Part shown: positions 1 through 64,000 of the stretch, in pieces
Layout: the number at the start of each line of letters is the position of its first letter
Position numbering within the stretch: the first letter of the stretch is position 1
Source of the DNA: Vicinamibacteria bacterium
GTDB lineage: Bacteria > Acidobacteriota > Vicinamibacteria > Fen-336
DNA: 64,000 nt
Assembly: GCA_035691285.1 (NCBI GenBank)
Contig: DASSJI010000156.1
Span: 17,858-81,857 of the forward strand
Direction: 5' to 3'
Notes under the pieces: model-generated
What the model saw: only the letters and a program-made list of their open reading frames with translations
Databases searched by the model: none
What the model was told of the DNA's origin: nothing
Position numbers and translations under genes: made by a program

Positions 1-1367
1 TCGATCTCGGCGCTCGCCTCGATCGCCCGGTCCAGCTCCGGGTCGGCGAGCCCGAGCTCGTTGCTGCGGCCCAGGCGCCGGCTCGGGTCGGGCGAGTGGA
101 GGAAGTCCGCGAGGAACTCGTAGGCGTCGCCGCTGATGCAGGCGACGCGATCCAGCCACACGCTGGCCTCCCGGCGGCGCAGCGCCTCGAAGAACTCGGC
201 GTCGGGGAGGGCCTCGACGTCGAGACGCACGCCGAGAGCGCGGAGGTCGGCGGCGACGAGCCGCGCCGGCTCCTCGAGGACGTGGCGAGTGTGGAGCACG
301 CCGGCGAAGCCCCCGCCCAGGCCCGCCTGCCGCAGCAGCTCCCGGGCGGCGCCGAGGTCGTGGCGCGGCTCGGGCAGGCCCGGATGGAAGCCGAACACGG
401 AGCGCGGGACCGGCTGCGAGGCGGGCTCGGCGTCGGTCGACAGTCGGGCCACGAGCGCCACTCGATCGAGGGCGAGGTGGAGGGCGCGGCGCACGCGCCG
501 GTCGCGGAAGGGGTTTGACCGGCCCGGGACGCCGGGCGAGCGCGTCCGCGCGAGATCGAAGCCAAGGAACTTCGTATACAGGCTCTCGCGGCGGGCGACG
601 CCGAAGCGGGCGGCGTCGGCGAGGGAGACCCGGTGCCCCTGGGCCTCGGCCAGGGCGGTCCGCCCGAGCCGCACGGCCTCGAGGGCCGCACGAGGAGGAA
701 GGCCCAGGTCGTACTCCGCGCGGAGAAACGGCGCCTCAGGGCCCCAATAGCCCTCGAAGCGGGTGAGGCTCAGGCGCCGCGCGCTCCAGGCCTCGATCCG
801 GTAGGGACCGGTGCCGATGCCTTCGGGTCCCCGCGCTCCGTGCGGCAGGATCAACACGCCCGTGAGCTTCTGCAGGAACGTGCGGTCCGGCTCGCGTGTC
901 CGAAGCTCGAGCGTGACGTCATCACGGACGCGGACCTCCTCGACGCCGCTCAGCTTCTTGCCCATCTCGAGGAGCGGGTCGCCCCGCAGGCGCGCGAGGG
1001 ACGCCGCCACGTCGGCCGCCGAGAAGGGGCGGCCGTCGTGGAACGCGACTCCGCGCCGCAGGCGGAAGATCCAGGTCCGCGGGTCGGGGTTCTCCCAGGC
1101 GTGCGCCAGGCGCGGCACGAGCTTCATATCCGTGTCGGTCGCGACGAGCGGCTCGTAGACGTTGGAGAGCAGCGCCGAGTTGCTGAGCGTGTCCTCGCGG
1201 TGGGGATCGAGGCTCGTCAGCTCGTAGGAGGCTCCGATGCGGAGCACATCGTCGCTCGGCCCTCGAGGGCCGACGCAGGTCGCAAGGCACAGCGCGCCCG
1301 TGACGCTCGCCGCCCGGCTCAGGATTGATGTCGGCACGCCGCGAAGACCTCCGCCGCGAGAAGACAT
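1..1367 (-). CDS. ABC transporter substrate-binding protein, family 5 (Opp/Dpp/Nik-like), partial; C-terminus lies beyond the window edge
   Basis: My own minus-strand translation from ATG 1367..1365 gives MSSRGGGLRGVPTSILSRAASVTGALCLATCVGPRGPSDDVLRIGASYELTSLDPHREDTLSNSALLSNVYEPLVATDTDMKLVPRLAHAWENPDPRTWIFRLRRGVAFHDGRP..., a typical SBP_bac_5 N-terminus with a lipoprotein-like signal. The frame stays open to position 1, so it is absent from the ORF track. Plus-strand ORFs 96..518, 136..750 and 633..1328 are its antisense shadows. Confidence 0.6.
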   Translation of the reverse strand, partial: MSSRGGGLRGVPTSILSRAASVTGALCLATCVGPRGPSDDVLRIGASYELTSLDPHREDTLSNSALLSNVYEPLVATDTDMKLVPRLAHAWENPDPRTWIFRLRRGVAFHDGRPFSAADVAASLARLRGDPLLEMGKKLSGVEEVRVRDDVTLELRTREPDRTFLQKLTGVLILPHGARGPEGIGTGPYRIEAWSARRLSLTRFEGYWGPEAPFLRAEYDLGLPPRAALEAVRLGRTALAEAQGHRVSLADAARFGVARRESLYTKFLGFDLARTRSPGVPGRSNPFRDRRVRRALHLALDRVALVARLSTDAEPASQPVPRSVFGFHPGLPEPRHDLGAARELLRQAGLGGGFAGVLHTRHVLEEPARLVAADLRALGVRLDVEALPDAEFFEALRRREASVWLDRVACISGDAYEFLADFLHSPDPSRRLGRSNELGLADPELDRAIEASAEI

Positions 1368-1425
1368 CGGTGCCCGGGGCGGCAATATTCCGGCCTGCGA
1401 CCCTGCCGTTGTATCGTGGGATCGG

Positions 1426-1989
1426 ATGCAGGACGCCCTCCTCCTCGCGCTGGCGCTGGCGGCGGCCGACCCCAGGGAGCGGGCGCTCTGGCTCGAGGCG
1501 ACGCCCCTTCCGGCCTGGAACAAGCGGGGCGCCGAGGTGCCCAAGGCCCCCCCCGTCGAGCCGCCGAGCGACCCGCGCTGCGACGGCGCCGCGCGGCCGG
1601 CCGCCTCGAAGGAGGACCGCGCCGTCGTGTCCGCCGGCTGGTCCCTGGTCGGCGCCGCCCAGGTGTTTGCAGGCGCGCGCCTGCTCCTGGCGACGGCGGG
1701 CCACGATGGCATGTGTCGGCCCCTCGAGTTCCAGGGCTTCGTCTTCCTGGGTGGGCGCCTGGCCGGCCTGCTGTCGCCCACACCGATGCGCTCGCGCACC
1801 GACGGCGCGCTCGTCTCCGCGCGCCTTCTCTCCGAGACGACGGTGGAGGCCGAGTTCGCCCGCTACCTCGACCCGGACCCGCTGTGCTGTCCCTCGCGCA
1901 CGACGGTGGTTCACTACCGCATCGAGCCGGGCTCCGGCGAGGAAGGACCGCTGCTGGTCGCAGAGCGCTCGATCCCCGCCGCTCGCTGA
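1426..1989 (+). CDS. hypothetical exported protein (188 aa)
   Basis: Internal ATG of ORF 1237..1989. N-terminus MQDALLLALALAAADP is signal-like and the composition is not Arg-biased. It is divergent from the SBP start with a 58-bp gap. It overlaps the ggt 3' end by 76 bp on the opposite strand, so it is uncertain. Confidence 0.3.
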   Translation: MQDALLLALALAAADPRERALWLEATPLPAWNKRGAEVPKAPPVEPPSDPRCDGAARPAASKEDRAVVSAGWSLVGAAQVFAGARLLLATAGHDGMCRPLEFQGFVFLGGRLAGLLSPTPMRSRTDGALVSARLLSETTVEAEFARYLDPDPLCCPSRTTVVHYRIEPGSGEEGPLLVAERSIPAAR

Positions 1990-3683
1990 CGCGGCGGAGC
2001 CGCCCCCACGGCGCCGCTGTCGGCACCACGGCGGTCCGCGGCCCCGAGGAGCGTGCCGTCGGGCAGGCGCTGCGCCGCTTGCAGGCGGCTGCCCCACGCC
2101 CAGCCGAGCTCGAGGGCGTGGCCGCGGGCCGCCAACAGCGCGAGGCTGTCCGGGGAGAGGCCGTGCGTCTCCACGAGGATCCGGTCGGGCAGCCACTGGT
2201 GGTGGACGCGCGGTGCGTCGACGGCCTCCTGCAGGTTCATGCCGTGGTCGATCAGGTTCACGAGGACCTGCAGCACCGTGTTGATGATGGTCCGGCCGCC
2301 CGCCGCTCCCATGACCAGGAGGGCGCCGTCCTTCGTCGCGATCGCCGGCGTCATGCTGGACAGCATGCGCTTGCCCGGCGCGGCGAGATTGGGAGGCGTG
2401 CCGATCAGCCCGGTGGAGTCGGTGAGCCCCGGCCCTGGGTTGAAATCGCCCATCTCGTTGTTCAGGAGGAACCCTCCGCCGGGCACGATGCGCTTCACGC
2501 CGTAGCCGTCCTCGAGAGTGTAGGTGAGGGCCACGGCGACGCCGGCGCCGTCGATCACGGAGAAGTGGGTGGTCTCGGCGCTCTCGGCGGGCCAATCGAA
2601 GGAATCCGGCGCGGACACCGAGGCGCGGTCGTCGCGGATCGTCCCGCGCAGCGCGCTCGCGTACTCCTTCGAGGTGAGCCGCGCCCACGGAGCGGCGTCG
2701 TTGAAGTCGGGGTCGCCCAGCAGGCGGGCGCGGTCGGCGAACGCGCGCCGCATCGCCTCCGCCATGCGATGCACGGTGAGGGCGGAGCCAAAGCCCGAGG
2801 CCGCCACGTCGTAGCCCTCGAGGACGTTCAGCATCTGGAGCAGCGCCGTTCCTCCCGAGCTCGGCGGCGGCATCGACAGGATCTGCCAGCCGCGATAGCT
2901 GCCCGAGAGCGGCACGCGCTTCTTCGGCCGGTACTCCGCCAGGTCCTGCTCGGTGATCAGGCCGCCTCCGCGTTTCATCTCCTCCGCGATCAGGCGCGCG
3001 GTGAGGCCCCGGTAGAAGCCGTCCGGACCGCCGGACGCGATGCGGTCGAGGGTGCGCGCGAGATCCTCCTGCCGCAGCAGGTCTCCGGCGGCGAGCGGAC
3101 TTCCGTCCTTCGAGAACTGGGCCAGGGTGGGCGGGTGCCTGGCGAACTCCTCGCGGACGCCCAGCAGGTCGCGGGCGAGGCCGTCGCTCACCGTGAGGCC
3201 GTTCCGAGCCAGCGCGATCGCGGGCTCGATGAGGCGCTTCCAGGGGCGCGTCCCGCGCTCGCTCCAGGCCAGGTGCAGGCCGGCGACGGTGCCGGGCACG
3301 CCGACGGCGAGGAGGCTGTCGTGGTGGAGCGCCGCGTCGTAGCGGCCGTCCTTCAGGAACATCGTGGCCGTCGCGGCGGCGGGGGCCACCTCGCGGAAGT
3401 CGTAGGCGACGGCCTCGCCGGTCGCGTCGCGGACGAGCAGGAAGCCGCCGCCGCCCACGTTGCCGGCGCTCGGGTGCGTCACGGCCAGCGCGAAGGCCGT
3501 GGCGACGGCCGCGTCCACGGCGTTGCCGCCCCCGCGGAGAACGTCGGCGCCCACGCGGGCCGCGAGGGCGTCGGCGGAGACGACGATCCCGCCGCTGGCC
3601 CGGACGGGCACGGCCAGGGGCGCCTTGTCGGCGGCCGCGGGGAGGGTGCAGAGGGCGACGAGGAGGGTGAGCAGGCGCTTCAT
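1914..3683 (-). CDS. ggt: gamma-glutamyltranspeptidase (signal peptide; Thr nucleophile in TTHFSVIDGAG)
   Basis: 589-aa ORF with GGT family motifs (GNVGGGGFLLV, TTHFSV, MSSMTPAI, GAAGGRTIINTVLQ). Signal peptide MKRLLTLLVALCTLPAAA. It carries about 35 extra C-terminal residues past the conserved GGT end. Confidence 0.9.
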   Translation of the reverse strand: MKRLLTLLVALCTLPAAADKAPLAVPVRASGGIVVSADALAARVGADVLRGGGNAVDAAVATAFALAVTHPSAGNVGGGGFLLVRDATGEAVAYDFREVAPAAATATMFLKDGRYDAALHHDSLLAVGVPGTVAGLHLAWSERGTRPWKRLIEPAIALARNGLTVSDGLARDLLGVREEFARHPPTLAQFSKDGSPLAAGDLLRQEDLARTLDRIASGGPDGFYRGLTARLIAEEMKRGGGLITEQDLAEYRPKKRVPLSGSYRGWQILSMPPPSSGGTALLQMLNVLEGYDVAASGFGSALTVHRMAEAMRRAFADRARLLGDPDFNDAAPWARLTSKEYASALRGTIRDDRASVSAPDSFDWPAESAETTHFSVIDGAGVAVALTYTLEDGYGVKRIVPGGGFLLNNEMGDFNPGPGLTDSTGLIGTPPNLAAPGKRMLSSMTPAIATKDGALLVMGAAGGRTIINTVLQVLVNLIDHGMNLQEAVDAPRVHHQWLPDRILVETHGLSPDSLALLAARGHALELGWAWGSRLQAAQRLPDGTLLGAADRRGADSGAVGAAPPRQRAAGIERSATSSGPSSPEPGSMR

Positions 3684-3729
3684 ATGCGGCGGATGCTACC
3701 CTACGCCGCCCCAGCTCGGAGGTGACGCC

Positions 3730-5112
3730 GTGTTCCTCGCCCTGCTCGTGCTCGCCGCGCCGCAAGCCGACCCGCCGCGCACCCTGCGCCTCGACTACGT
3801 CCACTCGGGCAATGCCCGCGAGGAGCGCTTCGCCCTCGACGGCCTCGCCCTCGAAGGCCCGTGGCCTGGCCGTCCGGACCGCACCCTCGACGACACCAAC
3901 CTGGGGAAGTACTTCTTCGAGGTCATCGACCGCGCCACGAACCGGGTGCTCTACTCGCGCGGCTTCGCCAGCATCTACGGGGAGTGGGAGACGACCGGCG
4001 AGGCGAAGGAGCGCGACCGCGCCTTCCACGAGTCGCTGCGCTTCCCCGAGCCCGCGGGCGAGGTCCAGGTGGTGATCAAGAAGCGCGACGCGCGGAACGC
4101 GTTCCGGGAGGTGTTCCAGACGCTCGTCGATCCCAGGGACCCCGCCATCGACCGCGCGCCGCCGCCCAGGGCCGTCAAGGTGTGGGCCGTCCTGGAGAAC
4201 GGGCGCCCCCAGGACAAGGTGGACGTGCTCCTGCTCGGCGATGGCTACACCGCGGCCGAGATGGACAAGTGGCACGCCGACGCCCGAAAGATGGTGGAGC
4301 TGCTGTTCGCCCAGTCGCCGTTCAAGGAGCGCAAGGCCGACTTCAACGTCTGGGCGATCGACGTGGCCGCCGACGAGAAGGGCGTGGCGCGGCCCTCGGA
4401 CGGCGTCCACCGCCGCTCGCCGGTGGGAGCCGCCTACGACACCTTCGGGAGCGAGCGCTACGTTCTGACCATGGAGAACAAGCGCTTCCGCGAGATCGCG
4501 GCGGCGGCGCCGTACGAGTTCGTCGAGATCGTGGTCAACGACCGCAAGTACGGGGGCGGCGGCATCTTCAATCTGTATGCGACCGCCCCGGCGGACAGCC
4601 GCTGGATCCCGTACCTGTTCGTCCACGAGTTCGGCCATCACTTCGCCGGCCTCGCCGACGAGTACTACACCTCGGCCGTCGCCTACGAGAAGAAGGAGGA
4701 TCGGCCCGAGCCCTGGGAGCCCAACGCCACGGCCGACCCGAAGGCGGCCAAGTGGAGGGACCTCCTCAGCTCCGGCGTCGAGCTGCCCACGCCCTGGGAG
4801 AAGCAGCGTCTCGAGGCGCTGCAGAAGGACTTCCAGGGCCGCCGCGTGAAGATCCGCGCAGAACGCCGGCCCGAGGACGAGATGGACGCGCTCTTCGAGG
4901 AGGAACGCGAGACCGTGACCGCGCTCCTTGCGCGCGGGCCGAACGCAAGCAAGGTCGGCGCCTTCGAAGGGGCGAACTACGAGGCCGAGGGCTACTACCG
5001 CCCGCAGGCCGACTGCATCATGTTCACCCGCGACGAGGTGGGCTTCTGCGCCGTGTGCCGGCGCGCCATCGCCCGCGTGATCGACCTGTACGCCGCTCCG
5101 GCGAAGCGCTGA
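3730..5112 (+). CDS. peptidase M64 (IgA-peptidase-like zinc metalloprotease), secreted
   Basis: HEFGHHFAGLADEYY zinc-binding motif. The ORF-track N-terminus (3460..) overlaps ggt and is Arg-rich. The in-frame GTG at 3730 follows a GGAGG box and gives the signal peptide (V)FLALLVLAAPQADP. Confidence 0.8.
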   Translation: MFLALLVLAAPQADPPRTLRLDYVHSGNAREERFALDGLALEGPWPGRPDRTLDDTNLGKYFFEVIDRATNRVLYSRGFASIYGEWETTGEAKERDRAFHESLRFPEPAGEVQVVIKKRDARNAFREVFQTLVDPRDPAIDRAPPPRAVKVWAVLENGRPQDKVDVLLLGDGYTAAEMDKWHADARKMVELLFAQSPFKERKADFNVWAIDVAADEKGVARPSDGVHRRSPVGAAYDTFGSERYVLTMENKRFREIAAAAPYEFVEIVVNDRKYGGGGIFNLYATAPADSRWIPYLFVHEFGHHFAGLADEYYTSAVAYEKKEDRPEPWEPNATADPKAAKWRDLLSSGVELPTPWEKQRLEALQKDFQGRRVKIRAERRPEDEMDALFEEERETVTALLARGPNASKVGAFEGANYEAEGYYRPQADCIMFTRDEVGFCAVCRRAIARVIDLYAAPAKR

Positions 5113-5123
5113 AGGCCGCATCG

Positions 5124-5129
5124 TATAAT
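5124..5129 (+). promoter_or_regulatory. TATAAT -10-like box 9 nt upstream of the lepB-paralog start
   Basis: Sequence cgTATAATcgggggctATG. The GGGGG may act as the SD. Part of a recurrent pattern (see 12176, 39814, 40659, 49549). Confidence 0.2.
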
Positions 5130-5137
5130 CGGGGGCT

Positions 5138-5836
5138 ATGGCGAAGACGACCTTGAAGGCCCGTGCCCACCACTACTGGCGGGAGTGGGTGAAGCCGCTC
5201 CTCGTGATCGCGATCGTCCTGGGCTCCCTGCGCTCCTCGGCCGCGGACTGGAACGACGTGCCCAGCCGCTCGATGGAGCCGACCATCCTGCCCGGCGACC
5301 GCATCTTCGTGAACAAGCTGGCGTACGACCTCAAGATTCCGTTCACGACCGTACGGCTGGCCCGCTGGGGCGATCCGCGGCGCGGGGACATCGTGGTGCT
5401 GTGGTCTCCGTACGATGGCAAGCGCCTCGTCAAGCGCGTCGTCGCCGTGCCGGGCGATGTCATCGAGGCCAGGAACCAGCGCCTGAGCGTGAACGGCAGG
5501 GCCGCCGGCTACGCGCCGCTCACCGACGAGGAGCGCCAGCGCACCGCGGGCCTCGGCTACGACGCCGGCAAGGTCGCCATCGAGACCGTGGACGGCCGCA
5601 GCCATGCCGTGATGGCCGACTCCCTCGAGGGCGTCGGCGCCTCCTTCGCTCCCGTCACGGTTCCGGCGGGCAAGTACTTCCTGATGGGAGACCATCGCGA
5701 CGACAGCTTCGACTCCCGCTTCTGGGGCTTCGCCGACCGCACCGCCATCGTGGGCCGCGCCTCGGCGGTGGCCCTCTCCTTCGACTTCGGCGCCTGGCGC
5801 CCCCGCTGGAGCCGGTTCTTCTCGGCGCTGCGGTGA
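5138..5836 (+). CDS. lepB: signal peptidase I (accessory paralog)
   Basis: Ser box SRSMEPTILPGDRIFVNK, Lys box KRVVAVPGD, C-terminal GDHRDDSFDSRFWGF. N-terminal TM helix. Confidence 0.9.
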   Translation: MAKTTLKARAHHYWREWVKPLLVIAIVLGSLRSSAADWNDVPSRSMEPTILPGDRIFVNKLAYDLKIPFTTVRLARWGDPRRGDIVVLWSPYDGKRLVKRVVAVPGDVIEARNQRLSVNGRAAGYAPLTDEERQRTAGLGYDAGKVAIETVDGRSHAVMADSLEGVGASFAPVTVPAGKYFLMGDHRDDSFDSRFWGFADRTAIVGRASAVALSFDFGAWRPRWSRFFSALR

Positions 5837-6492
5837 GGCACGTCCTCGCCGTGGCCGCGCTGCTCGTCGCAACGGCCGCGGCCGCCGAGGACCTCTACCT
5901 GAGCCTCGAGGCGGCGCTGCCCGAGGCCCCGGACCTCGTGACGGAGGCTGCGCCCAAGCGCTTCGTCCTGCTCGAGGACGGCAGCGTCTACGTCGGTGGC
6001 ACTCAGAGCATCGCCGCCGGGCGGCTCGAGAAGGGCGAGCTGAAGGCCCTCGGAAAGCGCCTGGAAAAGGTGCGCAAGACGCCGGGCCTCGGCGCGAGCG
6101 TCACGTTCGGAGAGGGCGCGGCGCGCTACAGGCTCGTGGTCGCCAAGGGCAAGCCCCTCGACGTGGTCGCGAGCGGCGATCCCGCCACCGCCCCCGCGGC
6201 GCTCCGGGGCCTCGCCGGCCTGATCGCCGAGCTCGCGACGTTCCAGCACCCGTCGCTGCGCGCCTACAAGCCCGCTTCCTACGCGCTGCGCGCCCGCGAG
6301 GCGAGCCTGCCGGGCGGCTGCCGCTCGTGGTCCTTCCCGGTGCGTGTGGAGCAGGCCGTGGCGGCGGCGCAGCGTGTCCCGGCGGCGGAGGCCGCGGGAT
6401 GGCCGACCGGTGCTCAAGCGGCGTCGGTGTGCGTCGACGACCGCCGCTACGCCGTGACGCTGAGGCCGCTGCTGCCCGACGAGCGGCCGTGA
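5833..6492 (+). CDS. hypothetical secreted protein (219 aa), translationally coupled to the lepB paralog
   Basis: In-frame GTG at 5833 overlaps the lepB stop (GTGA). Signal peptide (V)RHVLAVAALLVATAAAAEDLY with an AxA cleavage site. The rest of ORF 5185..6492 is a shadow of lepB. Confidence 0.5.
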   Translation: MRHVLAVAALLVATAAAAEDLYLSLEAALPEAPDLVTEAAPKRFVLLEDGSVYVGGTQSIAAGRLEKGELKALGKRLEKVRKTPGLGASVTFGEGAARYRLVVAKGKPLDVVASGDPATAPAALRGLAGLIAELATFQHPSLRAYKPASYALRAREASLPGGCRSWSFPVRVEQAVAAAQRVPAAEAAGWPTGAQAASVCVDDRRYAVTLRPLLPDERP

Positions 6493-6502
6493 GGTCCGGC
6501 CG

Positions 6503-8770
6503 TCAGTTGACGTAGCCCAGGGCGCGGAGGTTCTCCAGGGCCTCCGGCGTCATGGGCTCCGCCGCCTCGCCGGCCGCGCGGTCGGGGCGCAGCGCGAGGA
6601 GGAAGCGCAGCAGCTCCTGGCGGTGGAAGGCCGCGCGCAGCGGGTCGCTCTCCGCGAGGTCGCGCCGCTCGTCCGGGTCGCTTCCCAGGTCGAACAGCTC
6701 GCTCTTCGGCGCTCCCTCCGGCCGCGGGGTGAGCACGAGCTTGTGGCCTCCCTGATGGATCGCGAAGACGGGCAGCGCGCCGGTGTTCCGGCTCACCGTG
6801 AACGGGCGACCCGGCGCGCCCAGGGCGACAGGAAGGAGGCTCGTGCCCCTGAACGCGCGCTGCGCGCTCGGGTCTCCGCGCACCGCCATCAGGTCGAGGA
6901 TCGTCGGCGCCATGTCCACGTGGTCCACGAGCGCGCCGACTCGCCGGCCCGCAAGCCCGAGCTCTCGCGGAAAGCGGACGACCAACGGGATCCGCACGCT
7001 CTCCTCGTACACCTGGTCGTTGTGTCCGATGAAGCCGTGCTCGCCCAGGGCCTCCCCGTGATCGGCCGTCACGATGACGACCGTCCGCTCCAGCAGTCCG
7101 GCGGCCTCGAGCCGGCTCCGGAGCCAGCCGACCTCGCGGTCGCCGTAGGCGAGCGTGCCGTCGTAGAGCGCCACCAGGCCCGGCAGCTCCTCGGGCCGCG
7201 GGTAGGGCTTCTTCGGAGTCGTGCGCACGAAGCGCATGGCGCGTCCGGCCGAAACCGGCTGCGCTCCGGGCGGCAGGAACATGCCGGGGAACGGCGGCGG
7301 CGGGTTGTAGGGAACGTGCGGTTCCTTGTAGTGCACGTAGAGGAAGAAGCGGCCCCGCCCCTTGGCCTCGGCGACGAAGCGCTCGAGCAGCGGGCGAAAG
7401 CTCTCGGCGCCGACGAGGCCCGAGCCGCGATACAGGCGGTGGTACTCGCGGAAGCCCGCGTCGTAGCCCAGCCCGGGCTCGGCGTTGGCGTTCGCGACGA
7501 AGCCCGCGGTGTGCACGCCCCTCGCGGCCAGCACCTGGGCGAGACGCAGCCTCTCGGCGGGCAGTCGTCGCCGCGTGTTGAAGCCGCTCTCGTTCTCGTC
7601 GGGGTACTGCGAGGTCCACAGCGAGGCCATGGCCACCCGGGTGTTCGGCGCGGGCGAATGCGCCCGCTCGAACACGACCCCATCTGCCGCCAGGCGATCC
7701 ACCTCGGGCGTCGTCGGCCTCGGGTAGCCGTAGCAGCCGAAGTGCTTGGCAGAGCCCGCGTCCATGATCACGAGGACGACGTTCACGCCGCCGAGCGCGG
7801 CCCGGGCGCGCGCGAGCGCCGCGGCGTCGGGTTCGGTGTGGCTGCCGCCCTGCTCGCCGAATCCGACGACGCGCGGGGCCTCCCACACGCCCCACGTCGG
7901 CGCGCCGTCCCGACCCTGCACCTCGAGGCCGAGGAGGGCCAGCTCGCCCGCGGCGACGGGAAGGGCGACGTCGGCGGCGGCTCCTCCCGCGCCGCTCCAC
8001 AGCTCGCGCGCCTCCGCTCCGGCGCCCAGCGTCACGCGGAACGCCGCCTCCGACCCGCCCGGCGTCCTCGTCCGAAGCAGCACGCGCGCTCCGGCGGGGA
8101 GTCGGATGGCGTACGTCAGGCGGCTCGGCCCCGCTTGGATCAGGGACGGCACGCCCCGATCCTCGGTCGCCTGCAGCGCGGGCCCCGACGCGGGGTCTGC
8201 CAGCCGCCTCAGCCACGGATCCTCGGCTGGACCGTAGGCCAGCGCGAAGAGACGCGCGGACGCGGCCGTGCCGTCGGGCGCGGGCTCCGGCCCCTTCTCG
8301 AAGACGAGGCGCAGGCGATTGGTGCGGGCCTTCTGCAGCGACCTGGGCAGGCGGATGGCGTAGCGACGGCGCCCGTCCGCGAGCGCGACAGCGTCGAGGT
8401 CGTGACCGTTGAAGGAAGGCCGGAGCCTCCCGCGAGCCGCGTCGGTGGACGGCTCGAGGTCGAGGACCGCGACCCGCTCCGCCGCTTCCTTCCAATGCAG
8501 CGCGACCTGGCACGCGCGCTCGACCTCCACGGACGGTCCCTGGCTCTCGCGGACGACCGAGAGGAACCCGCTCTCCTCGACGGCCCCCGTGGCCGGTGTG
8601 CCGAAATGCAGGAGCCGCTGCGGGAACTCGGCGTCGGCCGCGTGGGCGCCCCTGGCGAGGTCGTAGACGACCTGCGCCCGAGCCGCTTCGCGGGCGGGCG
8701 GCGACGCAGGTGCGCAGGCGCTGCCTGCGAAGAGCCCTGCAACGACCCACGCGAGCGACCGCCGGCGCAT
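6503..8770 (-). CDS. sulfatase-family (alkaline phosphatase superfamily) hydrolase with about 300-aa N-terminal extra domain
   Basis: VVLVIMDAGSAKHFGCYGYPRPTTPEVDRLAADGVVF..., TADHGEALGEHGFIGHNDQVYEESVRIPLVV, and a sulfatase-like core. A canonical C/S-x-P-x-R formylglycine motif is not evident (AHSPAPNTRVAM). Signal peptide MRRRSLAWVVAGLFAGSACA. Confidence 0.75.
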   Translation of the reverse strand: MRRRSLAWVVAGLFAGSACAPASPPAREAARAQVVYDLARGAHAADAEFPQRLLHFGTPATGAVEESGFLSVVRESQGPSVEVERACQVALHWKEAAERVAVLDLEPSTDAARGRLRPSFNGHDLDAVALADGRRRYAIRLPRSLQKARTNRLRLVFEKGPEPAPDGTAASARLFALAYGPAEDPWLRRLADPASGPALQATEDRGVPSLIQAGPSRLTYAIRLPAGARVLLRTRTPGGSEAAFRVTLGAGAEARELWSGAGGAAADVALPVAAGELALLGLEVQGRDGAPTWGVWEAPRVVGFGEQGGSHTEPDAAALARARAALGGVNVVLVIMDAGSAKHFGCYGYPRPTTPEVDRLAADGVVFERAHSPAPNTRVAMASLWTSQYPDENESGFNTRRRLPAERLRLAQVLAARGVHTAGFVANANAEPGLGYDAGFREYHRLYRGSGLVGAESFRPLLERFVAEAKGRGRFFLYVHYKEPHVPYNPPPPFPGMFLPPGAQPVSAGRAMRFVRTTPKKPYPRPEELPGLVALYDGTLAYGDREVGWLRSRLEAAGLLERTVVIVTADHGEALGEHGFIGHNDQVYEESVRIPLVVRFPRELGLAGRRVGALVDHVDMAPTILDLMAVRGDPSAQRAFRGTSLLPVALGAPGRPFTVSRNTGALPVFAIHQGGHKLVLTPRPEGAPKSELFDLGSDPDERRDLAESDPLRAAFHRQELLRFLLALRPDRAAGEAAEPMTPEALENLRALGYVN

Positions 8771-8793
8771 CCCGCGAACTATAAGGCCTTGTC

Positions 8794-8821
8794 TTGACGC
8801 CGCGCCGGGCCGTGCTATAGT
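8794..8821 (+). promoter_or_regulatory. sigma70-like promoter for rho (TTGACG, 16-nt spacer, TATAGT)
   Basis: -35 TTGACG at 8794..8799 and -10 TATAGT at 8816..8821, in the 98-bp divergent region between the sulfatase and rho genes. Confidence 0.35.
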
Positions 8822-8839
8822 GCCGGACGGAGGTCGTCG

Positions 8840-8872
8840 ATGACCGCAACGCCGGTGGCGGGCCGCCGATGA
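8840..8872 (+). CDS. putative 10-codon leader uORF (MTATPVAGRR) overlapping the rho start
   Basis: GGAGG at 8829..8833, ATG at 8840, and stop TGA 8870..8872 overlapping the rho ATG 8869..8871 (ATGA). Too short for the ORF track; read directly from the sequence. Confidence 0.25.
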   Translation: MTATPVAGRR

Positions 8873-10137
8873 GGCACGGCCCGCGGCACTCGCGGCGCCA
8901 TCGTCACCCCCACAGGCACGATCGATCCCAAGGGCCCGGAATTCCGAACCAGGGCCCGCGAGGGTCGCGGGATCCCCGCCAAGCCCCCATCCCGACCACG
9001 GGCGACACGACGCCCGTGAGCGGCGTGGCCGAGTTGACGGAAGGGCTGGGCGGGTTCCTGAGGCAGGTCGAGAACAACTATCTCCCGCATCGCGACGACG
9101 CCGTGATCCCGGCGGTCGTCGCGCGGGACCTCGGGCTTCGCGACGGAGTGGAGCTCGAAGGCCTGGCCCGTGACGGTGGCGGTGGACGCCGCGTTGTCGT
9201 CGAAGTCCAGAAGGTGATGGGGCTCGCGCCCGAGGAGGCGCGCAGGCTCCCGCACTTCGCGGACCTCGTCTCCATCAACCCGAACGAGGCCTTTCGGCTC
9301 GCGGCCGACCAGCCCGAGACCAGCCTCCGCGTGATCGACCTGATCGCGCCGATCGGCCGCGGCCAGCGCGGGCTCATCGTCTCGCCGCCCAAGGCGGGCA
9401 AGACGACGCTCCTCGAGCACCTCGGCGTGGCGATCACCAAGCACCATCCCGAGGTGCACCTCATCATGCTGCTCATCGACGAGCGGCCCGAGGAGGTGAC
9501 CCACTTCCGGCGCGCCGTGAACGCCGAAGTGCTCGCTTCGACCTCGGACTCGGCGGCCGACGCCCACATCCGCCTGGCGCGCCTCGCCATCGAGCGCGCC
9601 AAGCGTCTGGTGGAGACGGGCCGCCACGTGGTGATCCTGCTGGACTCGCTGACGCGCCTCGGCCGCGCCTCGAACCGCGAGATGGGCCCCGGCGGCCGCA
9701 CCATGTCCGGCGGCGTCGACAACCGCGCGCTGCAGTTCCCGCGGCAGTTCTTCGGGGCCGCGCGCAACTGCGAGGGCAGCGGCAGCCTGACGATCCTCGC
9801 CACGGCCTTGATCGAGACCGGATCGCGGATGGACGAGGTGATCTTCCAGGAGTTCAAGGGCACCGGGAACATGGAGCTGATCCTCGACCGGGCCATCGCC
9901 GACCGCAGGGTGTTCCCCGCCGTGGACGTGCTCAAGTCGGGCACGCGCCGCGAGGAGCTGCTGTGCAGCCCCGAGGAGCTCGCGAAGCGCCACCTGCTGC
10001 GCCGGGCCCTGGCCGACCTGTCCACGGTCGAGGCGGCGCAGTTCCTGATCGACAAGATCCAGAAGACGCCGTCGAACCCGGCGTTCCTGCAGACCCTCGT
10101 CGCTCCCGCGCCGGTCGCCGCGCGCCGCTTCCGCTGA
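8869..10137 (+). CDS. rho: transcription termination factor Rho
   Basis: OB-fold RNP motif GLGGFLRQ, PIGRGQRGLIVSPPKAGKTTLL (Walker A), LLIDERPEEVT, and the Q/R-loop region. The N-terminal 50 aa are His/Arg/Pro-rich (RHGPRHSRRHRHPHRHDRSQ). Confidence 0.9.
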   Translation: MRHGPRHSRRHRHPHRHDRSQGPGIPNQGPRGSRDPRQAPIPTTGDTTPVSGVAELTEGLGGFLRQVENNYLPHRDDAVIPAVVARDLGLRDGVELEGLARDGGGGRRVVVEVQKVMGLAPEEARRLPHFADLVSINPNEAFRLAADQPETSLRVIDLIAPIGRGQRGLIVSPPKAGKTTLLEHLGVAITKHHPEVHLIMLLIDERPEEVTHFRRAVNAEVLASTSDSAADAHIRLARLAIERAKRLVETGRHVVILLDSLTRLGRASNREMGPGGRTMSGGVDNRALQFPRQFFGAARNCEGSGSLTILATALIETGSRMDEVIFQEFKGTGNMELILDRAIADRRVFPAVDVLKSGTRREELLCSPEELAKRHLLRRALADLSTVEAAQFLIDKIQKTPSNPAFLQTLVAPAPVAARRFR

Positions 10138-10138
10138 G

Positions 10139-10165
10139 CGGCGGGCGCTCGCGCCGCGCCCGCCG
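10139..10165 (+). terminator. GC-rich hairpin immediately after the rho stop (10-bp stem, 7-nt loop, no U-tract)
   Basis: gcggcgggcgc-tcgcgcc-gcgcccgccgg. Intrinsic-terminator-like stem without a T-run, as is common in high-GC genomes. Confidence 0.25.
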
Positions 10166-10219
10166 GTTGACGGCCATCGGCCTGCCGGTGACAATCCCCG
10201 CCATCGAGGTCCTCCCCCG

Positions 10220-10951
10220 ATGAACCAGGAGCATCACCGCTGGTATTCGCCGCGGCTGGGCCGCGACATGGGCATCAACGTGTACGGCCACTACGGCTCG
10301 CCGATCCTCGTGTTCCCGACGAGCGGCGGCGACGAGCACGAGTACGCGGGCCAGGGCATGATGGACGCCCTCGCCCACCACATCGACGCCGGGCGCGTGA
10401 AGTTCTTCTGCGTCGACTCGATGAACAACGAGAGCTGGTACAACAAGCGGGCGCACCCGCGCCACCGCAGCTACGTGCAGGCGATGTACGACGCCTACAT
10501 CGCCTTCGAGGTCGCGCCCTTCGTCCACGACCATTGCCGCACGGCGGGCATCGGGATCACGACGACGGGGGCGTCCTTCGGCGCCTACCACGCGGCCAAC
10601 ACGCTCTTCAAGCACCCTGACCTGTTCCGCCGCTGCCTCGCCCTGTCCGGGGTCTACGACGTGCGGCGCTTCATGGACGGGGACTTCGACGACAACTTCT
10701 ACTTCAACAACCCGGTGGACTACCTGGCCGGCCTCAACGACTCGTGGTACCTGCACCACCTGAGCCAGGACGACATCCGGCTGGCCACGGGCCACGGTGC
10801 GTGGGAGGATTCCGGGCCGACCTACCAGCTCTCGGAGGTGCTGTCGCGGCGCGGCATCAACCACACGGTGGACAACTGGGGCGCCGACGGCGGCCACGAC
10901 TGGCCTTACTGGAAGAGGCAGATGGACGTCTATCTCGGGCGGCTCTTCTAG
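10220..10951 (+). CDS. esterase-family protein (putative esterase / enterochelin esterase-like fold)
   Basis: GASFGAYHA serine motif (GxSxG), FCVDSMNNESWYN, and overall PF00756-like pattern. Confidence 0.7.
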   Translation: MNQEHHRWYSPRLGRDMGINVYGHYGSPILVFPTSGGDEHEYAGQGMMDALAHHIDAGRVKFFCVDSMNNESWYNKRAHPRHRSYVQAMYDAYIAFEVAPFVHDHCRTAGIGITTTGASFGAYHAANTLFKHPDLFRRCLALSGVYDVRRFMDGDFDDNFYFNNPVDYLAGLNDSWYLHHLSQDDIRLATGHGAWEDSGPTYQLSEVLSRRGINHTVDNWGADGGHDWPYWKRQMDVYLGRLF

Positions 10952-10959
10952 GCGGGGGG

Positions 10960-11565
10960 ATGCCCGTCGACAACCGACGCAGGCACGATCGGCTGGGCAT
11001 CTCGCTGCCCGTGCGGGTGAACGGGCACGATCCCAGCAACCTGCCCTGGCAGGAGATGGCCAAGTGCTCGGACGCCTCGGAGGGCGGCTGCTCGTTCGTG
11101 CTGCAGCACGCGGTGTTCCCCGGACAGGTCCTCATGCTCCAGCTCGCGCTCCCGAAGCGCTTCCGCGCCTACGACGCGATGAAGACGACCTACCAGACCT
11201 ACGCCCTCGTGCAGACCGCTCACCTCGGCGTCGGCGGGACCCGCGTGGGCGTCGCCTTCCTGGGCCGTACGCCGCCGGTGGGCTACGACCGCCTCCCGGG
11301 CGGCCGCTTCATGCCCGAGCGGCGCCGGGCGCGACGCGGAGAGATCTACCTCAAGGTCAAGCTCAGCAAGGACGGCTCCGACGAGAAGACGGTGCTCGAG
11401 AACTTCGGCCGGGGCGGGGCTCGCGTGATGACCGCGCAGCCCTTCGGCGAGGGGGAGGTCCTGACGATCGAGGACTCGGAGGGCTCGTTCCGAGCGATCG
11501 CGGAAGTCCGCTCGATCTACGTCGGCAAGGACGGCATCCGCCGCCTGAACCTGAAGTTCCGCTAG
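10960..11565 (+). CDS. tandem PilZ-domain protein (c-di-GMP receptor-like)
   Basis: Internal ATG of ORF 10744..11565 after a G-rich SD. First PilZ motif pair RRRHDRLG ... DASEGGCSF (RxxxR ... DxSxGG); second copy RRARRGE ... ENFGRGGARV. Confidence 0.7.
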   Translation: MPVDNRRRHDRLGISLPVRVNGHDPSNLPWQEMAKCSDASEGGCSFVLQHAVFPGQVLMLQLALPKRFRAYDAMKTTYQTYALVQTAHLGVGGTRVGVAFLGRTPPVGYDRLPGGRFMPERRRARRGEIYLKVKLSKDGSDEKTVLENFGRGGARVMTAQPFGEGEVLTIEDSEGSFRAIAEVRSIYVGKDGIRRLNLKFR

Positions 11566-11587
11566 CAGGGATGCGGGCGACCGTGCC

Positions 11588-12115
11588 CTACCTCCGCTGG
11601 AGCCCGATCCGCGCGAACTCGCGATAGGCGCCGTCCTTCCCCCGCACTTCGTCGACCACGTCGAGATGCACCGCGTCGACGCGACGGTACGTCGTGCGTC
11701 CCTTCGTCTCGCCGGCGGGGCCCCACTCGACCACGAGCGCGCCTTCCTCGGCGCGAGTCTGGATCGAATACACGTTGCCCTGGGAATCGAACCACGTCCC
11801 CGTCAAGCGTCCGTTGGCGACCGCGTAGTATGCGTCGCCGGCGAAGCGCAGGACCGGCTCCTCGCCCACGCGCTCGACGCGATACTCGAGCCGGGTGAAG
11901 CGGCCCTCCAGGACCGGCGTGATCGCGAGCTTGGCTCGGCCCTTGCCGCCGATCCAGTTGCCTTCGCCCTCCCAGAGTCCCTGGAGGCGCTCGAGGATCA
12001 AGGCATCGGGCGGCGAGGGCGCCGGCTCGGCCGCTGGGGCTTGCGGGGAGCCGGCGGAACTCGAGCCGAGAAGCAGCGCGGCCGCGAGCAGGACCGACAT
12101 GCGTGGCCTTGGCAT
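11588..12115 (-). CDS. hypothetical secreted protein (175 aa)
   Basis: Internal ATG of ORF 11588..12460; the upstream part is Arg-rich shadow. Signal peptide MPRPRMSVLLAAALLLGSSSAGS. An alternative start lies at 12100. Confidence 0.45.
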   Translation of the reverse strand: MPRPRMSVLLAAALLLGSSSAGSPQAPAAEPAPSPPDALILERLQGLWEGEGNWIGGKGRAKLAITPVLEGRFTRLEYRVERVGEEPVLRFAGDAYYAVANGRLTGTWFDSQGNVYSIQTRAEEGALVVEWGPAGETKGRTTYRRVDAVHLDVVDEVRGKDGAYREFARIGLQRR

Positions 12116-12175
12116 GGCGGAGTCTAACGCGCCGTTCGCCGTCCCCGTGCGAGGAACCCCGCCTGCGCCCCGTCG

Positions 12176-12181
12176 TATAAT
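12176..12181 (+). promoter_or_regulatory. TATAAT -10-like box upstream of the adaptor/ABC exporter operon
   Basis: cgtcgTATAATcccg lies 64 nt upstream of GTG 12246. A GGAGG SD lies 9 nt upstream of that GTG. Confidence 0.25.
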
Positions 12182-12245
12182 CCCGTGACGGCGGCGGTGT
12201 CGCCGCGCCAATCCCGCGAACGCGGTTCCCCGGAGGCTCCCACCC

Positions 12246-13448
12246 GTGTCCGACCTGAAGGGCGAGCTGGCCTCGCTCAAGATCGATCGCACGCCGCCGC
12301 CCCGGAATCCCTGGCGACGCTCGCTGCTGCTGCTCCTGCCGGCGGCGCTCGGACTGCTGGTCCTGTACGGCCTCCGGGCCAGGCAGACACTCGCCGCGCC
12401 GGAAGTCTCCACCGTCGAGGCGCGGGTCGAGGCGGGCGAGGCCGCCGGCGCGCCCGGCACGCCGCTCCTGACCGCCTCCGGCTACGTCGTGGCGCGGCGC
12501 AAGGCGGTGGTCTCGGCGAAGATCCAGGGACGGCTGGCGCAGCTCCGCGTGGAGGAGGGCAGCCGCGTCCGCGAGGGCGACGTCATCGCGCGCCTCGAGG
12601 ATGCCGACTTCGTCGCCTCGGTGGAGAGGGCGCGCGCCGCGGCGCAGCGTGCCGAGGCCGACCTGGGCGAGAACCGACGCCAGCTCGCGCTCGCCGAGAA
12701 GCTGGCACAGCAGGACGTGCTCGCCCTGGATCAGCGCGACGCGGCGCAGAGCCGGGTCAGGATCGCCGAGGCCGCACTCGCCCAGGCGCGGGCCGATCTG
12801 GTCTTCGCGGAGGCCCAGCTCCAGAACACCGTGATCCGGGCGCCCTTCACCGGCGTGGTCGTGAAGAAGATGGCCGAGGTGGGCGAGAGCGTGGCGCCGA
12901 TCCCGCCGGGCGTGAACATCTCGACGGCCTCGGGCGCGATCGTCGCGCTCGCCGACCTGGCCACCCTCGAGGTCGAGGCCGACGTGGCCGAGGCGAACGT
13001 CGCGAAGCTCTCTGACGCGCAGCCGGCCGAGGCGACCGTGGAGGCGTTCCCGGACCAGCGCTACAAGGCGGTGCTGCGCCAGGTGATCCCGACCGCGGAT
13101 CGCACCAAGGCGACCGTCCAGGTCAAGGTCACGATCCTCGACAAGGACAAGAATCTCAAGCCGGAGATGAGCGCCAAGGTGACGTTCCTCGAGAAGGAGG
13201 CGCCGCGAGACGAGGGAGCGCCCCCGCCCCGCGTGGTCACGGCGCCCGCCGACGCCGTGGCGAGCCGCGACGGCAGGTCGGTGGTGTTCGAGGTGGTCGA
13301 GGGCCGTGCGCGGCGGCGCGCCGTCAGCGTGGGCGGGGAGCGGCAGGGCCGGGTCGTGATCCGGGAGGGCCTCGCGGGGGGAGAGCTGCTCGTGGCGCGG
13401 CCGCCCGAAGGCCTGAAGGACGGCGACGCCGTCCGCGTCAAGGGGTAA
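12246..13448 (+). CDS. HlyD-family periplasmic adaptor (membrane fusion protein, MacA-like)
   Basis: N-terminal TM helix, coiled-coil hairpin, and beta-barrel domains ([21 protein letters not shown]). Confidence 0.8.
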
Positions 13449-13453
13449 ACCGC

Positions 13454-14149
13454 ATGGCGATGGTCGAGGTCCGTGGCGTCCGCAAGGTCTACAGGCGCGA
13501 TACGCAGGAGATCACCGTGCTCGACGGGATCGAGCTTCAGGTTCCCGAGGGGGAGTTCGTGGCCCTCATGGGGCCGTCGGGCTCGGGCAAGACGACGCTC
13601 CTGAACCTGATCGCGGGCATCGACCGGCCCAGCTCGGGACAGGTGGTGGTCGCCGGCACCGACGTGGGGGCGCTCTCCGAGAGCGCGCTGGCGGCATGGC
13701 GCAGCCACAACGTGGGCTTCATCTTCCAGTTCTACAACCTGATCCCCGTGCTCTCGGCCGTGGAGAACGTGGAGCTGCCGCTCCTGCTCACGAGCCTCGG
13801 CAAGCGCGAGCGCCGCGAGCGTGCGCTGACCGCCCTCAAGGTCGTCGGCCTCGCCGACCGCGCGCACCACTACCCGCGACAGCTCTCGGGCGGCCAGGAG
13901 CAGCGCGTCGCGATCGCGCGCGCCTTCGTGACCGACCCCAAGGTGCTGGTCGCGGACGAGCCCACCGGCGACCTCGACGCGAAGAGCGCCCACGAGATCC
14001 TCGAGCTCATGGAGACCCTGAACCGCGAGTTCAAGAAGACCATCGTGATGGTGACCCACGACCCGCGGGCGGCCGACCGCGCCCACAAGCAGCACCATCT
14101 CGAGAAGGGCGTTCTGGTGGACGGAGCGGTGAAGACCGGAGCCTACTAG
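13454..14149 (+). CDS. ABC transporter ATP-binding protein (MacB/LolD-type)
   Basis: [37 protein letters not shown]. Confidence 0.9.
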
Positions 14150-14158
14150 GACCGGGGC

Positions 14159-15388
14159 ATGAAGTACCTTCCCTTCATCTTCAAGCATCTGCGGCGCAAC
14201 TGGATCCGGACGACCAGCACTGTCGTGGCCATGGGCGTGTGCATCTTCCTCTTCTGCACCCTGCAGTCGGTGCTGGCCGCCGTCAACACGCTCCTCGAGG
14301 CCTCGAGCGCGAACCGGCTGGTCACACGCCACGCCGTCAGCCTCGTCTTCAGCCTGCCGCTGTCCTACGGAAGCCGCATCCAGTCCGTGCCGGGCGTCAA
14401 GCGCGTGGCCATCACCTCCTGGTTCGGCGGTTCGCTGCCGGCCAAGAAGGAGGGCAAGGGTGACGCGGCCCCGGAGGCCACGACCGACTGGAGCAACTTC
14501 TTCCCGAACATGGCGGTGGAGGCGGAGCCGTACCTGGCCATGTACCCGGAGTACGAACTCCCTCCCGAGCAGTACCAGTCGTTCCTCCAGGACATGCGGG
14601 GCTGCTTGATCGGGCGCAAGCTGGCGAACAAGTTCGGCTGGGAGCTCGGCGACCGGTTCTTCCTGGAGAGCTTCATCCCGCCGTACCGCAAGCCCGACGG
14701 CCCGTTCGAGTTCGTCGTGAGGGGGATCTTCGACACCGATCCGGCGAAGTATCCGGGCACCGACACCGGGATCATGTACTTCCACCACAAGTACCTCTAC
14801 GAGGCGACTGGAAGGAACGTCGGCGCCGGGACCTACGCGATCGAGATCGACGACCCCGACCGGGCCGGCGAGGTGAGCAAGGCCATCGACGCGCTCTTCG
14901 AGAACAGCGACGCCCAGACCCGCACCGAGACCGAGAAGGCCTTCGCGGCCGGCTTCATCTCCATGGCCGGAAACCTCGCGCTGCTGCTCAACGGCATCGG
15001 CCTGGCGGTGACCTTCACGATCCTGTTCGTCACGGCCAACACGATGAGCATGGCCGTCCGCGAGCGGCGCACGGAGATCGCGGTTCTGAAGACCCTCGGC
15101 TTCTCCAGCGGCCGGGTGATGGGGCTCGTGGTCGCCGAGGCGCTCCTGCTCGGTGTCCTGGGCGGGGCCCTCGGCATCGGCGGCAGCCAGGGAATCATGT
15201 GGTTGCTGACGTCCACGCCCGGGATCAGGGACGTGCTCGCGGGCATCGGGCTGACCGAGCTGCACCTGCAGCCGGTCGTCGCCGCCCTGGGGTTCGCGGT
15301 CGCGCTGTTCCTGGGCTTCGTGGCCGGCTTCCTGCCGGCCCTGGGCGCGTACCGGGCCCGCATCACCGACATGCTGAGGACGGTGTAG
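14159..15388 (+). CDS. ABC transporter permease, FtsX/MacB family (subunit 1)
   Basis: TM1, a roughly 230-aa periplasmic domain, then 3 TM helices. C-terminal FtsX motif region. Confidence 0.85.
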   Translation: MKYLPFIFKHLRRNWIRTTSTVVAMGVCIFLFCTLQSVLAAVNTLLEASSANRLVTRHAVSLVFSLPLSYGSRIQSVPGVKRVAITSWFGGSLPAKKEGKGDAAPEATTDWSNFFPNMAVEAEPYLAMYPEYELPPEQYQSFLQDMRGCLIGRKLANKFGWELGDRFFLESFIPPYRKPDGPFEFVVRGIFDTDPAKYPGTDTGIMYFHHKYLYEATGRNVGAGTYAIEIDDPDRAGEVSKAIDALFENSDAQTRTETEKAFAAGFISMAGNLALLLNGIGLAVTFTILFVTANTMSMAVRERRTEIAVLKTLGFSSGRVMGLVVAEALLLGVLGGALGIGGSQGIMWLLTSTPGIRDVLAGIGLTELHLQPVVAALGFAVALFLGFVAGFLPALGAYRARITDMLRTV

Positions 15389-15389
15389 G

Positions 15390-16559
15390 GTGGCGCTCCC
15401 GCTCGCGTACAACGTCCGCAACGTCCGCGTGCGCTGGCAGGTGACGCTGCTGGCGACCTTCGGCATCGCCCTCGTCGTGGCGGCCTTCGCCGTGCTGATG
15501 GCCATGTCCGAGGGCTTCCGCGCGGCGCTCCGGTCGACGGGCCGCGCCGACAACGCGATCGTCGTCCAGCGCGGCTCGGCCTCCGAGCTGACCTCCGGCG
15601 TTCCCCTCGACCAGCGCAACATGATCATCGTGGACGAGCGCGTCGCCCGCGACGCGGACGGGCGGCCCCTCGCCTCCTGGGAGTGGGTCGTCGTGATCAG
15701 CCTTCCGAAGATCACCGACGGGCAGCAGACGAACGTCACGATGCGGGCCGTGACGACGCGCGCCTTCGAGGTGCGCGGCGGCATCAGGGTCGCCGAGGGC
15801 CGCAACTTCACCCCCGGCCTCGACGAGGTGATCGTGGGCCGCAAGCTGACCGAGCGCATTCAGGGCATGCGCCTCGGCGGCACCGTGAAGTACCAGCAGA
15901 AACGCTTCCAGATCGTCGGCATCTTCGACTCGCAGGGCGGCGCCTTCGAGAGCGAGGTCTGGGGCGACTACGACACGCTGGGCGCCCTGTTCCAGCGCGG
16001 GGCCGGATCGAACTCCCTCGTGGTGCGCATGAAGGACCCCGCCGAGATCCCGGCCCTCGACCGCTGGATCCGGGCCCAGCCGAGCTGGCAGCTGCAGGCC
16101 CTCGAGGAGCGCAAGTACTACGAGGAGCAGGCAGGCCCGCTCTCGAGCATCCTGCGCAGCCTCGCCACCTTCGTGGCGCTCATCATGGGCGTCGGCGCCG
16201 TCTTCGGCGCCATGAACACCATGTACGCCATCGTCGCGGCGCGCACGCGGGAGATCGGCACGCTCCGCGCCCTGGGCTTCTCGAGGCGCTCGATCCTGCT
16301 GTCCTTCGTGATCGAGTCGATGTTCCTCGCGGTCGTCGCGGGCGCGATCGGCTGCCTGCTCGCCGTGCCGATGCACGGCTTCTCCACCGGCACGGGCCAG
16401 ACCCAGAGCTTCAGCGAGATCGGCTTCGACTTCCGGATCACGCCGGCGATCGTCACCGCCGGCATGGCCTTCGCGGCGCTGATGGGACTGCTCGGCGGCC
16501 TGCTGCCCGCCCTGCGCGGAGCGCGGCTGCCGATCACGACGGCGCTGCGGGAGGCCTAG
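15390..16559 (+). CDS. ABC transporter permease, FtsX/MacB family (subunit 2)
   Basis: Same architecture as the preceding gene. GTG start 1 nt after its stop. Confidence 0.85.
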   Translation: MALPLAYNVRNVRVRWQVTLLATFGIALVVAAFAVLMAMSEGFRAALRSTGRADNAIVVQRGSASELTSGVPLDQRNMIIVDERVARDADGRPLASWEWVVVISLPKITDGQQTNVTMRAVTTRAFEVRGGIRVAEGRNFTPGLDEVIVGRKLTERIQGMRLGGTVKYQQKRFQIVGIFDSQGGAFESEVWGDYDTLGALFQRGAGSNSLVVRMKDPAEIPALDRWIRAQPSWQLQALEERKYYEEQAGPLSSILRSLATFVALIMGVGAVFGAMNTMYAIVAARTREIGTLRALGFSRRSILLSFVIESMFLAVVAGAIGCLLAVPMHGFSTGTGQTQSFSEIGFDFRITPAIVTAGMAFAALMGLLGGLLPALRGARLPITTALREA

Positions 16560-17410
16560 CGGGACGCTCTCACCGCGAGGGCGTCGCCCAGGAAGCGCAG
16601 CCCCGTCTCGGCGACGCTCAGCACGTACTCGTAGCCGTGGTCGCCCGGGGACAGGGCGAAGGCGTGCTTCACGCCTCGGGCCGCGAGCGCGTCGTGCAGC
16701 GCCTGGTTGCCCTTCGCGAGGCCGTATCGGTCCTGGGCGCCGCAGTCGAAGCGGAGGGCGGGGGTCCTCCGCGCATCGGCGTTCGCGGCGAGCCGCAGCG
16801 GGTCGTTCGCCGTCCAGAGCGCGGGATCGATCGGATCGCCGAACACCCGATAGAAGGCGTCCATCTGCCAGCGGCCTGCGCCGGCCTCTCGGGTGGGCAG
16901 CGCGTCGAGCAGCATTGCGCTGTGCGTGTTCACGGCGAAGTAGGCCTCGGGCTGCGAGAGGGCGATGCGCAGCGCCGCGTAGCCCCCCATCGAGACGCCC
17001 CACAGGCCACGTGCGTCGCGCCCCCGGTGGACGCGCAGGTTCGCCTCGATCCAGGCCGGCGCGTCCTTCGTGACGAGGTCCTCGTAGCGTCCGGCCGGGC
17101 CGTTCACGAAGAAGCTGTTGCCGCCGTCCACGGCGACGACCACGAACTGCGGCATCCTGCCCTCGGACCACAGGCGATCGAGGAGCATCGCGAGCCCTCG
17201 CCGCTCCCAGAAGCCGTGGCTCTCGAAGAGGCCGTGAAGGACGACGAAGTAGGGGAAGCGCCGGCCAGGAGAGCCCTCGTATGACGGCGGGAGCTGGATG
17301 GCAAGGCCGACGTCCCGGCCGAGGCTGGGCGACGGCATCGTGGCGGGGCGGACCTCGGCCGCAGCGCGCAGCGACGTCACGAGGAGGAACGTCAGGGCGA
17401 GCCGGCGCAT
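16556..17410 (-). CDS. esterase-family protein (secreted; GVSMGG serine motif)
   Basis: Internal ATG of ORF 16556..18031 at 17410; the upstream part is Arg/Pro-rich shadow. Signal peptide MRRLALTFLLVTSLRAAA. Confidence 0.7.
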   Translation of the reverse strand: MRRLALTFLLVTSLRAAAEVRPATMPSPSLGRDVGLAIQLPPSYEGSPGRRFPYFVVLHGLFESHGFWERRGLAMLLDRLWSEGRMPQFVVVAVDGGNSFFVNGPAGRYEDLVTKDAPAWIEANLRVHRGRDARGLWGVSMGGYAALRIALSQPEAYFAVNTHSAMLLDALPTREAGAGRWQMDAFYRVFGDPIDPALWTANDPLRLAANADARRTPALRFDCGAQDRYGLAKGNQALHDALAARGVKHAFALSPGDHGYEYVLSVAETGLRFLGDALAVRASR

Positions 17411-18099
17411 CAGGCCTTCCTTTCCAGATGGCGCTTCACGCGCGCGAGCACGCCGTCCAGCTTGCGCGGCGTCAGCTTGCCGGTGAAGGTGTTCTGCTGG
17501 GAGACGTGATAGCTCGCGAACAAGCGCAGCCCGCTCCCGAGGTCGTGCTCGATGCCGTGGCCGAAGGCGTAGGCGCGGCGTGGGATGCGCCCCTCGTCCT
17601 TGAGCATGGCCAGGAAGCCGTCCATCGCCAGCTTCCCCTGGGCCAGCACGGCTCGGACGTCCGGCAGCAGCGTCCACTCGCGCAGCAGGTATCTCCGGCA
17701 GCGCGCGACCTCCGCGCGAGCCGGCTTGTTGGCCGGTGGCGCGCAGCGGACGAGGGGAGCGATGTAGGCGTCGCGGAGCTCGAGGCCGTCGTCGCGGGCC
17801 ACCGAAGTCGGCTGGCTCGCGAAGCCGGCGCGGTGGAGCGCGGCGAAGAGGAAGTCGCCGGAGCGGTCGCCGGTGAAGACGCGGCCGGTGCGATTGCCTC
17901 CGTGGGCGGCGGGCGCGAGGCCGACGATGAGGAGCCGCGCCCGGGGATCGCCGAAACCCGGCACGGGCCGGCCCCAGTAGGGCTCGTCCCGAAACCGCCT
18001 CACCTTCTCGCGAGCGACGCGCCGGCACCACGCTCGCAGCCGCGGGCAGCGCTCACAGACGACTACGTCGCGGGTGACGCGAGCGAAACTGTCCGTCAT
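17410..18099 (-). CDS. uracil-DNA glycosylase, family 4 (Fe-S cluster type)
   Basis: CERCPRL...C, GLAPAAHGGNRTGRVFTGDRSGDFL, and C-terminal HVSQQN. Its stop overlaps the esterase start (TGATG, 1-nt overlap). Confidence 0.85.
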   Translation of the reverse strand: MTDSFARVTRDVVVCERCPRLRAWCRRVAREKVRRFRDEPYWGRPVPGFGDPRARLLIVGLAPAAHGGNRTGRVFTGDRSGDFLFAALHRAGFASQPTSVARDDGLELRDAYIAPLVRCAPPANKPARAEVARCRRYLLREWTLLPDVRAVLAQGKLAMDGFLAMLKDEGRIPRRAYAFGHGIEHDLGSGLRLFASYHVSQQNTFTGKLTPRKLDGVLARVKRHLERKA

Positions 18100-18171
18100 C
18101 ACCCGAGTATAGCGATCATGCGGTTTCCCCCCTTCGTCCCGCGGAAGTAGCATTGCGTCGGCGAGGAAGCC

Positions 18172-19347
18172 ATGAGCGAAACGATGACCGCACCACGCAG
18201 CCTGCCGCTGTCCGACCTCAGCGAGGAGGAGCAGCTCTTCCGCGAGCAGGTGCGTGACTTCGCTGAGAAGGAAGTCGCGCCGCTGATTCGCAAGATGGAC
18301 GAGGAGGCGAAGATCCCGCGCGAGCTGATCGACAAGTGCTTCCAGCTCGGGATCATGGGCATCGAGATCCCCGAGAGGTTCCAGGGCGCCGGGGCCACGT
18401 TCTTCATGTCGGTGCTGGTCGTCGAGGAGCTGGCGCGCGTGGACGCGTCGCTCGCGGTGCTCGTGGACGTCCAGAACACCCTGGTCAACAACGCCGTCCT
18501 GCGGTGGGGCACCGAAGACCAGAAGTCCCGCTACTTCCCCAAGCTGGCGTCGAAATGGGTGGGCGCCTACGCGCTCTCGGAGGCGGGCTCGGGCAGCGAC
18601 GCCTTCGCCCTCGCCTGCCGGGCCGAGGACAAGGGCGATCACTACGCGCTGACCGGCCAGAAGCTGTGGATCACGAACGCGGCCGAGGCGGAGCTCTTCA
18701 TCGTGCTCGCGAACCTCGACCCGGCCAAGGGCTACAAGGGGATCACGGCCTTCCTCGTCGAGAGGGGCTTCTCCGGCTTCACCGTCGGCAAGAAGGAGGA
18801 CAAGCTCGGGATCCGGGCGAGCTCCACCTGCGAGCTGATCCTCGAGGGCTGCAAGGTGCCGAAGGCCAACGTCCTCGGCGAGGCCGGCAAGGGCTACAAG
18901 ATCGCCATCGAGACCCTGAACGAGGGACGGATCGGCATCGGCGCGCAGATGGTGGGCGTCGCCCAGGGCGCCTACGAGCACGCCCTCAAGTACTCCCAGG
19001 AGCGCCAGCAATTCGGCAAGCCGATCGCGGAGTTCCAGGGCATCCAGTTCCAGCTCGCCGAGATGGCCACCCAGATCGAGGCGTCGCGCCTGCTCACCTA
19101 CAACGCGGCGCGGCTACGGGACGTCGGCAAGCCCTTCATCAAGGAGGCGGCCATGGCCAAGCTGTTCGCCTCGCGCGCCGCCGAGTACGTGGCCAGCCGG
19201 GCGATCGAGACCTACGGCGGCTACGGCTTCACCCGCGAGTACCCGGTGGAGAAGTACTTCCGCGACCAGAAGGTCGGCCAGATCTACGAGGGCACCACGA
19301 ACATGCAGCTTCTCGTGATCGCGAAGCAGGTGCTCGGCAAGATGTAG
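18172..19347 (+). CDS. acyl-CoA dehydrogenase (short/branched-chain type)
   Basis: Full-length ACAD with catalytic Glu near the C-terminus (YEGTTNMQ). Confidence 0.9.
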   Translation: MSETMTAPRSLPLSDLSEEEQLFREQVRDFAEKEVAPLIRKMDEEAKIPRELIDKCFQLGIMGIEIPERFQGAGATFFMSVLVVEELARVDASLAVLVDVQNTLVNNAVLRWGTEDQKSRYFPKLASKWVGAYALSEAGSGSDAFALACRAEDKGDHYALTGQKLWITNAAEAELFIVLANLDPAKGYKGITAFLVERGFSGFTVGKKEDKLGIRASSTCELILEGCKVPKANVLGEAGKGYKIAIETLNEGRIGIGAQMVGVAQGAYEHALKYSQERQQFGKPIAEFQGIQFQLAEMATQIEASRLLTYNAARLRDVGKPFIKEAAMAKLFASRAAEYVASRAIETYGGYGFTREYPVEKYFRDQKVGQIYEGTTNMQLLVIAKQVLGKM

Positions 19348-19355
19348 GCGGCCGG

Positions 19356-19745
19356 CTAGAACACCAGGGGCTGGTCGGCGTCGATCTTGAAGCGGAACGT
19401 GCGCGTCCAGCCGGGCAGCACCTTGCCCTCGCGCTCGTACTCGCAGTTGATGCGACGCGAGGTGTCGAGGGTCTGGATCCTGAAGCAGCTCTTCTGGATG
19501 TAGCCGTCCAGGCGGTTCTCGACGACCTCCTTCATCAGCATGTCCACGAGCTGGTCGTCCTTTATGTTACGGGGCGTGCGGCAGATCTGGTTGACCTTGT
19601 CGGCCAGGTTGTACTGCGCGATGTAGATCGGCACCACGTTCCACCCGGCGTAGATCGTGAGCGCGAAGACCCCGAGCCAGATGAAGCTCTGGAGCCGGCC
19701 CTCGCCCCGTTCGCGGTGCATCGTCATGGTTCTCATCTCCTCCAT
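19356..19745 (-). CDS. DUF4845-like small membrane-anchored protein downstream of lepB
   Basis: N-terminal TM helix LQSFIWLGVFALTIYAGWNVVPIYIAQY followed by a roughly 90-aa domain. Start 6 nt after the lepB stop. Lower GC than its neighbours. Confidence 0.5.
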   Translation of the reverse strand: MEEMRTMTMHRERGEGRLQSFIWLGVFALTIYAGWNVVPIYIAQYNLADKVNQICRTPRNIKDDQLVDMLMKEVVENRLDGYIQKSCFRIQTLDTSRRINCEYEREGKVLPGWTRTFRFKIDADQPLVF

Positions 19746-19751
19746 GCGGCT

Positions 19752-20501
19752 TCAGCGAATGACGTGGAAGAAGCGGTCCCAACGCGTGCGGCCCAGCGCC
19801 GTCGCGGTGTCGCGAAGCCAGGCCAGGGCTCCGCTCCGCCGGTACTCCTCGCGCGTGGCCGCGTAGGACCAGTATACGAAGAGGGCGCGCCCCTTCACCA
19901 GCTCGCGGGGGAGGAAGCCCCAGATGCGGCTGTCGTTGCTGTTGTCACGGTTGTCGCCCAGGACGAAGAGCTGGCCCTCGGGGACGCGGAGCGGCCCGTA
20001 GGGGGTGCGCTCGCGGCCACCCAGGCCGCCCGCCTCCACCTCGCTCGACTCGCCCTGGTCCGCGTCGAGGAAGTGCACGTAGGCGGTCTCGTCGAGCGGC
20101 CGGCCGTCGACGAGCACGGTCTTGTCGTGGATCTCGACCGTCTCCCCGGGCAGCGCCACCACGCGCTTGACGTAGTCCTTCTCCGGGTTCTCGGGAAAGC
20201 GGAACACGACCACGTCGCCCCGGCGCACCTCGCGCTTGGCGAGGAGCAGGTCCTCGACCCTTCCGATCGACGGCGAGTACACGAGGCGGTTCACGAACAG
20301 GTGATCGCCGATGAGCAGGTTCGGCTCCATGGAGCTCGTGGGGATCTTGAACGCCTGGATCGCGAAGGTCCGCACGAAGAGCGCCAGAACCACCGCCACG
20401 ACGATGGCCTCGAGGTACTCGCGGGCCACGGACTTCTTGAAGGCCGGGACGGCGCCGTTTCCAGCGGCGGGGCCGCTCATCGCCCGGTATTCTAACGTCA
20501 A
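19752..20501 (-). CDS. lepB: signal peptidase I (housekeeping copy)
   Basis: IPTSSMEPNLLIGD, VKRVVALPGE, GDNRDNSNDSRIWGF. Immediately downstream of lepA. Confidence 0.9.
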   Translation of the reverse strand: MTLEYRAMSGPAAGNGAVPAFKKSVAREYLEAIVVAVVLALFVRTFAIQAFKIPTSSMEPNLLIGDHLFVNRLVYSPSIGRVEDLLLAKREVRRGDVVVFRFPENPEKDYVKRVVALPGETVEIHDKTVLVDGRPLDETAYVHFLDADQGESSEVEAGGLGGRERTPYGPLRVPEGQLFVLGDNRDNSNDSRIWGFLPRELVKGRALFVYWSYAATREEYRRSGALAWLRDTATALGRTRWDRFFHVIR

Positions 20502-20516
20502 TTCAAGGGTTCGCCG

Positions 20517-22310
20517 TCACTCGTCGACCCGCAGCACGGCCAGGAACGCCTCCTGGGGGATGTCCACCGTGCCCACGCGCTTCATCCGCTTCTTGCCTTC
20601 CTTCTGCTTCTCCAGGAGCTTGCGCTTGCGGGTGATGTCGCCCCCGTAGCACTTGGCGAGCACGTTCTTGCGGAGGGGCTTCACCGTCTCGCGGGCGATG
20701 ATGCGCGAGCCGATCGCCGCCTGGATCGCCACCTCGAACATCTGGCGCGGGATCAGCTTCCGCATCTTCTCGACCAGGGCCTTGCCGCGCTGATAGGCGC
20801 TGTCCCGGTGGACGATCAGGGACAGGGCGTCCACGGGGTCGCCGTTGACGAGCACGTCGAGCTTGACGAGGGGCGAGACCCAATGCCCGGTGAACTGGTA
20901 GTCCAGGGAGGCGTAGCCCTTGGAGGCGGACTTCAGCCGGTCGTAGAAGTCCAGGAGGATCTCGTTCAGGGGCAGCTCGTACTCGATCATCACGCGGGTG
21001 GTCGTGATGTAGTGGATGCCCTTCTGGACGCCCCGCTTCTCCTGGCACAGCTTCAGGATCGGGCCCACGAACTCGTCGCCGGTGAGGATCGTGGCGGTGA
21101 TGATCGGCTCCTCGATGGAGTCGATGGCGCCTGGCTCTGGGAGGCGGGCCGGAGAGTCCACCTCCACCACCTCGCCGTCCGTCTTGAGCACCCGATAGCG
21201 CACGGACGGAGCGGTGATGAGCAGCTCGAGCCCGAACTCGCGCTCGAGCCGCTCCTCGACGATCTCCATGTGGAGCAGGCCGAGGAAACCGCAGCGGAAC
21301 CCGAAGCCGAGGGCCGTCGAGGTCTCGGGCTCGTAGAAGAAGGACGAGTCGTTGAGGCGCAGCTTCTCGAGGGCCTCGCGCAGCTCGGAGTACTGGTCGG
21401 CGTCCACGGGGTACAGGCCCGCGAACACCATCGGCTTGATCTCCTTGAACCCCGGCAGCGGCTCGGGGGCGGAGTGCTTGTCCGTGGTGAGCGTATCGCC
21501 GATCGCGACGTCGGACACCTTCTTGATTCCCGCGATCACGAAGCCCACCTCGCCTGCCGCGAGGGAATCGACGGGCAGGGGCTTCGGCGTGAAGACGCCG
21601 AGCTGCTCCACCTCGTGGACGCCGCCGGACGCCATCAGGCGGACCTTCGTCTTGGGCTCCAGGCGGCCGTCCACGATGTGGACGAGGACCACGACGCCCC
21701 GGTACTGGTCGAACCACGAGTCGAACACGAGCGCCCGCAGGGGCGCGTCGGGGTCGCCCTTGGGCGGCGGCACCCGCGCGACGATCGCCTCGAGGATCTC
21801 GTCGATGCCGAGCCCTTGCTTGGCCGAGGCCGGAATCGCGCCGGACGCATCGATCCCGATCACGTGCTCGATCTGCTCCTTCACTCGCTCGGGCTCGGCG
21901 CCGGGCAGGTCGATCTTGTTCAGCACCGGGATGATCTCGAGGCCCGCGTCGGCCGCCAGGTGGGCGTTGGCGAGGGTCTGGGCCTCGACGCCCTGGGAGG
22001 CGTCCACCACCAGCAGCGCCCCCTGGCAGGCCGCGAGGGAGCGCGAGACCTCGTACGAGAAGTCCACGTGGCCCGGTGTGTCGATGAGGTTCAGGATGTA
22101 GTCCTGCCCGTCCCGGGACTGGTAGTGGAGGCGCACCGAGTGCTGCTTGATGGTGATCCCGCGCTCCCGCTCGAGGTCCATCGCGTCCAGGAACTGCTCG
22201 GTCATCTCGCGCTGCGAGAGCGCGCCCGTGCGCTCCAGCAGACGGTCCGAGAGGGTCGTCTTGCCGTGATCGATGTGGGCGATGATCGAGAAGTTGCGGA
22301 TGTTCCTCAT
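20517..22310 (-). CDS. lepA: elongation factor 4
   Basis: [27 protein letters not shown], and the unique LepA C-terminal domain. Confidence 0.95.
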
Positions 22311-22463
22311 CGGCGGGGCGGACGGCCGGGGAGGCGGGAGACCACAGGGGAGTGCGGGGAGCGCTTCACCAAACGCCCGATTCTAGCCGATCGTTGACCC
22401 TCCACGCCCCGCGGCGTATCCTCAGCGTCTTCCGAAACGAGCCGCCTTGCCGCTGAGAGCGCC

Positions 22464-25400
22464 GTGAGCGTAGAGGGCCGTCCCCTGGCGGAATCGCGGC
22501 TGCGCCGCCTGCGGCTCGACGCCGGAGACGTCGTCTTCGTGTGCGTGGCGGTCGCCGCGGTCGTCTTTCCGCTGCGCCTCTCCGAAGGCCCGCCCGCCGA
22601 ACGCTTCCTGCCCGAGCTCCTGAGCGCTCTCATCGACCTCGCCCTCGTGTGGCTCCTCCTGCGGGCGGCGGCCACGCCCCGGCTGGACCGGGGCAGCGTC
22701 CGGGCGTTCCGCCTCCTGGCGGCCGCGCGGCTCTGCGCCCTCGTCGGCAACGCCGTGTGGTACGTCGATGAGCTGCGAGGTGCGCCTCCGGAGCTGTCGC
22801 TCAGCCTGGCCCCCTACACGGCGTATTACGGCTTCCTCCTGGCCGGCGTGCTCTCGTTTCCGATGCTGTTCGCCACGCCAGGCGAGAGGGCCCGATTCCG
22901 GCTCGACGCACTCGCCATCCTCGTCGGGGGCGGGCTCGTCCTGCTCCTCGCCCTGGGCGATCGATCCGGCGGGACGCCCGCCGAGTCCGTCGTGTTCGCC
23001 CTCTACGCGCTCGGGGACCTGGTGCTGCTCCTCGCCGCAGCCCTGCTGCTGCTGCGCCGTGACCCGCGCAGCGGAGCGACCTTTCCGCTGCTGGCAGCCT
23101 GTCTGCTCCTCACGCTTCTCGGCGACTCCCTGGCAGCCGCGCGTCCGCTGGGGCTCTCGCTGCCCGAGCCAGCCGTCCCCCTCACGGTGCGCGCCTCGCG
23201 GCTGTGTCTCGCGGCGGCTGCGTACGTCTTCCGGCGGCAGGCGCTCGCGCACCAAGGCGTGGCGGCAGCCATCGCCCGGCCCAGGCGACGCACGCTGCTC
23301 CCCTTCGCCGCGATGGCCTCCGGCTATGGCGCCGTGCTCGCGGCGTCGATCCAGGGGCATCGGGCGCTTCCGGTGCTCGTCGTGGGAGTCGCGGCCCTCA
23401 CGTTCCTGGTCGTGTTCCGCCAGATCGCAGCCGAGCGCGAGAACGCGCGGCTTCTGGCCGAGCAGATCACCCTGAAGGACAAGGCGCGCTTCGAGGCGCT
23501 CGTCGAGAGCAGCGCCGACGTCGTGACCCTCATCGACAGGGGCGGGCGCTTCCTGTACGCGAGCGCGTCGCTCGAGCGCGTCTTCGGCATCAGCCCCGAG
23601 CAGGTCGTCGGACACAGCGCCTTCGAGAGCATCCACCCCGACGACAGGGAGCGCTGTCGCCGGATCTTCGAGGACTGCATCGCAGTGCCCGGCAGCCGGG
23701 CCCACGCCGAGCTGCGCATGCGCCATCGCGACGGCGCGTTCCGCCACGTCGAAGCGGACGCCGTCAATCAGCTCGACAACCCCGAGATCGGCGCCCTCGT
23801 GGCGACCTTCCGCGACGTGAGCGCCCGCCGCCGCGCCGAGGACGAGCTCGGCGCCCAGCGGGACCTGCTCGCCAACCTGCTGGCCGTGGCGCGCGCGACG
23901 ACCCAGAGCCCCGGCCTCGGAACCACACTGCGCAACGCCCTCGACGCGGTCAGGACCGTCGTGGGCGCGACGGGCGGCTCCATCGTCCTGGTCGACGAGC
24001 GCGGGTCCGTCCTCAGCAGCGTGTTCGCCGGGGCTGACTCTCCGCCCGAGGCGGGGCGCCGCGCCCATGCCCGCGAGGTGCTGAAGGGGGGCCTCGCCGG
24101 ATGGGTGGCCCATCGCCGGGAGGCCGCGATCGTGAGCGACGTGCTCGCGGACGAGCGCTGGCTCCGGCTCCCCGGGGAGTCCATCGCGTCGGCCCTGTCG
24201 GTTCCGATCTCCTCCGGCGCGGAGCTCGTCGGCGTGCTCAGCCTGGTGCACACGGAGCGGGGCTTTTTCGAACAGCGCCACCTCCGGCTCGTGCAGGACG
24301 CCTGCGAGCAGATCGCCCTGGCTCTTCGCAACGCGCAGGTGTTCGAGGCGCTCGGCAGCATGGCGCAGCGGCTGCGCCTGCTGAACGACTTCGTTCGAGC
24401 CGCCGGGCTGCGTCTGGATCCGGACGCCGTGCTGCGCACGGCCGTCGAGACCCTCTCCCGGCAGACGCGCTGGCTGAACATCGCGATCTCGGTCCCGGAT
24501 CCCGAGACCCACGTCCTCAGGATCGTGACCAGGGACCAGGACGCCGCGCCGGCGATGCAGCGCGTCGGCCAGGGCGTCGTGGGGCGAGCCTACGAGACCG
24601 GCCGCACGCAGCTCGTGCCCGACGTCTCGAGGGATCCCGATCATCTCGAGGGCTCGCCCCTGGCGCGCAGCGAGCTGGCGGTGCCGCTCAAGCGCGGGTC
24701 GCGGGTGCTGGGGGTCTTGAACCTCGAGAGCGACGAGCCCGACGCCTTCGGCGAGGAGGACATCCGTCTCGCGGAGTCCCTCGCCGACACCATCGCGATC
24801 TCACTCGACGAGGCGACCGTGTTCCGCCGCCTCGCCGAGGAGTCCGAGCGGCTGCAGGCGGTGATCGGCGCGAGCCGCGACGGGATCCTGCTGGTGGGCG
24901 ACGGGCGCGTCCGCCTCGTCAACCCGCCGGCCCTCCGCCTGCTGGGGCTACCGGGCGACGTCGAGGACTGGCTGGGTCGGGGGAAGGGCGACCTCCCGGC
25001 GCTGGCCCGGCTCGCCGCCGCCGAGGGCGAGACGAGCCTCGAGGGCCGCATCGTGCGCTACCGGGCGCAGCCGCTGGCGGCAGGCGGCGCCGAGGGGCGC
25101 CTGATCGTGCTCCGAGACGTCACCGAGGAGCGCCGCGTGGCGGCCATGCGCGAGGACCTCACCCACACCCTGGTGCACGACCTCCGTACGCCCCTCAACT
25201 CGATCATGGGCTTCCTCGAGCTGCTCGGCCATTCGCCGTCGCTCGGCGATCCCCATCAGGAGCTGCTCGAGATCGCGGGCCGGGCCACCCAGCGGCTCGT
25301 ATCGCTGGTCGACACCATCCTCGACGTGAGCCGTCTCGAGAAGGGCGCCATGCCCCTGGAGCTCGAGACCATGGCGCTGGCGCCGGTCGTGACGGAAGTC

Positions 25401-25817
25401 CTCGACCTTCAGAAGCCCCTCGCCAGGCCGCGGGCCATCACCTTTCGCGCCGAGCTGCCCGGCGAGCTACCCCGGGTGCGGGCCGACGCGTCGCTGCTGC
25501 GGCGCATCCTGGAGAACCTGGTCGCGAACGCCCTGCGCCACACGCCGCGCGGGGGCGAGGTTCTCGTCGCCGCCCGTGCTCTCGGCGAGCCGGTTCCGGT
25601 CATCGAGGTGCGGATCCGCGACTTGGGGCCGGGGATCCCGGCCGAGGAGCAGCTTCGCATCTTCGACAAGTGGGTGACCGGGGAGCAGCGCCACCGTGGC
25701 ACGGGCCTGGGACTGGCCTTCTGCCGCATGGCGGTCGAGGCCCAGGGCGGTCGGATCCGCGTCGAGAGCGCTCCCGGCGCCGGCGCCACGTTCGCGTTCA
25801 CGCTGCCGGCGGCCTAG
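22464..25817 (+). CDS. membrane-anchored multi-sensor histidine kinase (multi-TM N-terminus, PAS, 2-3 GAF, HisKA, HATPase_c)
   Basis: HDLRTPLNSIMGFLELL H-box. N, G1 and G2 boxes near the C-terminus. No adjacent response regulator. Confidence 0.85.
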   Translation: MSVEGRPLAESRLRRLRLDAGDVVFVCVAVAAVVFPLRLSEGPPAERFLPELLSALIDLALVWLLLRAAATPRLDRGSVRAFRLLAAARLCALVGNAVWYVDELRGAPPELSLSLAPYTAYYGFLLAGVLSFPMLFATPGERARFRLDALAILVGGGLVLLLALGDRSGGTPAESVVFALYALGDLVLLLAAALLLLRRDPRSGATFPLLAACLLLTLLGDSLAAARPLGLSLPEPAVPLTVRASRLCLAAAAYVFRRQALAHQGVAAAIARPRRRTLLPFAAMASGYGAVLAASIQGHRALPVLVVGVAALTFLVVFRQIAAERENARLLAEQITLKDKARFEALVESSADVVTLIDRGGRFLYASASLERVFGISPEQVVGHSAFESIHPDDRERCRRIFEDCIAVPGSRAHAELRMRHRDGAFRHVEADAVNQLDNPEIGALVATFRDVSARRRAEDELGAQRDLLANLLAVARATTQSPGLGTTLRNALDAVRTVVGATGGSIVLVDERGSVLSSVFAGADSPPEAGRRAHAREVLKGGLAGWVAHRREAAIVSDVLADERWLRLPGESIASALSVPISSGAELVGVLSLVHTERGFFEQRHLRLVQDACEQIALALRNAQVFEALGSMAQRLRLLNDFVRAAGLRLDPDAVLRTAVETLSRQTRWLNIAISVPDPETHVLRIVTRDQDAAPAMQRVGQGVVGRAYETGRTQLVPDVSRDPDHLEGSPLARSELAVPLKRGSRVLGVLNLESDEPDAFGEEDIRLAESLADTIAISLDEATVFRRLAEESERLQAVIGASRDGILLVGDGRVRLVNPPALRLLGLPGDVEDWLGRGKGDLPALARLAAAEGETSLEGRIVRYRAQPLAAGGAEGRLIVLRDVTEERRVAAMREDLTHTLVHDLRTPLNSIMGFLELLGHSPSLGDPHQELLEIAGRATQRLVSLVDTILDVSRLEKGAMPLELETMALAPVVTEVLDLQKPLARPRAITFRAELPGELPRVRADASLLRRILENLVANALRHTPRGGEVLVAARALGEPVPVIEVRIRDLGPGIPAEEQLRIFDKWVTGEQRHRGTGLGLAFCRMAVEAQGGRIRVESAPGAGATFAFTLPAA

Positions 25818-26236
25818 GCTCTCGCCACCACCACCCAGTCCACGCGAGGCCGGCCGAAGAACAGGCCGCGCCCTTGCTCATCGAGGCGGAAGGCCGGCTT
25901 CCAGCGCAGCAGGCGATCGGCGAGGGTCGTGAACGGCCGCTCGGCGGCCTCGCGCGCCCGGGCAGCGTCGGCGCTCAGGATCAGGAGCGCCACCCGGCCG
26001 TTCAGGAACGCCAGCACGACCTCGTCCTCTTCCCAGCCTTCGAACACGTCCTCCTGGGGACCGTCCCCCGCGAGGCTCGCGGGCAGGGCGAACAGCCGCG
26101 AAAGACGCGGCTCCAGGAAGCAGCGCGCCGCCCACGCGGCCGGGCCGTCATCGGAGCGGCTCTCGAACGCAACCCCCGTGGGCTCGAGGATGCACGCATA
26201 GCGGGCCCCCGACGCCTCGCGGATCACGTCGAGCAT
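25814..26236 (-). CDS. hypothetical protein (140 aa), downstream of glucokinase
   Basis: C-terminal part of ORF 25814..27400; the upstream part is Arg-rich shadow. An alternative GTG start at 26278 overlaps the glk stop. Its stop overlaps the kinase stop by 4 nt. Confidence 0.35.
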   Translation of the reverse strand: MLDVIREASGARYACILEPTGVAFESRSDDGPAAWAARCFLEPRLSRLFALPASLAGDGPQEDVFEGWEEDEVVLAFLNGRVALLILSADAARAREAAERPFTTLADRLLRWKPAFRLDEQGRGLFFGRPRVDWVVVARA

Positions 26237-26277
26237 CCGGGCGATGTCGTCCTGCAGCCGCCCGGGCGGGTCGAGCA

Positions 26278-27219
26278 CTAGGCCGCGAGCCCCACCATCG
26301 CGACGCGCGCCGCGCCCACGACGCCGGCGTCGCCGCCGAGCTCGGCCAGGCGGAAGGAGGTGTCGGCGAAGACCTGTGGGAAGCAGCGCGCGCGCACCTC
26401 GTTCGCGACGCGCTCGAGGAGGAAGTCGCCGGCCGCCGCCACGCCGCCGCCCAGCACCACCCGGTCGAGGTTGAGCAGGTTCAAAGCGGCGCCGATGCCG
26501 ACGCCGAGCGCGCGGGCGGCGCCGTCCACCACCTCGAGAGCCAGCGCGTCCCCGGCGCGGGCGGCGTTCACGATCGCCTCGGGGTCGAGGGTCTGGCCGC
26601 GCAGGGACGACTCGCGGCTCTGCAGGGCTTCGGCGGCTCGGCGCACCCAGCCCCCGATTCCCGCGATCGTCTCGAGACAGCCGCGCGCGCCGCAGCCGCA
26701 GGGGACGCCATCGGGGTCGACCTGGATGTGGCCGATCTCGCCGGCGTACCCGCTCTTGCCCGACCAGATGCGTCCGCCCAGGATGATGCCGGCGCCGATG
26801 CCGGTGCCGAGGCTGACGAAGAGCTGGTCCTTCGAGTCGCGGCCCGCGCCCCGCCAGGCCTCGGCCAGGGCCGCGGCGTTGGCGTCGTTCTCGAGGAAGG
26901 TCTCGAGCCCGGTCCGCAGGCGCAGCTCGTGGGCCAGCGCGTATCCGTTCAGGACCGGCACGTTGGGCGCGTTCCGCACCCGCGCCGTCTCCTGCTCGAC
27001 GATGCCGGGGATCCCGATGCCGACGGCCCGGGCCCCGCCGGGCCCGGCCAGCGCTCGGGTGGCGCGCTCCAGCTGCGCGAGCAGCGTCTCGATGCTGTCC
27101 TTCGCGATGGGCTCGTGAAGGCGCTCGTCGACCTTCCCGGCCGGGTTCACGATCGCGCCCTTCAGAAAGCTGCCACCCACGTCGAGGCCGATGAAGCGCA
27201 GCGTGCCGGGTGTCGTCAT
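26278..27219 (-). CDS. ROK-family glucokinase
   Basis: GLDVGGSFLKGAIV, the zinc motif CGCGARGCLE, and GIGIPGIV. Confidence 0.85.
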   Translation of the reverse strand: MTTPGTLRFIGLDVGGSFLKGAIVNPAGKVDERLHEPIAKDSIETLLAQLERATRALAGPGGARAVGIGIPGIVEQETARVRNAPNVPVLNGYALAHELRLRTGLETFLENDANAAALAEAWRGAGRDSKDQLFVSLGTGIGAGIILGGRIWSGKSGYAGEIGHIQVDPDGVPCGCGARGCLETIAGIGGWVRRAAEALQSRESSLRGQTLDPEAIVNAARAGDALALEVVDGAARALGVGIGAALNLLNLDRVVLGGGVAAAGDFLLERVANEVRARCFPQVFADTSFRLAELGGDAGVVGAARVAMVGLAA

Positions 27220-27485
27220 GAGGCGCGATGTTCGCGCCGCGTCGTCTCCGAGTCAACGCCCGCCCGCGATGCGACAATGCCCGCCGCGGCATGCGGCGCA
27301 TGGTGCCCCTCCGGGAGGCGGCCTCCGAGGAGAGCGGATGGGTCGGCCCCTCGACCTCGAGTGGGCCACGAGGGCGCCGCCCTGCGCTGGCTGCAGGCAC
27401 GCCCCATCGTCGCGGCCAGGACTCCAGCCGAATGGCAGATTGAGCGCTTCGCGCCCGGCGAGAACGGCCAGGCCGGAGCCGGCGG

Positions 27486-27514
27486 TTGAACCCTCCGCGC
27501 TAAGGTGGTAGAAA
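27486..27514 (+). promoter_or_regulatory. sigma70-like promoter for the che operon (TTGAAC, 17-nt spacer, TAGAAA)
   Basis: -35 at 27486..27491 and -10 at 27509..27514. A GGAGGAG SD lies at 27555..27561, 11 nt before the cheY ATG. Confidence 0.3.
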
Positions 27515-27572
27515 GCGCGCAAAGCGGCTCCAGCAGCGGCGTAGAGGCAACGCGGGAGGAGACTAGAAGAAG

Positions 27573-27953
27573 ATGCTCAGGAAGATCCTCGCGGTCGACG
27601 ACTCCGCGCTGATCCACCAGATGTACAAGCTCTTCCTCTCGCGCTACAAGAACTGCAAGCTGATCAGCGCGATGAACGGGCTCGAGGCCCTCGACAAGCT
27701 CGCGCAGGAAGAGGGCATCGACCTCATTCTCCTCGACATCAACATGCCGGTGATGAACGGCCTCGAGTTCCTGCAGCGGGTGCAGAAGGAGCCGGCCTAT
27801 CAGGCGATCCCCGTCATCATCATCTCGACCGAGGGCAAGGAAGAGGACACGATCCGCGGGCTCAAGATGGGGGCCAAGGGCTACGTGAAGAAGCCCTTCC
27901 AGGCCTCCGAGCTGCACGGCCTCATCGAGAAGATCACCTCGGCCTCGGCCTAG
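27573..27953 (+). CDS. cheY: chemotaxis response regulator CheY-like
   Basis: Receiver-domain residues DD, D(58-equivalent in LDINMP), T, K. Confidence 0.9.
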   Translation: MLRKILAVDDSALIHQMYKLFLSRYKNCKLISAMNGLEALDKLAQEEGIDLILLDINMPVMNGLEFLQRVQKEPAYQAIPVIIISTEGKEEDTIRGLKMGAKGYVKKPFQASELHGLIEKITSASA

Positions 27954-27962
27954 AGGCGCGCC

Positions 27963-29669
27963 TTGTCGGACTTCCAGGTCTCCGACGAGCTCCTCAACAT
28001 CTACATCGAGGACGCGCGCGGTCACCTCGAGGCCCTCGACCACTGCCTGCTCTCCCTGGAGCGGGACGGCCTGGAGCCGGCGGCGGTGCAGGCGGTCCTC
28101 GGTCCGCTGCACACCCTGAAGGGCAACAGCGGGATGATGGGCTTCGGCCAGATCAAGGACTACGTCCACCGCCTCGAGGACGTGTTCGCCCAGCTCGGCG
28201 AGGGCGGCATCCCGCTGGGCCCCGGGGCGTTCGACAAGCTCTTCGCCGGGGCGAGCGCCCTGCGCGACGCCGTCGAGCAGGCGTTCAGGTCCAAGGCCGA
28301 GGTGCGCAGCCTCGACCCGGAGCGCGCGGAGCTCGACGCGCTGCTCGGCGCCGGGCTGAGCGAGCCCGCGGCGGCGCCGGCCCTGCCGGCGCCCGCGCCG
28401 GCCAAGCCCAGGCCCGCGGAGCCGAGGCGCACCGACGAGCGTTACGTCGCGCCGCGCTCCTCCACCGTCCGCGTCGACTTCGCGCAGCTCGACCACCTGC
28501 TCAACCTGGTCGGCGAGCTGATCATCCACCGCACCAAGCTCGACCAGGTGGGCACGCGCCTCGCCGAGCGGCTCGGGGGCCGCGAGCTCGCCCAGGAGCT
28601 GATCGACGCCGTCCACCACCTGGCCGGGGTCTCCGCCCAGCTCCAGGAGACCGTGATGGACGTCCGGATGCTCCCGATCCGCCACGTCTTCGAGCGCTTC
28701 CCGCGCATGGTGCGCGACCTCGCGCGCGCCCAGGGCAAGGAGATCGAGCTGATCCTCGAGGGCGACCGCACCCGGGTCGACAAGGCCATCATCGACGAGA
28801 TCGGCGAGCCCCTCGTGCACCTGATCCGCAACAGCGTCGACCACGGCATCGAGACGCCCCGGGAGCGCATCGCCCGCGGCAAGACCCCGACCGGGACGAT
28901 CCTGCTCTCGGCCGCCCAGGAGTCGAACCACGTCCTGATCACCATCATGGACGACGGCTCCGGGATCGACCCGGTCACGATCCGCAAGAAGGCCGTCGAG
29001 CGCGGCCTGCTGAAGCCCGACGAGAACCTCTCGGACCGGGAGCTCGTGCAGCTCATCTTCTCCCAGGGCTTCTCGACGCGGAGCGAGGTGACCGAGGTCT
29101 CCGGCCGCGGCGTGGGGCTCGACGTCGTGATCAAGTCCATCGAGCGCCTGTCGGGCCTGATCGAGGTGGAGTCGGTGCCGGGCGTCGGGACCAAGTTCAT
29201 CATCCAGCTCCCGCTCACCCTCGCGATCATCTCGGCGCTCATGGTCGAGGTGGCCGGACGCACGTATGCGCTGCCCCTTGCGGCGGTGCTCGAGAGCCTC
29301 AAGTTCCGTCTCCAGGACGTGCACCGCATCAACGGCCGCGACACGCTGCGCCTCCGGGATCGCATCGTGCCCCTGGTGCGGCTGGGCGCCCTGTTCGGCT
29401 TCTCGAACGCCGAGGCGGGGCGCTACGCCGTCATCCTGGGGCGCGGCGACAAGCGCGTGGGGCTGGTCGTGGATCGGCTCTTCGGTCAGCAGGAGATCGT
29501 GATCAAGGCCCTCGACGTGGCGGTGTCGGGAGGCCACGTGCCGGTGGCCGGCGCCACGATCATGGGCGACGGGCGCGTGGTGCTGATCCTCGACGTCGCG
29601 GCGCTCTTCGAGGGCAAGCGCCAGGCGCTCCTCGGGCGCGAGGCGCCCGCCCTGCCCGCCGGGGCCTGA
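27963..29669 (+). CDS. cheA: chemotaxis histidine kinase CheA (P1-P3-P4-P5, no P2)
   Basis: HTLKGNSGMMG Hpt, a dimerization domain, HATPase (GRGVGLD), and a CheW-like domain. Confidence 0.9.
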   Translation: MSDFQVSDELLNIYIEDARGHLEALDHCLLSLERDGLEPAAVQAVLGPLHTLKGNSGMMGFGQIKDYVHRLEDVFAQLGEGGIPLGPGAFDKLFAGASALRDAVEQAFRSKAEVRSLDPERAELDALLGAGLSEPAAAPALPAPAPAKPRPAEPRRTDERYVAPRSSTVRVDFAQLDHLLNLVGELIIHRTKLDQVGTRLAERLGGRELAQELIDAVHHLAGVSAQLQETVMDVRMLPIRHVFERFPRMVRDLARAQGKEIELILEGDRTRVDKAIIDEIGEPLVHLIRNSVDHGIETPRERIARGKTPTGTILLSAAQESNHVLITIMDDGSGIDPVTIRKKAVERGLLKPDENLSDRELVQLIFSQGFSTRSEVTEVSGRGVGLDVVIKSIERLSGLIEVESVPGVGTKFIIQLPLTLAIISALMVEVAGRTYALPLAAVLESLKFRLQDVHRINGRDTLRLRDRIVPLVRLGALFGFSNAEAGRYAVILGRGDKRVGLVVDRLFGQQEIVIKALDVAVSGGHVPVAGATIMGDGRVVLILDVAALFEGKRQALLGREAPALPAGA

Positions 29670-29672
29670 GGG

Positions 29673-30428
29673 ATGGCGAGGGAGTCGCGGAAGAAGCCGT
29701 CGCGGAAGCCGGGGGGAGCCCCCGGGTGGACGGCCGGAGGGGACGACTCCTTCGTGTTTCCCGCGGAGCCCGCGCCGGCCGCGAGCGGCCGCATCTCGCT
29801 GCCCTCGTCGGGGCTCGCGTCGGACATCCTCGGCCGCTCCGAGGCGTCCCTCGTGCGCGCCGAGGCCGAGCCCGAGGCCCCGGAGGCGGCGCCCGCCGGC
29901 GACGACAGCTCCCTCCAGCGCGTCCACAACATCTCCTTCTTCGCGGCGCCTGCGCGCGAGGAGAAGACCGCCGTCGAGGCGCAGGAGCACCTCGTGACCT
30001 TCTTCCTGTCCGGGGAGGAGTACGGCGTGGACGTGCGACTGGTCCAGGAGATCATCCGCGTCGTCGAGATCACCCAGGTGCCGCGGGCGCCTGACTTCAT
30101 CAAGGGGGTCATCAACCTGCGCGGGCGGATCATCCCGGTCATCGACCTGAAGCGGAAGCTGGGGCTCGGAGAAGTGGCCCTGGAGCGGCAGACCCGCGTC
30201 GTCGTGATCCGGCTGCGCGATCGGCTCGTCGGGCTGCTCGTCGACGGCGCCTCCCAGGTCCTCAAGGTTCCCGTCTCGACGATCGAGGCGGCGCCCGAGG
30301 AGGTGGTGGAGATCGACGCGAACTACATCCGCGGCGTGGCGAAGCTCGAGAAGCGCCTGATCATCCTCGTGGACCTGCCCAAGATCCTCGGGATGGATCG
30401 CGAGACGGCGATGAGCCTGCCCACATGA
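29673..30428 (+). CDS. cheW: CheW coupling protein with about 100-aa low-complexity N-terminal extension
   Basis: CheW domain from LVTFFLSGEEYGVDV to LVDLPKIL. Confidence 0.85.
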   Translation: MARESRKKPSRKPGGAPGWTAGGDDSFVFPAEPAPAASGRISLPSSGLASDILGRSEASLVRAEAEPEAPEAAPAGDDSSLQRVHNISFFAAPAREEKTAVEAQEHLVTFFLSGEEYGVDVRLVQEIIRVVEITQVPRAPDFIKGVINLRGRIIPVIDLKRKLGLGEVALERQTRVVVIRLRDRLVGLLVDGASQVLKVPVSTIEAAPEEVVEIDANYIRGVAKLEKRLIILVDLPKILGMDRETAMSLPT

Positions 30429-31357
30429 ACGCCGTGCCAAGGAGAGTGCCCATGAGAGTGCGTATCGCCCTGGCCGCCGCGGTGCTGGCGGCCCCGGTCC
30501 TCTCCGCCGCGGCGGACGTCGCGGTGCTGAAGAGCACCGACACCCCGGCCTGGCGCCCCGCCATCGACGCCCTGCGGCGGGGCGCGGGCGCCCACGCGGT
30601 GACCGAGCACGACCTCCGGAACGACCGGGCCGAGGCGGACCGCGTGATCGCCGGCCTCAAGGGCAAGGCCGCCGTGATGGTGGCGATGGGCCCGCTCGCG
30701 GCGCAGGCGGCGCGCGAGGGCGCCCCCGAGATCCCCCTGGTCTTCTGCATGGTGCAGGACCCGGCCCGGCTCGGCCTGGCCGGGGCGCCCAACGTGACCG
30801 GCGTGTCCTTCCAGATCCCGATCAAGAACCAGCTCGCGGCCTTCCGGCTGGTCAACCCCCGCGCCGTGAAGATCGGCGCGATCTACTCCGAAGCCAACAC
30901 CGGCCCCCAGGTGGCCGAGGCCACCAAGTCCGCGGGCGTCGTGCGCCTCAACGTGGTCGGCCGACCCGTGGCCTCCGAGCGCGACGTGCCCGAGGCGCTG
31001 CGCGGTCTCTTGAAGGGCGGGGACGCCGTGGATGCGCTCTGGATCCCGCCCGACCCGATCCTGCTCGGAGACGAGTCGCGCCGCTACATCCTCGCGGAGA
31101 CCCTGAAGGCGGGCAAGCCCGTGTACAGCTTCTCCTCGGCCCTCGTGGCGGAGGGGGCGCTCGTCTCGAACGGTCCCGACATGGGCTCGATCGGCGACCA
31201 GGCCGCGGAGCTCGTGAACCGCATCGCCGGCGGCGAGAAGGGCAAGATCGAGATGCTGGTCCCCCGGGCCGAGCTCGTGATCAACAAGAAGATCGCCGAC
31301 AAGCTCAAGGTCGACGTTCCCATCGACGCGCTGAAGGCGGCGGGAAAGGTGTTTTGA
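30425..31357 (+). CDS. periplasmic substrate-binding-like protein (COG2984-type ABC periplasmic component fold) embedded in the che operon
   Basis: Signal peptide and type-I periplasmic binding protein-like alternating pattern. ATGA overlap with cheW; stop abuts the mcp start. Confidence 0.55.
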   Translation: MNAVPRRVPMRVRIALAAAVLAAPVLSAAADVAVLKSTDTPAWRPAIDALRRGAGAHAVTEHDLRNDRAEADRVIAGLKGKAAVMVAMGPLAAQAAREGAPEIPLVFCMVQDPARLGLAGAPNVTGVSFQIPIKNQLAAFRLVNPRAVKIGAIYSEANTGPQVAEATKSAGVVRLNVVGRPVASERDVPEALRGLLKGGDAVDALWIPPDPILLGDESRRYILAETLKAGKPVYSFSSALVAEGALVSNGPDMGSIGDQAAELVNRIAGGEKGKIEMLVPRAELVINKKIADKLKVDVPIDALKAAGKVF

Positions 31358-33655
31358 ATGGGCTTCGGAGGCTCCCGTTCCATCAGGACCAAGCTCGTGC
31401 TGCTCACCGCGCTGGTGGCGGTGATGACCGGCGGCATCGCCACGGTGTTCTCGGCTTTCAGCAGCGGGGCGGTGCTCCGCGAGGAGCTGATCAAGCGCGG
31501 CAACTACATCGCCTCGAACCTCGCCTACAACAGCAAGTACGGCGTCCTGACCGAGGACAAGCCGCTGCTCTCGCAGCTCCTCGAAGGGGCCATGTCCTCG
31601 GTCGCGGGCCAGACCTCCGACGTGGTCGGCGCCATGATCCGCGACCAGCAGGGCGGCATCCTCGCCCAGAAGGGGCTCTCGGTGAAGAGCCTTCCGGCGA
31701 CGCCGGCCAAGGCCCTCGAGAGCGTGGACGCCGCCACGGAGCAGGGCGAGAGCGCCATGCTGTTCCGCGCGCCCGTCACGACCACGGCGTCGGGCGGCGG
31801 CATGGCGGCGGAGCTGGGCATCGCACCGGCTTCGTCCGGCTCGGCCGGCGAGGAGCAGAAGGGCGGCGTCGAGATCGTCCTCTCGACGACGCAGCTCCAG
31901 ACGCGCCAGACGAGCCTGTTCTTTCGCACCACCCTGGTCGGGCTCCTGCTGATCGGGCTGGGCGCGACGGGCGGCTGGTATCTCATCGGGCTGTGGTTCC
32001 AGCCGGTGCAGAACATGGTGGACGTGGCCGCCGCCGTGGCGAAGGGCGACCTGACCGAGAGCCTCAAGATCGAGTCGGGAGACGAGATCGGCACGCTGGC
32101 CCAGAGCCTCAACGAGATGGTCGCGAACCTCCGGCGCGTCGTCGACAACATCCAGGAGACCTCGGTGCAGGTCGCCTCGAGCGCGGGCGAGATCTCCGCC
32201 AACGCCAAGCTGATCACCCAGGGCGCCCAGAGCCAGGCGCAGGCCGCCGAGGAGACCTCGACCTCCATGGAGGAGATGGCGGCCTCGATCCAGACCGTCG
32301 CCGGCAACGCCCAGCAGCTCGCCCAGTACGTCGACGAGACCTCGTCCTCGATCACCGAGATGGGCGCCTCCATCGAGGAGGTCGCGCGCTCGACGGCCAC
32401 GCTGGCATCGACGGTGGCCGAGGCCTCGGCCACCGTCGAGCAGATGACGGTCTCGACGGATCAGGCCGCGAAGAACCTCGAGCAGGTGGCCGAGACCGTC
32501 TCCGAGACCTCGGTCACGATCGAGGAGATGACGTCTTCGATCGAGGCGGTGGCCCGCAACGCCGAAGTGCTGCAGGGCGCGTCCCAGCGCGCGAGCCAGG
32601 TGGTCTCCGAGATGGCAGGCGCCGTCACCGACGTGGCCAAGATCGCCGCCGAGGCCGACCGCATCAGCCAGAAGGCCAGCGAGGACGCCCGCACCGGCGA
32701 CGTGTCGGTGACGACGACCATCCAGGGCATGAAGACGATCTCGGAGACCATGGAGAACACCGCCCGGGTCATCACCAGCCTGGGCAAGCGCAGCCAGGAG
32801 ATCGGCAAGATCCTCGAGGTGATCGAGGAGATCGCCGACCAGACGAACCTGCTGGCCCTGAACGCCGCCATCGAGGCCGCCCGCGCCGGCGAGGCGGGCC
32901 GCGGCTTCGCCGTGGTCGCCGACGAGGTGCGCAAGCTGGCCGAGCGCTCCGTCGAGGCCACCAAGGAGATCGGCGAGGTGATCCGCCAGGTGCAGCAGGA
33001 GACCACCGACGCCGTCGACGTCGCGAAATCCGGCGCCTCCGAGACGAAGGAGGGCATCCAGCTCGCCGACCAGGCCGGCCTCGCCCTGCGTCGCATCATC
33101 GAGTCGGTCTCGCGCTCGAGCCAGCTCATGGCCGAGATCGCCCAGGCGACGGCGAAGCAGTCGCGGGCCTCCGCCGAGGTGCTGAAGACCGTGAGCGACA
33201 TGAACGCGGTCACCGAGCAGGTCACGACCGCGGTGCGCGAGCAGGCCGCCGGCTCGAAGCAGATCCGCCAGGCCGTCGAGCACATCAACAAGACCATCGG
33301 CCAGGTGGCCTACGGCACCAAGGAACAGGCCCAGGGCGGCCGCCAGGTTCGCGTCGCCGTGGAGAACATGAACAAGATCGCCTCCCAGGTCGGGATCGCG
33401 ACCAAGGACCAGGCCGAGGGCAGCCGCACGATCATCCGCTCGGTGGAGAACATGAACCGGATGACCCAGCAGGTCTCCTACGCCACCGCCGAGCAGAAGC
33501 GGGGCGGCGAGCTGGTGGTGAAGGCCATGGAGAACATCTCGACGATCGCCCGGGACAACCTCTCCACCGTGGAGGAGATGTCCAAGGCCACCTCCAACCT
33601 GGCCCAGCAGGCCGAGAACCTGGCGAAGCTGATCGCGGTCTTCCGCGCGAAGTAG
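31358..33655 (+). CDS. methyl-accepting chemotaxis protein (2 TM, periplasmic domain, HAMP, long MA domain)
   Basis: Conserved hairpin [33 protein letters not shown]. Confidence 0.9.
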
Positions 33656-33730
33656 ACGCGCCACGGAGACCCTGAGGACACGGAGCAGGAGGACGCCCCG
33701 CAAGGGCGTGTCTCCGCGGCGTCGCGATCC

Positions 33731-36097
33731 ATGAGCCTCGACATCCAGGCCGCCCTCGAGGCGCTGCGCTCCGGAGAGGAGTCGGTGCGCCGGGCGACCG
33801 TGGACCACCTCGGCCGTTCGGGCCTGCGCGAGGCGATACCCGCGCTCCTGACGGCGGTCGGCGACGACTCCTGGCCCGTGCGCCAGGCGGCGGCGGAGCA
33901 GCTCGCCGGCTTCGATCGCGCGGCGCTGCTGCCCGCCCTCGAGGCGGCCCTGCGCAACGACGAGGACGCGGCGCTGCGCAACGCGGCGATGGAGATCTAC
34001 GTGAAGCTGGGCGGGGCGGCGGTTCCCCCCCTGCTCGCCCTCATGGAGGACAGGGACGAGGAGATCCGCAACTTCGCGGCGGTCATGCTCGGCACGCTGC
34101 GCGACGAGCGCAGCGTGCCGGCCCTGGTCCGGGCGCTCCAGGACCCGGACGTCAACGTGCGCCACGCTGCCGCCGCGAGCCTGGGCCAGATCGGCTCCCG
34201 CGAGGCGGTGCCGCCGCTGATCGAGGCCCTGCGCACGGAGACGTGGCTCCAGTATCCGGCGATCACCGCCCTGGGCGAGATCGGAGACCCGCGCGCGACG
34301 CCGGCGCTCCTCGAGCTGCTCTCCGACGAGATGTTGCGCGGTCCTGTGCTCGAGGCCCTCGGACGGGTGGCCGGGCGCGAGGCGCTGCGCCACCTGATCC
34401 CGGGCCTGTACGCGGCCGATTCGGTGCTGCGCAACCTGGCGATCAAGGCGGTCGTGGCGATCGAGCAGCGGGCCACGGCCGAGGGCGAGAGCCTCGACCC
34501 CGACGTCCAGGCCGCGCTGCGTCGCGGCGACCTCGTCGAGCACCTGCTCCATACGCTCGACGACGACGACCCCACGATCCGGCGTACGGCGGTGATCACC
34601 CTCGGCTGGCTCAAGGAGCCGCGGGCCGAGGCGGCCCTGATCCGCCTGCTCGCCGAGCCGGGGCTGCAGGAGTACGTCACCCACGCCCTCGTCTCGATCG
34701 GGTGCCGGGACCGGGCGGCCTATCAGGAGGGGCTGCAGCACCCCGACGACGCCGTGCGCCAGGGCACGCTGCGGTGCGTCGCCTGGATCCAGCCGCCGGG
34801 GGCCATCGAGCTCGTGGCGCCGCTCATCCACGACCCGGCCGTCGAGGTGCGGGCGGAGGCCGTGGCCGCCATCGGGCGCGTCGGGCACGAAGACGCCCCG
34901 ATGCTCCTGTTCGAGCTGCTCGGGGACGAAAGCGAGATCATCCAGGAGAGCGCCATGGAGGCGCTGGCGCGCGCCGCGCCCGAGAAGGTGGTGCCACTCC
35001 TGCTCCAGGCCCTCGGCAGCGCGGACGTGCAGGTGCGGATCCGCGCCGCCGAGACCCTCGGCTTCCTGCGCCAGCCCGAGACGGCCCCCGCGCTCATCGC
35101 CTTGAGCCGGGATCCGCGCGAGCACGTGAGGCGCGCGGCGATCAAGGCCCTGGGCGAGCTGGAGGCGCCGGGCGTGAAGGACCTGCTCCGGGCGGCGCTC
35201 CTCGACGAATCGAGCCTGGTGCGCCAGCAGGCCGTGCTGTCGCTGGGCAAGCTCCAGGAGCCCGACACGGCGGAGGACCTGCTGCCGCTGCTGGACGACC
35301 CGGATCCGAAGATGCGCTTCGTCACGCTGCGCGCCCTGGGGCAGGTCCGCGGGCCGGAGGCCGTGACCCGGGTGCTGCCGTTCCTGCAGGAGGCGCGCAA
35401 GGAGCTGCGCTTCGCGGCGGTGGAGGCGCTCGGCCAGATGCGGGCGCTCCTGGCCGTGCGGCCCCTGATCGCCGTCCTGAGCGACGCCGACCGCAACCTG
35501 CGCCGAGCGGCCGCGGAAAGCCTCGGCGCCGTCGGCGACCCGCAGGCGGTGCCGCCGCTGCTCCTGGCCCTGGAGGACGACCACTGGAGCGTGCGCTGCG
35601 CCGCCGCCGCCGCCCTCGGCCGCATCGGCAGCGTGAAGGCGACGGCCGGGCTCCTGAGCCGGCTCGACGACGAGGACCCCACGGTGCGGCGCGCCGCCAT
35701 CGCCGCGCTGGGCGAGGTCGCGGACGCCCGGGCGGCGTTCCGGCTGATCCAGTCCCTGCAGGACCCCGCGCTGCAGGCTTCGGCCCTCGAGGCGCTGCGC
35801 CGGATGGGGCCGGCCGCGCTCCAGGAGATCGAGCGCGCGTTCGCGTCGCTCGCCGCGGACGCCCGCCGCCTGCTGGTGGACCTCGTCGGCCGCATCGAGG
35901 ATCGCCGCGCCGCCCGGCTGCTGCTCGACGCCCTCGCCGATGCCAGCGCCGCGGTGCGCGCCGAGGCCGCGCTGGCCCTGGGCGACGGCGGACACCTCGA
36001 CGCCCTGCGGCCGCTCATGGCGCTCAAGTCCGCCGACCCGGCGGCCGAGGTGCGCAAGGCCGCCGCGACGTCGCTGCGCAAGCTCCAGCCGCGATGA
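33731..36097 (+). CDS. HEAT-repeat (PBS-lyase-type) protein, about 20 repeats
   Basis: Repeated A(I/V)P(A/P)L(I/L)xxLxDxDxxVRxxAAxALGxIG units. Comparable to M. xanthus Cpc7 in the Che7 cluster. Confidence 0.8.
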   Translation: MSLDIQAALEALRSGEESVRRATVDHLGRSGLREAIPALLTAVGDDSWPVRQAAAEQLAGFDRAALLPALEAALRNDEDAALRNAAMEIYVKLGGAAVPPLLALMEDRDEEIRNFAAVMLGTLRDERSVPALVRALQDPDVNVRHAAAASLGQIGSREAVPPLIEALRTETWLQYPAITALGEIGDPRATPALLELLSDEMLRGPVLEALGRVAGREALRHLIPGLYAADSVLRNLAIKAVVAIEQRATAEGESLDPDVQAALRRGDLVEHLLHTLDDDDPTIRRTAVITLGWLKEPRAEAALIRLLAEPGLQEYVTHALVSIGCRDRAAYQEGLQHPDDAVRQGTLRCVAWIQPPGAIELVAPLIHDPAVEVRAEAVAAIGRVGHEDAPMLLFELLGDESEIIQESAMEALARAAPEKVVPLLLQALGSADVQVRIRAAETLGFLRQPETAPALIALSRDPREHVRRAAIKALGELEAPGVKDLLRAALLDESSLVRQQAVLSLGKLQEPDTAEDLLPLLDDPDPKMRFVTLRALGQVRGPEAVTRVLPFLQEARKELRFAAVEALGQMRALLAVRPLIAVLSDADRNLRRAAAESLGAVGDPQAVPPLLLALEDDHWSVRCAAAAALGRIGSVKATAGLLSRLDDEDPTVRRAAIAALGEVADARAAFRLIQSLQDPALQASALEALRRMGPAALQEIERAFASLAADARRLLVDLVGRIEDRRAARLLLDALADASAAVRAEAALALGDGGHLDALRPLMALKSADPAAEVRKAAATSLRKLQPR

Positions 36098-36104
36098 CGA
36101 CCTG

Positions 36105-36974
36105 ATGTTCCATCCCTCGGACCGCGAGATCGAGCTGGGCGAGGAGGAGTTTCGCCTGCTCCGCGACTTCATCCACGAGAAGTTCGGCCTCTTCTTCGAC
36201 GACGCCCAGCGCCACACGCTGCGGGCGCGGCTGGCGTCGCGGCTCACGAGCCTCGATCTCCTCTCCTACGAGGACTACTACCACTACCTGCGCTTCGGCC
36301 CGCAGCGGAACGAGGAGCTGCAGCGGATGGCGAGCCACCTCACCAACAACGAGACCTACTTCTTCCGCGAGCAGCCCCAGCTCCAGGTCTTCCAGGACCA
36401 CGTGCTCAAGGCGCTCAAGGAGCGCAAGGCACGGACGGGCGAGCGCGCCCTGCGGATCCTCTCGGCGGGCTGCTCCACCGGCGAGGAGATCCACACGATC
36501 GCGATGATCGTCTACGACAGCGGGCAGTTCTTCTGGAACTGGGAGGTGGATCTCGTGGGCCTCGACATCGACGAGGCGGCGCTGGAGCGGGCCCGCAAGG
36601 GCATCTACTTCCACAATTCCTTCCGCGGCCTGCCGTCCGCCATCCGCGAGCGCCACTTCTCGCGGGAGGGAGCGGGGGAGCGCGTCAAGGAGCCGCTGCG
36701 GCGGCTGATCCGCTTCCGGCAGGGCAACCTGATGGAGGCCGGCAGCTTCGACGGGCTGCGCCCGGTGGACGCGATCTTCTGCCGGAACGTGCTCATCTAC
36801 TTCTCCGACACCGCGATCCGGAAGGTGGTGGAGCACTTCTGGCGCACGCTCGCCCCCGAGGGCTACCTGATGCTCGGCCACGCCGAGTCGCTCTCGCGGA
36901 TCACGGACAGCTTCACGCCGATCCGCTTCCCGGGCGCCATGGTCTACCAGAAGCCCGTGCAGGCCGGCGCATGA
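36105..36974 (+). CDS. cheR: chemotaxis protein methyltransferase CheR
   Basis: Internal ATG of ORF 35940..36974, just after the HEAT gene stop. SAM-binding LRILSAGCSTGEE. Confidence 0.9.
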   Translation: MFHPSDREIELGEEEFRLLRDFIHEKFGLFFDDAQRHTLRARLASRLTSLDLLSYEDYYHYLRFGPQRNEELQRMASHLTNNETYFFREQPQLQVFQDHVLKALKERKARTGERALRILSAGCSTGEEIHTIAMIVYDSGQFFWNWEVDLVGLDIDEAALERARKGIYFHNSFRGLPSAIRERHFSREGAGERVKEPLRRLIRFRQGNLMEAGSFDGLRPVDAIFCRNVLIYFSDTAIRKVVEHFWRTLAPEGYLMLGHAESLSRITDSFTPIRFPGAMVYQKPVQAGA

Positions 36975-37999
36975 AGCGGCGCAGGATCCGGGTCCTGGTC
37001 GTGGACGACTCGGCCTTCGTGCGCCAGGCCCTCACGCGGATGCTCTCGGGCGAGGCCGACATCGAGGTCGTCGGCCAGGCCGTCGACGGACGGGACGGGC
37101 TCGACAAGATCCGCGGCCTGCACCCGGACGTGGTCACCATGGACGTCCAGATGCCGCGCATGGGCGGCCTCGAGGCGCTGGCGGAGCTGATGGCCCAGAA
37201 CCCGGTGCCGGTGTTGCTGCTGTCGTCCCAGACCCGCGAGGGGGCGGAGGTCACGCTGCGGGGCCTGGAGCTCGGCGCCCTCGACTTCGTGGACAAGTCG
37301 CGGGTGCAGGGGAACATGAACCTTCTCAACCTGGCCGAGGAGCTCAAGGCCAAGATCCGCGCCATCGCGGGCGTCCACGTGCCCCGGCGGGCCGCCGACG
37401 AACGCCCGCTGCCGGTGCTGCCGCGCAAGGCGCGGGCCGACGTGGTGGTCATCGCCACCTCGACGGGCGGGCCGCCGGCGCTCCAGGCCATCCTCCCGCG
37501 GCTGCCTCGCGCGCTGCCCTCGGCTGTGCTGGTGGTCCAGCACATGCCCGTGGGCTTCACGCGCTCGCTGGCCGAGCGCCTGTCGACCCGCAGCGAGCTG
37601 CCGGTGCGAGAGGCCGAGGACGGAGAACCCGTGGAGCCCGGCCTGGTGCTCGTGGCGCCGGCGGGCAAGCACACGAAGGTGCGCCGGCGCGGGGCGCTGG
37701 TCAGGGTCGTGCTGGACGACGAGCCGAAGCACGCGCTGCACCGGCCCTCGGCCGACGTGCTGATGGCCACGGTGGCCCGCGTCTACGGCTCGCGGGCGCT
37801 GGGCGTGGTGCTGACCGGGATGGGCTCCGACGGCACCGAGGGGCTCCGGGCGATCCGGGAGCACGGCGGGCGCACCCTCGCCGAGGCCGAGGAGAGCTGC
37901 GTGATCTACGGGATGCCCAAGTCCGCCGTCGAGGCCGGCGTCGTGGACGAGTCGGTGCCCCTCGAGCGCATGGCCGAGGCGATTCTCGCGGCGGTATAG
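36971..37999 (+). CDS. cheB: chemotaxis methylesterase CheB (REC + CheB_methylest)
   Basis: VVIATSTGGPPAL and GMGSDG motifs. ATGA overlap with cheR. Confidence 0.9.
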   Translation: MKRRRIRVLVVDDSAFVRQALTRMLSGEADIEVVGQAVDGRDGLDKIRGLHPDVVTMDVQMPRMGGLEALAELMAQNPVPVLLLSSQTREGAEVTLRGLELGALDFVDKSRVQGNMNLLNLAEELKAKIRAIAGVHVPRRAADERPLPVLPRKARADVVVIATSTGGPPALQAILPRLPRALPSAVLVVQHMPVGFTRSLAERLSTRSELPVREAEDGEPVEPGLVLVAPAGKHTKVRRRGALVRVVLDDEPKHALHRPSADVLMATVARVYGSRALGVVLTGMGSDGTEGLRAIREHGGRTLAEAEESCVIYGMPKSAVEAGVVDESVPLERMAEAILAAV

Positions 38000-38014
38000 A
38001 ATTCGGTCTCTCCG

Positions 38015-39778
38015 ATGAGCCTGACCGGCAACCTGGAAGACCTGCCGCTCCTCGACATCCTCCAGATCGTCTCGTTCAGCAAGAAGACCGGCTTTCTCAC
38101 CATCCAGGCCCAGGAGGGCCAGGGCGCAATCGTCTTCCACGACGGGCTCGTCGTCTCGGCCTTCACCTGGGAGAGCCTGCCCGTGGACCCGCGCATCGCC
38201 ACCCTGCCGCCCGATCGCCGCCATGCGGTCATCAAGAACCGGATCGTGATGGCCCTGGAGCGGCTGACGCGGCTGCGCGAGGGTCAGTTCAACTTCGCGC
38301 TGGTCGAGAGCGTGCCGCAAGCCGTCGGCGCGCGCGAGATCGTCCTCGAGACGCTGCCGACGGGCATCAACCCGCAGGAGATGCTGCTCGACCTGGCGCG
38401 AGGCCTGGACGAGGACCGGCGCGATTCCACGGCCGCTCTCGAAGCGTCCTTCGCCGACGTGCCGGTCGAGGCGCTCGCCGAGCCGACCCAGGCGGCGCAG
38501 GACGACCAGGTCGAGGAGCCCGGCGACGCCGTGGTCGCCTCCTTCGTGCAGGGAGCCACGACCGTGCAGGATGCCACGCCGGCCGAGGAGCCCGTCGAGA
38601 CCGCCGTGCCTCCACCGGCCCCTCCCGCGGCGCCCGACGACAGCGCCACGGTGGCGTTCACGCCGGAGGCGGCGACCGGGCGGCCCGCGCCACGCCGTGC
38701 CGAGCCATCCGCCCCCGCCGAGGCGCCGGCGGCTGGGCCGCCGCCCCGGACGGTCCTGCTGGTGGACGACGAGGACGACGTGCGCGGCATCATCGGCGGC
38801 CTGTTCCGCGTGGTCGGGTACGAGGTCATCGAGGCCGAGGATCCCGAGTCGGCGGTCAAGGCGGCCCAGACCCTGCACAAGGCCGGCGCCGCGTTCCTGC
38901 TCCTCGTCGACCTCGGGATGCCGGCCTCGGGCGGCTCGTCCTTCCAGGGCGGCTTCGAGGTGGTGAAGCGCCTGTGGAAGATGCACCTGCGGCCGCCGGT
39001 CCTGATGATGACGGACAGCCTGAACCCCGGCCTGCGCGCGCGGGCCCGCCAGATGGGGATCTCGAGCTTCGTCTTCAAGCCGGGTCTCTCGAAGCTCGAC
39101 CGCAAGCAGTTCGAGGCCGACCTGCGCGCCTTCGCCACCCGTCTGGTCCAGGACATCCTGCCTTCGATGGGCCGGGGCAACGGCGCGAAGCGCCCGAAGG
39201 CGTCCCGCCTGCCGGGGTCGGTCGAGGCGCCCCAGGCGGCTCCCGCCTCGGCGGCGGACCTCTCGCGCGAGCTGGGCCTGCTGCAGGAGCGACTCGCCGA
39301 GCTGCGCAAGCAGTCGGATCCCACGCAGATCGCGATGATGGTCATGCGCGTGGCCCGGGAGTTCTTCGAGCGCGGCGTCCTGCTCCTGGTCAAGAACGAG
39401 GAGCTGCGCGGCCTCGGCGGCTTCGGCATGGTTCCCAAGGATCACAGGATCGGCCTGCTCGTCCGCGAGATCGTGATCCCGCTCGGAGAGGACTCGATCT
39501 TCCGGGACGTCGCCGAGGGGCAGAAGACCTTCGTCGGAGCGCTGCCCGACGGCAAGTGGTCGAAGGCCCTGCTGGCCCGCATCGGCCGCTTCAAGTCCGG
39601 CGGCGCCGTGCTCGTGCCCCTGCTCACGAACCGGGAGACGATCGCCCTTCTCTACGGCGACAACCCGGAGACCGGCGTCACTCCCGGTCGTCTCGACACC
39701 CTGGAGCTCTTCATCAACCAGGCGGGGATCGCCCTCGAGAACGCGTTCCTGCAGCGGAAGGTCCGCGGCGCGGGGTAG
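38015..39778 (+). CDS. PATAN (DUF4388) - receiver - GAF-like multidomain response regulator
   Basis: N-terminal LEDLPLLDILQIVSFSKKTGFLTIQ (DUF4388/PATAN). A central REC domain (TVLLVDDEDDVRG ... LLVDLGMP). C-terminal GAF-like region. Confidence 0.75.
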   Translation: MSLTGNLEDLPLLDILQIVSFSKKTGFLTIQAQEGQGAIVFHDGLVVSAFTWESLPVDPRIATLPPDRRHAVIKNRIVMALERLTRLREGQFNFALVESVPQAVGAREIVLETLPTGINPQEMLLDLARGLDEDRRDSTAALEASFADVPVEALAEPTQAAQDDQVEEPGDAVVASFVQGATTVQDATPAEEPVETAVPPPAPPAAPDDSATVAFTPEAATGRPAPRRAEPSAPAEAPAAGPPPRTVLLVDDEDDVRGIIGGLFRVVGYEVIEAEDPESAVKAAQTLHKAGAAFLLLVDLGMPASGGSSFQGGFEVVKRLWKMHLRPPVLMMTDSLNPGLRARARQMGISSFVFKPGLSKLDRKQFEADLRAFATRLVQDILPSMGRGNGAKRPKASRLPGSVEAPQAAPASAADLSRELGLLQERLAELRKQSDPTQIAMMVMRVAREFFERGVLLLVKNEELRGLGGFGMVPKDHRIGLLVREIVIPLGEDSIFRDVAEGQKTFVGALPDGKWSKALLARIGRFKSGGAVLVPLLTNRETIALLYGDNPETGVTPGRLDTLELFINQAGIALENAFLQRKVRGAG

Positions 39779-39813
39779 GCCCGCCCTGCGGGGGCGAGGA
39801 AGGGGGGGCTTGA

Positions 39814-39821
39814 TATAGAAT
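39814..39821 (+). promoter_or_regulatory. TATAGAAT -10-like box 18 nt upstream of the GAF gene
   Basis: gcttgaTATAGAATcc. Confidence 0.2.
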
Positions 39822-39838
39822 CCCCGGCCGAAGAGCGT

Positions 39839-40639
39839 ATGGCGAACCCCGACGACCCCCGCAAGAGCCAGGACTTCTTCTCGATCTTCACCAAGGCCAA
39901 GGAGTTCACCGAGGAGCTGCTCAAGGAAAACGAGCGGCTGCGCTTCCGCATCGCGCAGCTCGAGAGCAGCCCCGGACCGGTCGGGGGCGAGGCCGGGGAG
40001 CTCCAGCAGCGCGTCAAGGACCTGGAGACGAAGCTCCAGGAGATGGAGAAGCGCTTCAAGCGCGTCGAGGCCGAGAACAAGGAGTTCGCCGACCGCTACC
40101 TCGAGATCGAGGAGCAGAACAACAACCTGGCGAACCTCTACGTCGCCTCCTACCAGCTCCACTCCACCCTGGACTACAAGGAGGTCGTGCGCATCGTCCA
40201 GGAGATCGTGATCAACCTGATCGGGGCCGAAGCCTTCCACGTGTTCGTGCTGAACGAGAAGACCGGCAGCCTCGAGCTCGAGTCGAGCGAGGGCCAGACC
40301 GCCGGCCTCACCACGATCCCGATCGGCCAGGGCAAGATCGGCGGCGCCGCCGCCTCTGGCGAGAACTACTTCGCCGACCACGTCGCCACCCGGGAGGCCG
40401 CTCCCTTCGACGAGCCGCTCGCGGTGATCCCGCTCAAGATCAAGGACAGCGTGATCGGCGTGATCTCGATCAACAAGCTGCTCGTGCAGAAGACCGCCTT
40501 CAACGCCATGGACTACGAGCTGTTCACGCTCCTCGCGGGGCACGCCGCCACGGCGATCTTCTCCTCGAAGCTCTACTCGCTCTCGGCGAGGAAGCTCACG
40601 ACCCTCCAGGGCTTCCTCGACATGATGAAGCAGAAGTAG
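39839..40639 (+). CDS. coiled-coil + GAF domain protein
   Basis: N-terminal heptad-rich segment (LKENERLRFRIAQLE ... KDLETKLQEMEKRFKRVEAENKE), then a GAF fold (FHVFVLNEKTGSLEL ... VIGVISINKL). Confidence 0.7.
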   Translation: MANPDDPRKSQDFFSIFTKAKEFTEELLKENERLRFRIAQLESSPGPVGGEAGELQQRVKDLETKLQEMEKRFKRVEAENKEFADRYLEIEEQNNNLANLYVASYQLHSTLDYKEVVRIVQEIVINLIGAEAFHVFVLNEKTGSLELESSEGQTAGLTTIPIGQGKIGGAAASGENYFADHVATREAAPFDEPLAVIPLKIKDSVIGVISINKLLVQKTAFNAMDYELFTLLAGHAATAIFSSKLYSLSARKLTTLQGFLDMMKQK

Positions 40640-40658
40640 CCGGGAGAGAGCGCGTCGC

Positions 40659-40664
40659 TATAAT
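40659..40664 (+). promoter_or_regulatory. TATAAT -10-like box 21 nt upstream of the AAA+ gene
   Basis: gtcgcTATAATgcgg. Confidence 0.2.
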
Positions 40665-40685
40665 GCGGTACTGAGGTACCGCTCG

Positions 40686-42152
40686 ATGCGAGCCACCACC
40701 CTCGGAGAGCTGAAGCGCGCCGGGCACGCCCGCGGCGCGTCGGTGCGGGACGAGCTGCGCCGCAACCTGATCGCCCGCATGCGGGCGGGGCAGCGTCTGT
40801 TCCCCGGGGTGCTGGGTTACGACGACACCGTCGTGCCCCAGGTCGTGAACGCGATCCTGTCGCGGCACCACATGATCCTGCTGGGCCTCAGGGGCCAGGC
40901 GAAGAGCCGCCTGATCCGCAGCTTGACGACGCTCCTCGACGCCCACGTGCCCGCCGTGCTGGGCTGCGAGATCCACGACGATCCCTTCGCGCCCCTGTGC
41001 CGGCGCTGCCGCGAGCTCCTCGCCGAGCGGGGCGACGACACGCCAATCGCCTGGCTCACCCCCGACGAGCGTTACGTGGAGAAGCTGGCGACCCCCGACG
41101 TCACCATCGCGGACATCATCGGGGACGTCGACCCGATCCGCGCCGCCCGCGGCGGCCACGACCTGTCCAGCGAGCTGACCATGCACTATGGGCTGCTGCC
41201 CCGCGCCCACCGCGGCGTCTTCGCCCTCAACGAGCTGCCAGACCTCGCCGGGCGCATCCAGGTGGGTCTCTTCAACATCCTTCAGGAAGGCGACGTCCAG
41301 ATCAAGGGCTACCCGATCCGGCTGCCCATCGACGTGACCATGGTGTTCACCGCCAACCCCGAGGACTACACGGCCCGCGGCAAGATCATCACGCCCTTGA
41401 AGGATCGCCTGGGGAGCGAGATCCGCACCCACTACCCGGCCACCCTGGAGCAAGGCGTCGCGATCACGCAGCAGGAGGCCTGGACCGCTCGCGGCGCGGA
41501 GCTGCGCGTTCCGCGTTACATCCGGGAGGTCGTCGAGGGCGTGGCCTTCGCGGCGCGCCGCGAGAAGAAGATCGACAAGCGGAGCGGCGTCAGCCAGCGG
41601 CTGCCGATCAGCGCCCTCGAGAACACCGTCTCGAACGCCGAGCGGCGGGCGCTGCTGAAGGGCGAGGCGCTCGTCGTGCCGCGGGTCGCGGACGTGTACG
41701 CGGCGCTGCCCGCGCTCACGGGCAAGTTCGAGCTGGAGTACGAGGGCGAGCTCATGGGGGGCGAGGCGGTGGCGCGCGACCTCATCAAGGCGGCGGTGGG
41801 AGAGGCGTTCTCCGTGCACCTGGGCTCGGCGGACATGAAGCCGGTCGTGGCCTTCTTCGAAGGCGGCGGGAGCGTGAAGCTCGATGGCGACGCCGGCGCC
41901 GCCGAGGTCGTCGCGCAGCTCCGCCGCGTGCCACACCTCTTCGACCACCTCGCGCCCCTCGGCGCCCGCCCGGGCGATCCGGAGCCGCTCGTGGCTTCGG
42001 CGGCGGAGTTCCTGCTCGAAGGCCTCTATTCGCGGAAGCAGATCGGCCGAAGCGACGACCGCGGCTTCGTGGCTCCCGAGCGCGTCCCCGAGAGCGACCT
42101 CGACATCGAGCGCCTGGAGCGCCTGCGCCGGCTCAAGAAGCAGGTCAACTAG
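40686..42152 (+). CDS. ChlI/BchI-like (Mg-chelatase family) AAA+ ATPase
   Basis: Walker A LGLRGQAKSRLIRSL. Walker B / sensor region VFALNELPDL ... VFTANPEDY. Arginine-finger region. Confidence 0.8.
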   Translation: MRATTLGELKRAGHARGASVRDELRRNLIARMRAGQRLFPGVLGYDDTVVPQVVNAILSRHHMILLGLRGQAKSRLIRSLTTLLDAHVPAVLGCEIHDDPFAPLCRRCRELLAERGDDTPIAWLTPDERYVEKLATPDVTIADIIGDVDPIRAARGGHDLSSELTMHYGLLPRAHRGVFALNELPDLAGRIQVGLFNILQEGDVQIKGYPIRLPIDVTMVFTANPEDYTARGKIITPLKDRLGSEIRTHYPATLEQGVAITQQEAWTARGAELRVPRYIREVVEGVAFAARREKKIDKRSGVSQRLPISALENTVSNAERRALLKGEALVVPRVADVYAALPALTGKFELEYEGELMGGEAVARDLIKAAVGEAFSVHLGSADMKPVVAFFEGGGSVKLDGDAGAAEVVAQLRRVPHLFDHLAPLGARPGDPEPLVASAAEFLLEGLYSRKQIGRSDDRGFVAPERVPESDLDIERLERLRRLKKQVN

Positions 42153-42156
42153 GACC

Positions 42157-43377
42157 ATGTCCGTCCGCTATCACCGCTACATCGCCGACCTCTGGGAGGA
42201 CCTGAACCTCGGGGAGCTGGTGGACGAGCTGTCCGACTACCTGCTGCAGAGCGGGTTCGGCCTCGAGCCAGGCGACCTCGAGGGCGACGAGCAGCAGGCC
42301 CTCCACGACGCGATCCTGGACGCGATCATGCGGCGCGGGCTCCTGTCGGACGAGGACCTGCAGAAGCTGATGTCCGAGGCCTCCGCGCTCGACCAGTTCC
42401 TGCAGAAGACCGTGGAGCGACTGCTCCGCGAAGGCTACCTGCGCCGGAGCGAGGCGCAGCCTTTCCACGACCCGACGGGCGGCGGGGGAGCCGACGGACC
42501 CGAGGGCCGGCCCCTGCGCTTCGAGCTCACGGAGAAGGGGACCGACTTCCTGGGCTATCGGGCGCTCCGGAACCTGCTCGGCTCCCTCGGCAAGTCCTCC
42601 TTCGGCCGTCACGACACCCGCGACCTCTCCACCGGCGTCGAGGCGTCGGGCCCGTCGAGGGGCTGGGAGTTCGGCGACACCATGAACCTCGACATCGGCG
42701 GGACGCTGCTCTCGGCCCTCTCCCGAGAGGGGCTGAGGCTGCCCCTCGACGTGGACTACAAGGACCTGCTCGTCCACCAGTGCGAGTACCAGAGCTCGTG
42801 CGCGACGGTGCTGATGCTCGACTGCTCCCACAGCATGATCCTCTACGGTGAGGACCGCTTCACGCCCGCGAAGCGAGTGGCCCTGGCCCTGTCTCACCTG
42901 ATCCGCACCCAGTACCCCGGCGACTCGCTGTCCCTGGTGCTCTTCCACGACTCCGCCGAGGAGGTGCCCCTGAAGCAGCTCGGCAACGTCCGCGTGGGCC
43001 CCTACTACACGAACACCCGCGAGGGCCTCCGCCTCGCGCAGCGGGTGCTCGCCCGGGAGCGGAAGGACATGCGCCAGATCGTGATGATCACCGACGGGAA
43101 GCCGTCGGCCCTGACCGAGGACGGCGGGCGCATCTACCGCAACCCCTTCGGCCTCGATCCCCGCGTCGTGGCCTTGACCCTCAAGGAGGTGGCCAACTGC
43201 CGGCGCCAGGGCATCCAGATCAACACGTTCATGCTCGCGCGCGACTGGGATCTCGTGGCGTTCGTCAAGAAGGTGACCGAGATCTGCCGGGGCAAGGCGT
43301 ATTTCACGACGCCCTGGTCCCTCGGCCAGTTCGTCTTGATGGACTATCTCAGGAACAAGGTCGAGAAGGTCCATTGA
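42157..43377 (+). CDS. von Willebrand factor A domain protein (MIDAS DxSxS), partner of the AAA+ ATPase
   Basis: Internal ATG of ORF 41884..43377, 4 nt after the AAA+ stop. LMLDCSHSM MIDAS motif, then ITDGKPS. Confidence 0.8.
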   Translation: MSVRYHRYIADLWEDLNLGELVDELSDYLLQSGFGLEPGDLEGDEQQALHDAILDAIMRRGLLSDEDLQKLMSEASALDQFLQKTVERLLREGYLRRSEAQPFHDPTGGGGADGPEGRPLRFELTEKGTDFLGYRALRNLLGSLGKSSFGRHDTRDLSTGVEASGPSRGWEFGDTMNLDIGGTLLSALSREGLRLPLDVDYKDLLVHQCEYQSSCATVLMLDCSHSMILYGEDRFTPAKRVALALSHLIRTQYPGDSLSLVLFHDSAEEVPLKQLGNVRVGPYYTNTREGLRLAQRVLARERKDMRQIVMITDGKPSALTEDGGRIYRNPFGLDPRVVALTLKEVANCRRQGIQINTFMLARDWDLVAFVKKVTEICRGKAYFTTPWSLGQFVLMDYLRNKVEKVH

Positions 43378-43601
43378 CGAGCGTCGTCACCCGCGAGCTC
43401 ACTCATCCCGTCCGCAAGAGCCGCGTGCGCCTGCGCGTCTACGAGCCGCAGACGGGCGGCTTCCTCGTCACCGAGGAGCGGCCCGGAGCCGCCACCGTCA
43501 TCGCGACGCTGGGCCTCTACGACCGCCGGGAGCAGGCCCTGGATCGCGTCGAGGCGCGGGTGGCGGAGCTCGTCCGCCAGCGCTACACGCCCTCGGCCTG
43601 A
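43374..43601 (+). CDS. small hypothetical ORF (75 aa), or N-terminal segment of the following membrane protein interrupted by an in-frame TGA
   Basis: TTG start overlaps the vWA stop. Same frame as 43653..45185, separated only by TGA at 43599..43601. Confidence 0.3.
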   Translation: MTSVVTRELTHPVRKSRVRLRVYEPQTGGFLVTEERPGAATVIATLGLYDRREQALDRVEARVAELVRQRYTPSA

Positions 43602-43652
43602 GGGGCGCTCCTGCGGGGCCTCGTCCTCGCCCTCCTGCTCACCGGAGCCGCC

Positions 43653-45185
43653 GTGGCGGTCCACCGGGAGGCCAACGAGACGAGCCTCGACCTCTACGAC
43701 CAGTACTCCCTGCCGGGCTTCGACGCCCATGTGTACATGGCCATGGCCGACGCGCCCTCGGTGTTCACGCTGCCGCCCTGGGGCTGGCGGCTGCTGGGCC
43801 CCGCGCTCGTGCACGCGCTGCCGTTGCCTTCGGCGCGCGGCTTCTCCTGGGTCACCCACGCCTTCCTGACGGCGTCCGGCGGGCTGCTCTTCCTGTTCCT
43901 GCGCCGGCTCGGGTCCGGGCCGCAGGCGGCGCTCCTCGGCGTCGCCGCCTTCGCCTTCGCGCAGCCGGTGGAGGCCTCCGTGGCCTATCCCTTCCTGGCC
44001 GAGCCCCTGACGCTCGTCTGCGTGCTCGCGCTCCTCTGGGCTGTCGAGGCCGGCTGCGGCGCCGGGCCGCTGGCACTCGCCGCCACGGCGGGCGCCCTGT
44101 CGAAGGAGATCGTCATCCTGCTCCTGCCCGTGATCTTCTTCGCGCGGCGCGATCGCGACGGGACCCCCCGGGCCCTCGCCACGACCCTCGCGGCCGCAGC
44201 GCCCGCGGCCCTCGCGACGTTCCTCGTGCGGTACGTCTGGGCGTCCGCCCGCCCCGCGCCGCTCGCCGCGGACCAGGAGGCGGTCTGGCTGGCGCTGTGG
44301 CGGCTCGTCGACGGCGCCGGGCAGTGGCTGCCGGCCGCCGCGCTTTCAGGCTTGACGCCCCTCGCGATGCTCGGCGCCTTGCGGGCTCCAGGGCGGCTGC
44401 TCCTGCGCCGCTACGGGTACGGCCTGGCGGTGACCTGGGCCCTCCCCTTCGCTGCATCGGTCTACACCGGCGAGAAGTCGGCGCCCTTCTTCCTCGACGA
44501 CATCCCGCGGCTGCTCCTCTACGCGCTGCCGTTCGTCGTGGCGCTCGCCCTCGTCGCCTGGGACGCCGCCTTCGCGCACCTCGAGCCGCCCGCCGTGCGC
44601 CTCCACTACGCCACGGGAGCGGCGCTGGTCACGAGCCTGCTGGCCCTGTTGCTGGGCGCTTGGCCGGCGTTGGCACTCGATCGCTACCGTCGCGCGGACC
44701 TCTCCGGGCCGCGCGACGGCCGCCTGGTCCTGGCCTTTTGTCGCGAGAGCCTGGCCGAGGCGCGTCGGCTGGAGCAGGGACGACAGGTCGACTACGACCC
44801 CGAGCGCCGCAGCTTCGTGCCGCGCAAGAGCTACCCGGAGCTCCTGGGCCGGATGCGCTGGTTCCTGCGAGACGGTTGGGGGCCGGGCGCACCTTACCGT
44901 GTCGGGCCGGTCGTCACCCGGTCGGCGAGCGCTGCCCTGGTGCTGCCGTGCTTGCGCCCCGAGGACCTGAACGCGACCCTCTCGCTGCAGGCCCCGCGGG
45001 AGATGCGCGTGCGCGTGGCCGTCAACGGGCGCGTGGTCGGCGAGCTCGTGGCCCGCCCCGAGCCGGACCGGCTGCGCGTCCTGGTGCCGGGCGGCTTGCT
45101 CTTCCGCGGTGACAACGAGCTGCGCCTGCTGGCGCCCGAGCCTGGCTTGCGACTCCTCGGGCTGCGGGTGCGGGCGGCTCGCTGA
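43653..45185 (+). CDS. polytopic membrane protein (>=10 TM), GT-C-like / unknown function
   Basis: Multiple hydrophobic helices and a soluble C-terminal domain. The nearest start is GTG 43653, but an in-frame hydrophobic segment precedes it. Confidence 0.55.
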   Translation: MAVHREANETSLDLYDQYSLPGFDAHVYMAMADAPSVFTLPPWGWRLLGPALVHALPLPSARGFSWVTHAFLTASGGLLFLFLRRLGSGPQAALLGVAAFAFAQPVEASVAYPFLAEPLTLVCVLALLWAVEAGCGAGPLALAATAGALSKEIVILLLPVIFFARRDRDGTPRALATTLAAAAPAALATFLVRYVWASARPAPLAADQEAVWLALWRLVDGAGQWLPAAALSGLTPLAMLGALRAPGRLLLRRYGYGLAVTWALPFAASVYTGEKSAPFFLDDIPRLLLYALPFVVALALVAWDAAFAHLEPPAVRLHYATGAALVTSLLALLLGAWPALALDRYRRADLSGPRDGRLVLAFCRESLAEARRLEQGRQVDYDPERRSFVPRKSYPELLGRMRWFLRDGWGPGAPYRVGPVVTRSASAALVLPCLRPEDLNATLSLQAPREMRVRVAVNGRVVGELVARPEPDRLRVLVPGGLLFRGDNELRLLAPEPGLRLLGLRVRAAR

Positions 45186-45192
45186 TCCTGGG

Positions 45193-46842
45193 ATGGGGTC
45201 CCTGCTGCGCGTCCACGCCCCGGCGCTCCTCGTCGTGACGGCGGCGGCGGTCCACCTCTACGGCGCGGCGCTCTCGAGTCGCGCTTTCCAGACCCACGAG
45301 GCCCTCCACCCCTACGAAAGGGTGCGACAGATCCTCGCCGAGGTCGCGCGCGGTCACGTTCCGCAGTCCTTCCCCGATGCCGTGGGCGGGCTGGGCTCGG
45401 CCTTCCCACGCTACTATCCCCCGCTGGCCTACGCTGCGGCCTCGGCGCTCGCGGGCCTCATGAACAACGCCGCGCTCGGCGTGAACCTCGCCTTCTTCCT
45501 GGCCGCCCTGCTCACGGGCGTCGCGACCTACTGGGCGGTCCATGCCGTCGCCCGCGACCCCTGGCTGGCGCTCGGCGGGGCGCTGCTTGCGCTCGCGGCC
45601 CCCTATCGGCTGGCTCAGGTCTTCGTGCGAGGCGCGCTGGCGGAGTCCTGGTCCCTCGTGTTCTATCCCGTGGCCTTGCTCGGAGCCTTCCGCGCCGTCT
45701 CGGGCCGCCCGGCGTGGCACTTGCCCCTGGCGGTCGCCGGGCTCCTGCTCACGCACCAGGTCACGCTGCCGTACGCCCTGCCCCTCTTCGCCGCGCTCGC
45801 CTTCTGGGCCTGGCGGCGACAAGGCCACGGAGCCCTCGGACGCCTGGTCGCGTTCGCGGCGCTGGGCGTCGGCCTGGCGCTGTTCTTCCTCTTGCCGCAG
45901 CGGGCAGGGCTCGGCTCGCTCAACGTCGCCGACCGCGCTCTCATGGGCGCGACGCCCGAGGCGGTCTCTGCGCACCGGGTCCGCGCGGCCCAGCTCTTCG
46001 AGCTGCCGCGACCCGATCGCTGGTGGGGCCTCTCACGACCCGAGCCCGAGCACGACGGGATGAGCTTCTTCCCCGGGTGGGCGCCGCTGCTCGCGCCGCC
46101 CCTGGCGATTGCGGCCGGCTTCATGCGCCGGCGGACGGCGGGGCCGGGCCTGCAGCTCGGATCGATCCTGGCAGGGTTCTCGGTCCTCGCCCTCGCGTTC
46201 GTGGTGGCGCCGGAGCCGTGGCTCAGGCTCCTGCCGGGCGTGCTCGGGTACATCCAGTTCCCCTGGCGCCTCCTCGGGCTCGCCGGCCTGTGCTCGGCGA
46301 TGGCCGTGCCGCTCCTCGTCGGGGCTCTCGGTCCCTCACGGCCGACGCGCTTCGTCGTGGCCGCCCTCGGCGTGGCAGCCGTGGCGTCCGTGCCGTCCTT
46401 CGAGCGCCAGGCGCTGCTGCCGGCGGCGAGCGACCTGAGCGGGTCCCCGACCGGCAGCGGCGGGGGCCTCGGCCTGACGGTCCAGGGCGAGTACCTGCCG
46501 AAGGCGTTCGACCCCGCCTCGCCGAGGCCCAGCGGGCCGGAGCTGCCCGGCGGCCGCGTGGTCGCCTGGTCGCGCGACGGCGCGGACATGACCGTGACCG
46601 TCGAAGCGCCACGCGGCGGGGAGCTGCGCCTGCCCCTCTTCTTCTTCGACTTCTATCGCGCCCGTGACGGAGACGGCCACGCCCTTCCCACGCTTGCCTC
46701 GGGCCCCTGGCTCGCCGTCCGGGTGCCGCCCGGGACGAGCGAGGTGCGCCTCGGCCAGGGGCTCACGCGACTCGCCCTGGTCGGCATCGTGCTGAGCCTC
46801 GCCGCACTGGCCGTCTGGCTCGACCTGGTCCTCCGTCGCTGA
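45193..46842 (+). CDS. polytopic membrane protein (>=10 TM) with C-terminal periplasmic domain, unknown function
   Basis: Internal ATG of ORF 45109..46842. N-terminus MGSLLRVHAPALLVVTAAAVHLY. Confidence 0.6.
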   Translation: MGSLLRVHAPALLVVTAAAVHLYGAALSSRAFQTHEALHPYERVRQILAEVARGHVPQSFPDAVGGLGSAFPRYYPPLAYAAASALAGLMNNAALGVNLAFFLAALLTGVATYWAVHAVARDPWLALGGALLALAAPYRLAQVFVRGALAESWSLVFYPVALLGAFRAVSGRPAWHLPLAVAGLLLTHQVTLPYALPLFAALAFWAWRRQGHGALGRLVAFAALGVGLALFFLLPQRAGLGSLNVADRALMGATPEAVSAHRVRAAQLFELPRPDRWWGLSRPEPEHDGMSFFPGWAPLLAPPLAIAAGFMRRRTAGPGLQLGSILAGFSVLALAFVVAPEPWLRLLPGVLGYIQFPWRLLGLAGLCSAMAVPLLVGALGPSRPTRFVVAALGVAAVASVPSFERQALLPAASDLSGSPTGSGGGLGLTVQGEYLPKAFDPASPRPSGPELPGGRVVAWSRDGADMTVTVEAPRGGELRLPLFFFDFYRARDGDGHALPTLASGPWLAVRVPPGTSEVRLGQGLTRLALVGIVLSLAALAVWLDLVLRR

Positions 46843-46850
46843 CGCGGGCC

Positions 46851-49451
<2,601 letters not shown>

Positions 49452-49473
49452 CGGCAAACGCCCTCCGCACAAG

Positions 49474-49502
49474 AATATAGACCATGAGCGTCTAATTGTC
49501 AA
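49474..49502 (-). promoter_or_regulatory. near-consensus sigma70 promoter for clpB (TTGACA, 17-nt spacer, TATATT)
   Basis: On the minus strand, -35 at 49497..49502 and -10 at 49474..49479. Predicted TSS about 15 nt upstream of ATG 49451. Confidence 0.5.
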
Positions 49503-49528
49503 TAGAAATGAGTCTAATCATGAATAGA
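49490..49528. promoter_or_regulatory. tandem 17-bp near-palindromic repeats (GTCTAAT-N4-AATAGA, twice, 5-bp gap) overlapping the clpB -35
   Basis: Copies at 49490..49506 (gtctaatTGTCaataga) and 49512..49528 (gtctaatCATGaataga), in the clpB-cysK divergent region. Candidate operator. Confidence 0.35.
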
Positions 49529-49548
49529 CGGTCGCGCAGGTCTTCCCG

Positions 49549-49556
49549 TATAGAAT
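49549..49556 (+). promoter_or_regulatory. TATAGAAT -10-like box 25 nt upstream of cysK
   Basis: ccgTATAGAATcgc. GGAGG SD before ATG 49582. Confidence 0.25.
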
Positions 49557-49581
49557 CGCGGGGCTTCCAAGGGAGGTCGGC

Positions 49582-50520
49582 ATGATCCACGAGAGCATCC
49601 TCGGCACCATCGGAAACACGCCGGTGGTTCGCATCAACCGGCTGGCGCCGAAGCACACCACGATCTACGTGAAGTGCGAGGCGTTCAACCCGATGAGCTC
49701 GGTGAAGGACCGCCTGGCCATCGCGATGATCGAGGACGCCGAGCGCCGCGGCACGTTGAAGCCGGGGCAGACCGTGGTCGAGCCGACCTCGGGCAACACA
49801 GGGATCGCCCTCGCCATGGTGTGCGCGGCCAAGGGCTACCCGTTCGTGGCCGTCATGGCCGACAGCTTCAGCGTGGAGCGGCGCAAGCTGATGAAGGGCC
49901 TGGGCGCGAAGGTCGTGCTGACACCCGCCGCCGAGCGGGGTTCCGGCATGGTCAAGAAGGCGGAGGAGCTGGCGAAGAAGAATGGCTGGTTCCTGCCCCA
50001 GCAGTTCGAGAACCCCTCGAACCCCGAGTACCACCGCAACACCACCGGCCCCGAAATCCTGCGCGATTTCGCCGGCAAGCGCCTCGACTACTTCGTGAGC
50101 GGAATCGGGACCGGGGGGACGATCACCGGAGCCGGAGAGATGCTCAAGAAGGCACGGCCGGACATCAAGATCGTCTACACCGAGCCCGACGTGGCGCCCC
50201 TCGTGACGAAGGGCGAGTTCAAGCCGCACAAGATCCAGGGCTGGAACCCGGACTTCGTGCCCGCCGTGTTCAACCGCAGCGTCTACGACGAGGCGGTGCT
50301 GGTGGGCGAGGTCGAGGCCCGCGATGCAGCACGCGCGCTCGCCTTCAAGGAGGGCATCTTCTGCGGCATCTCTTCCGGAGGCACCTTCGCCGCTGCGCTG
50401 AAGGTGGCCCAGAAGGCGGCCGAGGGCTCGGTGATCCTCGCCATGCTGCCCGACACCGGCGAGCGCTACCTGACGACGTTCCTGTTCGAGGGGATCACCG
50501 AGGAGTCGGACGCGGTCTAG
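49582..50520 (+). CDS. cysK: cysteine synthase A (O-acetylserine sulfhydrylase)
   Basis: PLP-lysine motif SSVKDR, and GTGGT. Confidence 0.95.
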   Translation: MIHESILGTIGNTPVVRINRLAPKHTTIYVKCEAFNPMSSVKDRLAIAMIEDAERRGTLKPGQTVVEPTSGNTGIALAMVCAAKGYPFVAVMADSFSVERRKLMKGLGAKVVLTPAAERGSGMVKKAEELAKKNGWFLPQQFENPSNPEYHRNTTGPEILRDFAGKRLDYFVSGIGTGGTITGAGEMLKKARPDIKIVYTEPDVAPLVTKGEFKPHKIQGWNPDFVPAVFNRSVYDEAVLVGEVEARDAARALAFKEGIFCGISSGGTFAAALKVAQKAAEGSVILAMLPDTGERYLTTFLFEGITEESDAV

Positions 50521-50540
50521 AATCGGCGCGGAGGTCTCCC

Positions 50541-52202
50541 GTGACGAAGCGGACGCCGGCGCTGTGTGCCCTGCTGTTGTCCCTCCCTGCTGCGGCCCAG
50601 GAGGATCCGCACGCCGCCTGCACGGCCGTCGGCTGGGTGCCTCGGGAGATCCTCGAGCGGCCCGTCACGTTGCGTCCCGGCGTGGGGAACGCCCACGAGG
50701 CCGTGACGACGGCCTCGCCCGAGGCGCAGGCCCTTTACGACCAGGGGCTGAACTACCTCCACGGCTACGTCTGGATCGAGGCGGCCCGCTCGTTCCGTCA
50801 GGCGCTGCGCCACGACCCGGGTCTCGCCATGGCGCACCTGGGCCTGAGCCGCGTCTACTCCGGACTCGACGACCCGGATGGCGCGCGGCGCGCGCTGGCC
50901 GAGGCACAGGCGCGCGCGGGTGCCGCGAGCTCCCGCGAGCGGCGCCGCATCGCGCTGCGCGCGGGCCAGCTCGACGCGATGGAGCGCCTGTCCGACGCGG
51001 CGCGGCACGCCGAGTACAAGAAAGCGATCGACGAGGCCCTCGCCGTCGACATCGCGGACCCGGAGCTGTGGCTCGTGCGTGGCAACGCCGAGGAGCCCAC
51101 CGCCGCCGGACGCGGCCAGCGCGGCGGGTCCGCCTCGACGGCGTTCTATCTCGAAGCGCTGCGCCTCGCGCCCGACCACTCCGCGGCCCACCACTATCTC
51201 ACGCACTCCTACGAGACGGTCGGCCAGATCCCCCTCGCCTTGGAGCACGGCGAAGCCTACGCCCGCCTGGCGCCGGCCGTGCCCCACTCGCACCACATGT
51301 GGGGCCACGACCTCCGCCGCGTCGGCCGAATCGACGACGCGATCGCGGCCTTCCGGCGCACGTACGAGCTGGAGACCGCCTACTACGCGGCCGAGAGCAT
51401 ACCGGCGAGCCTGGACTGGCACCACGTCCACAACCTCGACCTGCTGGCCACCTCGCACCAGCACAAGGGCCAGATGCGAAAGGCCGAGGCGCTGCTCCGC
51501 GAGGCCGGCGCGATGCCGCCGGTGACCGAGTACCTGGAGTTCAACCAGAAAGCCCTGGCGACGTTCCTGCTCGCCCGGAGCCGGTGGGAGGACGCCTTGG
51601 AGGCCTCCCGCGCGCTTGCGGCGGGGAAGTGGCCAGCCACGCGGGCCGTCGGACAGGCGCTGTCGGGACATGCGCTGCTCCAGCGCGATCGCGTCGCCGA
51701 GGCCCGGGTCGCCCTGGCCGCGGCCGAGCGCGAGCTCGAGTCCATGCCCAGCCTCGCCGCGGGGCTGAACGTCTCCCGGTCGGCGGCGGCCCCGTACGTC
51801 GACACGCTGCGCGGCGAGCTCCTGCTGCGCTTCGGCGACCGGGAGGCGGGGCGCGCCCTGCTCGAAGACGTCGAGCGCCGGCTCCGGGCGCTGCCCGGGC
51901 CCGACGCCTGGATCCAGGCGCTGTTCCGGCTCGAGGCCATCGGTCGGATCGCCCGGGACGTCGGCGACTGGGGGCTGGCCGAGCACACGGCGCAGCAGAT
52001 GCTCGACCACGACCCGGCCTACGCCGGCACGCACCTGGCGCTCGCCCTGGTCGCGCATCGCAAGGGCGACCGCGAGGAGGCGGGCCGCCGCAGCGAGGCG
52101 GCGCGAGGCTGCTGGCGCGACGCGGACCCCGGGCTCGAGGAGCTGACCCTCCTCGCCTCGCTCGCGTCCCCGGCCGTGGCCCGTAGCGGGTCGGCGCCCT
52201 AG
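50541..52202 (+). CDS. secreted TPR-repeat protein
   Basis: In-frame GTG after GGAGG. Signal peptide (V)TKRTPALCALLLSLPAAAQ. The rest of ORF 49674.. is a cysK shadow. Confidence 0.65.
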   Translation: MTKRTPALCALLLSLPAAAQEDPHAACTAVGWVPREILERPVTLRPGVGNAHEAVTTASPEAQALYDQGLNYLHGYVWIEAARSFRQALRHDPGLAMAHLGLSRVYSGLDDPDGARRALAEAQARAGAASSRERRRIALRAGQLDAMERLSDAARHAEYKKAIDEALAVDIADPELWLVRGNAEEPTAAGRGQRGGSASTAFYLEALRLAPDHSAAHHYLTHSYETVGQIPLALEHGEAYARLAPAVPHSHHMWGHDLRRVGRIDDAIAAFRRTYELETAYYAAESIPASLDWHHVHNLDLLATSHQHKGQMRKAEALLREAGAMPPVTEYLEFNQKALATFLLARSRWEDALEASRALAAGKWPATRAVGQALSGHALLQRDRVAEARVALAAAERELESMPSLAAGLNVSRSAAAPYVDTLRGELLLRFGDREAGRALLEDVERRLRALPGPDAWIQALFRLEAIGRIARDVGDWGLAEHTAQQMLDHDPAYAGTHLALALVAHRKGDREEAGRRSEAARGCWRDADPGLEELTLLASLASPAVARSGSAP

Positions 52203-52205
52203 CGG

Positions 52206-53024
52206 ATGGATCGCCTCGCCAAGACCCGCGCGCTCTTCGGAGCGCCGCGCGCCCTCGTCGGCGTCATCCACCTGCCCGCGCTCCCGGGGGCCCCGAAGTC
52301 GCAGCTCGGCGTGCGGGCCATCGCCGAGGCCGCGGCGGCCGAGGCCCTGCTCTATCGCGACGCCGGCTTCCACGCCGTGATGATCGAGAACATGCACGAC
52401 CGGCCCTATCTCCCACGGGCGGCAGGGCCGGAGATCGTGGCCGCCATGGCCGTGACCGGGCGCGAGGTGCGGCGCGCGGCCGGCCTGCCCCTGGGCGTGC
52501 AGGTCCTCGCGGGCGCGAACCGCGCGTCGCTGGCCGTGGCCCACGCCTGCGGCGGGGCCTTCGTCCGGGTCGAGGGCCTCGTGTTCGCGCACGTCGCCGA
52601 CGAAGGCCTCATGACCGCCGACGCCGGCGAGCTGCTTCGCTACCGGCGTGCCATCGGCGCCGAGGGCGTCCGGATCCTGGCCGACGTGAAGAAGAAGCAC
52701 TCCGCCCACGCCATCACCGCCGACGTGGATCTCGTGGCGACGGCCCACGCGGCCGAGTTCTTCCTGGCCGACGGCGTCGTCGTCACCGGGCCGGCGACGG
52801 GGCGCGCGGCCGAACCCGCCGAGGTCCGCGCGGTGGCGGCCGCTGCCTCCGTTCCGGTCGTCGTCGGATCGGGCGTCACGCCCCAGAACCTCTCGGACTA
52901 CGTGGACGCCGACGCCTTCATCGTCGGCTCCTCCCTGAAGTTCGACGGGCTCTGGTCGAACCCCATCGAGCCCGAGCGCCTGGCGGCGCTGCGGCGGGCG
53001 TTCGAGACGCTCCCGCCGCGGTGA
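52206..53024 (+). CDS. BtpA/SgcQ-family TIM-barrel protein
   Basis: LVGVIHLPALPG ... GFHAVMIEN ... pattern typical of PF03437. Confidence 0.7.
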   Translation: MDRLAKTRALFGAPRALVGVIHLPALPGAPKSQLGVRAIAEAAAAEALLYRDAGFHAVMIENMHDRPYLPRAAGPEIVAAMAVTGREVRRAAGLPLGVQVLAGANRASLAVAHACGGAFVRVEGLVFAHVADEGLMTADAGELLRYRRAIGAEGVRILADVKKKHSAHAITADVDLVATAHAAEFFLADGVVVTGPATGRAAEPAEVRAVAAAASVPVVVGSGVTPQNLSDYVDADAFIVGSSLKFDGLWSNPIEPERLAALRRAFETLPPR

Positions 53025-53923
53025 GCCCGGACCTCGTCGTCCTCGGCAACCTGCTGGTCGACGACGTGGTCTTTCCCGACGGCCGCACGCGCTTCGCGCA
53101 GCCGGGTGGCGCCTGCCTCTACCTCGCCCTGGGCGCCGCCCTCTGGGGGCTCGAGGTCGGGATCGTCTCGGTGATCGGCGACGAATATCCGGCGGCGACC
53201 CTCGAGGCCCTCCGTACGCGCCGCGTCCACCTCCAGGGAACTCGGCGGCTGGGCGGGCCGGGGCTCCGGACGTGGCTCCTCTACGAGGGCGCGCGGCGCC
53301 GCGTGGTGCATCGCCTCGAAGGCCCGAGCCACGCAGAGGTGTCGCCTGCGCCGGCCGACGTCCCCGAGGCCTGGCGCTCGGCGCGAGCCTTCCACCTCGC
53401 GCCGATGCCGCTCGAGGTCCAGGCCCTGCTCTCGGACGCGATCGGGAGCTGGACGGGGGCCTCCCTCTCCGTCGATCCGTACGAGCTCTTCACGCCGACG
53501 TCGCTCCCCGCCCTGGAGCCGCTCCTGGCGCGGGTCGATGCGCTGTTCCTGAGCGAGGACGAGCTGGAGTTGGGCCGGCCAGGGCGGCGCGAGGACGAGC
53601 TGGGAGGCCTGCTTCGGGGCCGCCTGCAGGCCATCGCGTTCAAGCGCGGAGCCCGCGGCGGAGTGCTGGCCCGCGCCGGCCGCTTCCTCGAGTGGGCGCC
53701 GCGGGCGACCGAGGTGGCCGACCCCACGGGCGCCGGCGACGCCTTCGCCGCGGGCGTGCTCGCCGGCTGGCTCCGGGGCGAGCCCGACGAGAGGGCGCTC
53801 GCGCGCGGCGTCGTGACGGCCAGCTTCGCGATCGAGGCCTGGGGAGCGGATGGCCTGCTGCGCGCCACGCCCGACGCGGCGGAAGGGCGCCTCGCGGAGT
53901 GGTTCCCTCCGGTGGACGCGTGA
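53021..53923 (+). CDS. PfkB-family carbohydrate/nucleoside kinase (pseudouridine kinase-like by context)
   Basis: DPTGAGDAF anion-hole motif and an N-terminal GG motif. Overlaps the btpA stop by 4 nt. Confidence 0.75.
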   Translation: MSPDLVVLGNLLVDDVVFPDGRTRFAQPGGACLYLALGAALWGLEVGIVSVIGDEYPAATLEALRTRRVHLQGTRRLGGPGLRTWLLYEGARRRVVHRLEGPSHAEVSPAPADVPEAWRSARAFHLAPMPLEVQALLSDAIGSWTGASLSVDPYELFTPTSLPALEPLLARVDALFLSEDELELGRPGRREDELGGLLRGRLQAIAFKRGARGGVLARAGRFLEWAPRATEVADPTGAGDAFAAGVLAGWLRGEPDERALARGVVTASFAIEAWGADGLLRATPDAAEGRLAEWFPPVDA

Positions 53924-54867
53924 TTCCAGGCCTTCAGGTCGCGCGCGACGTCGCGACGGCCCTCTCCGCCGGCCACGCCGTCGTGGCGCTCGAGACGACG
54001 CTGGTCACCCACGGCTTTCCGCGCTCGGAGGGCCTGGAGCTGGCCCGAGTCCTCGAGGCGGAGGTGCGCGAGCGGGGCGCCGTCCCGGCGACGATCGGCG
54101 TCCTCGGGGGCGCGCTGCGTGTCGGGCTCACGGCGAACGAGCTCGAGCGGCTGGCGGCAGGGCACGCGGAGAAGCTCGGTCCCTCGAACCTCGCGGCGCG
54201 CATCGCCTCGGGCCGGCCCGGCTCCACGACCGTCGGGGCGACGTTGATCGCCGCCCACGCGGCAGGGATCCGCGTGTTCGCCACGGGCGGCATCGGCGGC
54301 GTACACCGGGGAAGCGCGTTCGACGTGTCGGCCGACCTCCTGGCCCTCTCGCGCCACCCGGTCGCGGTCGTGTGCTCGGGGGCCAAGGCCGTCCTCGACC
54401 TGCCGCGCACCCGCGAGGCGCTCGAAGCCCTCGGCGTGCCGGTGCTGGGCTTCGGGACCGACGAGGTGCCTGCGTTCTACAGCCGCCGCAGCGGCCTCCC
54501 GGTGGACGCCCGCTTCGACTCGCTCCAGGAGCTCTCCCGGGCCGTGACCACGCACCTCGCCCTCGGGACGGGAGCCGGCGTGCTGATCTGCAACCCGGTT
54601 CCGGCCGAGGAGGAGCTGGACGCGGCGGCCTGCGAGACGGCCCTGGCCGAATCCCTTGCCCTGGCCGAGTCCCGCGGCGTGACCGGCCGGGACGTGACGC
54701 CCTTCCTCCTCGAGGAGCTGCGTCGCCGCACGGGCGGCAGGAGCCTGCGGGCCAACAAGGCCCTCCTCGTGTCGAACGCTCGTTTGGCGGCGAGCCTGGC
54801 CTCGGGGCTGTGCTCCGCGTCACACGGCCGCGGTGATGCTATTGACGACGCGATGAACCGACCTTAA
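53920..54867 (+). CDS. psuG: pseudouridine-5'-phosphate glycosidase (IndA/YeiN family)
   Basis: In-frame GTG overlapping the pfkB stop (GTGA). VVALETTLVTHGFP ... GGIGGVHRG motifs. Confidence 0.85.
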   Translation: MIPGLQVARDVATALSAGHAVVALETTLVTHGFPRSEGLELARVLEAEVRERGAVPATIGVLGGALRVGLTANELERLAAGHAEKLGPSNLAARIASGRPGSTTVGATLIAAHAAGIRVFATGGIGGVHRGSAFDVSADLLALSRHPVAVVCSGAKAVLDLPRTREALEALGVPVLGFGTDEVPAFYSRRSGLPVDARFDSLQELSRAVTTHLALGTGAGVLICNPVPAEEELDAAACETALAESLALAESRGVTGRDVTPFLLEELRRRTGGRSLRANKALLVSNARLAASLASGLCSASHGRGDAIDDAMNRP

Positions 54868-54898
54868 CCTCGTCGGCCGATCGTCGCTTCGATAACCA

Positions 54899-56911
54899 GT
54901 GTCGTTCCTTCCGCCCCTCCCGCCGCGCCGCACAGGCGCACTCCCGATCCTCCTGTGCGTGTCCCTCGCCGCCGCCCTTCCGGCCGACGCCGGGCGGGCG
55001 GGCGCCTGGCTCACCTACTGGGACTTCGACCGCGGGCAGCAACGCCTCGCCAGCGCGCCGAGCCTCTTCGACGACGTGTTCTTCTTCGCGTTCGAGCTCG
55101 GGCCCGATGGGCGTCCGGCCGTGGCGCGGGCGAGCCTCCCGCTCAAGGCGGCGGTGAGCGCCGTGCGCGGGCGCGGGGCCCGTGCCTGGATGACGGTCGT
55201 GAACGACACGCGCTCCGCCGACGGCAAGGCCACCTTGAAGGATGCCGCGGCGATCCAGCGCATGCTCGCGGACGCGGAGGAGCGCGCTGCGCATCGCCAC
55301 GCGCTCGTGGAGCTCGCCGCTCTCCACGGCTTCTCCGGGGTCGACGTCGACTACGAGAACCTGCTCGTGGAGGACCGCGACCGCTTCAGCGACTTCATCC
55401 GCGAGCTGCGAGGAGACCTCGGAGCCCGAGGCCTCGAGCTGTCCGTGACGGTCCAGCCCAAGCGGCAGGAGAGCCGCTCGACGGGCCCCGGTGCCGCCGA
55501 CTGGGCCGCGCTGTGCCGGTCGACCGACCGCCTCCAGATCATGCTGTACAACCTTCACAACGCCCGGACGCCGCCGGGGCCGGTCACCGCGCCGGGCTGG
55601 TTCTCCGAGGTGCTCGCGTTCGCCCGAGGCCAGTGCGGGGAGGCGACGGTCGTCCCGGTCCTCAAGCTCGGGGCCATGGATTGGGGGCCGCAGGGCATGA
55701 AGGAGCTGCAGCACGCCGAGGTGGCGGCGCTGCTCGAGATGTACGGACCGCGGCTCGGCCGCGAGCCCGAGGGCGCAACGCCGTATTTCCGTTACGACGG
55801 GCGCGACGGCGCCCACACGGTCTACTTCGAGGATGCCCAGAGCATCCTCGCCAAGGTTGCGGCCCTCGAACGACTCGGGTACGACGACGTGGTTCTCTGG
55901 AGCCTCGGCCGCGAAGACCCGGCTCTCATCCCCGAGCTCCAGGCCCGCAAGGGCCCCGGGATCTCATCCTCTTCGACTTCACCTTCGACAGCGGCCGGCG
56001 TGGCCGACGAGAAGGCTCTCGCCGTGCTCGCCGAGCAAGAGGCGCGCTTCAGTCCCGACGCCCCATCGCATCCGGAGACCCCCGTGCCCCGCACAGTCCC
56101 GACGCTCTTCGCATCCGCCCTGGCGCTGGTCGGCCTGCCCGTCGCCCTTGCGCTCGCCACCCCGGCCGCCACCGTGACTTCCCCCTTTCTCTACACCTTC
56201 AACTCGAGCTCCGAGCTCGAGGAGGCGGGCTCCATGTCCGAGAGCGAGAGCCCCTACTTCTGGCTCAGCTCCGGCGGCCGCTTCTACACGGGCGGCATCG
56301 GCGAGACGGTCCACGCTTCGCTCCCGACGAACGACTACTGGCGCCTGCTGTACGCCAAGAACAACCCCCTCGACACCGACAACGGCTATCACCCGCAGAA
56401 CGTCTTCCGCCTGGTCACGCGCAGCCGCTGGGGCAACGCGCGCCAGCAGGTCTACTTCCGCATCGCCAAGGACAACCTGAGCGCGAGCCCCAACCGGGCG
56501 GCCTCGAACGGCGTGCTGCTGTTCAACCGCTACAAGGACGAGAACAACCTCTACTACACGGGCGTCCGCGTGGATGGCGCCGCCGTGATCAAGAAGAAGA
56601 TCGCGGGCAAGTACTACACGATCGCGTACAGGAAGATCTTCCCCGGGGCGGCCTACGACCGCGTCACGAACCCCAGCCTGCTGCCCAAGAACGTGTGGAT
56701 GGGCCTCACCGCCGAGGTCCTCAACAGGAGCGACGGCAGCGTGCGCCTCCGCGTTCACGTCAATCAGGGCGACGGCGTGTGGGCGCTCGTCTTCGACGTC
56801 CTCGACGACGGCCGCTACGGCGGAGCGCCCTTCGCCCAGACCGGCTACGGCGGCCTGCGCACCGACTTCATGGACGTCGACTTCGAGAACTACCTCTTGA
56901 AGGCGCTCTAG
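54899..56911 (+). CDS. secreted GH18 glycoside hydrolase fused to a C-terminal domain of unknown function
   Basis: GH18 catalytic motif FSGVDVDYENL (DxDxE). Ser-rich linker and an internal hydrophobic stretch TLFASALALVGLPVALALATPAA, then a roughly 280-aa K/Y/N-rich domain. Confidence 0.7.
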   Translation: MSFLPPLPPRRTGALPILLCVSLAAALPADAGRAGAWLTYWDFDRGQQRLASAPSLFDDVFFFAFELGPDGRPAVARASLPLKAAVSAVRGRGARAWMTVVNDTRSADGKATLKDAAAIQRMLADAEERAAHRHALVELAALHGFSGVDVDYENLLVEDRDRFSDFIRELRGDLGARGLELSVTVQPKRQESRSTGPGAADWAALCRSTDRLQIMLYNLHNARTPPGPVTAPGWFSEVLAFARGQCGEATVVPVLKLGAMDWGPQGMKELQHAEVAALLEMYGPRLGREPEGATPYFRYDGRDGAHTVYFEDAQSILAKVAALERLGYDDVVLWSLGREDPALIPELQARKGPGISSSSTSPSTAAGVADEKALAVLAEQEARFSPDAPSHPETPVPRTVPTLFASALALVGLPVALALATPAATVTSPFLYTFNSSSELEEAGSMSESESPYFWLSSGGRFYTGGIGETVHASLPTNDYWRLLYAKNNPLDTDNGYHPQNVFRLVTRSRWGNARQQVYFRIAKDNLSASPNRAASNGVLLFNRYKDENNLYYTGVRVDGAAVIKKKIAGKYYTIAYRKIFPGAAYDRVTNPSLLPKNVWMGLTAEVLNRSDGSVRLRVHVNQGDGVWALVFDVLDDGRYGGAPFAQTGYGGLRTDFMDVDFENYLLKAL

Positions 56912-56932
56912 GGTCGCCCCCGCAACCGCCGC

Positions 56933-59900
56933 TCAGAACCGGACCTCCAGGGCGCCTCCGAAGCCCCAGCTCTCATAGCCCGGCGCGCTGCCGTAGCGCC
57001 CCTCGAGCCGGGTTCGCAGACGCTCTCCCCAGGCCTGGCCGGCGCGGCCCGTGAGGCTCACGGTGCCCCGCCGGCCATTCCGCTCGTCCTCGGCCAGGCC
57101 GAGGCCCACCTCGGTCTCGACCAGCCAGCCCGGATCCCAGCGCCGCTGGTAGGCGACGAGCCCCCGGAGCTGGCGCAGGGCCTCGGGGCTGTAGTAGAGG
57201 TCGCTGCGGAAGAGGGTGTCGCTCCAGGCCACTCCGGCGCCGAGGCCGAGCCCGTGCCAGGACCGCGGCCGCACCAGCAGCTTGCCCGAGAGGTCGAGGC
57301 GCTCGTTCGTGTCGTCGTAGCGTCCGATCGCTCCGTCGAGGACGCCCAGGAGGGACGATGTCAGCCGCACTGCGGCATGGCCCGCGTAGCTCTGGACCTG
57401 GAGGCCGCGCAGGCGCGCCCGCAGCGTCTCCACGTCCTGGATCCCGACGCGCCCGCGGAGCTCCACGCGGTCGCTCTCCAGCGCGACGCCCAGCCCCCAG
57501 CCGATGCTGCGCTCGAGGCCGTCGGGGGAGCGCTGTGCCACGCGTCCCTCGATGGTCCAATTCGAGAGCGGGCCGAGCCGCGCGGCCACCGACAGCTCGG
57601 GTCCCTCGAGGGAGGGCAGGCCGTCCTCGCTCAGCGCGAAGCGGCCCGCTCCCAGCGTGGCCTCGAAGCCTCCGAGCGTCCCGGTGTGGAGGAGGGCGCC
57701 CTGCCACAGGGTCTCGCGTCCGTCGGAGTCGTCGCTGAATTCGACGCGGGGCGCGAGACGGACGCGGTTCTCCCAGCGGATGCGCTGCGCGAGGGCCGGA
57801 TCGTCGCTGAGCTTCTTCGAGCCGAGGGTCTCCGCGATCTGAAGCTGCCGCTCGGCGGCGTCGGGCCGCCCGCGCTGCGCCTGGATCGCGGCGAGGTAGT
57901 AGGCCGCCTCGCCTCGCATGTGCGGTTCGTCCGCGGCGAGCCGCTCGAAGCTGGCGCGCGCCTGCGCGTACTCCCCCTGCCAGTAGTGGAAGCGGCCGCT
58001 CTGGGCCCGGGCCACCAGCTTCGGGTGGTGGAGCGCCAGGTGTCCGAGGAGGGCGTCGCCGTCCATGTCGCGGGGCACGCCGAAGCGCCGCAGCATCAGC
58101 CCGGACGGCAGGCCGGGACGAAGCTCGTTGTAGCCGCTGTCGTCCTGGACGAAGCCGAAGCGGAAGTAGCGCTTGAGCAGCTCCTGGTTGAGGTCGCTGG
58201 CCCCCGGCTCGTTGCCCACGTTCTCCTGGCCGGCCTCGGAGAACGGGAACGCGTAGCCGACGACCTGCAGACCCGACCTCCGCTGCTTCAGCTCCTCGAT
58301 GCTCGAGCGGTAGTCGGCGTCGACGCGGGCGGCGTATTCCTCCCACGACTCGGAGCGCTGCGCCGCCTCGAGCCATTGGCGGTTGACGAGGAAGCTCCCG
58401 GTCTGCTGGTCGCCGTCCACGGAGATCAGGTCGTGGGCGCGATGGCCGTGGCTCTGCAGGTCCCAGCGGCCGGTGGCAGCGAAACCCCCGATGCGCTTCC
58501 AGTCGGCGAAGAACGGGTGGCCGTCGAGGATGCGCGCCGTCGGCACGAACATCGTGGCCTTCATGCCGTAGCGCGCCAGGATCGGATCGGCCCGCTCGAA
58601 GGAGTCGATGCGGGCGTCGTCGAACGTGATCAGGATCGGCCGGGCCGGGAAGAGCTGTCTGCCGTCCAGGACCGCCGCCAGCTCGGCCACGGTCAGGGCG
58701 CTGTAGCCCGCTCTTTTGAGCGCGCGGAGCTGGGACTCGAACAGCGCCGCCGGCATCGAGGCGCTTCGCGGATGGTCGCCGAGGCCGTGGTACATGAGGA
58801 TGGGCACGTAGACCGTGCCTCGCGGCGGATCCACCACACGCTCGAGGGAGCGCTGCGCGTCGCCGTGCCGGCCCATGCCGTAGAGGACGCGGGCTTCCTG
58901 TCCCAGCCTCTCGTAGCCCTTCAAGAGCGGCTCCTTGCCCGAGCGGAGGGTGGCCAGCGCTTCGTCGTGGCGGCCCGTCTCGAGGGCCGTCTCGAAGCGT
59001 CCCCAGAACACGTCGCGCATGCCGGCGTGGCTCCTGCTCAGGGCCAGGAAGGCGGCGTAGGCGTCCCCGCCTCGGCCCGCCGCGCGATCGAGCTGGGCGG
59101 CGGCCAGGGCGAGGTCGAAACGGTCGGGGTGCCGCTGCCGGGCCTGCGTCAGCGTGGCCTGGGCACCCTCGAGATCGCCGCGCTTCTGTCGCAGCCGCGC
59201 CAGCTCCAGCCACGCGGCCACGCGATCCGGGAAGTGCCGCGTCAGGAGCGCGTACCACTGGATCGCCTCGCCGTCGCTGCCACGCTGGACGGCGTCGTCG
59301 GCCAGGAACTGCAGGAGCGGCTGCTTCGGACCCTCCGCGTCGAGGAGGCGGCGCGCCTCGGAGAGCGCCTGGTCGTACTGGCCCAGCTCGTAGAGGCTCT
59401 TCACCCAGTAGTACTCGGCTTTCGCGTCCCGGTGTCCGAGGTCGAGGACGCGTTTCCACTGGTCCTTGCCGCGGTCGAAGTCGTGGTACTGCATGAGCAG
59501 CTCGGCCCAGAAGAGCTGCGCGCCGAGGTCGTCGGGGCTTTCCTTGGCGACGGCCTCGGCCAGCGTGCGCGCCTCTCCGAACGCGCCGCTCCAGTGCAGG
59601 GCCTTCGCGAGCTTCAACCGCTGCTGGGGCTGCTTCGGGTCCAGGCGCAGGCTCGCGCGTGCCGACGTCACGGCGGAGGCGAAGTCGCCCACCTTGAGGT
59701 AGAGGTGGGTCAGCAGGTTGTGGGGCTCCGCCTGGTCGGGGTGCGCCGCGGCGTAGCGCGTCCAGACCTCCTTCGTCCAGTCGAAGCGATCCGCAGCCCA
59801 ATAGGCCCACCCCAGGTCACGCAGGGCATTGGTGTTCTTCGGATCGAGGCGGACCGCCTCCTTCAGCTCACGCTCGGCGGTCTCGATCTCCGAGGCCTGG

Positions 59901-61078
59901 TACGCGGCGCCGCCCTTGTGGGCGTGGAGGCGGCTGAGGGCGGCCCGAGTCTCGTCCGGGCTGCGCGAGGCCTTGAGCCGCGAGCTCAGATGCAGGATCC
60001 CCAGGTCGATCTGCTCGAAGCGGGCGAAGAGCCCCGCCACGCGGCGGGACCACTCGGCGTCGGCGTCCTCGAGGCGGAACAGCTCGTCGAGCCACAGGAG
60101 CGCGTCGTCTCTCCGCCCTTCCTCGAGGGCGATCTCGGCGAGATGGTAGGGGATCGCCGGCTGCCGCTCGGCCTCGGTCCACGCGCGGCCGTACATGGTG
60201 GCCGCCGTCTTGAGGTCCGCCTGCTCCAGGGCCACGTCGGCGATGTGGCGGTAGAGTGCGCTGCGGGCGGGGTCCAGGTCCAGTGCGGCCTTCCACGCCG
60301 CGCGGGCCTCGTCGGGCTCGCCGAGCTGGCGGTTCGCCCAGCCGAGGTTGATGCGGTATTGAGCGTTTCCAGGGTCGAGGCGGACCGCTTCGGCGTAGGC
60401 CGCCTTCGCGTCCTTGTAGTTGCGGCCCCCGTAGGCGCGATCCCCCCGCCGGGCCTCGTGGCGCGCGAGGCGCCGGGAGACGAGGTGGCCGTAGCCGGAG
60501 ACCCGGGGCAGCGCCCCGCGCAGCGCGGCCCGAGCCTCGTCCTCGCGGCCGTGCCGCTCGAGGAAGTCCGACAGCCGCAGCGCCGTCTGGAAAGACGGCG
60601 CCTGACGCAGGGCTTCCCTGAGGTGGCCTTCGGCCTCGCGCAAGCTGCCGAGCTGTTCGTAGGCGTCGGCGAGGCGCGTGCGGACGGCCGGCTGGCTCCC
60701 GTCGATCGCGAGGCTCCGGGCGAGGTCATCGGCCGCCTCCTTGAAGCGCCCGCTCGCCAGGTGGATGGCCGCGATCTCGTTGATCAGCTCCACGCGCCGC
60801 GGCTCCACCTTCAGCACGGTGCGCCACGTCGCGATCGCCTCCTGGTGGCGGCCGGACTTGTGATAGGCCCAACCCAGGTTCTGCCACGCCATGAGAAGGC
60901 CGGCGTCCTGCTCCGTCGCCCTCTTGAAGGCGGCGATCGCCTCGTCGTAGCGGCCTTCCTTGTAGAGGCGCGTGCCTCGGTCCAGGGCCTCCTGCCCGGG
61001 CGAGGCCGCGAGGACGGCTCGCGGCGGCGGCGCGAGCGCAACCATGACGACGAGGGCCATCAGGCGTCGCGGCTTCAC
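56933..61078 (-). CDS. exopolysaccharide export/modification fusion protein: signal peptide, TPR array, NodB-type polysaccharide deacetylase domain, TPR, C-terminal outer-membrane beta-barrel-like domain (PgaA/BcsC-type)
   Basis: TPR motifs across aa 25-745. Deacetylase core (PILMYHGLGD ... ILITFDDARIDSF ... MKATMFVPT) at aa 755-1000. C-terminal 280 aa of alternating strands ending GGALEVRF (beta-signal). Confidence 0.8.
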   Translation of the reverse strand: MKPRRLMALVVMVALAPPPRAVLAASPGQEALDRGTRLYKEGRYDEAIAAFKRATEQDAGLLMAWQNLGWAYHKSGRHQEAIATWRTVLKVEPRRVELINEIAAIHLASGRFKEAADDLARSLAIDGSQPAVRTRLADAYEQLGSLREAEGHLREALRQAPSFQTALRLSDFLERHGREDEARAALRGALPRVSGYGHLVSRRLARHEARRGDRAYGGRNYKDAKAAYAEAVRLDPGNAQYRINLGWANRQLGEPDEARAAWKAALDLDPARSALYRHIADVALEQADLKTAATMYGRAWTEAERQPAIPYHLAEIALEEGRRDDALLWLDELFRLEDADAEWSRRVAGLFARFEQIDLGILHLSSRLKASRSPDETRAALSRLHAHKGGAAYQASEIETAERELKEAVRLDPKNTNALRDLGWAYWAADRFDWTKEVWTRYAAAHPDQAEPHNLLTHLYLKVGDFASAVTSARASLRLDPKQPQQRLKLAKALHWSGAFGEARTLAEAVAKESPDDLGAQLFWAELLMQYHDFDRGKDQWKRVLDLGHRDAKAEYYWVKSLYELGQYDQALSEARRLLDAEGPKQPLLQFLADDAVQRGSDGEAIQWYALLTRHFPDRVAAWLELARLRQKRGDLEGAQATLTQARQRHPDRFDLALAAAQLDRAAGRGGDAYAAFLALSRSHAGMRDVFWGRFETALETGRHDEALATLRSGKEPLLKGYERLGQEARVLYGMGRHGDAQRSLERVVDPPRGTVYVPILMYHGLGDHPRSASMPAALFESQLRALKRAGYSALTVAELAAVLDGRQLFPARPILITFDDARIDSFERADPILARYGMKATMFVPTARILDGHPFFADWKRIGGFAATGRWDLQSHGHRAHDLISVDGDQQTGSFLVNRQWLEAAQRSESWEEYAARVDADYRSSIEELKQRRSGLQVVGYAFPFSEAGQENVGNEPGASDLNQELLKRYFRFGFVQDDSGYNELRPGLPSGLMLRRFGVPRDMDGDALLGHLALHHPKLVARAQSGRFHYWQGEYAQARASFERLAADEPHMRGEAAYYLAAIQAQRGRPDAAERQLQIAETLGSKKLSDDPALAQRIRWENRVRLAPRVEFSDDSDGRETLWQGALLHTGTLGGFEATLGAGRFALSEDGLPSLEGPELSVAARLGPLSNWTIEGRVAQRSPDGLERSIGWGLGVALESDRVELRGRVGIQDVETLRARLRGLQVQSYAGHAAVRLTSSLLGVLDGAIGRYDDTNERLDLSGKLLVRPRSWHGLGLGAGVAWSDTLFRSDLYYSPEALRQLRGLVAYQRRWDPGWLVETEVGLGLAEDERNGRRGTVSLTGRAGQAWGERLRTRLEGRYGSAPGYESWGFGGALEVRF

Positions 61079-62988
61079 GAGGCGGCTCCTTTCCGTGGCT
61101 CGCCGGGGGCCGGGCGCGCCGTGTCCCCGACGAGCCTCCTGCCGGCCGGCTCCACGAGCAGCCGGAAGCGGCGCCAGCGGGTCTGCTGGCTGTGCGCCCA
61201 GGACTCGATCTCCTGCCGCGCCTCCGGAGGCAGGCCGGTGGCGTCGATGCGCATTCCAGCGAAGCCTTGCTCGGCCACGAGGGCGAGCGCCTCGCCGAGG
61301 CGGGCCGCCCGCACCTCCGAGCCGCCGTCGGGTGAGAGCCGCAACGTCGGCAGGATCTCCCAGCCGTAGCGCCGGGCCAGGATCGCCAGGAGATCGCGGT
61401 CGAGGGGTTGCTCACGCAGGCCGTTGCGACCGGCCTGGAGCCACAGGGGCGAGAGCGCCGCGAGGCCGGGCGACTCGCGGATCGCGGACTGCACCTGCTC
61501 GGCGGACGGCCGGCCAGGCATCGGCCACGCCCGGTAATCGACCTCGGAGAAGCGGAGGTCGCGGACCGTGAGGCGCGCGGGCTCTCCGTCTCCCCAGACG
61601 ACGAGACCCACGGTCCCGCGGGACATGTCCGGCAGGTGTGCGGGTCGATCGGAGACGGGGCGGCCGTCCCACTCCACCCAGACGCCGGCTCCGCGCCTCA
61701 CGATCTTGAGGCGATGCGGGCGCCCCGGCTCGACGCGCGCTTCTGGAAAGCTCGCCAGGGTCTCGACCTGGCTCGCTGGCCGTCGGCGCTGCAGGTGCGA
61801 CGCGCGCCCGTCGCCGCCCCAGCGCCATTCCTCGGACAGGTCGGAGGATTGTTGAACGATCCAGAGCTGACCGCTGTCGATCCGTACCTGGGCTTCGAGG
61901 GCCCACTCGTCCGACAGCTGGCTCGCCGCGCGCCACACGTCGGCGCGGACGGGTCCCTCCACGACCAGGCTGTCTTCATCGAGGCGGGCCTCGCCGACCC
62001 CTGCGACCCATCGCCACGGCAGCAGCTCACCGGCGCCCTCGGGAGCCGCTCCGAGCGCCATGGCGACGCGCTTCCCGAGCGTGTCGGCGGACCAGCGCGG
62101 GGCGACCCGCATGCGCTTCAGGTGGTGCGGGTCCGACAGGCGGTCGTTCACGCCGAACAGGTCGTCCACGAAGGCGAGAGTGTGGAAGGTCGCGAGGGCC
62201 TCCTCGTGGGCGCTCGCCACCTCGGGGTCGAGGCTCGCGACGGCCACGTCCTTGAGCGGAGGAGCGTAGGCGAGCACCGGTCGTCCGACCTCCTCCTCCA
62301 GGGTGCCACGGGCCTCCTGCTGGTCGCGCAGCGCGCGCGCGGCGAACTCCGCGCCGCTCTCGGCGCGGTTCTCGCTCGGGAGCCATGCGCGGCGGACGAA
62401 GAATGGGCCCTCGCCGCCCTCGTCGTCGACGCGGATCGGGGTGTGGCCCAGGCGCCCGTGGGAGCCGATCTCCCACAGGCCGCTCGCCGCCATCCGGCGC
62501 AGCCGCGGCCAGTACAGGAAGAACGGATCGCGCCGCTCTTGTCGCTCCGTCATCACGAACATCGCCGCCGGCCACTCGAGCTCGCGCAAGACCGGGTCGA
62601 CCGCGTCGGCGGTGGACAGGTAGCCGTGGTCGAAGGTGAGGACCAGGGAGCGCGCCGGCAGCGCGTCGAGCTCGCCGCGATAGAACCGCGCCAGGGTCTC
62701 GAGTCCGATGGCCTGGAAGCCGGCGCTGCGGAGAGCGAGGAGCTGCTCCCGGAGCAGCCCGCGGTCCACGTGCCGGATGTCCACGTCCTCGACCACGCGG
62801 TCGTACGCCAGCGCCAGGATCAGCGGGTCCGCGACGCCCGTCTCGGGGACGGAGGCGAGCACGGGCCGGTAGGCCCAGTAGTGCCAGAAGATCGTCGCCG
62901 CGCCGGCCAGCGTCAGGAGCGTCAGCCAGGCGACGGCGTCCTCCAGGAAGGTCCGGGTGCGGTAGGCGCGCCGGGTGCGCGGCGACAT
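61075..62988 (-). CDS. membrane-anchored polysaccharide deacetylase (PgaB-like: NodB domain + about 300-aa C-terminal domain)
   Basis: Internal ATG of ORF 61075..63684 at 62988, 2 nt after the GT2 stop. TM anchor AWLTLLTLAGAATIFWHYW. SLVLTFDHGYLSTADAVDPVLRELEWPAAMFVMT. Confidence 0.75.
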   Translation of the reverse strand: MSPRTRRAYRTRTFLEDAVAWLTLLTLAGAATIFWHYWAYRPVLASVPETGVADPLILALAYDRVVEDVDIRHVDRGLLREQLLALRSAGFQAIGLETLARFYRGELDALPARSLVLTFDHGYLSTADAVDPVLRELEWPAAMFVMTERQERRDPFFLYWPRLRRMAASGLWEIGSHGRLGHTPIRVDDEGGEGPFFVRRAWLPSENRAESGAEFAARALRDQQEARGTLEEEVGRPVLAYAPPLKDVAVASLDPEVASAHEEALATFHTLAFVDDLFGVNDRLSDPHHLKRMRVAPRWSADTLGKRVAMALGAAPEGAGELLPWRWVAGVGEARLDEDSLVVEGPVRADVWRAASQLSDEWALEAQVRIDSGQLWIVQQSSDLSEEWRWGGDGRASHLQRRRPASQVETLASFPEARVEPGRPHRLKIVRRGAGVWVEWDGRPVSDRPAHLPDMSRGTVGLVVWGDGEPARLTVRDLRFSEVDYRAWPMPGRPSAEQVQSAIRESPGLAALSPLWLQAGRNGLREQPLDRDLLAILARRYGWEILPTLRLSPDGGSEVRAARLGEALALVAEQGFAGMRIDATGLPPEARQEIESWAHSQQTRWRRFRLLVEPAGRRLVGDTARPAPGEPRKGAAS

Positions 62989-62990
62989 CG

Positions 62991-64000
62991 TCAGCGGGTC
63001 CCCCAGTGGTTCCGGCGCACCGTCAGGAGCGCGTAGTAGGTCTGCCAGACGAGGATCAGCATGTAGAAGAAGCTGAAGGCGACGCCGTAGACCCAGAGCC
63101 CGCTGCGCAGGCGGCCGAGGTAGTAGAGACCGTAGAGGGCCGACATCAGCGTCGCGCCGTAGATGTAGAGGAGCGAGACCTCCCCGACGCCGGCGAGCGG
63201 CAGCACGATCGCATTGCAGACCACGATCGGAGAGATGAGGGGGAACAGGCCGCCGAGGTAGAAGAAGAACGCCGCCATCGGGTGCCGGCGCCACATGAAG
63301 CGGGCGGCGAGGAACGTCTCGCGCACCCAGGACTTCTTCCAGCGGAGCTGCTGCTTGAAGAACTGCCGGTACGTCTCGGGGACCAGGGTGGAGCAGCTCG
63401 CCCGGGAGTCGTAGATCACCCGGTAGCGCCTGAGCATGAAGTTCGTCAGGCTGCGGTCGTCGCCGAAGGTAGCGGGCGTGCCCAGGAAGGACTGGCGCAG
63501 CCACACGTCGAGGATCTCCATGACGTAGCGGCGGCGGTAGGCGGCCAGGCAGCCGGAGCAGCAGGCCACGGCTCCGAACAGCGACTCGGCGGCCTTCACG
63601 ACGCGGAACGCGACGTAGTAGCGGACCTCCTGCATGCGCGTCAGGAAGTTCCTCTTCGCGTTCTGCACGTGGGCGTGGCCGCACACGGCCCCGACGTCCG
63701 GATCCTTGAAGCCCTGCACGATCCTGCGGATGGTGTCGCGGCGCACGAAGCTGTCGGAGTCCACGTACACGAGGATCTCGCCGCGCGCCGCGCGCGCCCC
63801 GGCCGCCATGCCGTGCCGCTTCCCGAGGTTGCGTCCGAAGTCGATGACGCGCAGGCCGGGATGGAGCTGCTGCGCGCGGCGCATCTCGGCCAGCGTCCCG
63901 TCCGTGGAGCCGTCGTTGACCGCGATGACCTCGAGCAGGTGGCTGGGGTAGTCCGAGGCATAGAGGCAGTGGATCGTTCGCGCGATGGACTTCTCCTCGT
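62991..64000 (-). CDS. family-2 glycosyltransferase, processive synthase type (PgaC/IcaA/NodC-like), partial; N-terminus beyond the window end
   Basis: The frame is open to 64000. My translation of 63885..64000 gives EEKSIARTIHCLYASDYPSHLLEVIAVNDGSTDGTLAEMRRAQQ. DxD in ILVYVDSDS; Q(Q/R)xRW in QQLRWKKSW; C-terminal TM helices. Confidence 0.8.
   Translation of the reverse strand, partial: EEKSIARTIHCLYASDYPSHLLEVIAVNDGSTDGTLAEMRRAQQLHPGLRVIDFGRNLGKRHGMAAGARAARGEILVYVDSDSFVRRDTIRRIVQGFKDPDVGAVCGHAHVQNAKRNFLTRMQEVRYYVAFRVVKAAESLFGAVACCSGCLAAYRRRYVMEILDVWLRQSFLGTPATFGDDRSLTNFMLRRYRVIYDSRASCSTLVPETYRQFFKQQLRWKKSWVRETFLAARFMWRRHPMAAFFFYLGGLFPLISPIVVCNAIVLPLAGVGEVSLLYIYGATLMSALYGLYYLGRLRSGLWVYGVAFSFFYMLILVWQTYYALLTVRRNHWGTR

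Follow-up and report, generated by a model that had tools for sequence, protein, structure and literature searches.

The window, a 64,000-nt stretch of DNA from a Vicinamibacteria bacterium, carries on its plus strand (27486–40639) a chemosensory operon in which a periplasmic binding protein (SBP), a HEAT-repeat protein, a PATAN-REC-GAF regulator and a coiled-coil GAF protein (ccGAF) are encoded together with the Che proteins. What such a pathway senses, and which behaviour it controls, is the question raised by this locus. Vicinamibacteria are widespread and abundant soil bacteria of which few have been cultured, and our literature search found nothing published on their chemosensory systems. 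Judged by sequence comparison, the operon is real, strongly conserved and non-flagellar, and belongs to soil Vicinamibacteria (Acidobacteriota). We propose that it represents, in the Vicinamibacteria, a non-flagellar chemosensory class that spans several phyla, and that SBP-mediated sensing likely acts here through two response regulators on surface behaviour and not on flagella, the ligand and the output being those that we infer below. The probability of this reading, with the proposed pathway from SBP to output taken as a whole, is put at roughly 0.7.

Table 1. Features of the operon and its 3´ neighbour, numbered from the first nucleotide of the window.
Feature	Position	Strand	Length (aa)	Evidence or remark
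Promoter: -35 TTGAAC, 17-nt spacer, TG-extended -10 TAGAAA	27486..27514	+		Footprinting
cheY, single-domain response regulator	27573..27953	+	126	Pfam Response_reg, 96.9 bits
cheA, histidine kinase (P1, P3, P4, P5; no P2)	27963..29669	+	568	Pfam
cheW, N-terminal extension of about 100 aa	29673..30428	+		Pfam CheW domain 107-240
SBP, periplasmic, PF04392/COG2984	30452..31357 (alternative start 30425)	+	301	Pfam ABC_sub_bind
mcp, transmembrane: periplasmic sCache_4-like domain, HAMP, MCPsignal	31358..33655	+		Pfam; sCache_4 marginal
HEAT-repeat (PBS-lyase-like) protein, 31-aa period	33731..36097	+	788	HEAT_2 397 bits, HEAT_PBS 183 bits
cheR, methyltransferase, no TPR	36105..36974	+	289	CheR_N and CheR domains; start fixed at MFHPS
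cheB, methylesterase with receiver domain	36971..37999	+		Pfam; NCBIfam CheB, 412 bits
TAGAAT, -10-like, overlaps cheB stop codon	37997..38002	+		Conserved in about half of aligned loci; weak evidence
PATAN(DUF4388)-REC-GAF response regulator	38015..39778	+	587	Pfam
TAGAAT, -10-like, 5´ of ccGAF	39816..39821	+		GGGnTAGAAT conserved in almost all of the 15 loci aligned
ccGAF, coiled-coil GAF protein	39839..40639	+	266	Pfam GAF_3/GAF_2
Neighbouring unit: TATAAT (40659-40664), ChlI/MoxR-like AAA+ gene (40686-42152), VWA gene (42157-43377)	40659..43377	+		Pfam, NCBIfam

Ten genes follow the promoter in the order cheY, cheA, cheW, SBP, mcp, HEAT, cheR, cheB, PATAN-REC-GAF and ccGAF (Table 1). Pfam domain HMMs confirmed the gene content and domains given in the earlier note, including the complete core set of CheA, CheW, CheY, CheR, CheB and an MCP with its signalling hairpin, and GC3 values of 0.94–0.98 support the operon genes as coding. 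The tight packing described there, with gaps of 15 nt or less, holds only in part. cheA and cheW are 3 nt apart, and the cheR-cheB ATGA overlap is present and is retained by 14 of 17 loci, whereas mcp and HEAT are separated by 75 nt and PATAN-REC-GAF and ccGAF by 60 nt; the latter gap and the 15 nt between cheB and PATAN-REC-GAF are wider than the core gaps. The cheR gene most likely starts at the ATG at 36105, 7 nt 3´ of the HEAT stop codon; a start at 35940 was set aside, as the ORF read from there would share 158 nt with HEAT in a different frame.

Phylogenetic footprinting was used for the promoter elements in place of a consensus scan, which returned no promoter in the window and terminators no commoner than chance. 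The only well-conserved block among 20 aligned cheY upstream regions is the promoter previously placed at about 27486–27514, which bears out that position; the consensus scan missed it because its -10 element ends in A. Since ccGAF, and possibly PATAN-REC-GAF, are preceded by -10-like elements of their own, ccGAF and possibly PATAN-REC-GAF may be expressed separately from the core.

CheY retains the active-site DD, D, T and K residues, and the REC domain of PATAN-REC-GAF also keeps its phospho-acceptor residues, so that the two receiver proteins both have complete phospho-acceptor sites. The median identity of CheY across loci is 97%, higher than that of LepA (88%). CheA comprises Hpt (9–107), H-kinase_dim (166–233), HATPase_c (283–419) and CheW (425–550) domains in Pfam, with a P1-P3 linker of only 58 aa that is poorly conserved. 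The extension of CheW is less conserved than its domain (0.45 versus 0.78), and extended CheW proteins are also found in loci in which the PATAN gene comes first. The MCP contains two transmembrane segments and a HAMP domain, and it matches the BarA N-terminus in NCBIfam (E 6e-11); PDB sequence searches with the MCP sensor region and with ccGAF returned nothing useful. The hairpin tip EAGRGF lies at about residue 515 between arms of 254 and 251 aa, which correspond to about 36 heptads each and about 72 in total when counted without class HMMs (64H equals 32 per arm). Repeats of 28 aa run in register in both arms and carry EQ methylation-like sites. The MCP C-arms of L025 and L026 have roughly 30–31 heptads, estimated by eye because the script found no tip motif.

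The SBP matches PF04392 (ABC_sub_bind) with 85.6 bits against a cut-off of 25.9 and is 100% identical to the Vicinamibacteria MAG protein P0001 (301 aa), a match that rules out the myxobacterial origin to which a G+C content of 72% could have pointed. Its start is most likely at 30452 (M10), because the homologues measure 301–305 aa; exact look-up of the 310-aa reading gave no match, and the M10 start was favoured. This start leaves a 23-nt gap between cheW and the SBP gene in place of the ATGA overlap that had been reported. The protein carries a hydrophobic signal peptide, and its AF2 model (pLDDT 86.7) predicts a complete two-lobe periplasmic binding fold, for which the top Foldseek match is the L-Trp complex 3LFT (TM 0.84, E 1e-21). 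The TDP, NVTGVS and W-P-D motifs align with 3LFT. The known ligands of solved PF04392 members are L-Trp, L-Tyr and L-Phe (PMC10443332). A contig profile search with the SBP alignment gave matches in Acidobacteriota MAGs only and is uninformative on the wider distribution.

The HEAT protein is evenly conserved along its length (0.70–0.77), and a 31-residue period over 788 aa gives a number of repeats nearer 25 than the 20 counted before. ccGAF is 44–47% identical to proteins in the L033 and L040 clusters (36% and 50% G+C, respectively), and its N-terminus is 40% identical to the product of an L029 gene 3´ of cheB.

The full gene order is kept in 23 related loci (L001 and L003–L024). All Vicinamibacteria loci belong to a single block of synteny, with lepA in it, which makes adjacency there weak evidence for function. 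The wider distribution was traced by a representative search with PATAN-REC-GAF, and a metagenome scan gave 80 loci. Homologues with 26–40% identity lie in clusters of the order PATAN-REC, CheY, CheA, AAA_22, CheW, (REC), HEAT, CheR, CheB. PATAN-REC-GAF, CheY and CheA follow one another in 43 of the 49 metagenome loci with enough sequence 3´ of the PATAN gene. The AAA_22 ATPase is present in all of the sufficiently long PATAN-first loci (29/29), and two acidobacterial sister loci, L092 and L102, also have it; a HEAT protein of 608–790 aa lies directly 5´ of cheR in 21 of 23 of these distant metagenome loci, and ccGAF lies 3´ of cheB in 11 of the 15 loci with room for it. Because HEAT, PATAN-REC-GAF and ccGAF travel with cheY, cheA, cheW, cheR and cheB in dozens of loci of 32–74% G+C, they define a class, which is widespread and barely studied, and are its markers instead of the unusual embedded accessories for which they had been taken. 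The window shows PATAN-REC-GAF with cheY and cheA, HEAT 5´ of cheR and ccGAF 3´ of cheB, as in the class, and departs from it in having no AAA_22 gene between cheA and cheW and in having the SBP and mcp genes at the place 5´ of HEAT where the class encodes an additional receiver (Zn-ribbon-REC or REC). Judged by this comparison, what sets the Vicinamibacteria apart is that they have the SBP and a transmembrane MCP encoded within the cluster and have lost both the AAA_22 ATPase and the additional receiver; by gene content, the lineage-specific addition to this poorly characterised class is the SBP gene directly 5´ of the receptor gene.

By gene order and published annotation, and not by a tree, the described layout that best matches the class is that of the Geobacter beta-group/Esn (PMC2577667, PMC5585712, PMC8242959). 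In G. sulfurreducens cluster 5, the response regulator GSU2224, CheY GSU2223, CheA GSU2222, the ATPase GSU2221 and CheW GSU2220 lie beside EngA (PMC8242959, PMC5585712), which is the PATAN-first order of L029 and 43 metagenome loci; L029 and the PATAN-first loci continue with HEAT, CheR, CheB and ccGAF. GSU2224 would be a PATAN-REC-GAF protein by gene order only, and neither HEAT nor PATAN is mentioned in the Geobacter comparative paper. The window and the class share CheY, CheA, extended CheW, HEAT, CheR, CheB, PATAN-REC-GAF and ccGAF. Compared with the beta-group, the window lacks the AAA_22 ATPase, the Zn-ribbon/extra receiver protein and a second CheW, and its PATAN-REC-GAF gene follows cheB instead of coming first. 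It also has its own transmembrane MCP and SBP, whereas mcp is missing from the beta-group clusters (PMC2577667). In Geobacter, mutations in the matching cluster alter aggregation and electrode colonisation.

The class also resembles Myxococcus Che7 and the related Che8 by gene order and published annotation. The label Che7-like given to the operon earlier is right for the core order (MXAN_6965 to MXAN_6959), but the Geobacter layout is the closer match. Che7 is said, in work by Darnell in 2014, to include the Des7 desaturase, and we found no report of PATAN-REC-GAF, ccGAF or SBP for it. The M. xanthus Che7 core (MXAN_6959–6965) is identical, cheY-cheA-cheW-mcp-HEAT-cheR-cheB, with the SBP gene inserted in the window (PMC3945109, PMC9040617), and both have a CheA without P2 or receiver domain and a short CheR without TPR (PMC3945109). 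The HEAT protein Cpc7 binds CheY7 in Myxococcus (PMC3945109, PMC11514114). In contrast to the transmembrane window MCP of about 72 heptads, Mcp7 is cytoplasmic and of class 40H (PMC3945109). MXAN_6966 is a hybrid kinase (PMC4603909).

Cyanobacterial Tax/Pil systems, like the window, pair a PATAN-REC regulator with a plain CheY under one CheA, whereas the window has no pilus genes nearby. These systems use photoreceptor MCPs, and to our knowledge they have no HEAT protein and no CheR/CheB. Cyanobacterial PATAN is an output domain that binds PilB1/PilC (10.1101/2021.06.11.447907, PMC11181946), and the PatA-type regulators are two-domain PATAN-REC proteins without the C-terminal GAF that is found in the window (10.1101/2021.06.11.447907). 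In E. coli Tar-MBP and P. aeruginosa CtpL-PstS, a secreted binding protein presents the ligand to an MCP, as proposed here (PMC10443332). Those binding proteins also serve an ABC transporter and are encoded elsewhere, whereas the window SBP is encoded in the che operon, abuts mcp, belongs to PF04392 and lies near no transporter partner. In the literature we found no PF04392 protein reported to act in chemoreceptor signalling.

By sequence, the core consists of the transmembrane MCP, CheW and CheA, with CheR and CheB for adaptation on a very long receptor with EQ sites. In the proposed pathway, the secreted SBP, co-translated with the MCP, would capture a small ligand, the known ligands of its family being aromatic amino acids, and the loaded SBP would dock on the sCache-like periplasmic domain of the MCP. 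CheA would phosphorylate CheY and PATAN-REC-GAF. CheY~P may engage the HEAT protein, as CheY7 does with Cpc7 in Myxococcus, and the PATAN domain and ccGAF may act on a polarity, type IV pilus or matrix target; this output is proposed for PATAN on the basis of PilB1/PilC binding in cyanobacteria and the aggregation and electrode phenotypes in Geobacter.

The SBP could instead be a passenger, either an orphan or one serving a transporter, with the MCP sensing its ligand directly. sCache domains commonly bind ligands directly, and the sister loci L102 and L025 encode homologous MCP sensors (38% identical in L102) with no SBP gene next to them, so the MCP may need no SBP; the single synteny block also lowers the weight of adjacency. 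However, every Vicinamibacteria locus has kept the SBP, and its stop codon abuts the mcp start, as noted earlier (31357/31358); across 21 loci the median gap is 4 nt, and only the cheR-cheB and cheA-cheW junctions are tighter. No genes for an ABC permease or ATPase adjoin it, and such ABC genes as the window does contain are all of MacB type (13454–16559). In L040, an unrelated cluster of the same class with 50% G+C, a PF04392 SBP again adjoins a HAMP-MCP, in the opposite order, and the sensor domain of this MCP is weakly homologous to that of the window MCP (E 2.5e-5). A passenger SBP is thus unlikely, and the signal peptide, complete fold, lack of an adjacent ABC partner, short gap and recurrence in L040 make the dedicated SBP-MCP pairing suggested before plausible.

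That this is an ordinary flagellar chemotaxis operon, with motor genes elsewhere in the genome, would fit the complete core set but is very improbable, since its class-defining partners are HEAT, PATAN-REC-GAF and ccGAF, CheA has no P2, and no CheZ, CheC or CheX is present with the operon. The absence of flagellar and pilus genes nearby, noted before, extends to the whole 64-kb window, and flagellar genes are also absent from the 10 kb on either side of the Vicinamibacteria loci. In Geobacter and Myxococcus, the phenotypes of the matching systems are non-flagellar (PMC5585712, PMC2577667, PMC9040617). The conserved TAGAAT elements and wider gaps 5´ of PATAN-REC-GAF and ccGAF would be expected if the two were independent neighbours with their own promoters, outside the pathway. 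We consider this highly doubtful, as the two accompany the che core even in distant lineages, where the gene order differs (43 loci have PATAN first, L033 and L040 have ccGAF-CheY-PATAN, and acidobacterial loci have them after cheB), and the REC domain is intact at its phospho-acceptor residues.

Within the preferred reading of an SBP-fed, non-flagellar pathway, we suggest tentatively, and at somewhat less than even odds, that CheY, PATAN-REC-GAF, ccGAF and HEAT form a conserved multi-phylum output module, which in soil Vicinamibacteria is coupled to a dedicated, transporter-independent PF04392 SBP. If true, the SBP would be the first PF04392-family binding protein acting purely as a chemoreceptor co-sensor, and the near-invariance of CheY, above that of LepA, would reflect simultaneous constraints from several partners. 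The operon represents a strongly conserved pathway, class relatives of which affect biofilm or electrode colonisation (Geobacter) and development (Myxococcus). The comparison yields a parts list for the class (PATAN-REC-GAF, CheY, HEAT and ccGAF) and hypotheses that are testable in the tractable Geobacter or Myxococcus, and the SBP-MCP pair is a defined candidate for ligand screening.

Two neighbours were set aside as operon members. The AAA+/VWA pair 3´ of ccGAF has its own TATAAT, conserved in almost every locus, and it adjoins the cluster in high-GC acidobacterial loci alone and not in L031; it is probably a separate unit. The upstream PAS-GAF-GAF kinase is variably present. Scans of the window for Rfam families and tRNAs gave no match. 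The genes identified next to the Vicinamibacteria loci are lepB/lepA, a histidine kinase, ROK and the AAA+ gene, and the G+C content of the window DNA is 72%.

Gene calling based on GC3, combined with Pfam searches, identified ten plus-strand genes within 27573-40639 of the window (G+C ~72%), which bears out the che operon described in an earlier note; Pfam also recovers the DUF4388/PATAN and HEAT assignments proposed there and places the binding-protein-like product in PF04392. The tight packing stands as far as short gaps are concerned, but the claim that all gaps are 15 nt or less fails, with 75 nt between mcp and the HEAT gene and 60 nt between the genes of the PATAN receiver-GAF regulator (PATAN-REC-GAF) and the coiled-coil GAF protein (ccGAF). 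Two gene starts were revised, that of cheR and that of the gene for the periplasmic binding protein (SBP), the latter because its homologues are 301-305 aa long.

Features of the che operon and its surroundings (window positions; median identities compare the proteins of related loci with those of the window)
Feature	Position	Strand	Description	Median identity
Signal peptidase I (S26) gene	5138-5836
lepB (S26)	19752-20501		adjoins lepA
lepA				88%
PAS-GAF-GAF histidine kinase gene	22464-25817		membrane protein, 1117 aa
cheY promoter motif	27486-27514		TTGAAC, 17-nt spacer, TG-extended TAGAAA
cheY	27573-27953	+	126-aa receiver	97%
cheA		+	Hpt, dimerisation, ATPase and CheW-like domains; no P2 (Pfam)	70%
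cheW		+	poorly conserved N-terminal extension of ~100 aa	66%
SBP gene	start most likely 30452	+	PF04392 (ABC_sub_bind)	66%
mcp	31358-33655	+	sCache_4 (marginal), HAMP, MCPsignal	73%
HEAT-repeat gene		+	788 aa	71%
cheR	start most likely ATG 36105	+		68%
cheB		+	stop codon overlapped by TAGAAT	71%
TAGAAT over cheB stop	37997-38002		in about half of loci
PATAN-REC-GAF gene	38015-39778	+	DUF4388/PATAN-REC-GAF	64%
TAGAAT before ccGAF	39816-39821		GGGnTAGAAT, conserved block
ccGAF gene	ends 40639	+	266-aa coiled-coil GAF protein	75%
TATAAT ahead of AAA+ gene	40659-40664		perfect, conserved
AAA+ and VWA genes with their TATAAT	40659-43377
GH18, TPR-deacetylase and GT2 genes	54899-63884	+, -, -

The SBP matches a Vicinamibacteria MAG protein at 100% identity, and its relatives at ≥65% identity form at least 120 clusters (90% identity clustering). 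A scan of species-representative genomes yielded 21 loci, all from Acidobacteriota or Vicinamibacteria MAGs. In these and in the related loci L001 and L003, the order lepB, lepA, (HK), (ROK), cheY, cheA, cheW, SBP, mcp, HEAT, cheR, cheB, PATAN, ccGAF, AAA+ is kept as far as the contigs reach. CheY identity ranges from 92 to 100% (L001-L024), compared with ~88% for LepA and 64-75% for the other Che proteins, which indicates that CheY is under tighter constraint than a universal translation factor. This constraint is unusually strong for a receiver of its size.

The promoter claimed upstream of cheY has a conserved footprint, and its motif is the only conserved block among 20 aligned cheY upstream regions. 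Further conserved AT-rich hexamers are conspicuous against the GC-rich DNA; judging from these motifs, ccGAF may have its own promoter in addition to read-through transcription. Downstream of ccGAF lie a ChlI/MoxR-like AAA+ gene and a VWA gene, and the conserved TATAAT before them suggests that the pair is probably transcribed as a unit of its own. Every high-GC acidobacterial locus (L092, L094, L095, L102 and L107) has the pair behind its che cluster, and the distant locus L031 does not; the pair may be a partner in function or may reflect no more than lineage synteny.

The accessory genes, which had been considered unusual, are not: the same genes recur in che clusters across loci ranging from 32% to 74% G+C, whose source names include Acidobacteriota, candidate division CSSED10-310, Deltaproteobacteria and Polyangiaceae. 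Searched with PATAN-REC-GAF, 1.84 billion representative proteins yielded 173 clusters at E<1e-30, many of them full length at 26-40% identity. In the family alignment, the PATAN domain is conserved, and the receiver has an invariant K355-P356 and a nearly invariant phospho-acceptor, D299. The C-terminal GAF-like domain contains an invariant YGDN motif (residues 547-550) as well as invariant R453, G471 and P535 in sequences that share only 25-38% identity with the window protein, which suggests a site with a specific role in binding or catalysis. The layout of the distant members (L025-L027, L029, L031) is strikingly uniform: PATAN-REC-GAF, CheY, CheA, AAA_22 ATPase, CheW, (CheY), CheW, Zn-ribbon-REC or REC, HEAT, CheR, CheB. 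Among 80 metagenome loci annotated with phmmer and counted where enough sequence was available, CheY-CheA directly follows PATAN-REC-GAF in 43 of 49, the ATPase is present in 29 of 29 and HEAT in 21 of 23. A ccGAF homologue is located 3' of cheB, directly or past the PATAN gene, in 11 of the 15 loci with room for it, and upstream of CheY-PATAN in L033 and L040; these homologues share 44-47% identity with the window protein, in very different genomes. HEAT, PATAN-REC-GAF and ccGAF are thus the hallmark of a broad, little-studied che class. In three loci of ~44% G+C (L028, L030 and L032; one source is candidate division CSSED10-310), PATAN-REC-GAF occurs without a full che cluster nearby, accompanied only by CheW, a REC-HisKA protein and a second PATAN protein.

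Gene order and annotation link this class to characterized systems. The L029 layout exactly equals that of Geobacter sulfurreducens, including the upstream Era and EngA genes: response regulator GSU2224, CheY GSU2223, CheA GSU2222, ATPase GSU2221 and CheW GSU2220, with EngA (GSU2225) adjoining (PMC8242959, PMC5585712). GSU2220-GSU2224 is what Tran et al. call the 'beta-group' che cluster, which by their description has no mcp genes, is conserved in Deltaproteobacteria including Myxococcus xanthus and affects the extracellular matrix (PMC2577667). The beta-group CheA, CheW and ATPase are required for electrode colonisation (Esn; PMC5585712), and a GSU2224 insertion causes an oxygen-tolerant, aggregating phenotype (PMC8242959). 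The analogy with M. xanthus Che7 drawn earlier is reasonable, as Che7 (MXAN_6965 to 6959) shares the core order of the window; its HEAT protein, Cpc7, binds CheY7 (PMC11514114). Mcp7 is cytoplasmic whereas the window MCP is transmembrane. Che8, which lacks an mcp, falls into one group with Che7 and Dif (PMC3945109).

High-GC acidobacterial loci (L092, L094, L095, L098, L102, L105 and L107) have PATAN-REC-GAF and ccGAF 3' of cheB and a transmembrane MCP within the cluster. L092 and L102 retain the AAA_22 ATPase and lack the SBP; in L107 and every Vicinamibacteria locus the SBP is present and the ATPase absent. What is new is the Vicinamibacteria variant with its SBP coupling and transmembrane MCP, along with the extreme CheY conservation. 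The MCP has two TM segments and a periplasmic domain of ~150 aa with a marginal sCache_4 match and likeness to the BarA N-terminus. The hairpin after HAMP has arms of 254 and 251 aa (~36 heptads each, ~72 in total), which appears to exceed 64H, the longest heptad class named in PMC8235581. Both arms carry about five 28-residue repeats in register, with EQ methylation-like sites. The MCPs of the distant loci L025 and L026 have ~30-31 heptads per C-arm by a by-eye estimate, the script having found no tip motif.

The SBP has a cleavable-looking signal peptide, lacks a lipobox cysteine and scores 85.6 bits on PF04392. Its AlphaFold model (pLDDT 86.7) superposes on 3LFT, an L-Trp complex, with a TM of 0.84, which argues that the predicted fold is complete, not degenerate. 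In the three family members with solved structures, the ligand is L-Trp, L-Tyr or L-Phe (PMC10443332). No ABC permease or ATPase genes were found adjacent to the SBP gene, and its stop abuts the mcp start as described (0 nt in the window; median gap 4 nt in 21 loci). The same-class locus L040 (50% G+C; L040:1-13808) encodes, in this order, CheA, CheW, a cytoplasmic MCP, ccGAF, CheY, PATAN-REC-GAF, a HAMP-MCP and a PF04392 SBP; a GAF-MCP on the opposite strand recalls Geobacter EsnA, described as a GAF sensor MCP. The HAMP-MCP sensor domain is weakly homologous to that of the window MCP (E 2.5e-5). L040 thus holds a second, independently arranged SBP-MCP pairing, which raises confidence that the pairing is functional, the SBP-MCP interaction itself being putative.

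Sequence comparison shows which parts are present, how well they are conserved and that they occur together. In the inferred pathway, the MCP would receive a small ligand from the SBP, CheA would phosphorylate both CheY and PATAN-REC-GAF, and CheY~P would work with the HEAT protein. PATAN and ccGAF might have a target in polarity, pili or matrix, by analogy with the Geobacter phenotypes and with the PatA-type regulators of cyanobacteria, in which PilB1 and PilC are binding partners of the PATAN domain (10.1101/2021.06.11.447907).

The reported lack of motility genes nearby extends to the whole 64-kb window, in which no flagellar or pilus genes were found. The neighbours include lepA, lepB, a ROK kinase, clpB, a MacB-type ABC system and similar genes. 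The PAS-GAF-GAF histidine kinase encoded between lepA and the operon occurs in only some related loci (L003-L005) and is therefore probably not part of the che system. Two signal peptidase I genes are present, one of which is the conserved lepB. Near the end of the window, genes for a GH18 protein, a 1381-aa TPR and polysaccharide-deacetylase protein and a chitin-synthase-like GT2 are grouped and may form an exopolysaccharide locus, e.g. for a chitin- or PNAG-like polymer.

Follow-up and report, generated by a model that had tools for sequence, protein, structure and literature searches.

By sequence, the ATPase and vWA genes described here were assigned to the Rv0958/Rv0959 family, an uncharacterised two-gene module that is present in six or more phyla. 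The explanation that we favour, with about an even chance of being right, is that the two form an ancient remodelling pair of the cytoplasm, to whose operon a single lineage added genes for glycosylation of the envelope. The window, i.e. the whole 64-kb stretch of DNA that was analysed, originates from a Vicinamibacteria (Acidobacteriota) MAG. The region of interest within it carries the following features.

40659-40664, + strand: TATAAT -10 element, inside the 46 nt that separate the coiled-coil/GAF gene from the ATPase gene
40673-40676, + strand: GAGG Shine-Dalgarno sequence, downstream of TATAAT and before the ATPase gene
40686-42152, + strand: ChlI-like AAA+ ATPase, 488 aa, Rv0958-type by sequence; stop TAG 42150-42152
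42157-43377, + strand: vWA protein with MIDAS, 406 aa, Rv0959-type by sequence; start ATG 42157, stop TGA 43375-43377
43374-43601, + strand: small soluble protein, 75 aa; start TTG 43374-43376, overlapping the vWA TGA
43611-45185, + strand: membrane protein 1, GT-C fold; probable start CTG 43611, stop TGA 45183-45185
45193-46842, + strand: membrane protein 2, GT-C fold, variable accessory gene; start ATG 45193

Gene boundaries were verified using the ORF list and the sequence. As an earlier note on this DNA had described, the ATPase and vWA genes are separated by 4 nt, the vWA stop codon overlaps the TTG of a 75-codon ORF and the two membrane-protein ORFs lie 7 nt apart. GC contents at the codon positions (GC3 0.91-0.94, GC2 0.46-0.59) support the four long ORFs as real coding sequences. 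Rfam and tRNA scans of the 64-kb window yielded no matches.

The -10-like TATAAT ahead of the genes, also noticed previously, was confirmed and proved to be conserved in 7/7 relatives. It is kept at the same site 5′ of the ATPase gene in L001, L002, L003, L088, L089 and L090, and occurs as TATGAT in L006. In the 64-kb window TATAAT was found three times, compared with 0.08 expected occurrences. Scanning with the sigma-70 consensus gave no -35 match for this element, and scans for sigma-70 promoters and intrinsic terminators returned nothing usable within the unit. The conservation of TATAAT indicates a promoter of the unit's own, independent of the che cluster. With its tight junctions and no terminator found inside, the whole region probably forms a single transcription unit starting from this -10 element. 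Co-transcription would amount to co-regulation of the ATPase/vWA pair and the glycosyltransferase; any physical coupling of the two is putative.

The ATPase matched the Pfam families Mg_chelatase and Sigma54_activat. In a PDB profile search its best solved relatives were ChlI/BchI (E 4e-15), followed by archaeal LonB. Membership of a ChlI-like family, as proposed earlier, therefore stands, and the Walker motifs deviate. Walker A reads GLRGQAKS in the window and GLRGQ[AG]K[ST] in the family, compared with the canonical GxxGxGK[ST]. Walker B is hhhhNE instead of hhhhDE, with a nearly invariant Asn and an invariant Glu. Given the Asn in place of Asp, ATP hydrolysis by this protein is to be considered putative. 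Identity between phyla is 57-67%, and a Micromonospora protein retrieved from the search of representatives shares 47% identity. The family comprises at least 8000 candidates and at least 763 representative clusters at E<1e-30, and is far larger than those of membrane protein 1 (267 hits) or membrane protein 2 (36 hits).

For the vWA protein, the DCSHSM MIDAS reported before was confirmed and is intact. The metal-site blocks LDCSHSM, GPYYTNT and ITDGKPS (D-C-S-H-S, T, D) are nearly invariant among 95 vWA homologues, as is the 19-residue MIDAS block of the family. The window protein matched VWA_2 alone, the Pfam set used being one without the PF27098 model, and the family assignment rests on homologues: vWA homologues sharing 78-90% identity have PF27098 (Rv0959_3rd), and so do the partners from Micromonospora and the Planctomycetota-like contig. 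Homologues carry PF27098 and PF27532, both Pfam domains named after Rv0959/Mb0984. The two-gene architecture is shared with Rv0958/Rv0959 of M. tuberculosis and with MSMEG_5512 (‘possible magnesium chelatase’) and its vWA partner. At 650 aa, the vWA partner of actinobacteria exceeds that of the window in length and has an additional helical domain; unlike in the window, neither the small ORF nor a GT-C gene follows the actinobacterial pair. Literature on Rv0958, Rv0959, MSMEG_5512 and COG4867 consists of mentions in listings, with no function assigned.

Better characterised systems resemble the pair in part. ChlI/ChlD and CobS/CobT likewise combine an AAA+ ring with a MIDAS vWA subunit and offer the closest solved ATPase fold by sequence, but no large substrate-binding subunit was seen in the ~10-kb flanks of the loci with the window-type pair, and its ATPase carries Asn instead of Asp in Walker B. 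The MoxR-class pairs NorQ/NorD, CbbQ/CbbO, RavA/ViaA and CoxD/CoxE are also operon-encoded AAA+ and vWA(MIDAS) proteins; unlike there, no client gene is conserved beside the window-type pair across lineages. Assignment of the ATPase itself to the MoxR class was rejected, as AAA_5 scored 16.9 bits (cut-off 22) and AAA_3 was not matched. An anti-phage defence system was rejected as well, PADLOC giving one weak generic AAA match (E 0.0012).

The ATPase gene is located directly upstream of the vWA gene in 69 of the 86 loci with an ATPase match; in Gemmatimonadota the two are 3-5 kb apart. Searches by tblastn and HMM of 80 genome loci outside the clade of the window (other Acidobacteriota, Gemmatimonadota and Deinococcota) revealed neither the small ORF nor either of the membrane proteins beside the pair. 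Similarly, Micromonospora and a Planctomycetota-like contig contain the pair with no GT-C nearby. Outside the clade the genes downstream of the pair are heterogeneous, and across phyla the only third gene to recur beside it codes for a LON N-domain protein (approximately one third of loci), which is a neighbour of the pair in Terriglobia and is absent from the window. The pair is conserved (52-67% identity) in lineages without the downstream genes, which implies that its primary client is something common to all those lineages. Judged from these sequence comparisons, the primary client must then probably be something other than the two membrane proteins.

Copies of the small ORF (n = 38; 74-94 aa) were always found between the vWA gene and membrane protein 1. 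The 75-aa protein, for which no Pfam or PDB match was obtained, is soluble and represents a new conserved family. A resemblance to the WGR-like fold was considered and discarded, since 0/22 members matched Pfam at E<=1 and no meaningful PDB match was found. A joint product of the small ORF and the membrane protein 1 gene, made by read-through of the TGA or by frameshift, was also rejected because the frame relation varies between loci: the window and L088 have both ORFs in one frame, and L001, L089 and L090 show an offset of +1. That the small ORF is known in one position only counts against regarding the operon as a composite.

Structure prediction of both membrane proteins bore out the earlier guess that they could be GT-C proteins. 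They share the fold of PMT, ArnT, AglB/PglB/STT3, Aft/Emb and YfhO/PTPS_related. Membrane protein 1, for which no Pfam or NCBIfam family was matched, is unlike known GT-C families in having a C-terminal periplasmic CBM35/CBM6-like beta-sandwich. Its D40 (LPGFDA), right after TM1, is invariant in 52 sequences; this conserved acidic residue of the first extracytoplasmic loop is presumably catalytic. TM1 is encoded between the TGA of the small ORF and the annotated start, GTG 43653, so membrane protein 1 must start earlier than annotated. CTG 43611 is the only start-like codon in this interval and is the probable start; public records thus mis-call the start of this protein. The corresponding Shine-Dalgarno sequence is embedded in the stop region of the small ORF. 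Membrane protein 2 scored above the Pfam gathering threshold for PF10131 (PTPS_related; GT-C clan) and, with its GT-C fold, is a GT-C glycosyltransferase of the PTPS_related/YfhO-like group. For both membrane proteins, annotation as GT-C glycosyltransferase is now possible. The superfamily is well known and, to our knowledge, has no need for an AAA+/vWA partner; we know of no characterised GT-C from an operon with such a pair.

Within a deep Vicinamibacteria clade, a group of soil Acidobacteria, the order ATPase-vWA-small ORF-membrane protein 1 is kept, down to identities of approximately 60% for the ATPase and 40% for membrane protein 1. Among 45 informative metagenomic loci, the vWA gene is directly upstream of membrane protein 1 in 28, usually with the small ORF in between, and missing there in 17. 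In the tree of membrane protein 1, this adjacency, with or without the small ORF, reaches down to ~40% identity and is shown by the majority of the deep branches; it looks ancestral for the membrane protein 1 family. The five genes had been proposed to form one module. However, membrane protein 2 was found at three distinct loci (the window, L001 and L088, L094 being the same contig as L088) out of approximately 36 distinct vWA-linked loci, i.e. the window, further relatives and 28 from the membrane-protein-side search. Both membrane proteins also have homologues at sites with no ATPase/vWA pair. The proposal in the earlier note of a chaperone with two membrane clients is thus supported in part: the AAA+/vWA pair and its linkage to membrane protein 1 hold, the five-gene unit does not.

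According to the explanation favoured here, the ATPase/vWA pair would be an ancient cytoplasmic two-gene module, in which an ATP-driven ATPase ring would remodel, or exert a pull on, a protein held by the MIDAS metal site of the vWA protein. Such a remodelling step is expected by analogy with ChlI/ChlD, CobS/CobT and NorQ/NorD. The Vicinamibacteria-specific extension would consist of the 75-aa protein, whose translation would be coupled to that of the vWA gene, and of membrane protein 1, with its CTG start just past the small ORF stop. Most likely, the latter would glycosylate an acceptor in the envelope, using a polyprenyl-phosphate sugar donor, with the second, PTPS_related-type GT-C (membrane protein 2) as an optional add-on. 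Conservation of the adjacency in 28/45 loci is a pattern usual for functionally coupled genes, which counts against an operon of merely composite origin.

We give some, though limited, credence to a dedicated system in which the ATPase/vWA complex and an adaptor, the 75-aa protein, act directly on membrane protein 1 from the cytoplasm, in order to assemble, activate or gate it. Besides the apparently ancestral adjacency, this is in line with the overlapping or near-overlapping start-stop junctions, including the ribosome-binding sequence of membrane protein 1, and with the restriction of the small ORF to the position between the vWA gene and membrane protein 1. NorQ/NorD, which services the integral membrane enzyme cNOR, sets a precedent for a membrane client (PMC9976466, PMC13036017). 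On the other hand, lineages without membrane protein 1 conserve the pair just as well and with no added domain, paralogues of membrane protein 1 exist without the pair (L124 and L125), and the membrane protein 1 slot is occupied by EAL and PilZ genes in L002. Moreover, the active sites of GT-C enzymes face the periplasm and the characterised members need no cytoplasmic ATPase.

It is improbable that the genes serve as a chemosensory output, with the PatA_N-REC-GAF and coiled-coil/GAF proteins controlling the pair and/or the glycosyltransferases and glycosylation responding to signals. Che-like pathways are known to control exopolysaccharide, and a che cluster is located directly upstream on the same strand (CheY, CheA, CheW, MCP, HEAT, CheR, CheB, PatA_N-REC-GAF and coiled-coil/GAF). 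The coiled-coil/GAF gene adjoins the unit in 25/36 vWA-linked loci (71-91% identity). In L124 and L125 the che-GAF-membrane protein 1 arrangement is retained without ATPase or vWA genes, the GAF gene lying directly before membrane protein 1, and the genes filling the slot in L002 are c-di-GMP genes. Yet the link is one of adjacency in a single clade. The ATPase gene is preceded by its own conserved promoter, L006 and L090 have GAF-ATPase-vWA-membrane protein 1 but no che genes, and in other lineages the pair has no che or GAF neighbours. The description of the unit as appended to the che cluster consequently applies to its position only.

Finally, a Mg or Co chelatase, with the ATPase as I/S subunit and the vWA protein as D/T subunit, is scarcely credible and was rejected: ChlI/BchI are the nearest solved relatives and NCBIfam gave weak matches to cobaltochelatase, BchD and BchI, but these scores (31.8, 36 and 44.5 bits) are far under the cut-offs (467, 500 and 779), the vWA protein is without an AAA-like N-terminal domain (Pfam), no large subunit of the CobN/ChlH type was present among called genes or recurrent neighbours in the ~10-kb flanks of any locus, and non-phototrophs in six phyla have members of the family.

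The pair is very strongly conserved and includes Rv0958/Rv0959 of M. tuberculosis, yet has no known function. Showing its independence from the two membrane proteins keeps a wrong ‘client’ annotation from spreading. We consider it rather unlikely that, in Vicinamibacteria, a GT-C facing the periplasm is directly controlled or matured by a cytoplasmic AAA+/MIDAS motor that works with its own 75-aa adaptor. If true, this would be a new way to couple ATP-driven remodelling to lipid-linked envelope glycosylation, and would give a first handle on the role of the pan-bacterial Rv0958/Rv0959-type pair. With the pair fixed in one operon with a small protein and a glycosyltransferase, the Vicinamibacteria clade provides a concrete set of partners, which could reveal the role of the pair.

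Five same-strand open reading frames were confirmed in the observed arrangement, and the junctions claimed in the earlier note (gaps of 4 nt and 7 nt, and between them a TTG/TGA overlap) were found exactly in the window sequence (GC ~71%). All long ORFs were backed as coding by codon-position GC. The ATPase matches a protein of a Vicinamibacteria (Acidobacteriota) MAG at 100% identity. The unit consists of the following genes.

40686-42152, + strand: ChlI-like AAA+ ATPase
42157-43377, + strand: vWA protein
43374-43601, + strand: 75-codon ORF
43653-45185 (annotated), + strand: membrane protein 1
45193-46842, + strand: membrane protein 2

ClpB is encoded convergently, and its gene ends 8 nt past membrane protein 2. 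In two relatives, a gene for a spermine-synthase-domain protein of 667-689 aa (L088:11248-13317; L089:9612-11615), not found in the window, lies between the glycosyltransferase gene(s) and ClpB.

The ATPase/vWA pair is pan-phylum: its family counts 763 representative clusters (E<1e-30), and it occurs in Acidobacteriota, Gemmatimonadota, Deinococcota, Planctomycetota, Deltaproteobacteria and Actinomycetota. Homologues of the vWA protein carry Pfam Rv0959_3rd and the Micromonospora one also Mb0984_helical, placing the pair therefore in the M. tuberculosis Rv0958/Rv0959 family; no functional study of this family was found in the literature, publications merely listing the genes. The claimed MIDAS was borne out: it is intact, and both the block LDCSHSMILYGEDRFTPAK and the downstream Thr and Asp are almost invariant among 95 homologues.

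When genomes were scanned with the ATPase, 80 loci were obtained, belonging to other Acidobacteriota, to Gemmatimonadota and to one Trueperaceae MAG; most of them carry the vWA gene with the ATPase. Within 10 kb, the small ORF and both membrane proteins were detected in none of the 80 (tblastn and profile HMM), and likewise neither the coiled-coil/GAF gene nor che genes. The gene 3' of vWA is heterogeneous outside the clade (CHASE hybrid kinase, SLT-TPR, FtsH, rhomboid, hydrolase, RCC1). The sole neighbour recurring across lineages (~28/84 loci, within L008-L063) encodes a ~207-aa protein with only a LON substrate-binding domain (PF02190, E 4e-28; for example L023:8988-9611, L030:12795-13607 and L059:12865-13488), upstream in Terriglobia and just 3' of vWA in some Vicinamibacterales; the window has no such gene. 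This neighbour, together with the LonB-like similarity of the ATPase, may hint at a function of the pair in protein quality control. Outside the clade, a membrane protease gene sometimes lies 3' of vWA, namely rhomboid in two Terriglobia loci (L014:12975-14420; L016:13295-14248) and FtsH in a Gemmatimonadaceae locus (L087:14795-16687); these and the LON-domain neighbours, with ClpB in the window clade, hint weakly at proteostasis as a theme. In Gemmatimonadota (L061, L067, L073, L079, L081, L085, L087), 3-5 kb separate the ATPase gene from the vWA gene; this interval holds a cytidylate-kinase-like gene and, on the opposite strand, an MFS transporter.

A metagenome scan from the membrane protein 1 side gave 80 loci, 45 of which had at least 1.5 kb upstream and were informative. 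The vWA gene was immediately 5' of membrane protein 1 in 28/45, 26 of these also showing the ATPase; the small ORF lay between the two in at least 20 of the 28, and membrane protein 2 was present in just one. Since vWA-adjacent copies fill most deep branches of the membrane protein 1 neighbour-joining tree, including the deepest (ATPase ~60%, membrane protein 1 ~40% identical), and unlinked copies only a few clades, the adjacency looks ancestral for the membrane protein 1 family.

Gene content of close relatives
L001, L088: five-gene set complete
L089, L090: without membrane protein 2
L003, L006: without membrane protein 2 and without the small ORF
L002: EAL and PilZ (c-di-GMP) genes after vWA (12834-14416) replace the three downstream genes; ATPase 80% identical
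L124, L125: membrane protein 1 straight after the coiled-coil/GAF gene; no pair

In the metagenomic stretches L125:6058-8446 and L124:1-2035, no ATPase, vWA or small ORF separates the coiled-coil/GAF gene from membrane protein 1, and it looks as if this block was removed or never inserted. Nor was the pair found near a distant homologue of membrane protein 1 (L005) or of membrane protein 2 (L091, amid GT, SDR, YfhO and pilin genes). The five genes are thus not conserved as a unit: outside the clade, 0/80 loci carry any of the three downstream genes. Within it, the small ORF and the first GT-C gene are clade-specific and ancestrally linked, and the second GT-C gene is sporadic.

The 75-aa ORF is a genuine gene: its family counts 38 copies of 74-94 aa, which have the conserved motifs HPTQAS, VRLxVYE, GGFLVTEE and TLGFF in common and, besides a helical tail, a loop insertion that varies. 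No relatives were found in Pfam or PDB. TM1 of membrane protein 1 falls between the small-ORF TGA and the annotated GTG (window 43599-43660; L001, L088-L094, L103), so public gene calls truncate this protein. The one start-like codon 5' of TM1 in the window, and likewise in eight close relatives, is a CTG (43611) that falls on the first position of the conserved motif L-R-G; a GAGG overlapping the TGA stands 5-8 nt before it. Several more distant relatives have TTG at this position (L122, L130, L146, L147, L149, L154, L157, L164, L170). The simplest reading is a CTG start translationally coupled to the small ORF. A single fused protein was rejected, because the two genes share a frame in some loci but are shifted by +1 relative to each other elsewhere.

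Membrane protein 1 had no Pfam or NCBIfam match, its predicted structure is confident (pLDDT 92.5), and an Asp just past TM1 (LPGFDA) is invariant, as would be expected in the catalytic loop of a GT-C enzyme. Membrane protein 2 scored above the Pfam PTPS_related threshold. The remote homology and structure check thus placed both supposedly uncharacterised clients in the well-known GT-C superfamily of lipid-linked-sugar transferases, acting at the outer side of the membrane. Because the pair is kept without them in all other lineages sampled and gains no extra domain where linked to them, they cannot be its core client. A composite operon, in which the pair and the small ORF/GT-C genes would only be co-regulated, has about an even chance of being correct. 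Direct coupling of the pair to membrane protein 1 is rather unlikely given that wider retention; the conserved adjacency in Vicinamibacteria leaves room for a secondary coupling via the small protein.

The unit has an independent promoter. As noted earlier, a -10-like TATAAT (40659-40664; one of three in the window versus 0.08 expected) precedes the ATPase gene; it is kept at the same place in 7/7 relatives examined (once as TATGAT), with a GGAGG-type ribosome site downstream. A terminator scan found no terminator-like sites between the genes. Together, this means that the unit is probably transcribed on its own, from ~40671 through 46842. The other two hexamers (5124-5129, 12176-12181) each lie a few bases 5' of a long ORF on the + strand (5129-5836 and 12189-13448 as open frames), a spacing that points to mRNAs with very short leaders, or none, in this organism. 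A same-strand che-like cluster does lie directly upstream (CheY, CheA, CheW, MCP, HEAT-repeat, CheR, CheB, PatA_N-REC-GAF, coiled-coil/GAF; a ~0.9-kb gap at 30429-31357 separates CheW from MCP), but the unit is not simply the tail of a che operon, and its own conserved promoter makes it improbable that it is an output of the che-like pathway.

Resemblance of the ATPase to ChlI/BchI was upheld by Pfam (Mg_chelatase, also Sigma54_activat) and by the family profile, whose closest solved proteins were ChlI/BchI (E 4e-15), then archaeal LonB ATPase modules. A true chelatase is nevertheless extremely improbable, as NCBIfam chelatase models scored the ATPase at 32-45 bits against cut-offs of 467-779; on this ground chelatase-subunit identity was rejected. 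Walker A deviates family-wide (GLRGQ[AG]K[ST], residues 67-74; GLRGQAKS in the window). AAA+ proteins normally carry Asp in Walker B, where this family has a nearly invariant Asn (hhhhNELPDL, residues 179-187); the predicted catalytic Glu is invariant. By analogy with ChlI/ChlD or NorQ/NorD, the latter a comparison AAA+/vWA remodelling system (PMC9976466, PMC13036017), we infer that the pair may be an ATP-driven, MIDAS-mediated remodeller.

The observation in the earlier note therefore stands and its interpretation in part. What is new is the operon context; the AAA+/vWA pair and the GT-C enzymes are of already known kinds, and nothing is categorically new. The highly conserved ATPase/vWA pair is the more interesting object, and the Vicinamibacteria clade offers a handle on it.

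Follow-up and report, generated by a model that had tools for sequence, protein, structure and literature searches.

What controls clpB in an uncultured soil bacterium of the Vicinamibacteria whose clpB and cysK-like genes diverge from a shared intergenic region? In the 64-kb stretch of DNA analysed here (hereafter the window; G+C content 66–76%), clpB has a near-consensus promoter, and a sequence-only reading had proposed that this promoter is overlapped by heat-shock-repressor-like sequence, namely two tandem 17-bp boxes. Comparison with orthologous promoters bears out the overlap, because conserved cores that are not part of the promoter overlie it, but the conserved element is not the pair of boxes. 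It is an array of 5-bp half-sites, which resembles the HAIR operator of HspR-type repressors.

The window ClpB is 100% identical to an NCBI-named ClpB of a Vicinamibacteria MAG, and the divergent cysK-like gene encodes a PLP-dependent enzyme (Table 1). Read 5' to 3' on the minus strand, the clpB upstream region is GTCTATTCATGATTAGACTCATTTCTATTGACAATTAGACGCTCATGGTCTATATTCTTGTGCGGAGGGCGTTTGCCGATG. Orthologous loci were collected by scanning metagenomes with the 143 N-terminal residues of ClpB, which are less conserved (80 loci, 62–82% identity), and by look-ups of the closest ClpB proteins (four more loci, 86–90% identity, at least three of them with a divergent cysK). A genome-contig scan with ClpB residues 1–200 gave, among the matches listed, distant ClpB loci only (≤56% identity); these were too remote for close footprinting and served instead for comparison with other Acidobacteriota and as actinobacterial controls. 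The 63 distinct upstream regions were aligned on the -35 hexamer, and patterns were counted in 76 distinct orthologous regions from Vicinamibacteria-like contigs.

Table 1. Features of the clpB–cysK region (window coordinates, written in the reading direction of the strand).
Feature	Position	Strand	Basis or remark
clpB coding sequence, 866 aa	46851..49451	-	Pfam Clp_N, AAA, AAA_lid_9, AAA_2, ClpB_D2-small
clpB Shine-Dalgarno sequence GGAGGG, 9 nt before ATG	49466..49461	-	Read from the sequence; GGAGG kept there in orthologues
clpB -10 hexamer TATATT	49479..49474	-	Promoter scan; orthologue consensus TAnnTT
Half-site R2, GCTCA, within the spacer, 7 nt after -35	49489..49485	-	Column conservation
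Left arm L2, TGACA, last five bases of -35	49501..49497	-	Part of the proximal dyad
clpB -35 hexamer TTGACA	49502..49497	-	Promoter scan; nearly invariant in 63 anchored orthologous promoters
Half-site R1, ACTCA, 7 nt upstream of TGACA	49513..49509	-	Right arm of the distal dyad (49527..49507)
Expected distal left arm L1, here degenerate ATTCA	49525..49521	-	CTTGA-like peak across orthologues
Proximal 17-bp box GTCTAATTGTCAATAGA	49490..49506	+	Covers -35 plus the proximal-dyad N7 spacer; box shared only by L110
Distal 17-bp box GTCTAATCATGAATAGA, near-palindrome	49512..49528	+	Overlaps two R1 bases and the weakly conserved part upstream
Probable cysK -10 TATAGAAT, followed by conserved CGCGGGG	49549..49556	+	Conserved in synteny-sharing relatives
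cysK-like gene (PLP-dependent enzyme), divergent from clpB	49582..50520	+	Pfam PALP, E = 1.5e-71

Several features of the surrounding DNA were recorded alongside. Rfam gave no RNA family in the intergenic region, and an RNA role of the clpB upstream element was dropped because both predicted transcription starts are downstream of it. Long ORFs without a Pfam match overlap on opposite strands at 50517–52748 (743 aa minus, 540 aa plus). A long chemosensory cluster on the plus strand (27567–40639) encodes a CheY-like receiver, CheA, CheW, MCP, an 813-aa HEAT-repeat protein, CheR, a GAF-containing DUF4388/PatA-type response regulator and a GAF protein. MoxR-like ATPase and VWA genes come after the cluster, and the part closest to clpB recurs beside clpB in three related loci (L081, L163 and L164). 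AT skew in 2-kb bins is strong locally (+0.27 at 32001–34000 and -0.35 at 44001–46000), which is probably a compositional effect of the local genes.

The minus-strand clpB promoter is as close to consensus as the sequence-only reading had said: TTGACA-17-TATATT agrees with the sigma70 consensus in 11/12 positions. Just two sigma70-like sites with ≥10/12 matches exist on both strands of the window, and this one is the better. The other, TTGACG-16-TATAGT at 8794–8836 (+), closely precedes an ORF (8821–10137) whose product has Rho RNA-binding and ATPase domains. From the -10 to the clpB ATG (49451..49449) we count 22 nt, where about 23 had been given. Both hexamers and their 17-bp spacing are conserved in the 63 anchored orthologues, with TAnnTT columns of T 62/63, A 61/63, T 55/63 and T 62/63. 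Hexamers, spacing and start-codon distance are thus those of a sigma70-type promoter (TTGACA-16..18-TATAAT, suitably spaced from the start codon), and on this sequence evidence clpB is predicted to be transcribed from a strong housekeeping (sigma70/SigA-type) promoter.

We then asked what the 17-bp boxes represent. Their motif, GTCTAATNNNNAATAGA (described earlier as GTCTAAT-N4-AATAGA), occurs twice, 22 bp apart and exactly at the positions that had been given for it, and has no further copy in the window (expected count 0.01). A post-hoc shuffle test, which is fairer than the expected count, gave a 14/17 direct repeat at 10–40 bp distance in 5/2000 cases when the 130-bp intergenic region was shuffled (dinucleotide-type) and in 2/2000 when only its AT-rich core was. 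Since the boxes are located exactly and so few shuffles (0.1–0.25%) match them, the description is correct and the repeat is not noise. The first box does span the -35 hexamer. Each box had been called an imperfect inverted repeat: the distal box is a good palindrome (12-nt arms, 92% complementary), the proximal box a much weaker one.

The boxes are not conserved, however. The nearest relatives with cysK–clpB synteny (86–90% ClpB identity) lack them: these retain ACTCA, TTGACAAT, [AG]CTCA and TATATT but not TCTATT and ATTAGAC. The boxes are also missing from some 60 other orthologous promoters, and the proximal box is common only to L110. Information content is low across most of both boxes in the 63-region alignment, and the box pattern was not found in distant clpB upstream regions among the matches listed. 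Judged from these alignments, the 17-bp boxes are a real local repeat of the window genome and not the conserved recognition unit, and the earlier view of them as the operator unit is not supported. The conserved cores, ACTCA and RCT[AC]A, border the boxes at a distance of 24 bp from each other, not 22. If a 2-bp gap is allowed, the repeat reaches TCTATT-N4-ATTAGAC-(GC)-TCAT; the boxes may result from two neighbouring copies of a single operator unit, or may be a private extra site.

What is conserved is a different pattern. The alignment consensus in the clpB sense is ..ACTCA.at.acTTGACAat.a.a..CTaA.g.CcTA..TT, with high information content at ACTCA, TTGACA, CT[AC]A, the CC before the -10 and TAnnTT. 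The two half-sites outside the hexamers, R1 and R2, equal the -35 in information content. No other non-promoter element is as well conserved as R1 (A 55, C 62, T 62, C 51 and A 62 of 63); R2, in the spacer, has C in 59/63, T in 57/63 and A in 60/63 regions, and reads ACTCA at the same position in other Acidobacteriota. Together with the -35, R2 forms a proximal HAIR-like dyad, aTTGACA-N7-GCTCAtG, at 49503..49483 on the minus strand. The pattern [AG]CT[AC]A-N7-TGAC[AGT]-N7-[AG]CT[AC]A is present in 55/76 distinct orthologous upstream regions and in 0 shuffles, and in most of the regions that lack it clpB lies directly behind another gene.

Traces of a fourth half-site, L1, are visible upstream of R1. 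The match to a CTTGA-like word peaks exactly 7 nt upstream of R1 (mean 2.22, vs about 1.2 at other offsets), and 11 sequences have a ≥4/5 CTTGA match there. Many regions read TTAGC or TTGAG at this position, i.e. the reverse complements of GCTAA and CTCAA, and the L1 consensus is T[TG]AG[CT]. The array can thus be written (weak T[TG]AG[CT])-N7-ACTCA-N7-TGACA-N7-RCT[AC]A, with 24 bp from ACTCA to RCT[AC]A; because the fourth half-site lies 7 nt upstream of R1, it consists of two L-N7-R dyads, 24 bp centre to centre. Dyad symmetry is partial in Vicinamibacteria, where strong symmetry is confined to the T-A and A-T pairs and R2 is often GCTAA, and no clear excess of within-sequence dyad covariation beyond the consensus was found. 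A position-weight-matrix scan of the window and about 700 kb of Vicinamibacteria-like DNA gave no site outside clpB; the same DNA contains no other chaperone genes apart from one hsp20. This gene, at 13380–13567 (-) of L124, is the only hsp20 in a Vicinamibacteria-like locus, and has a strong TTGACA-17-TATAAG promoter without ACTCA-type half-sites.

The half-sites and their spacing resemble a known operator. The HAIR consensus of HspR is CTTGAGT-N7-ACTCAAG, and the S. albus clpB promoter contains a repeat of this type to which HspR binds (PMC6102357, citing Grandvalet 1999). In Deinococcus, HspR represses chaperone and protease genes via HAIR sites (PMC6888292). The cbpA promoter of H. pylori has a central HAIR from which further HspR dimers are nucleated to both sides (PMC6102357), a recruitment of flanking dimers that the multi-half-site array fits. 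The window dyad (aTTGAcA-N7-gCTCAtG) matches HAIR at 9/14 positions and is unconvincing by itself, because coding DNA elsewhere in the window gives chance matches at least as good. The Vicinamibacteria consensus is CTTGACA-N7-RCT[AC]A[GT]G, and its N7 geometry is exact in 55/76 orthologues. Placement also agrees with HAIR, which is found on or near chaperone or protease promoters: the window dyad overlaps the clpB -35 and spacer, and in other Acidobacteriota a HAIR-like dyad lies on the hsp20–clpB promoter.

These sister-class promoters are the closest to HAIR. Among the matches listed, hsp20–clpB promoters in the sister Acidobacteriota classes, Blastocatellia/Pyrinomonadaceae (L001, L007, L013 and L020) and Terriglobia/Bryobacterales (L032, L034, L038, L039, L050, L051 and L060), read CTTGACA-N7-ACTCA[AT][AGT]-TTT-TATnAT. 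These sites, again among the matches listed, match HAIR at 10–12/14 positions with exact 7-N7-7 geometry, and two constant mismatches create TTGACA. In L020, for example, the site CTTGACAgtccagcACTCAAGtttTATATT is HAIR with two mismatches, both of which make the left arm a consensus -35. Some sister-class loci also have an R1-like GCTAA or ACTAA 7 nt upstream of TGACA, and a locus of the actinobacterial class Acidimicrobiia (L065) has a full Vicinamibacteria-type array, ACTCA-N7-TGAAA-N7-GCTAA. The sequence-only reading had set HAIR aside; that is fair for the window sequence alone (9/14) but not for the family consensus and the sister-class promoters, which match HAIR in both sequence and 7-N7-7 geometry and for this reason suggest that the repressor is probably not of an uncharacterised type.

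As a positive control we used Solirubrobacterales with hspR beside clpB, where T[AT]AGT-N7-ACTTA lies at the clpB promoter with equal 5-N7-5 geometry and a related half-site whose fourth position varies. Like the array, this operator (L041, L055 and L011) has a 5-N7-5 dyad and targets clpB, with ACTTA in place of ACTCA/ACTAA; in contrast to it, it is a perfect palindrome that lies just downstream of the -10 and not over the -35, and hspR is directly upstream. In these genomes, with dnaJ–hspR upstream of clpB, a near-perfect palindrome AATCT[AT]AGTC-N5-GACTTAGATT comes right after a CATAAT/TAATAAT -10 (clpB upstream regions, about 4840–4880 in L041, 5720–5760 in L055 and 5940–5980 in L011), and it appears to be a local HAIR variant, T[AT]AGT-N7-ACTTA.

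The Vicinamibacteria array shares with the HspR/HAIR systems of Streptomyces, Mycobacterium, Deinococcus, Helicobacter and Campylobacter (i) the ACTCA core and arm-N7-arm geometry; (ii) a location on the clpB or hsp20 promoter, with more than one dyad per promoter; and (iii) a strong vegetative promoter held by a repressor, which for the present locus we infer. It differs in that the -35 itself serves as proximal left arm (TGACA in place of TGAGT), R2 has diverged to RCT[AC]A, the left arm further upstream is weak and the host phylum, Acidobacteriota, has no described HspR system. On these sequence comparisons, the array is probably an operator of the HspR/HAIR kind, in a phylum without an earlier description of one.

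Two other heat-shock operators were ruled out in agreement with the sequence-only reading. The HrcA operator CIRCE (TTAGCACTC-N9-GAGTGCTAA) likewise overlaps a sigma70-type promoter, and its words TTAGC and ACTC also occur here, but neither spacing nor arm sequences agree; at 49441–49600 the closest match has 9/18 mismatches. CIRCE usually targets groESL and dnaK, not clpB. The CtsR box of Firmicutes (RGTCAAANANRGTCAAA; RGTCAAA-NAN-RGTCAAA) also controls clp genes, overlaps promoters and has a repeat with TTGAC on the opposite strand. It is, however, a direct heptad repeat with 3-nt spacing, only one TTGAC is present here and the best match has 5/15 mismatches.

Our preferred explanation, to which we give a probability of about 0.6, is that a strong housekeeping clpB promoter is repressed by an HspR-type repressor via the HAIR-like array. 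The operator would consist of four 5-bp half-sites of alternating orientation at 7-nt spacing (a period of 12 bp), in the order L1, R1, L2 and R2, and would form two HAIR-like dyads, one over the -35 and spacer and the other at roughly -47 to -67 relative to the predicted transcription start. At normal temperature, HspR-type (MerR-family) dimers would occupy both dyads, probably cooperatively, and block RNA polymerase at the -35 and spacer. Upon heat shock or proteotoxic stress the repressor would lose affinity and the near-consensus promoter would fire. In Streptomyces, HspR loses affinity when its co-repressor DnaK is titrated by unfolded proteins.

We propose an HspR-type repressor on both dyads because a near-consensus housekeeping promoter with a dyad over the -35 and spacer is the standard layout of negative heat-shock control (e.g. 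by HspR, HrcA and CtsR). MerR-style activation uses over-long spacers and is disfavoured here because the spacer is 17 bp. The promoter and the array, their strong conservation in Vicinamibacteria and the HAIR sequence and geometry in sister classes can be read directly from the alignments, and from them the HspR-type identity of the repressor, repression over activation and heat as the signal would follow as the likely interpretation.

A gene for such a repressor was sought near clpB. Searches including regular expressions and Pfam gave no hspR or any other MerR-family gene in the 64-kb window, and phmmer gave none in about 700 kb of Vicinamibacteria-like flanks. When loci were searched by regular expression and phmmer, HspR was found, among the matches listed, in actinobacterial loci only; profile, representative and cluster-name searches for HspR returned only actinobacterial or unnamed proteins among the matches listed. 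No conserved regulator gene stands beside hsp20–clpB in other Acidobacteriota among the matches listed: an Lrp/AsnC-type gene is near hsp20–clpB in two Pyrinomonadaceae loci only and is not conserved. A literature search found no paper that links HspR with Acidobacteria. In an Acidobacteriota MAG (L016, 5560–5901), a small MerR_2/CbpM-like gene follows a cbpA/dnaJ-like gene directly before clpB, in the order dnaK–cbpA–cbpM–clpB and without a HAIR-like site; a similar small CbpM-like gene is directly before clpB in a Nitrospirae MAG (L063, 5503–5958).

These negative searches would be expected if the conserved array were read by a regulator unrelated to HspR, i.e. an Acidobacteriota-specific heat-shock regulator that recognizes ACTCA-like half-sites at a 12-bp period. 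The literature searched likewise has no paper on HspR in this phylum, R2 is GCTAA as often as ACTCA, the symmetry is partial, and R1 and R2 also permit a reading as direct repeats at a distance of 24 bp. Sister-class sites that match HAIR at 10–12/14 positions with exact 7-N7-7 geometry on classic HspR targets (clpB and hsp20), and the array in the Acidimicrobiia locus, make such a regulator somewhat unlikely. We also consider it unlikely that Vicinamibacteria or Acidobacteriota lack HspR and have an undescribed heat-shock regulator on the array. It is likewise a remote possibility that, in the window genome, the 17-bp boxes add a lineage-specific regulator coupling clpB and cysK; if true, this coupling would link proteotoxic stress with cysteine/sulfur stress. 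It is very improbable that a repressor of clpB, and perhaps of cysK, which is uncharacterised and possibly lineage-specific, uses the boxes (GTCTAAT-N4-AATAGA) themselves as its operator. In favour are a repeat that chance would rarely produce, a distal box that forms a good palindrome between two divergent promoters and a 22-bp spacing of about two helical turns, but relatives with 86–90% ClpB identity and the same gene order do not keep the boxes, nor do about 60 orthologues, the proximal box is largely the -35 plus a spacer part that prefers AT.A.A family-wide and the window holds no third copy.

Control without any repressor, by an RpoH (sigma32)-type or dual sigma70/sigma32 promoter (CTTG-N18-CCTATCT) together with an upstream element, seems to us quite unlikely. 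The sigma32 -10 is CCCCATnT, with an alphaproteobacterial form CTTG-N17-18-CYTATNT, and proteobacterial clpB is sigma32-dependent. The likeness lies in the target gene, the CTTGA of the -35 and the C-rich stretch before the Vicinamibacteria -10, where a conserved CC (C 52/63 and C 42/63) gives the reading CcTAtcTT. CTTGACA and CcTAtcTT resemble the sigma32 consensus CTTGAAA-N13-15-CCCCATnT, but 61/63 regions have C as the fifth -35 base, whereas sigma32 favours TTGAAA, and the gap measures 16 nt. The 17-bp spacing is the sigma70 optimum, and the sister classes, among the matches listed, have a plain TATnAT without CC and yet keep ACTCA in the spacer. Conserved elements in the spacer and the -45 region are foreign to sigma32 promoters; sigma70 does not read the R1 and R2 positions, and because sigma factors in general are not base-specific in mid-spacer or the -45 region, sigma32 leaves R1 and R2 unexplained. 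Since the conserved CC before the -10 recalls sigma32 promoters, a second sigma factor may nevertheless recognize the clpB promoter.

On the cysK side, a -10-like sequence had been placed at 49549, and we find TATAGAAT there (Table 1). GTATAGAATCnCGGGG is conserved in L162, L081, L164 and L082, all with cysK–clpB synteny. More broadly, the cysK upstream sequence GTATAGAATCGCGGGG (49540–49581, +), with the -10-like TATAGAAT and a G+C-rich discriminator, is conserved in four same-synteny relatives. No recognizable -35 was seen upstream of TATAGAAT, and for this reason the cysK promoter may need an activator. The expected -35 position (about 49526–49533) touches the left end of the distal dyad, and the conserved cysK -10 is 22 bp beyond this dyad.

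The general picture of bacterial heat-shock control is unchanged by these results. They provide an example of a repressor arm merged with a consensus -35 hexamer, and the clpB promoter is a strong, probably stress-inducible promoter for genetic tools in hard-to-grow bacteria. Heat-shock regulation is essentially undescribed in Acidobacteriota, which are among the most abundant soil phyla. For this phylum, the promoter–operator module that precedes clpB or hsp20–clpB phylum-wide is a concrete, testable candidate operator, and the array offers a search pattern for the remaining regulon.

Follow-up and report, generated by a model that had tools for sequence, protein, structure and literature searches.

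A candidate exopolysaccharide secretion cassette with a predicted NodB deacetylase domain embedded in its outer-membrane exporter

Can the enzyme that modifies a secreted polysaccharide be built into the channel that exports it? The question is raised by a minus-strand locus at the end of a 64-kb stretch of DNA from a soil Vicinamibacteria genome (the window), in which the gene for a GT2 synthase is followed by ORF2 and then ORF3 (Table 1). A preliminary description had read the locus as a synthase-dependent exopolysaccharide operon, which its content of GT2, TPR-porin and NodB domains supports, and the gene order, coordinates and junctions are as it gave them: the GT2 stop TGA lies 2 nt from the ATG of ORF2, and ORF3 begins with a GTG, preceded by AGGAG at a distance of 8 nt, that shares GTGA with the ORF2 stop. 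The GH18 gene reported to converge on the locus is also there, the stop-to-stop distance to ORF3 being 21 nt. The GC fraction at third codon positions, 0.90 in ORF3 and 0.97 in GT2 (window GC 71.5%), indicates genuine coding frames, and identical DNA is present in an independent assembly (L085). On sequence grounds, the four genes probably constitute a conserved cassette that makes and secretes a partly de-N-acetylated GlcNAc polymer.

Table 1. Positions of genes and domains in the window.
Feature	Residues (aa)	Positions	Strand	Basis or remark
GT2 gene		62991..64000	-	runs off window end
ORF2	637	61075..62988	-	membrane-anchored, PgaB-like
ORF2 signal-anchor TM helix	12-39	62872..62955	-	AF2 helix 12-39; basic RTRRAYRTR precedes
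ORF2 NodB-like domain	56-311	62056..62823	-	E. coli PgaB alignment, hhalign to ORF3 NodB
ORF2 beta-sandwich	327-490	61519..62010	-	CBM66/lectin-like
ORF2 C-terminal alpha/beta unit	496-612	61153..61503	-	AF2 secondary structure
ORF3	1381	56933..61078	-	exporter
ORF3 signal peptide	1-25	61004..61078	-	sequence, MKPRRLMALVVMVALAPPPRAVLAA followed by S; cleavage site between them predicted
ORF3 N-terminal TPR array	about 28-750	58829..60997	-	Pfam
ORF3 NodB de-N-acetylase domain	755-1000	58079..58816	-	Pfam, phmmer, AF2 and Foldseek
ORF3 barrel-proximal TPR-like helices	1007-1103	57770..58060	-	AF2 fragment model H281-377
ORF3 16-strand beta-barrel	1107-1381	56936..57760	-	AF2 model, Foldseek
GH18 gene	670	54899..56911	+	convergent with ORF3
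GH18 domain	about 35-350	55001..55948	+	Pfam 59 bits, 9e-16; motif GVDVDYE
Domain X	about 430-670	56186..56908	+	GH18 protein translation

The ORF3 product has the architecture first proposed for it. A signal peptide, in which inspection of the sequence found no lipobox cysteine, is followed by ∼720 aa of TPR, a NodB domain, a further ∼100 aa of TPR and a 16-strand beta-barrel. Many Pfam TPR families match across aa 30-700 (TPR_19, TPR_16, TPR_2 and others, E down to 1e-50). The NodB domain, whose originally claimed interval fits the modelled fold, is recognized by Pfam (Polysacc_deac_1, aa 811-906) and by a phmmer search of the PDB (BpsB, 1e-12), and Foldseek returned PgaB, BpsB and 4u10 with E values of about 1e-16 to 1e-13. 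Mapping on E. coli PgaB showed that all five catalytic residues are kept (H764, D820, D821, H877 and H882); they are invariant or nearly so across the ORF3 family, and degeneration of the domain was not seen. About 100 aa, roughly three to four TPR-like helix pairs, separate NodB from the barrel. The C-terminal region, suspected of being a barrel from its terminal ...GGALEVRF (the family consensus finishes ...RF), was modelled by AF2 with a pLDDT of 92 as 16 strands over aa 1107-1380, with no sign of a soluble non-barrel fold. Its best structural match is PgaA (4y25, E 2e-12, TM 0.74), with BcsC (9b8a, 6tzk) and PelB (9h80) also found, and its 36 acidic and 34 basic residues leave it almost uncharged overall, a value that speaks neither for nor against passage of a cationic polymer. 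Significant sequence-level similarity of barrel or TPR to PgaA was not detected. The models support grouping ORF3 structurally with PgaA, BcsC and PelB as a TPR protein with a 16-strand porin, and likewise the insertion, within its TPR array and just before the barrel, of a NodB domain predicted to carry the complete PgaB-type set of catalytic residues.

The ORF3 barrel family is small: a sequence search of 1.84 billion representatives gave 53 relatives. The single-chain architecture recurs in 26 cluster representatives, 1211-1561 aa in length, and in about 20 genomes; no frameshift was found in ORF3 itself, in keeping with its description as one gene. In a full-length scan of ORF3 and its 26 relatives (n=27), Polysacc_deac_1 was found in 26 and TPR in all 27, so that in this small family barrel and NodB are inherited together. 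The order GT2-ORF2-ORF3 is kept in 19 loci spread over nine phyla or more; every cassette member comes from a MAG, with no cultured isolate among the carriers.

ORF2 had been put forward as a second deacetylase with an extra C-terminal domain, which holds in part. By the positive-inside rule the protein would be oriented N-in, with its bulk in the periplasm. Its NodB-like domain has the expected fold (Pfam Polysacc_deac_1, 2e-11), intact at high confidence in the AF2 model, and a profile-profile comparison by hhalign with the ORF3 NodB (E 3.5e-49) identifies the two as paralogues. The canonical catalytic set is however not retained: aligned with E. coli PgaB, the five positions read D63, D120, H121, H177 and H182 instead of H-D-D-H-H, the changes falling on the catalytic acid His (to Asp) and on a metal Asp (to His). 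The family shares them, H55 in PgaB numbering being Asp in 30 of 31 members and D115 being His in 27, so that YD and TFDH replace YH and TFDD. The extra C-terminal domain is a CBM66/lectin-like beta-sandwich, probably a carbohydrate-binding module, together with a small alpha/beta unit; structure and sequence comparison did not find the GH153 domain of PgaB in this part of the protein.

The single-NodB proteins of monoderm cassettes match ORF2 end to end (hhalign, E 4e-59), the match stopping at ORF2 aa 483; the C-terminal alpha/beta unit is missing from these single-deacetylase orthologues. By this comparison ORF2 is the architectural orthologue of the lone canonical deacetylase of monoderm, CPR and archaeal cassettes. 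That lone protein is canonical H-D-D-H-H in 35 of 38 loci, which argues that canonical chemistry is a need of the pathway and that ORF3 supplies it here. From such comparisons, the ancestral cassette may have paired this GT2 with a lone canonical deacetylase of 'TM-NodB-beta-sandwich' build, a type that CPR bacteria, DPANN archaea and part of the Actinomycetota carry today; in diderm lineages, a NodB copy inserted in a TPR-porin would have retained canonical chemistry, and ORF2, the copy at the inner membrane, would have altered its site.

Alternatively, both NodB domains may be active, ORF2 using three His to hold the metal and Asp63 to act as acid, giving double de-acetylation (at the inner membrane and then in the exporter) or differing patterns or substrates. 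The two ORF2 changes form a conserved, reciprocal-looking pair unlike random decay in a domain whose fold is preserved, and since D120, H177 and H182 are retained in most members and H121 is gained, such a metal site with other chemistry is conceivable. However, about 7 of the 31 members have N, Q, A, M, Y or a gap at H177 or H182, 4 have G or F in place of H121, the ORF2 orthologues of loci L001 and L002 score no Pfam Polysacc_deac_1 match, and the chemistry preserved in the lone NodB proteins is one that ORF3 already provides. We therefore consider dual activity somewhat unlikely and favour ORF3 as the canonical deacetylase of the cassette.

The identity of the polymer turns on the synthase. 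The window holds the C-terminal 335 of its 436 residues, and the full gene was taken from the identical DNA of the independent assembly. The QQLRW motif and C-terminal TM helices previously noted are present, as are DSD, GDDRSLT and a terminal WGTR, and Pfam matches Glycos_transf_2 (1e-27) and Chitin_synth_2 (3e-27). NodC is the top-scoring NCBIfam model, at 174 bits against a cut-off of 550; PgaC_IcaA, at 131 bits against 422, also falls below its cut-off. Among solved proteins the GT2 is closest to class I hyaluronan synthases (121 bits), the alignment covering aa 160-436 through the TM region and including GDDRxLTN, QQxRW and WGT(R), whereas similarity to E. coli PgaC, which has TEDID and QRLRW and no WGTR, is confined to the GT-A domain. 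These comparisons assign the GT2 to the NodC/hyaluronan/chitin-synthase lineage and not to that of PgaC. Together with the conserved GH18, a chitinase-type family, this lineage favours beta-1,4 linkage over PNAG, so that of the 'PNAG- or chitosan-like' product first suggested the chitosan-like half is preferred and PNAG is disfavoured. The system is likely to be synthase-dependent, with a partly de-N-acetylated GlcNAc polymer as its product, most likely beta-1,4 chitin/chitosan-like.

Counter-evidence comes from structure, both NodB domains and the barrel being closest to PNAG proteins: PgaB, BpsB and IcaB are the best solved matches for the former and PgaA for the latter. On this basis the locus could be a divergent pga operon that makes PNAG (beta-1,6-GlcNAc) and whose PgaA has taken up the deacetylase domain of PgaB. 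There are partial NCBIfam matches to the PgaB, PgaA and PgaC models, and in E. coli the outer-membrane-proximal TPR of PgaA is known to bind the PgaB deacetylase domain, raising its activity (PMC9384988). Against this, the GT2 carries motifs and a TM-wide alignment that PgaC does not share and scores higher with NodC, every curated pga model cut-off is missed widely, ORF3 resembles PgaA in structure and not in sequence, and ORF2 is without GH153. The conserved hydrolase is a GH18, whereas DspB (GH20) was the sole previously characterized PNAG hydrolase and GH153 was defined for PgaB (PMC5933820). Finally, there is no PgaD. A PNAG system is accordingly improbable, and a chitin/chitosan-like polymer remains our preferred reading. 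The preliminary description had suggested looking beyond position 64000 for pgaD-like or c-di-GMP-binding partners: the adjoining DNA of this genome holds no PilZ, PgaD or c-di-GMP receptor, only a sigma-54-type promoter adjoining the end of a Fis-type HTH gene, and the N-terminal PilZ-like extension of the relatives' synthase is absent from this GT2.

Kinship with class I hyaluronan synthases might instead suggest that the chain is a heteropolymer, hyaluronan-like or otherwise, in place of a GlcNAc homopolymer, but this is very improbable: no UDP-glucose dehydrogenase was found in the cassette, in loci L001, L002 and L004 or among the window genes checked nearby, two CE4 domains and a GH18 as conserved partners point to GlcNAc-rich chains, and the top NCBIfam model, NodC, is a chitin-oligomer synthase.

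The GH18 protein comprises a signal peptide, the GH18 domain, a Ser-rich linker, a hydrophobic segment and an unannotated 'domain X', for which no Pfam or PDB sequence match was found. It accompanies the cassette in 20 of the 22 related loci that could be assessed, and all 19 sequences examined keep DxDxE (G-x-D-x-D-Y-E) intact, a pattern that supports its being a conserved partner. Its PDB relatives include 5jh8 ('probable chitinase'), YdhD, 4s3j ('Cortical-lytic enzyme') and 4s3k ('Spore germination protein YaaH'); B. subtilis YdhD and the 4s3j and 4s3k enzymes act on spore peptidoglycan, so the GH18 substrate is not necessarily chitin. That the genes act on peptidoglycan or an envelope layer, as these relatives and the peptidoglycan deacetylases among CE4 enzymes (PMC5855634) might hint, or that misassembly or a frameshift created the 1381-aa ORF, is scarcely credible given the coupling in translation with a 16-strand porin and a processive membrane GT2, the 26 independent single-chain representatives and the second assembly.

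In the secretion system that we favour, the inner-membrane GT2, its lineage resting on homology, would polymerize the putative GlcNAc chain and drive its passage across the inner membrane. ORF2, anchored there and presumably facing the periplasm with its altered NodB-like domain and lectin-like beta-sandwich, may receive or guide the chain. ORF3 would cross the periplasm through its TPR array, its NodB domain de-N-acetylating the chain immediately before export, and the periplasmic GH18 may be the cognate hydrolase, a counterpart of BcsZ, the PgaB GH153 domain, PelA and AlgL.

With the PNAG systems PgaABCD of E. coli and BpsABCD of Bordetella the cassette has a common logic of inner-membrane GT2, periplasmic PgaB-type CE4 de-N-acetylase and outer-membrane TPR with 16-strand porin. 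It differs in that the exporter polypeptide contains a deacetylase, as if the PgaA-TPR/PgaB contact of E. coli (PMC9384988) were made covalent. Whereas PgaB is a lipoprotein with GH153, ORF2 is TM-anchored and combines a non-canonical site with a CBM66-like sandwich; PgaD is missing, the synthase is of NodC/HAS type and the hydrolase is a separate GH18. A TPR superhelix with a C-terminal 16-strand barrel is common to ORF3, BcsC and PelB, and the PelB TPR docks the PelA deacetylase/hydrolase.

The GT2 has GDDRxLT, QQxRW, a C-terminal WGT(R) and a channel-forming C-terminal TM region in common with NodC, class I hyaluronan synthases and chitin synthases, but falls under the NodC equivalog cut-off and, unlike these enzymes, is coupled to a periplasm-spanning export apparatus and has relatives with the PilZ-like extension. 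Horizontally acquired 'bacterial chitin synthases' have DUF1501/DUF1800 neighbours (PMC5122149), a gene context unrelated to this one. Streptomyces MatAB, with its bifunctional GT2-CE4 MatB, pairs a GT2 with an extracytoplasmic CE4 as here, and tests with antibody and dispersin B led to its product being classed as PNAG (PMC5972031). Streptomyces loci that the homology search recovered, possibly of this kind, are distant matches (GT2 34-37% identity) with no TPR-porin, and their type of GT2, without GDDR and WGTR, forms a separate subfamily.

The initial contention that the described systems keep the exporter and the polymer-modifying enzyme on different polypeptides was slightly too broad, since the BcsZ-BcsC fusion reported from Zymomonas (PMC7112194) shows that porin and modifying enzyme can be joined in one protein. 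The ORF3 enzyme differs from that terminal hydrolase fusion in being a CE4 deacetylase inside the TPR array, and the polymer class differs as well. Our literature search found no deacetylase embedded in an exporter and no description of the cassette; a deacetylase built into an outer-membrane export channel would thus be an arrangement new to the described biofilm-polysaccharide systems.

At the window's right-hand end lie three tightly coupled minus-strand genes, which encode a processive GT2 synthase, the PgaB-like protein ORF2 and the exporter ORF3; a plus-strand gene for a GH18 protein converges on them. Since the window has a G+C content of 71.5%, true reading frames could be distinguished by third-position GC, and the GTG start codon of ORF3 has AGGAG 8 nt upstream. 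Pfam searches bore out the domain content that the preliminary description had read from the sequence alone: Glycos_transf_2 and Chitin_synth_2 in the synthase, Polysacc_deac_1 in ORF2, dense TPR matches over aa 30–700 of ORF3 together with Polysacc_deac_1 at aa 811–906, and Glyco_hydro_18 on the plus-strand ORF. The observation is real, and ordinary chance is insufficient to produce it. The interpretation placed on it then also stands for the largest part; what had to be revised is the view of ORF2 as a plain second deacetylase, the type of polymer and the regulation past the window end.

Features of the polysaccharide locus and its surroundings, in window positions
Feature	Position	Strand	Remarks
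GT2 gene	62991..64000	-	continues beyond the window
ORF2	61075..62988	-	637 aa; ATG 2 bases after the GT2 TGA
ORF3	56933..61078	-	1381 aa; GTG start overlaps the ORF2 TGA as GTGA
GH18/domain X ORF	54899..56911	+	670 aa; stop 21 nt from the ORF3 stop
Domain X	56186..56908	+	aa ~430–670 of the GH18 ORF, ~240 aa, highly conserved
ORF without Pfam matches	53850..54836	+	near GH18, on its upstream side
PfkB sugar kinase gene	53021..53923	+	near GH18, on its upstream side
BtpA-family gene	52206..53024	+	near GH18, on its upstream side
PLP-dependent enzyme gene	49528..50520		farther out
ClpB gene	46851..49517	-	farther out
GAF protein	39779..40639	+	chemosensory-type run
DUF4388/PatA_N and receiver-domain protein	38000..39778	+	chemosensory-type run
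CheR	35748..36974	+	chemosensory-type run
Long HEAT-repeat protein	33656..36097	+	chemosensory-type run
MCP with HAMP	31358..33655	+	chemosensory-type run

No genes of the UDP-GlcNAc or UDP-GlcA pathways were seen adjoining the locus. A run of chemosensory-type genes (~31358..40639, plus strand) lies ~17 kb away, and in the related locus L001 genes for a PatA_N response regulator, a CheX/CheC-like protein and GGDEF proteins stand immediately upstream of the cassette; a link between the run and the cassette is possible, though the distance is large.

Relatives of ORF3 were gathered with its C-terminal 655 aa and aligned (alignment A1), and the structure was predicted. From the end of the TPR array, the C-terminal model (mean pLDDT 92.1, pTM 0.81) passes through a beta/alpha NodB domain and seven helices (aa ~1007–1103) into sixteen consecutive beta-strands (aa 1107–1380). 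Foldseek searches of the PDB matched this barrel to that of PgaA (4y25; E = 2e-12, target TM 0.74, 300 columns), with further matches to BcsC (9b8a, 6tzk) and PelB (9h80), so that model and search together uphold the outer-membrane barrel first proposed from the C-terminal residues and reject a soluble, non-barrel fold. The protein ends in ...ALEVRF, as the family consensus ends in ...RF, and the net charge of both barrel and TPR array is approximately neutral, which is uninformative. With a plausible Sec signal peptide, periplasmic TPR, a 16-strand barrel and an adjoining processive GT2 gene, ORF3 has all the features that mark the TPR-porin exporter class of PgaA, BcsC and PelB. Kinship of the barrel with PgaA was not found in sequence: BLASTP against E. 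coli PgaA gave no significant barrel match, and the 53 barrel relatives included no proteins of PgaA, BcsC or PelB length. The curated PgaA model (TIGR03939 PGA_TPR_OMP) scored 40.5 bits against a cut-off of 366.65, its match being limited to TPR aa 41–168. With no sequence relation between its barrel and E. coli PgaA, and with the PgaA cut-off missed by far, ORF3 is thus a TPR-porin exporter by structural class and not a PgaA orthologue.

The 53 relatives are the representatives recovered among 1.84 billion in a barrel-only search, 26 of them at E ≤ 1e-10; full-length matches are nearly all 1240–1470 aa long with the barrel at the C-terminus. Among 27 full-length sequences (ORF3 and 26 relatives) TPR was found in 27 and Polysacc_deac_1 in 26, and within the reach of this search the barrel type was never seen without an embedded deacetylase. 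An origin of ORF3 by frameshift, or from two genes, is ruled out by the same architecture in 26 representatives of 1211–1561 aa and also by identical DNA in an independent assembly.

The segment claimed as an embedded NodB core (58079..58816, ORF3 aa 755–1000) coincides with the NodB fold of the model. Its Foldseek matches in the PDB are PNAG de-N-acetylases, namely 4u10, BpsB (5bu6) and PgaB (4f9j/3vus), with E-values from 5e-16 to 4e-13. We fetched E. coli pgaABCD and aligned PgaB with the NodB domains of both ORF3 and ORF2. The PgaB catalytic set, which we take to be H55 as acid, D114 as base and D115, H184 and H189 as metal ligands, corresponds in ORF3 to H764, D820, D821, H877 and H882, residues that are invariant or more than 90% conserved in the family alignments. 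With all five retained, a degenerate domain is rejected. The whole-protein PgaB model (TIGR03938) scored 53 bits, below its cut-off of 322, so the domain, which has both the CE4 fold and the five catalytic residues, is a domain-level relative of PgaB and not its orthologue.

ORF2 had been described as a second deacetylase. It is indeed a paralogue of the NodB domain embedded in ORF3 (hhalign E = 3.5e-49), but its site is non-canonical and this state is fixed in the family: D63 stands at the position of the acid histidine (PgaB H55) and H121 at that of the metal aspartate (PgaB D115), with Asp at the former in 30/31 family members and His at the latter in 27/31. Both metal histidines are substituted in about a quarter of the family. 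Against the PgaB model ORF2 scored 82 bits (cut-off 322), and it lacks the canonical catalytic set. Its predicted structure (pLDDT 87.8, pTM 0.85) starts with a transmembrane helix and ends in a CBM66/lectin-like sandwich followed by a small alpha/beta unit; neither a GH153 (beta/alpha) barrel domain nor a lipobox, and hence no PgaB-type lipoprotein anchoring, was found in it. In CPR bacteria, DPANN archaea and some Actinomycetota, a synthase of the same kind is followed by a single TM–NodB–beta-sandwich protein of ~505–590 aa. These single-NodB proteins align end to end with ORF2 aa 6–483 (hhalign E = 4e-59) and carry the canonical H-D-D-H-H in 35/38 loci, which identifies ORF2 as the architectural orthologue of the presumed ancestral, active deacetylase. 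Where the exporter holds a second NodB domain, the canonical chemistry lies in the exporter copy and not in ORF2. It is conceivable that the exchanges in ORF2, one of which places a histidine at the metal position, have left an altered but active metal site, though we regard this as rather unlikely. We read ORF2 instead as a probable inner-membrane polymer-binding or hand-off factor.

The complete synthase was recovered from L085, the identical contig of an independent assembly (Logan SRR25158195), which adds 519 nt beyond the window and yields a protein of 436 aa. Its best-scoring NCBIfam model is that of NodC (TIGR04242), at 174 of 550 bits on the 335-aa fragment and thus below the cut-off; the PgaC/IcaA model (TIGR03937) reached 131 of the 422 bits of its cut-off. 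Among solved structures its closest relatives are class I hyaluronan synthases, and the alignments extend beyond the catalytic domain across the entire C-terminal membrane region: phmmer aligned aa 160–436 with Xenopus HAS1 and Chlorella virus HAS, including GDDRxLTN, QQxRW and the terminal WGT(R). E. coli PgaC aligns over the GT-A domain alone (32% over 259 aa) and has TEDID where the synthase has GDDRS, together with QRLRW and no WGTR. Neither between promoter and synthase gene nor within the operon did we find a pgaD-like gene. The synthase thus has GDDR/GEDR-x-LT, Q(Q/R)xRW, WGT(R/K) at the C-terminus and homology that takes in the C-terminal TM region, the marks of the NodC/HAS/CHS lineage; the three motifs are typical of NodC and chitin synthases too. 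In a motif census, synthases of related loci with at least 41% identity all share GDDR(S/A)LT and QQxRW, and all but one have WGTR, the exception being WATR in L069.

The convergent gene encodes in its N-terminal half a GH18 domain (58.8 bits in Pfam, gathering threshold 29.6) with catalytic DxDxE as GVDVDYE. Solved relatives are 5jh8 ('probable chitinase'), YdhD, 4s3j ('cortical-lytic enzyme') and 4s3k ('spore germination protein YaaH'). In 20/22 assessable related loci the gene next after that of the exporter encodes a GH18 protein, mostly in convergent orientation, and G-x-D-x-D-Y-E is intact in all 19 cassette-linked GH18 sequences examined. Other synthase-dependent systems have a dedicated hydrolase or lyase in BcsZ, PelA or AlgL. 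By analogy the GH18 enzyme would fit such a role, one documented for the GH153 domain of PgaB (PMC5933820).

The unannotated C-terminal part of the same ORF, domain X, matched nothing in Pfam or among PDB sequences, whether as a single sequence or as a profile, and hhalign gave a probability of only 0.6% for a relationship to the ORF2 beta-sandwich. It is recognized by the stretches DTDNG, HPQNIFR, NLYY-G-RVDG-AVIKKK and GIRTDFMD. A profile search returned at least 2169 protein clusters, every one annotated as 'hypothetical' and typically stand-alone proteins of ~296 aa; most of the few with a named source come from Patescibacteria. Copies in CPR and archaeal genomes are 43–58% identical to that of this Vicinamibacteria genome, and there the domain X gene adjoins a GT2–NodB pair. 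GH18 and domain X form one ORF here and in the related loci L005 and L007, and between them lie a Ser-rich linker and a hydrophobic segment (aa ~410–435) that resembles the N-terminal anchor of stand-alone domain X proteins; in most other phyla GH18 stands alone. Were this segment membrane-spanning, the two domains would lie on opposite sides, which would be odd for presumed periplasmic modules.

Where a PNAG- or chitosan-like polymer had been proposed, the synthase type, the two CE4 domains and the conserved GH18 now favour a beta-1,4 GlcNAc chain, partly de-N-acetylated and so chitin- or chitosan-like. PNAG is a real alternative, since the CE4 domains and the barrel most resemble Pga proteins; weighed against the synthase type, we consider it improbable. 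A hyaluronan-like polymer, as the solved synthase relatives could suggest, is less likely, UDP-glucose dehydrogenase being absent from the cassette and from the called genes of the related loci L001, L002 and L004.

When one genome of each GTDB species was scanned, ~25 MAGs gave full NodB–TPR–barrel matches, with the order GT2–ORF2–ORF3 kept in 19 loci and no cultured isolates among the carriers. These comprise Vicinamibacteria and other Acidobacteriota, Nitrospirota, Manganitrophaceae, Gamma- and 'Delta'-proteobacteria, Desulfobacterales, Verrucomicrobiia, Eisenbacteria, Holophaga and Nitrospinota, with more divergent forms in Elusimicrobiota, Omnitrophota and Pirellulales. An annotated protein of a Vicinamibacteria MAG shows 100% identity to ORF2, which establishes the lineage of the source. 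A divergent form of the cassette (L025–L046 and L055, from Elusimicrobiota, Omnitrophota, Pirellulales and Verrucomicrobiota) has the same synthase type (47–57% identity), then a middle gene without similarity to ORF2 and a TPR–NodB protein with a barrel so divergent that BLAST does not recover it; the 399-aa product of the middle gene of L002 has no Pfam match at all. In such loci the role of ORF2 seems to have decayed further or to have been replaced. Actinobacterial GT2–NodB loci of Streptomyces, Kitasatospora and Mycolicibacterium (L058, L071, L073, L075, L077 and L079–L082), found through the NodB pattern, have synthases of 32–37% identity without GDDR and WGTR. These constitute a separate GT2 subfamily, possibly MatB-like, and on their motifs, loci of the Streptomyces MatB type are excluded from the GT2 family found here. 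Loci L078, L083 and L084 (Geodermatophilus, Blastococcus and an Actinomycetota MAG) have the GDDR and WGTR synthase type.

Past the window end, where a pgaD-like or c-di-GMP-binding partner had been thought worth seeking, this genome has neither PilZ nor PgaD, nor is there on or beside the synthase a PilZ with RxxxR and D/NxSxxG by which c-di-GMP gating of the BcsA or Alg44 kind would be recognized. The synthase gene (L085 219–1531) has no N-terminal extension, and upstream of its start a stop codon is reached after 48 codons. An extension of 95–140 aa is present in 17/17 full diderm-type relatives examined, the closest full-gene relatives L024 (80% identity) and L006 (79%) among them; nine of the 17 have both RxxxR and D/NxSxxG. 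In L001 and L002 Pfam identifies it as an N-terminal PilZ domain, and L001 has GGDEF genes upstream. To judge by the missing PilZ-like extension, the c-di-GMP receptor appears to have been lost specifically in this lineage. A perfect match to the sigma-54 promoter consensus, TGGCAC-N5-TTGC (TGGCACGGGCGTTGC), stands ~96 nt upstream of the synthase start (L085 109–123), on the minus strand ~411 nt past window position 64000; the chance expectation is 0.01, and the consensus occurs nowhere in the 64-kb window. The gene preceding the synthase ends in a Fis-type HTH (RAAEILGISLKTLYNRVNQYDRKVS; Pfam HTH_8, 25 bits). From these motifs we infer that c-di-GMP gating may have been exchanged for sigma-54 transcriptional control.

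In conclusion, the locus is a synthase-dependent system in which a NodC/HAS-type synthase and a GH18 partner accompany an exporter with a built-in canonical deacetylase, and in which the inner-membrane paralogue of that deacetylase appears to have been re-purposed. Taking all data jointly, we tentatively read the window, with slightly less than even confidence, as the diderm form of a prokaryote-wide cassette for a chitin/chitosan-like polymer in which catalysis has moved from ORF2 to the exporter. The cassette would pair a NodC/HAS-like synthase with a CE4 deacetylase, often together with domain X, and the extracellular polymer would be made in at least nine diderm phyla as well as in CPR bacteria, DPANN archaea and some Actinomycetota. 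The shift of catalysis in the diderm form, from the inner-membrane deacetylase into the outer-membrane exporter, would physically couple de-acetylation to passage through the porin, and the old enzyme, ORF2, would persist either as a pseudo-enzyme or as a hand-off factor that binds carbohydrate.

If this reading is true, the locus would encode the first bacterial chitosan secretion machine and would provide a natural 'Rosetta-stone' fusion for the TPR–enzyme contacts inferred in the Pga and Pel systems. For synthase-dependent systems, biochemical work is still under way on where the periplasmic modifying enzymes stand relative to TPR scaffold and porin; ORF3 fixes this within a single polypeptide, its deacetylase lying ~100 residues below the barrel, and offers a single-chain target for cryo-EM and for studying the coupling of modification to export. 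A canonical NodB in the exporter and an altered one at the inner membrane make a clean natural case of duplication followed by relocated catalysis. Should the product be beta-1,4-linked, the locus would represent a bacterial pathway dedicated to chitin/chitosan secretion, of which we found no description in the literature searched, and it would bear on soil aggregate formation and on the amino-sugar carbon and nitrogen pool, the host lineages (Vicinamibacteria and other Acidobacteriota, Nitrospirota and Manganitrophaceae) being abundant and uncultured in soil and groundwater. The synthase–deacetylase core in CPR and DPANN genomes, with more than 2000 domain X clusters, points to an unstudied surface polymer of episymbionts.

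The full-text literature searched yielded neither this cassette nor a TPR-porin with an embedded deacetylase; subscription journals fall mostly outside it, and the absence is not proof. In the survey of Bundalovic-Torma et al. (PMC7112194), the passages on fusions name a BcsZ–BcsC fusion and GT–PgaB fusions and no exporter–deacetylase fusion. Goncalves et al. (PMC5122149) describe 'bacterial chitin synthases' that stand in a DUF1501/DUF1800 context and are attributed to horizontal transfer from eukaryotes; these differ in origin and context and are not the same system. The cassette appears to work like the Pga, Bcs and Pel machines, while by curated models it falls outside the PgaA, PgaB, PgaC and NodC families. 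Compared with E. coli Pga, ORF3 carries a PgaB-type deacetylase covalently at the very TPR position of the known PgaA–PgaB contact (PMC9384988).
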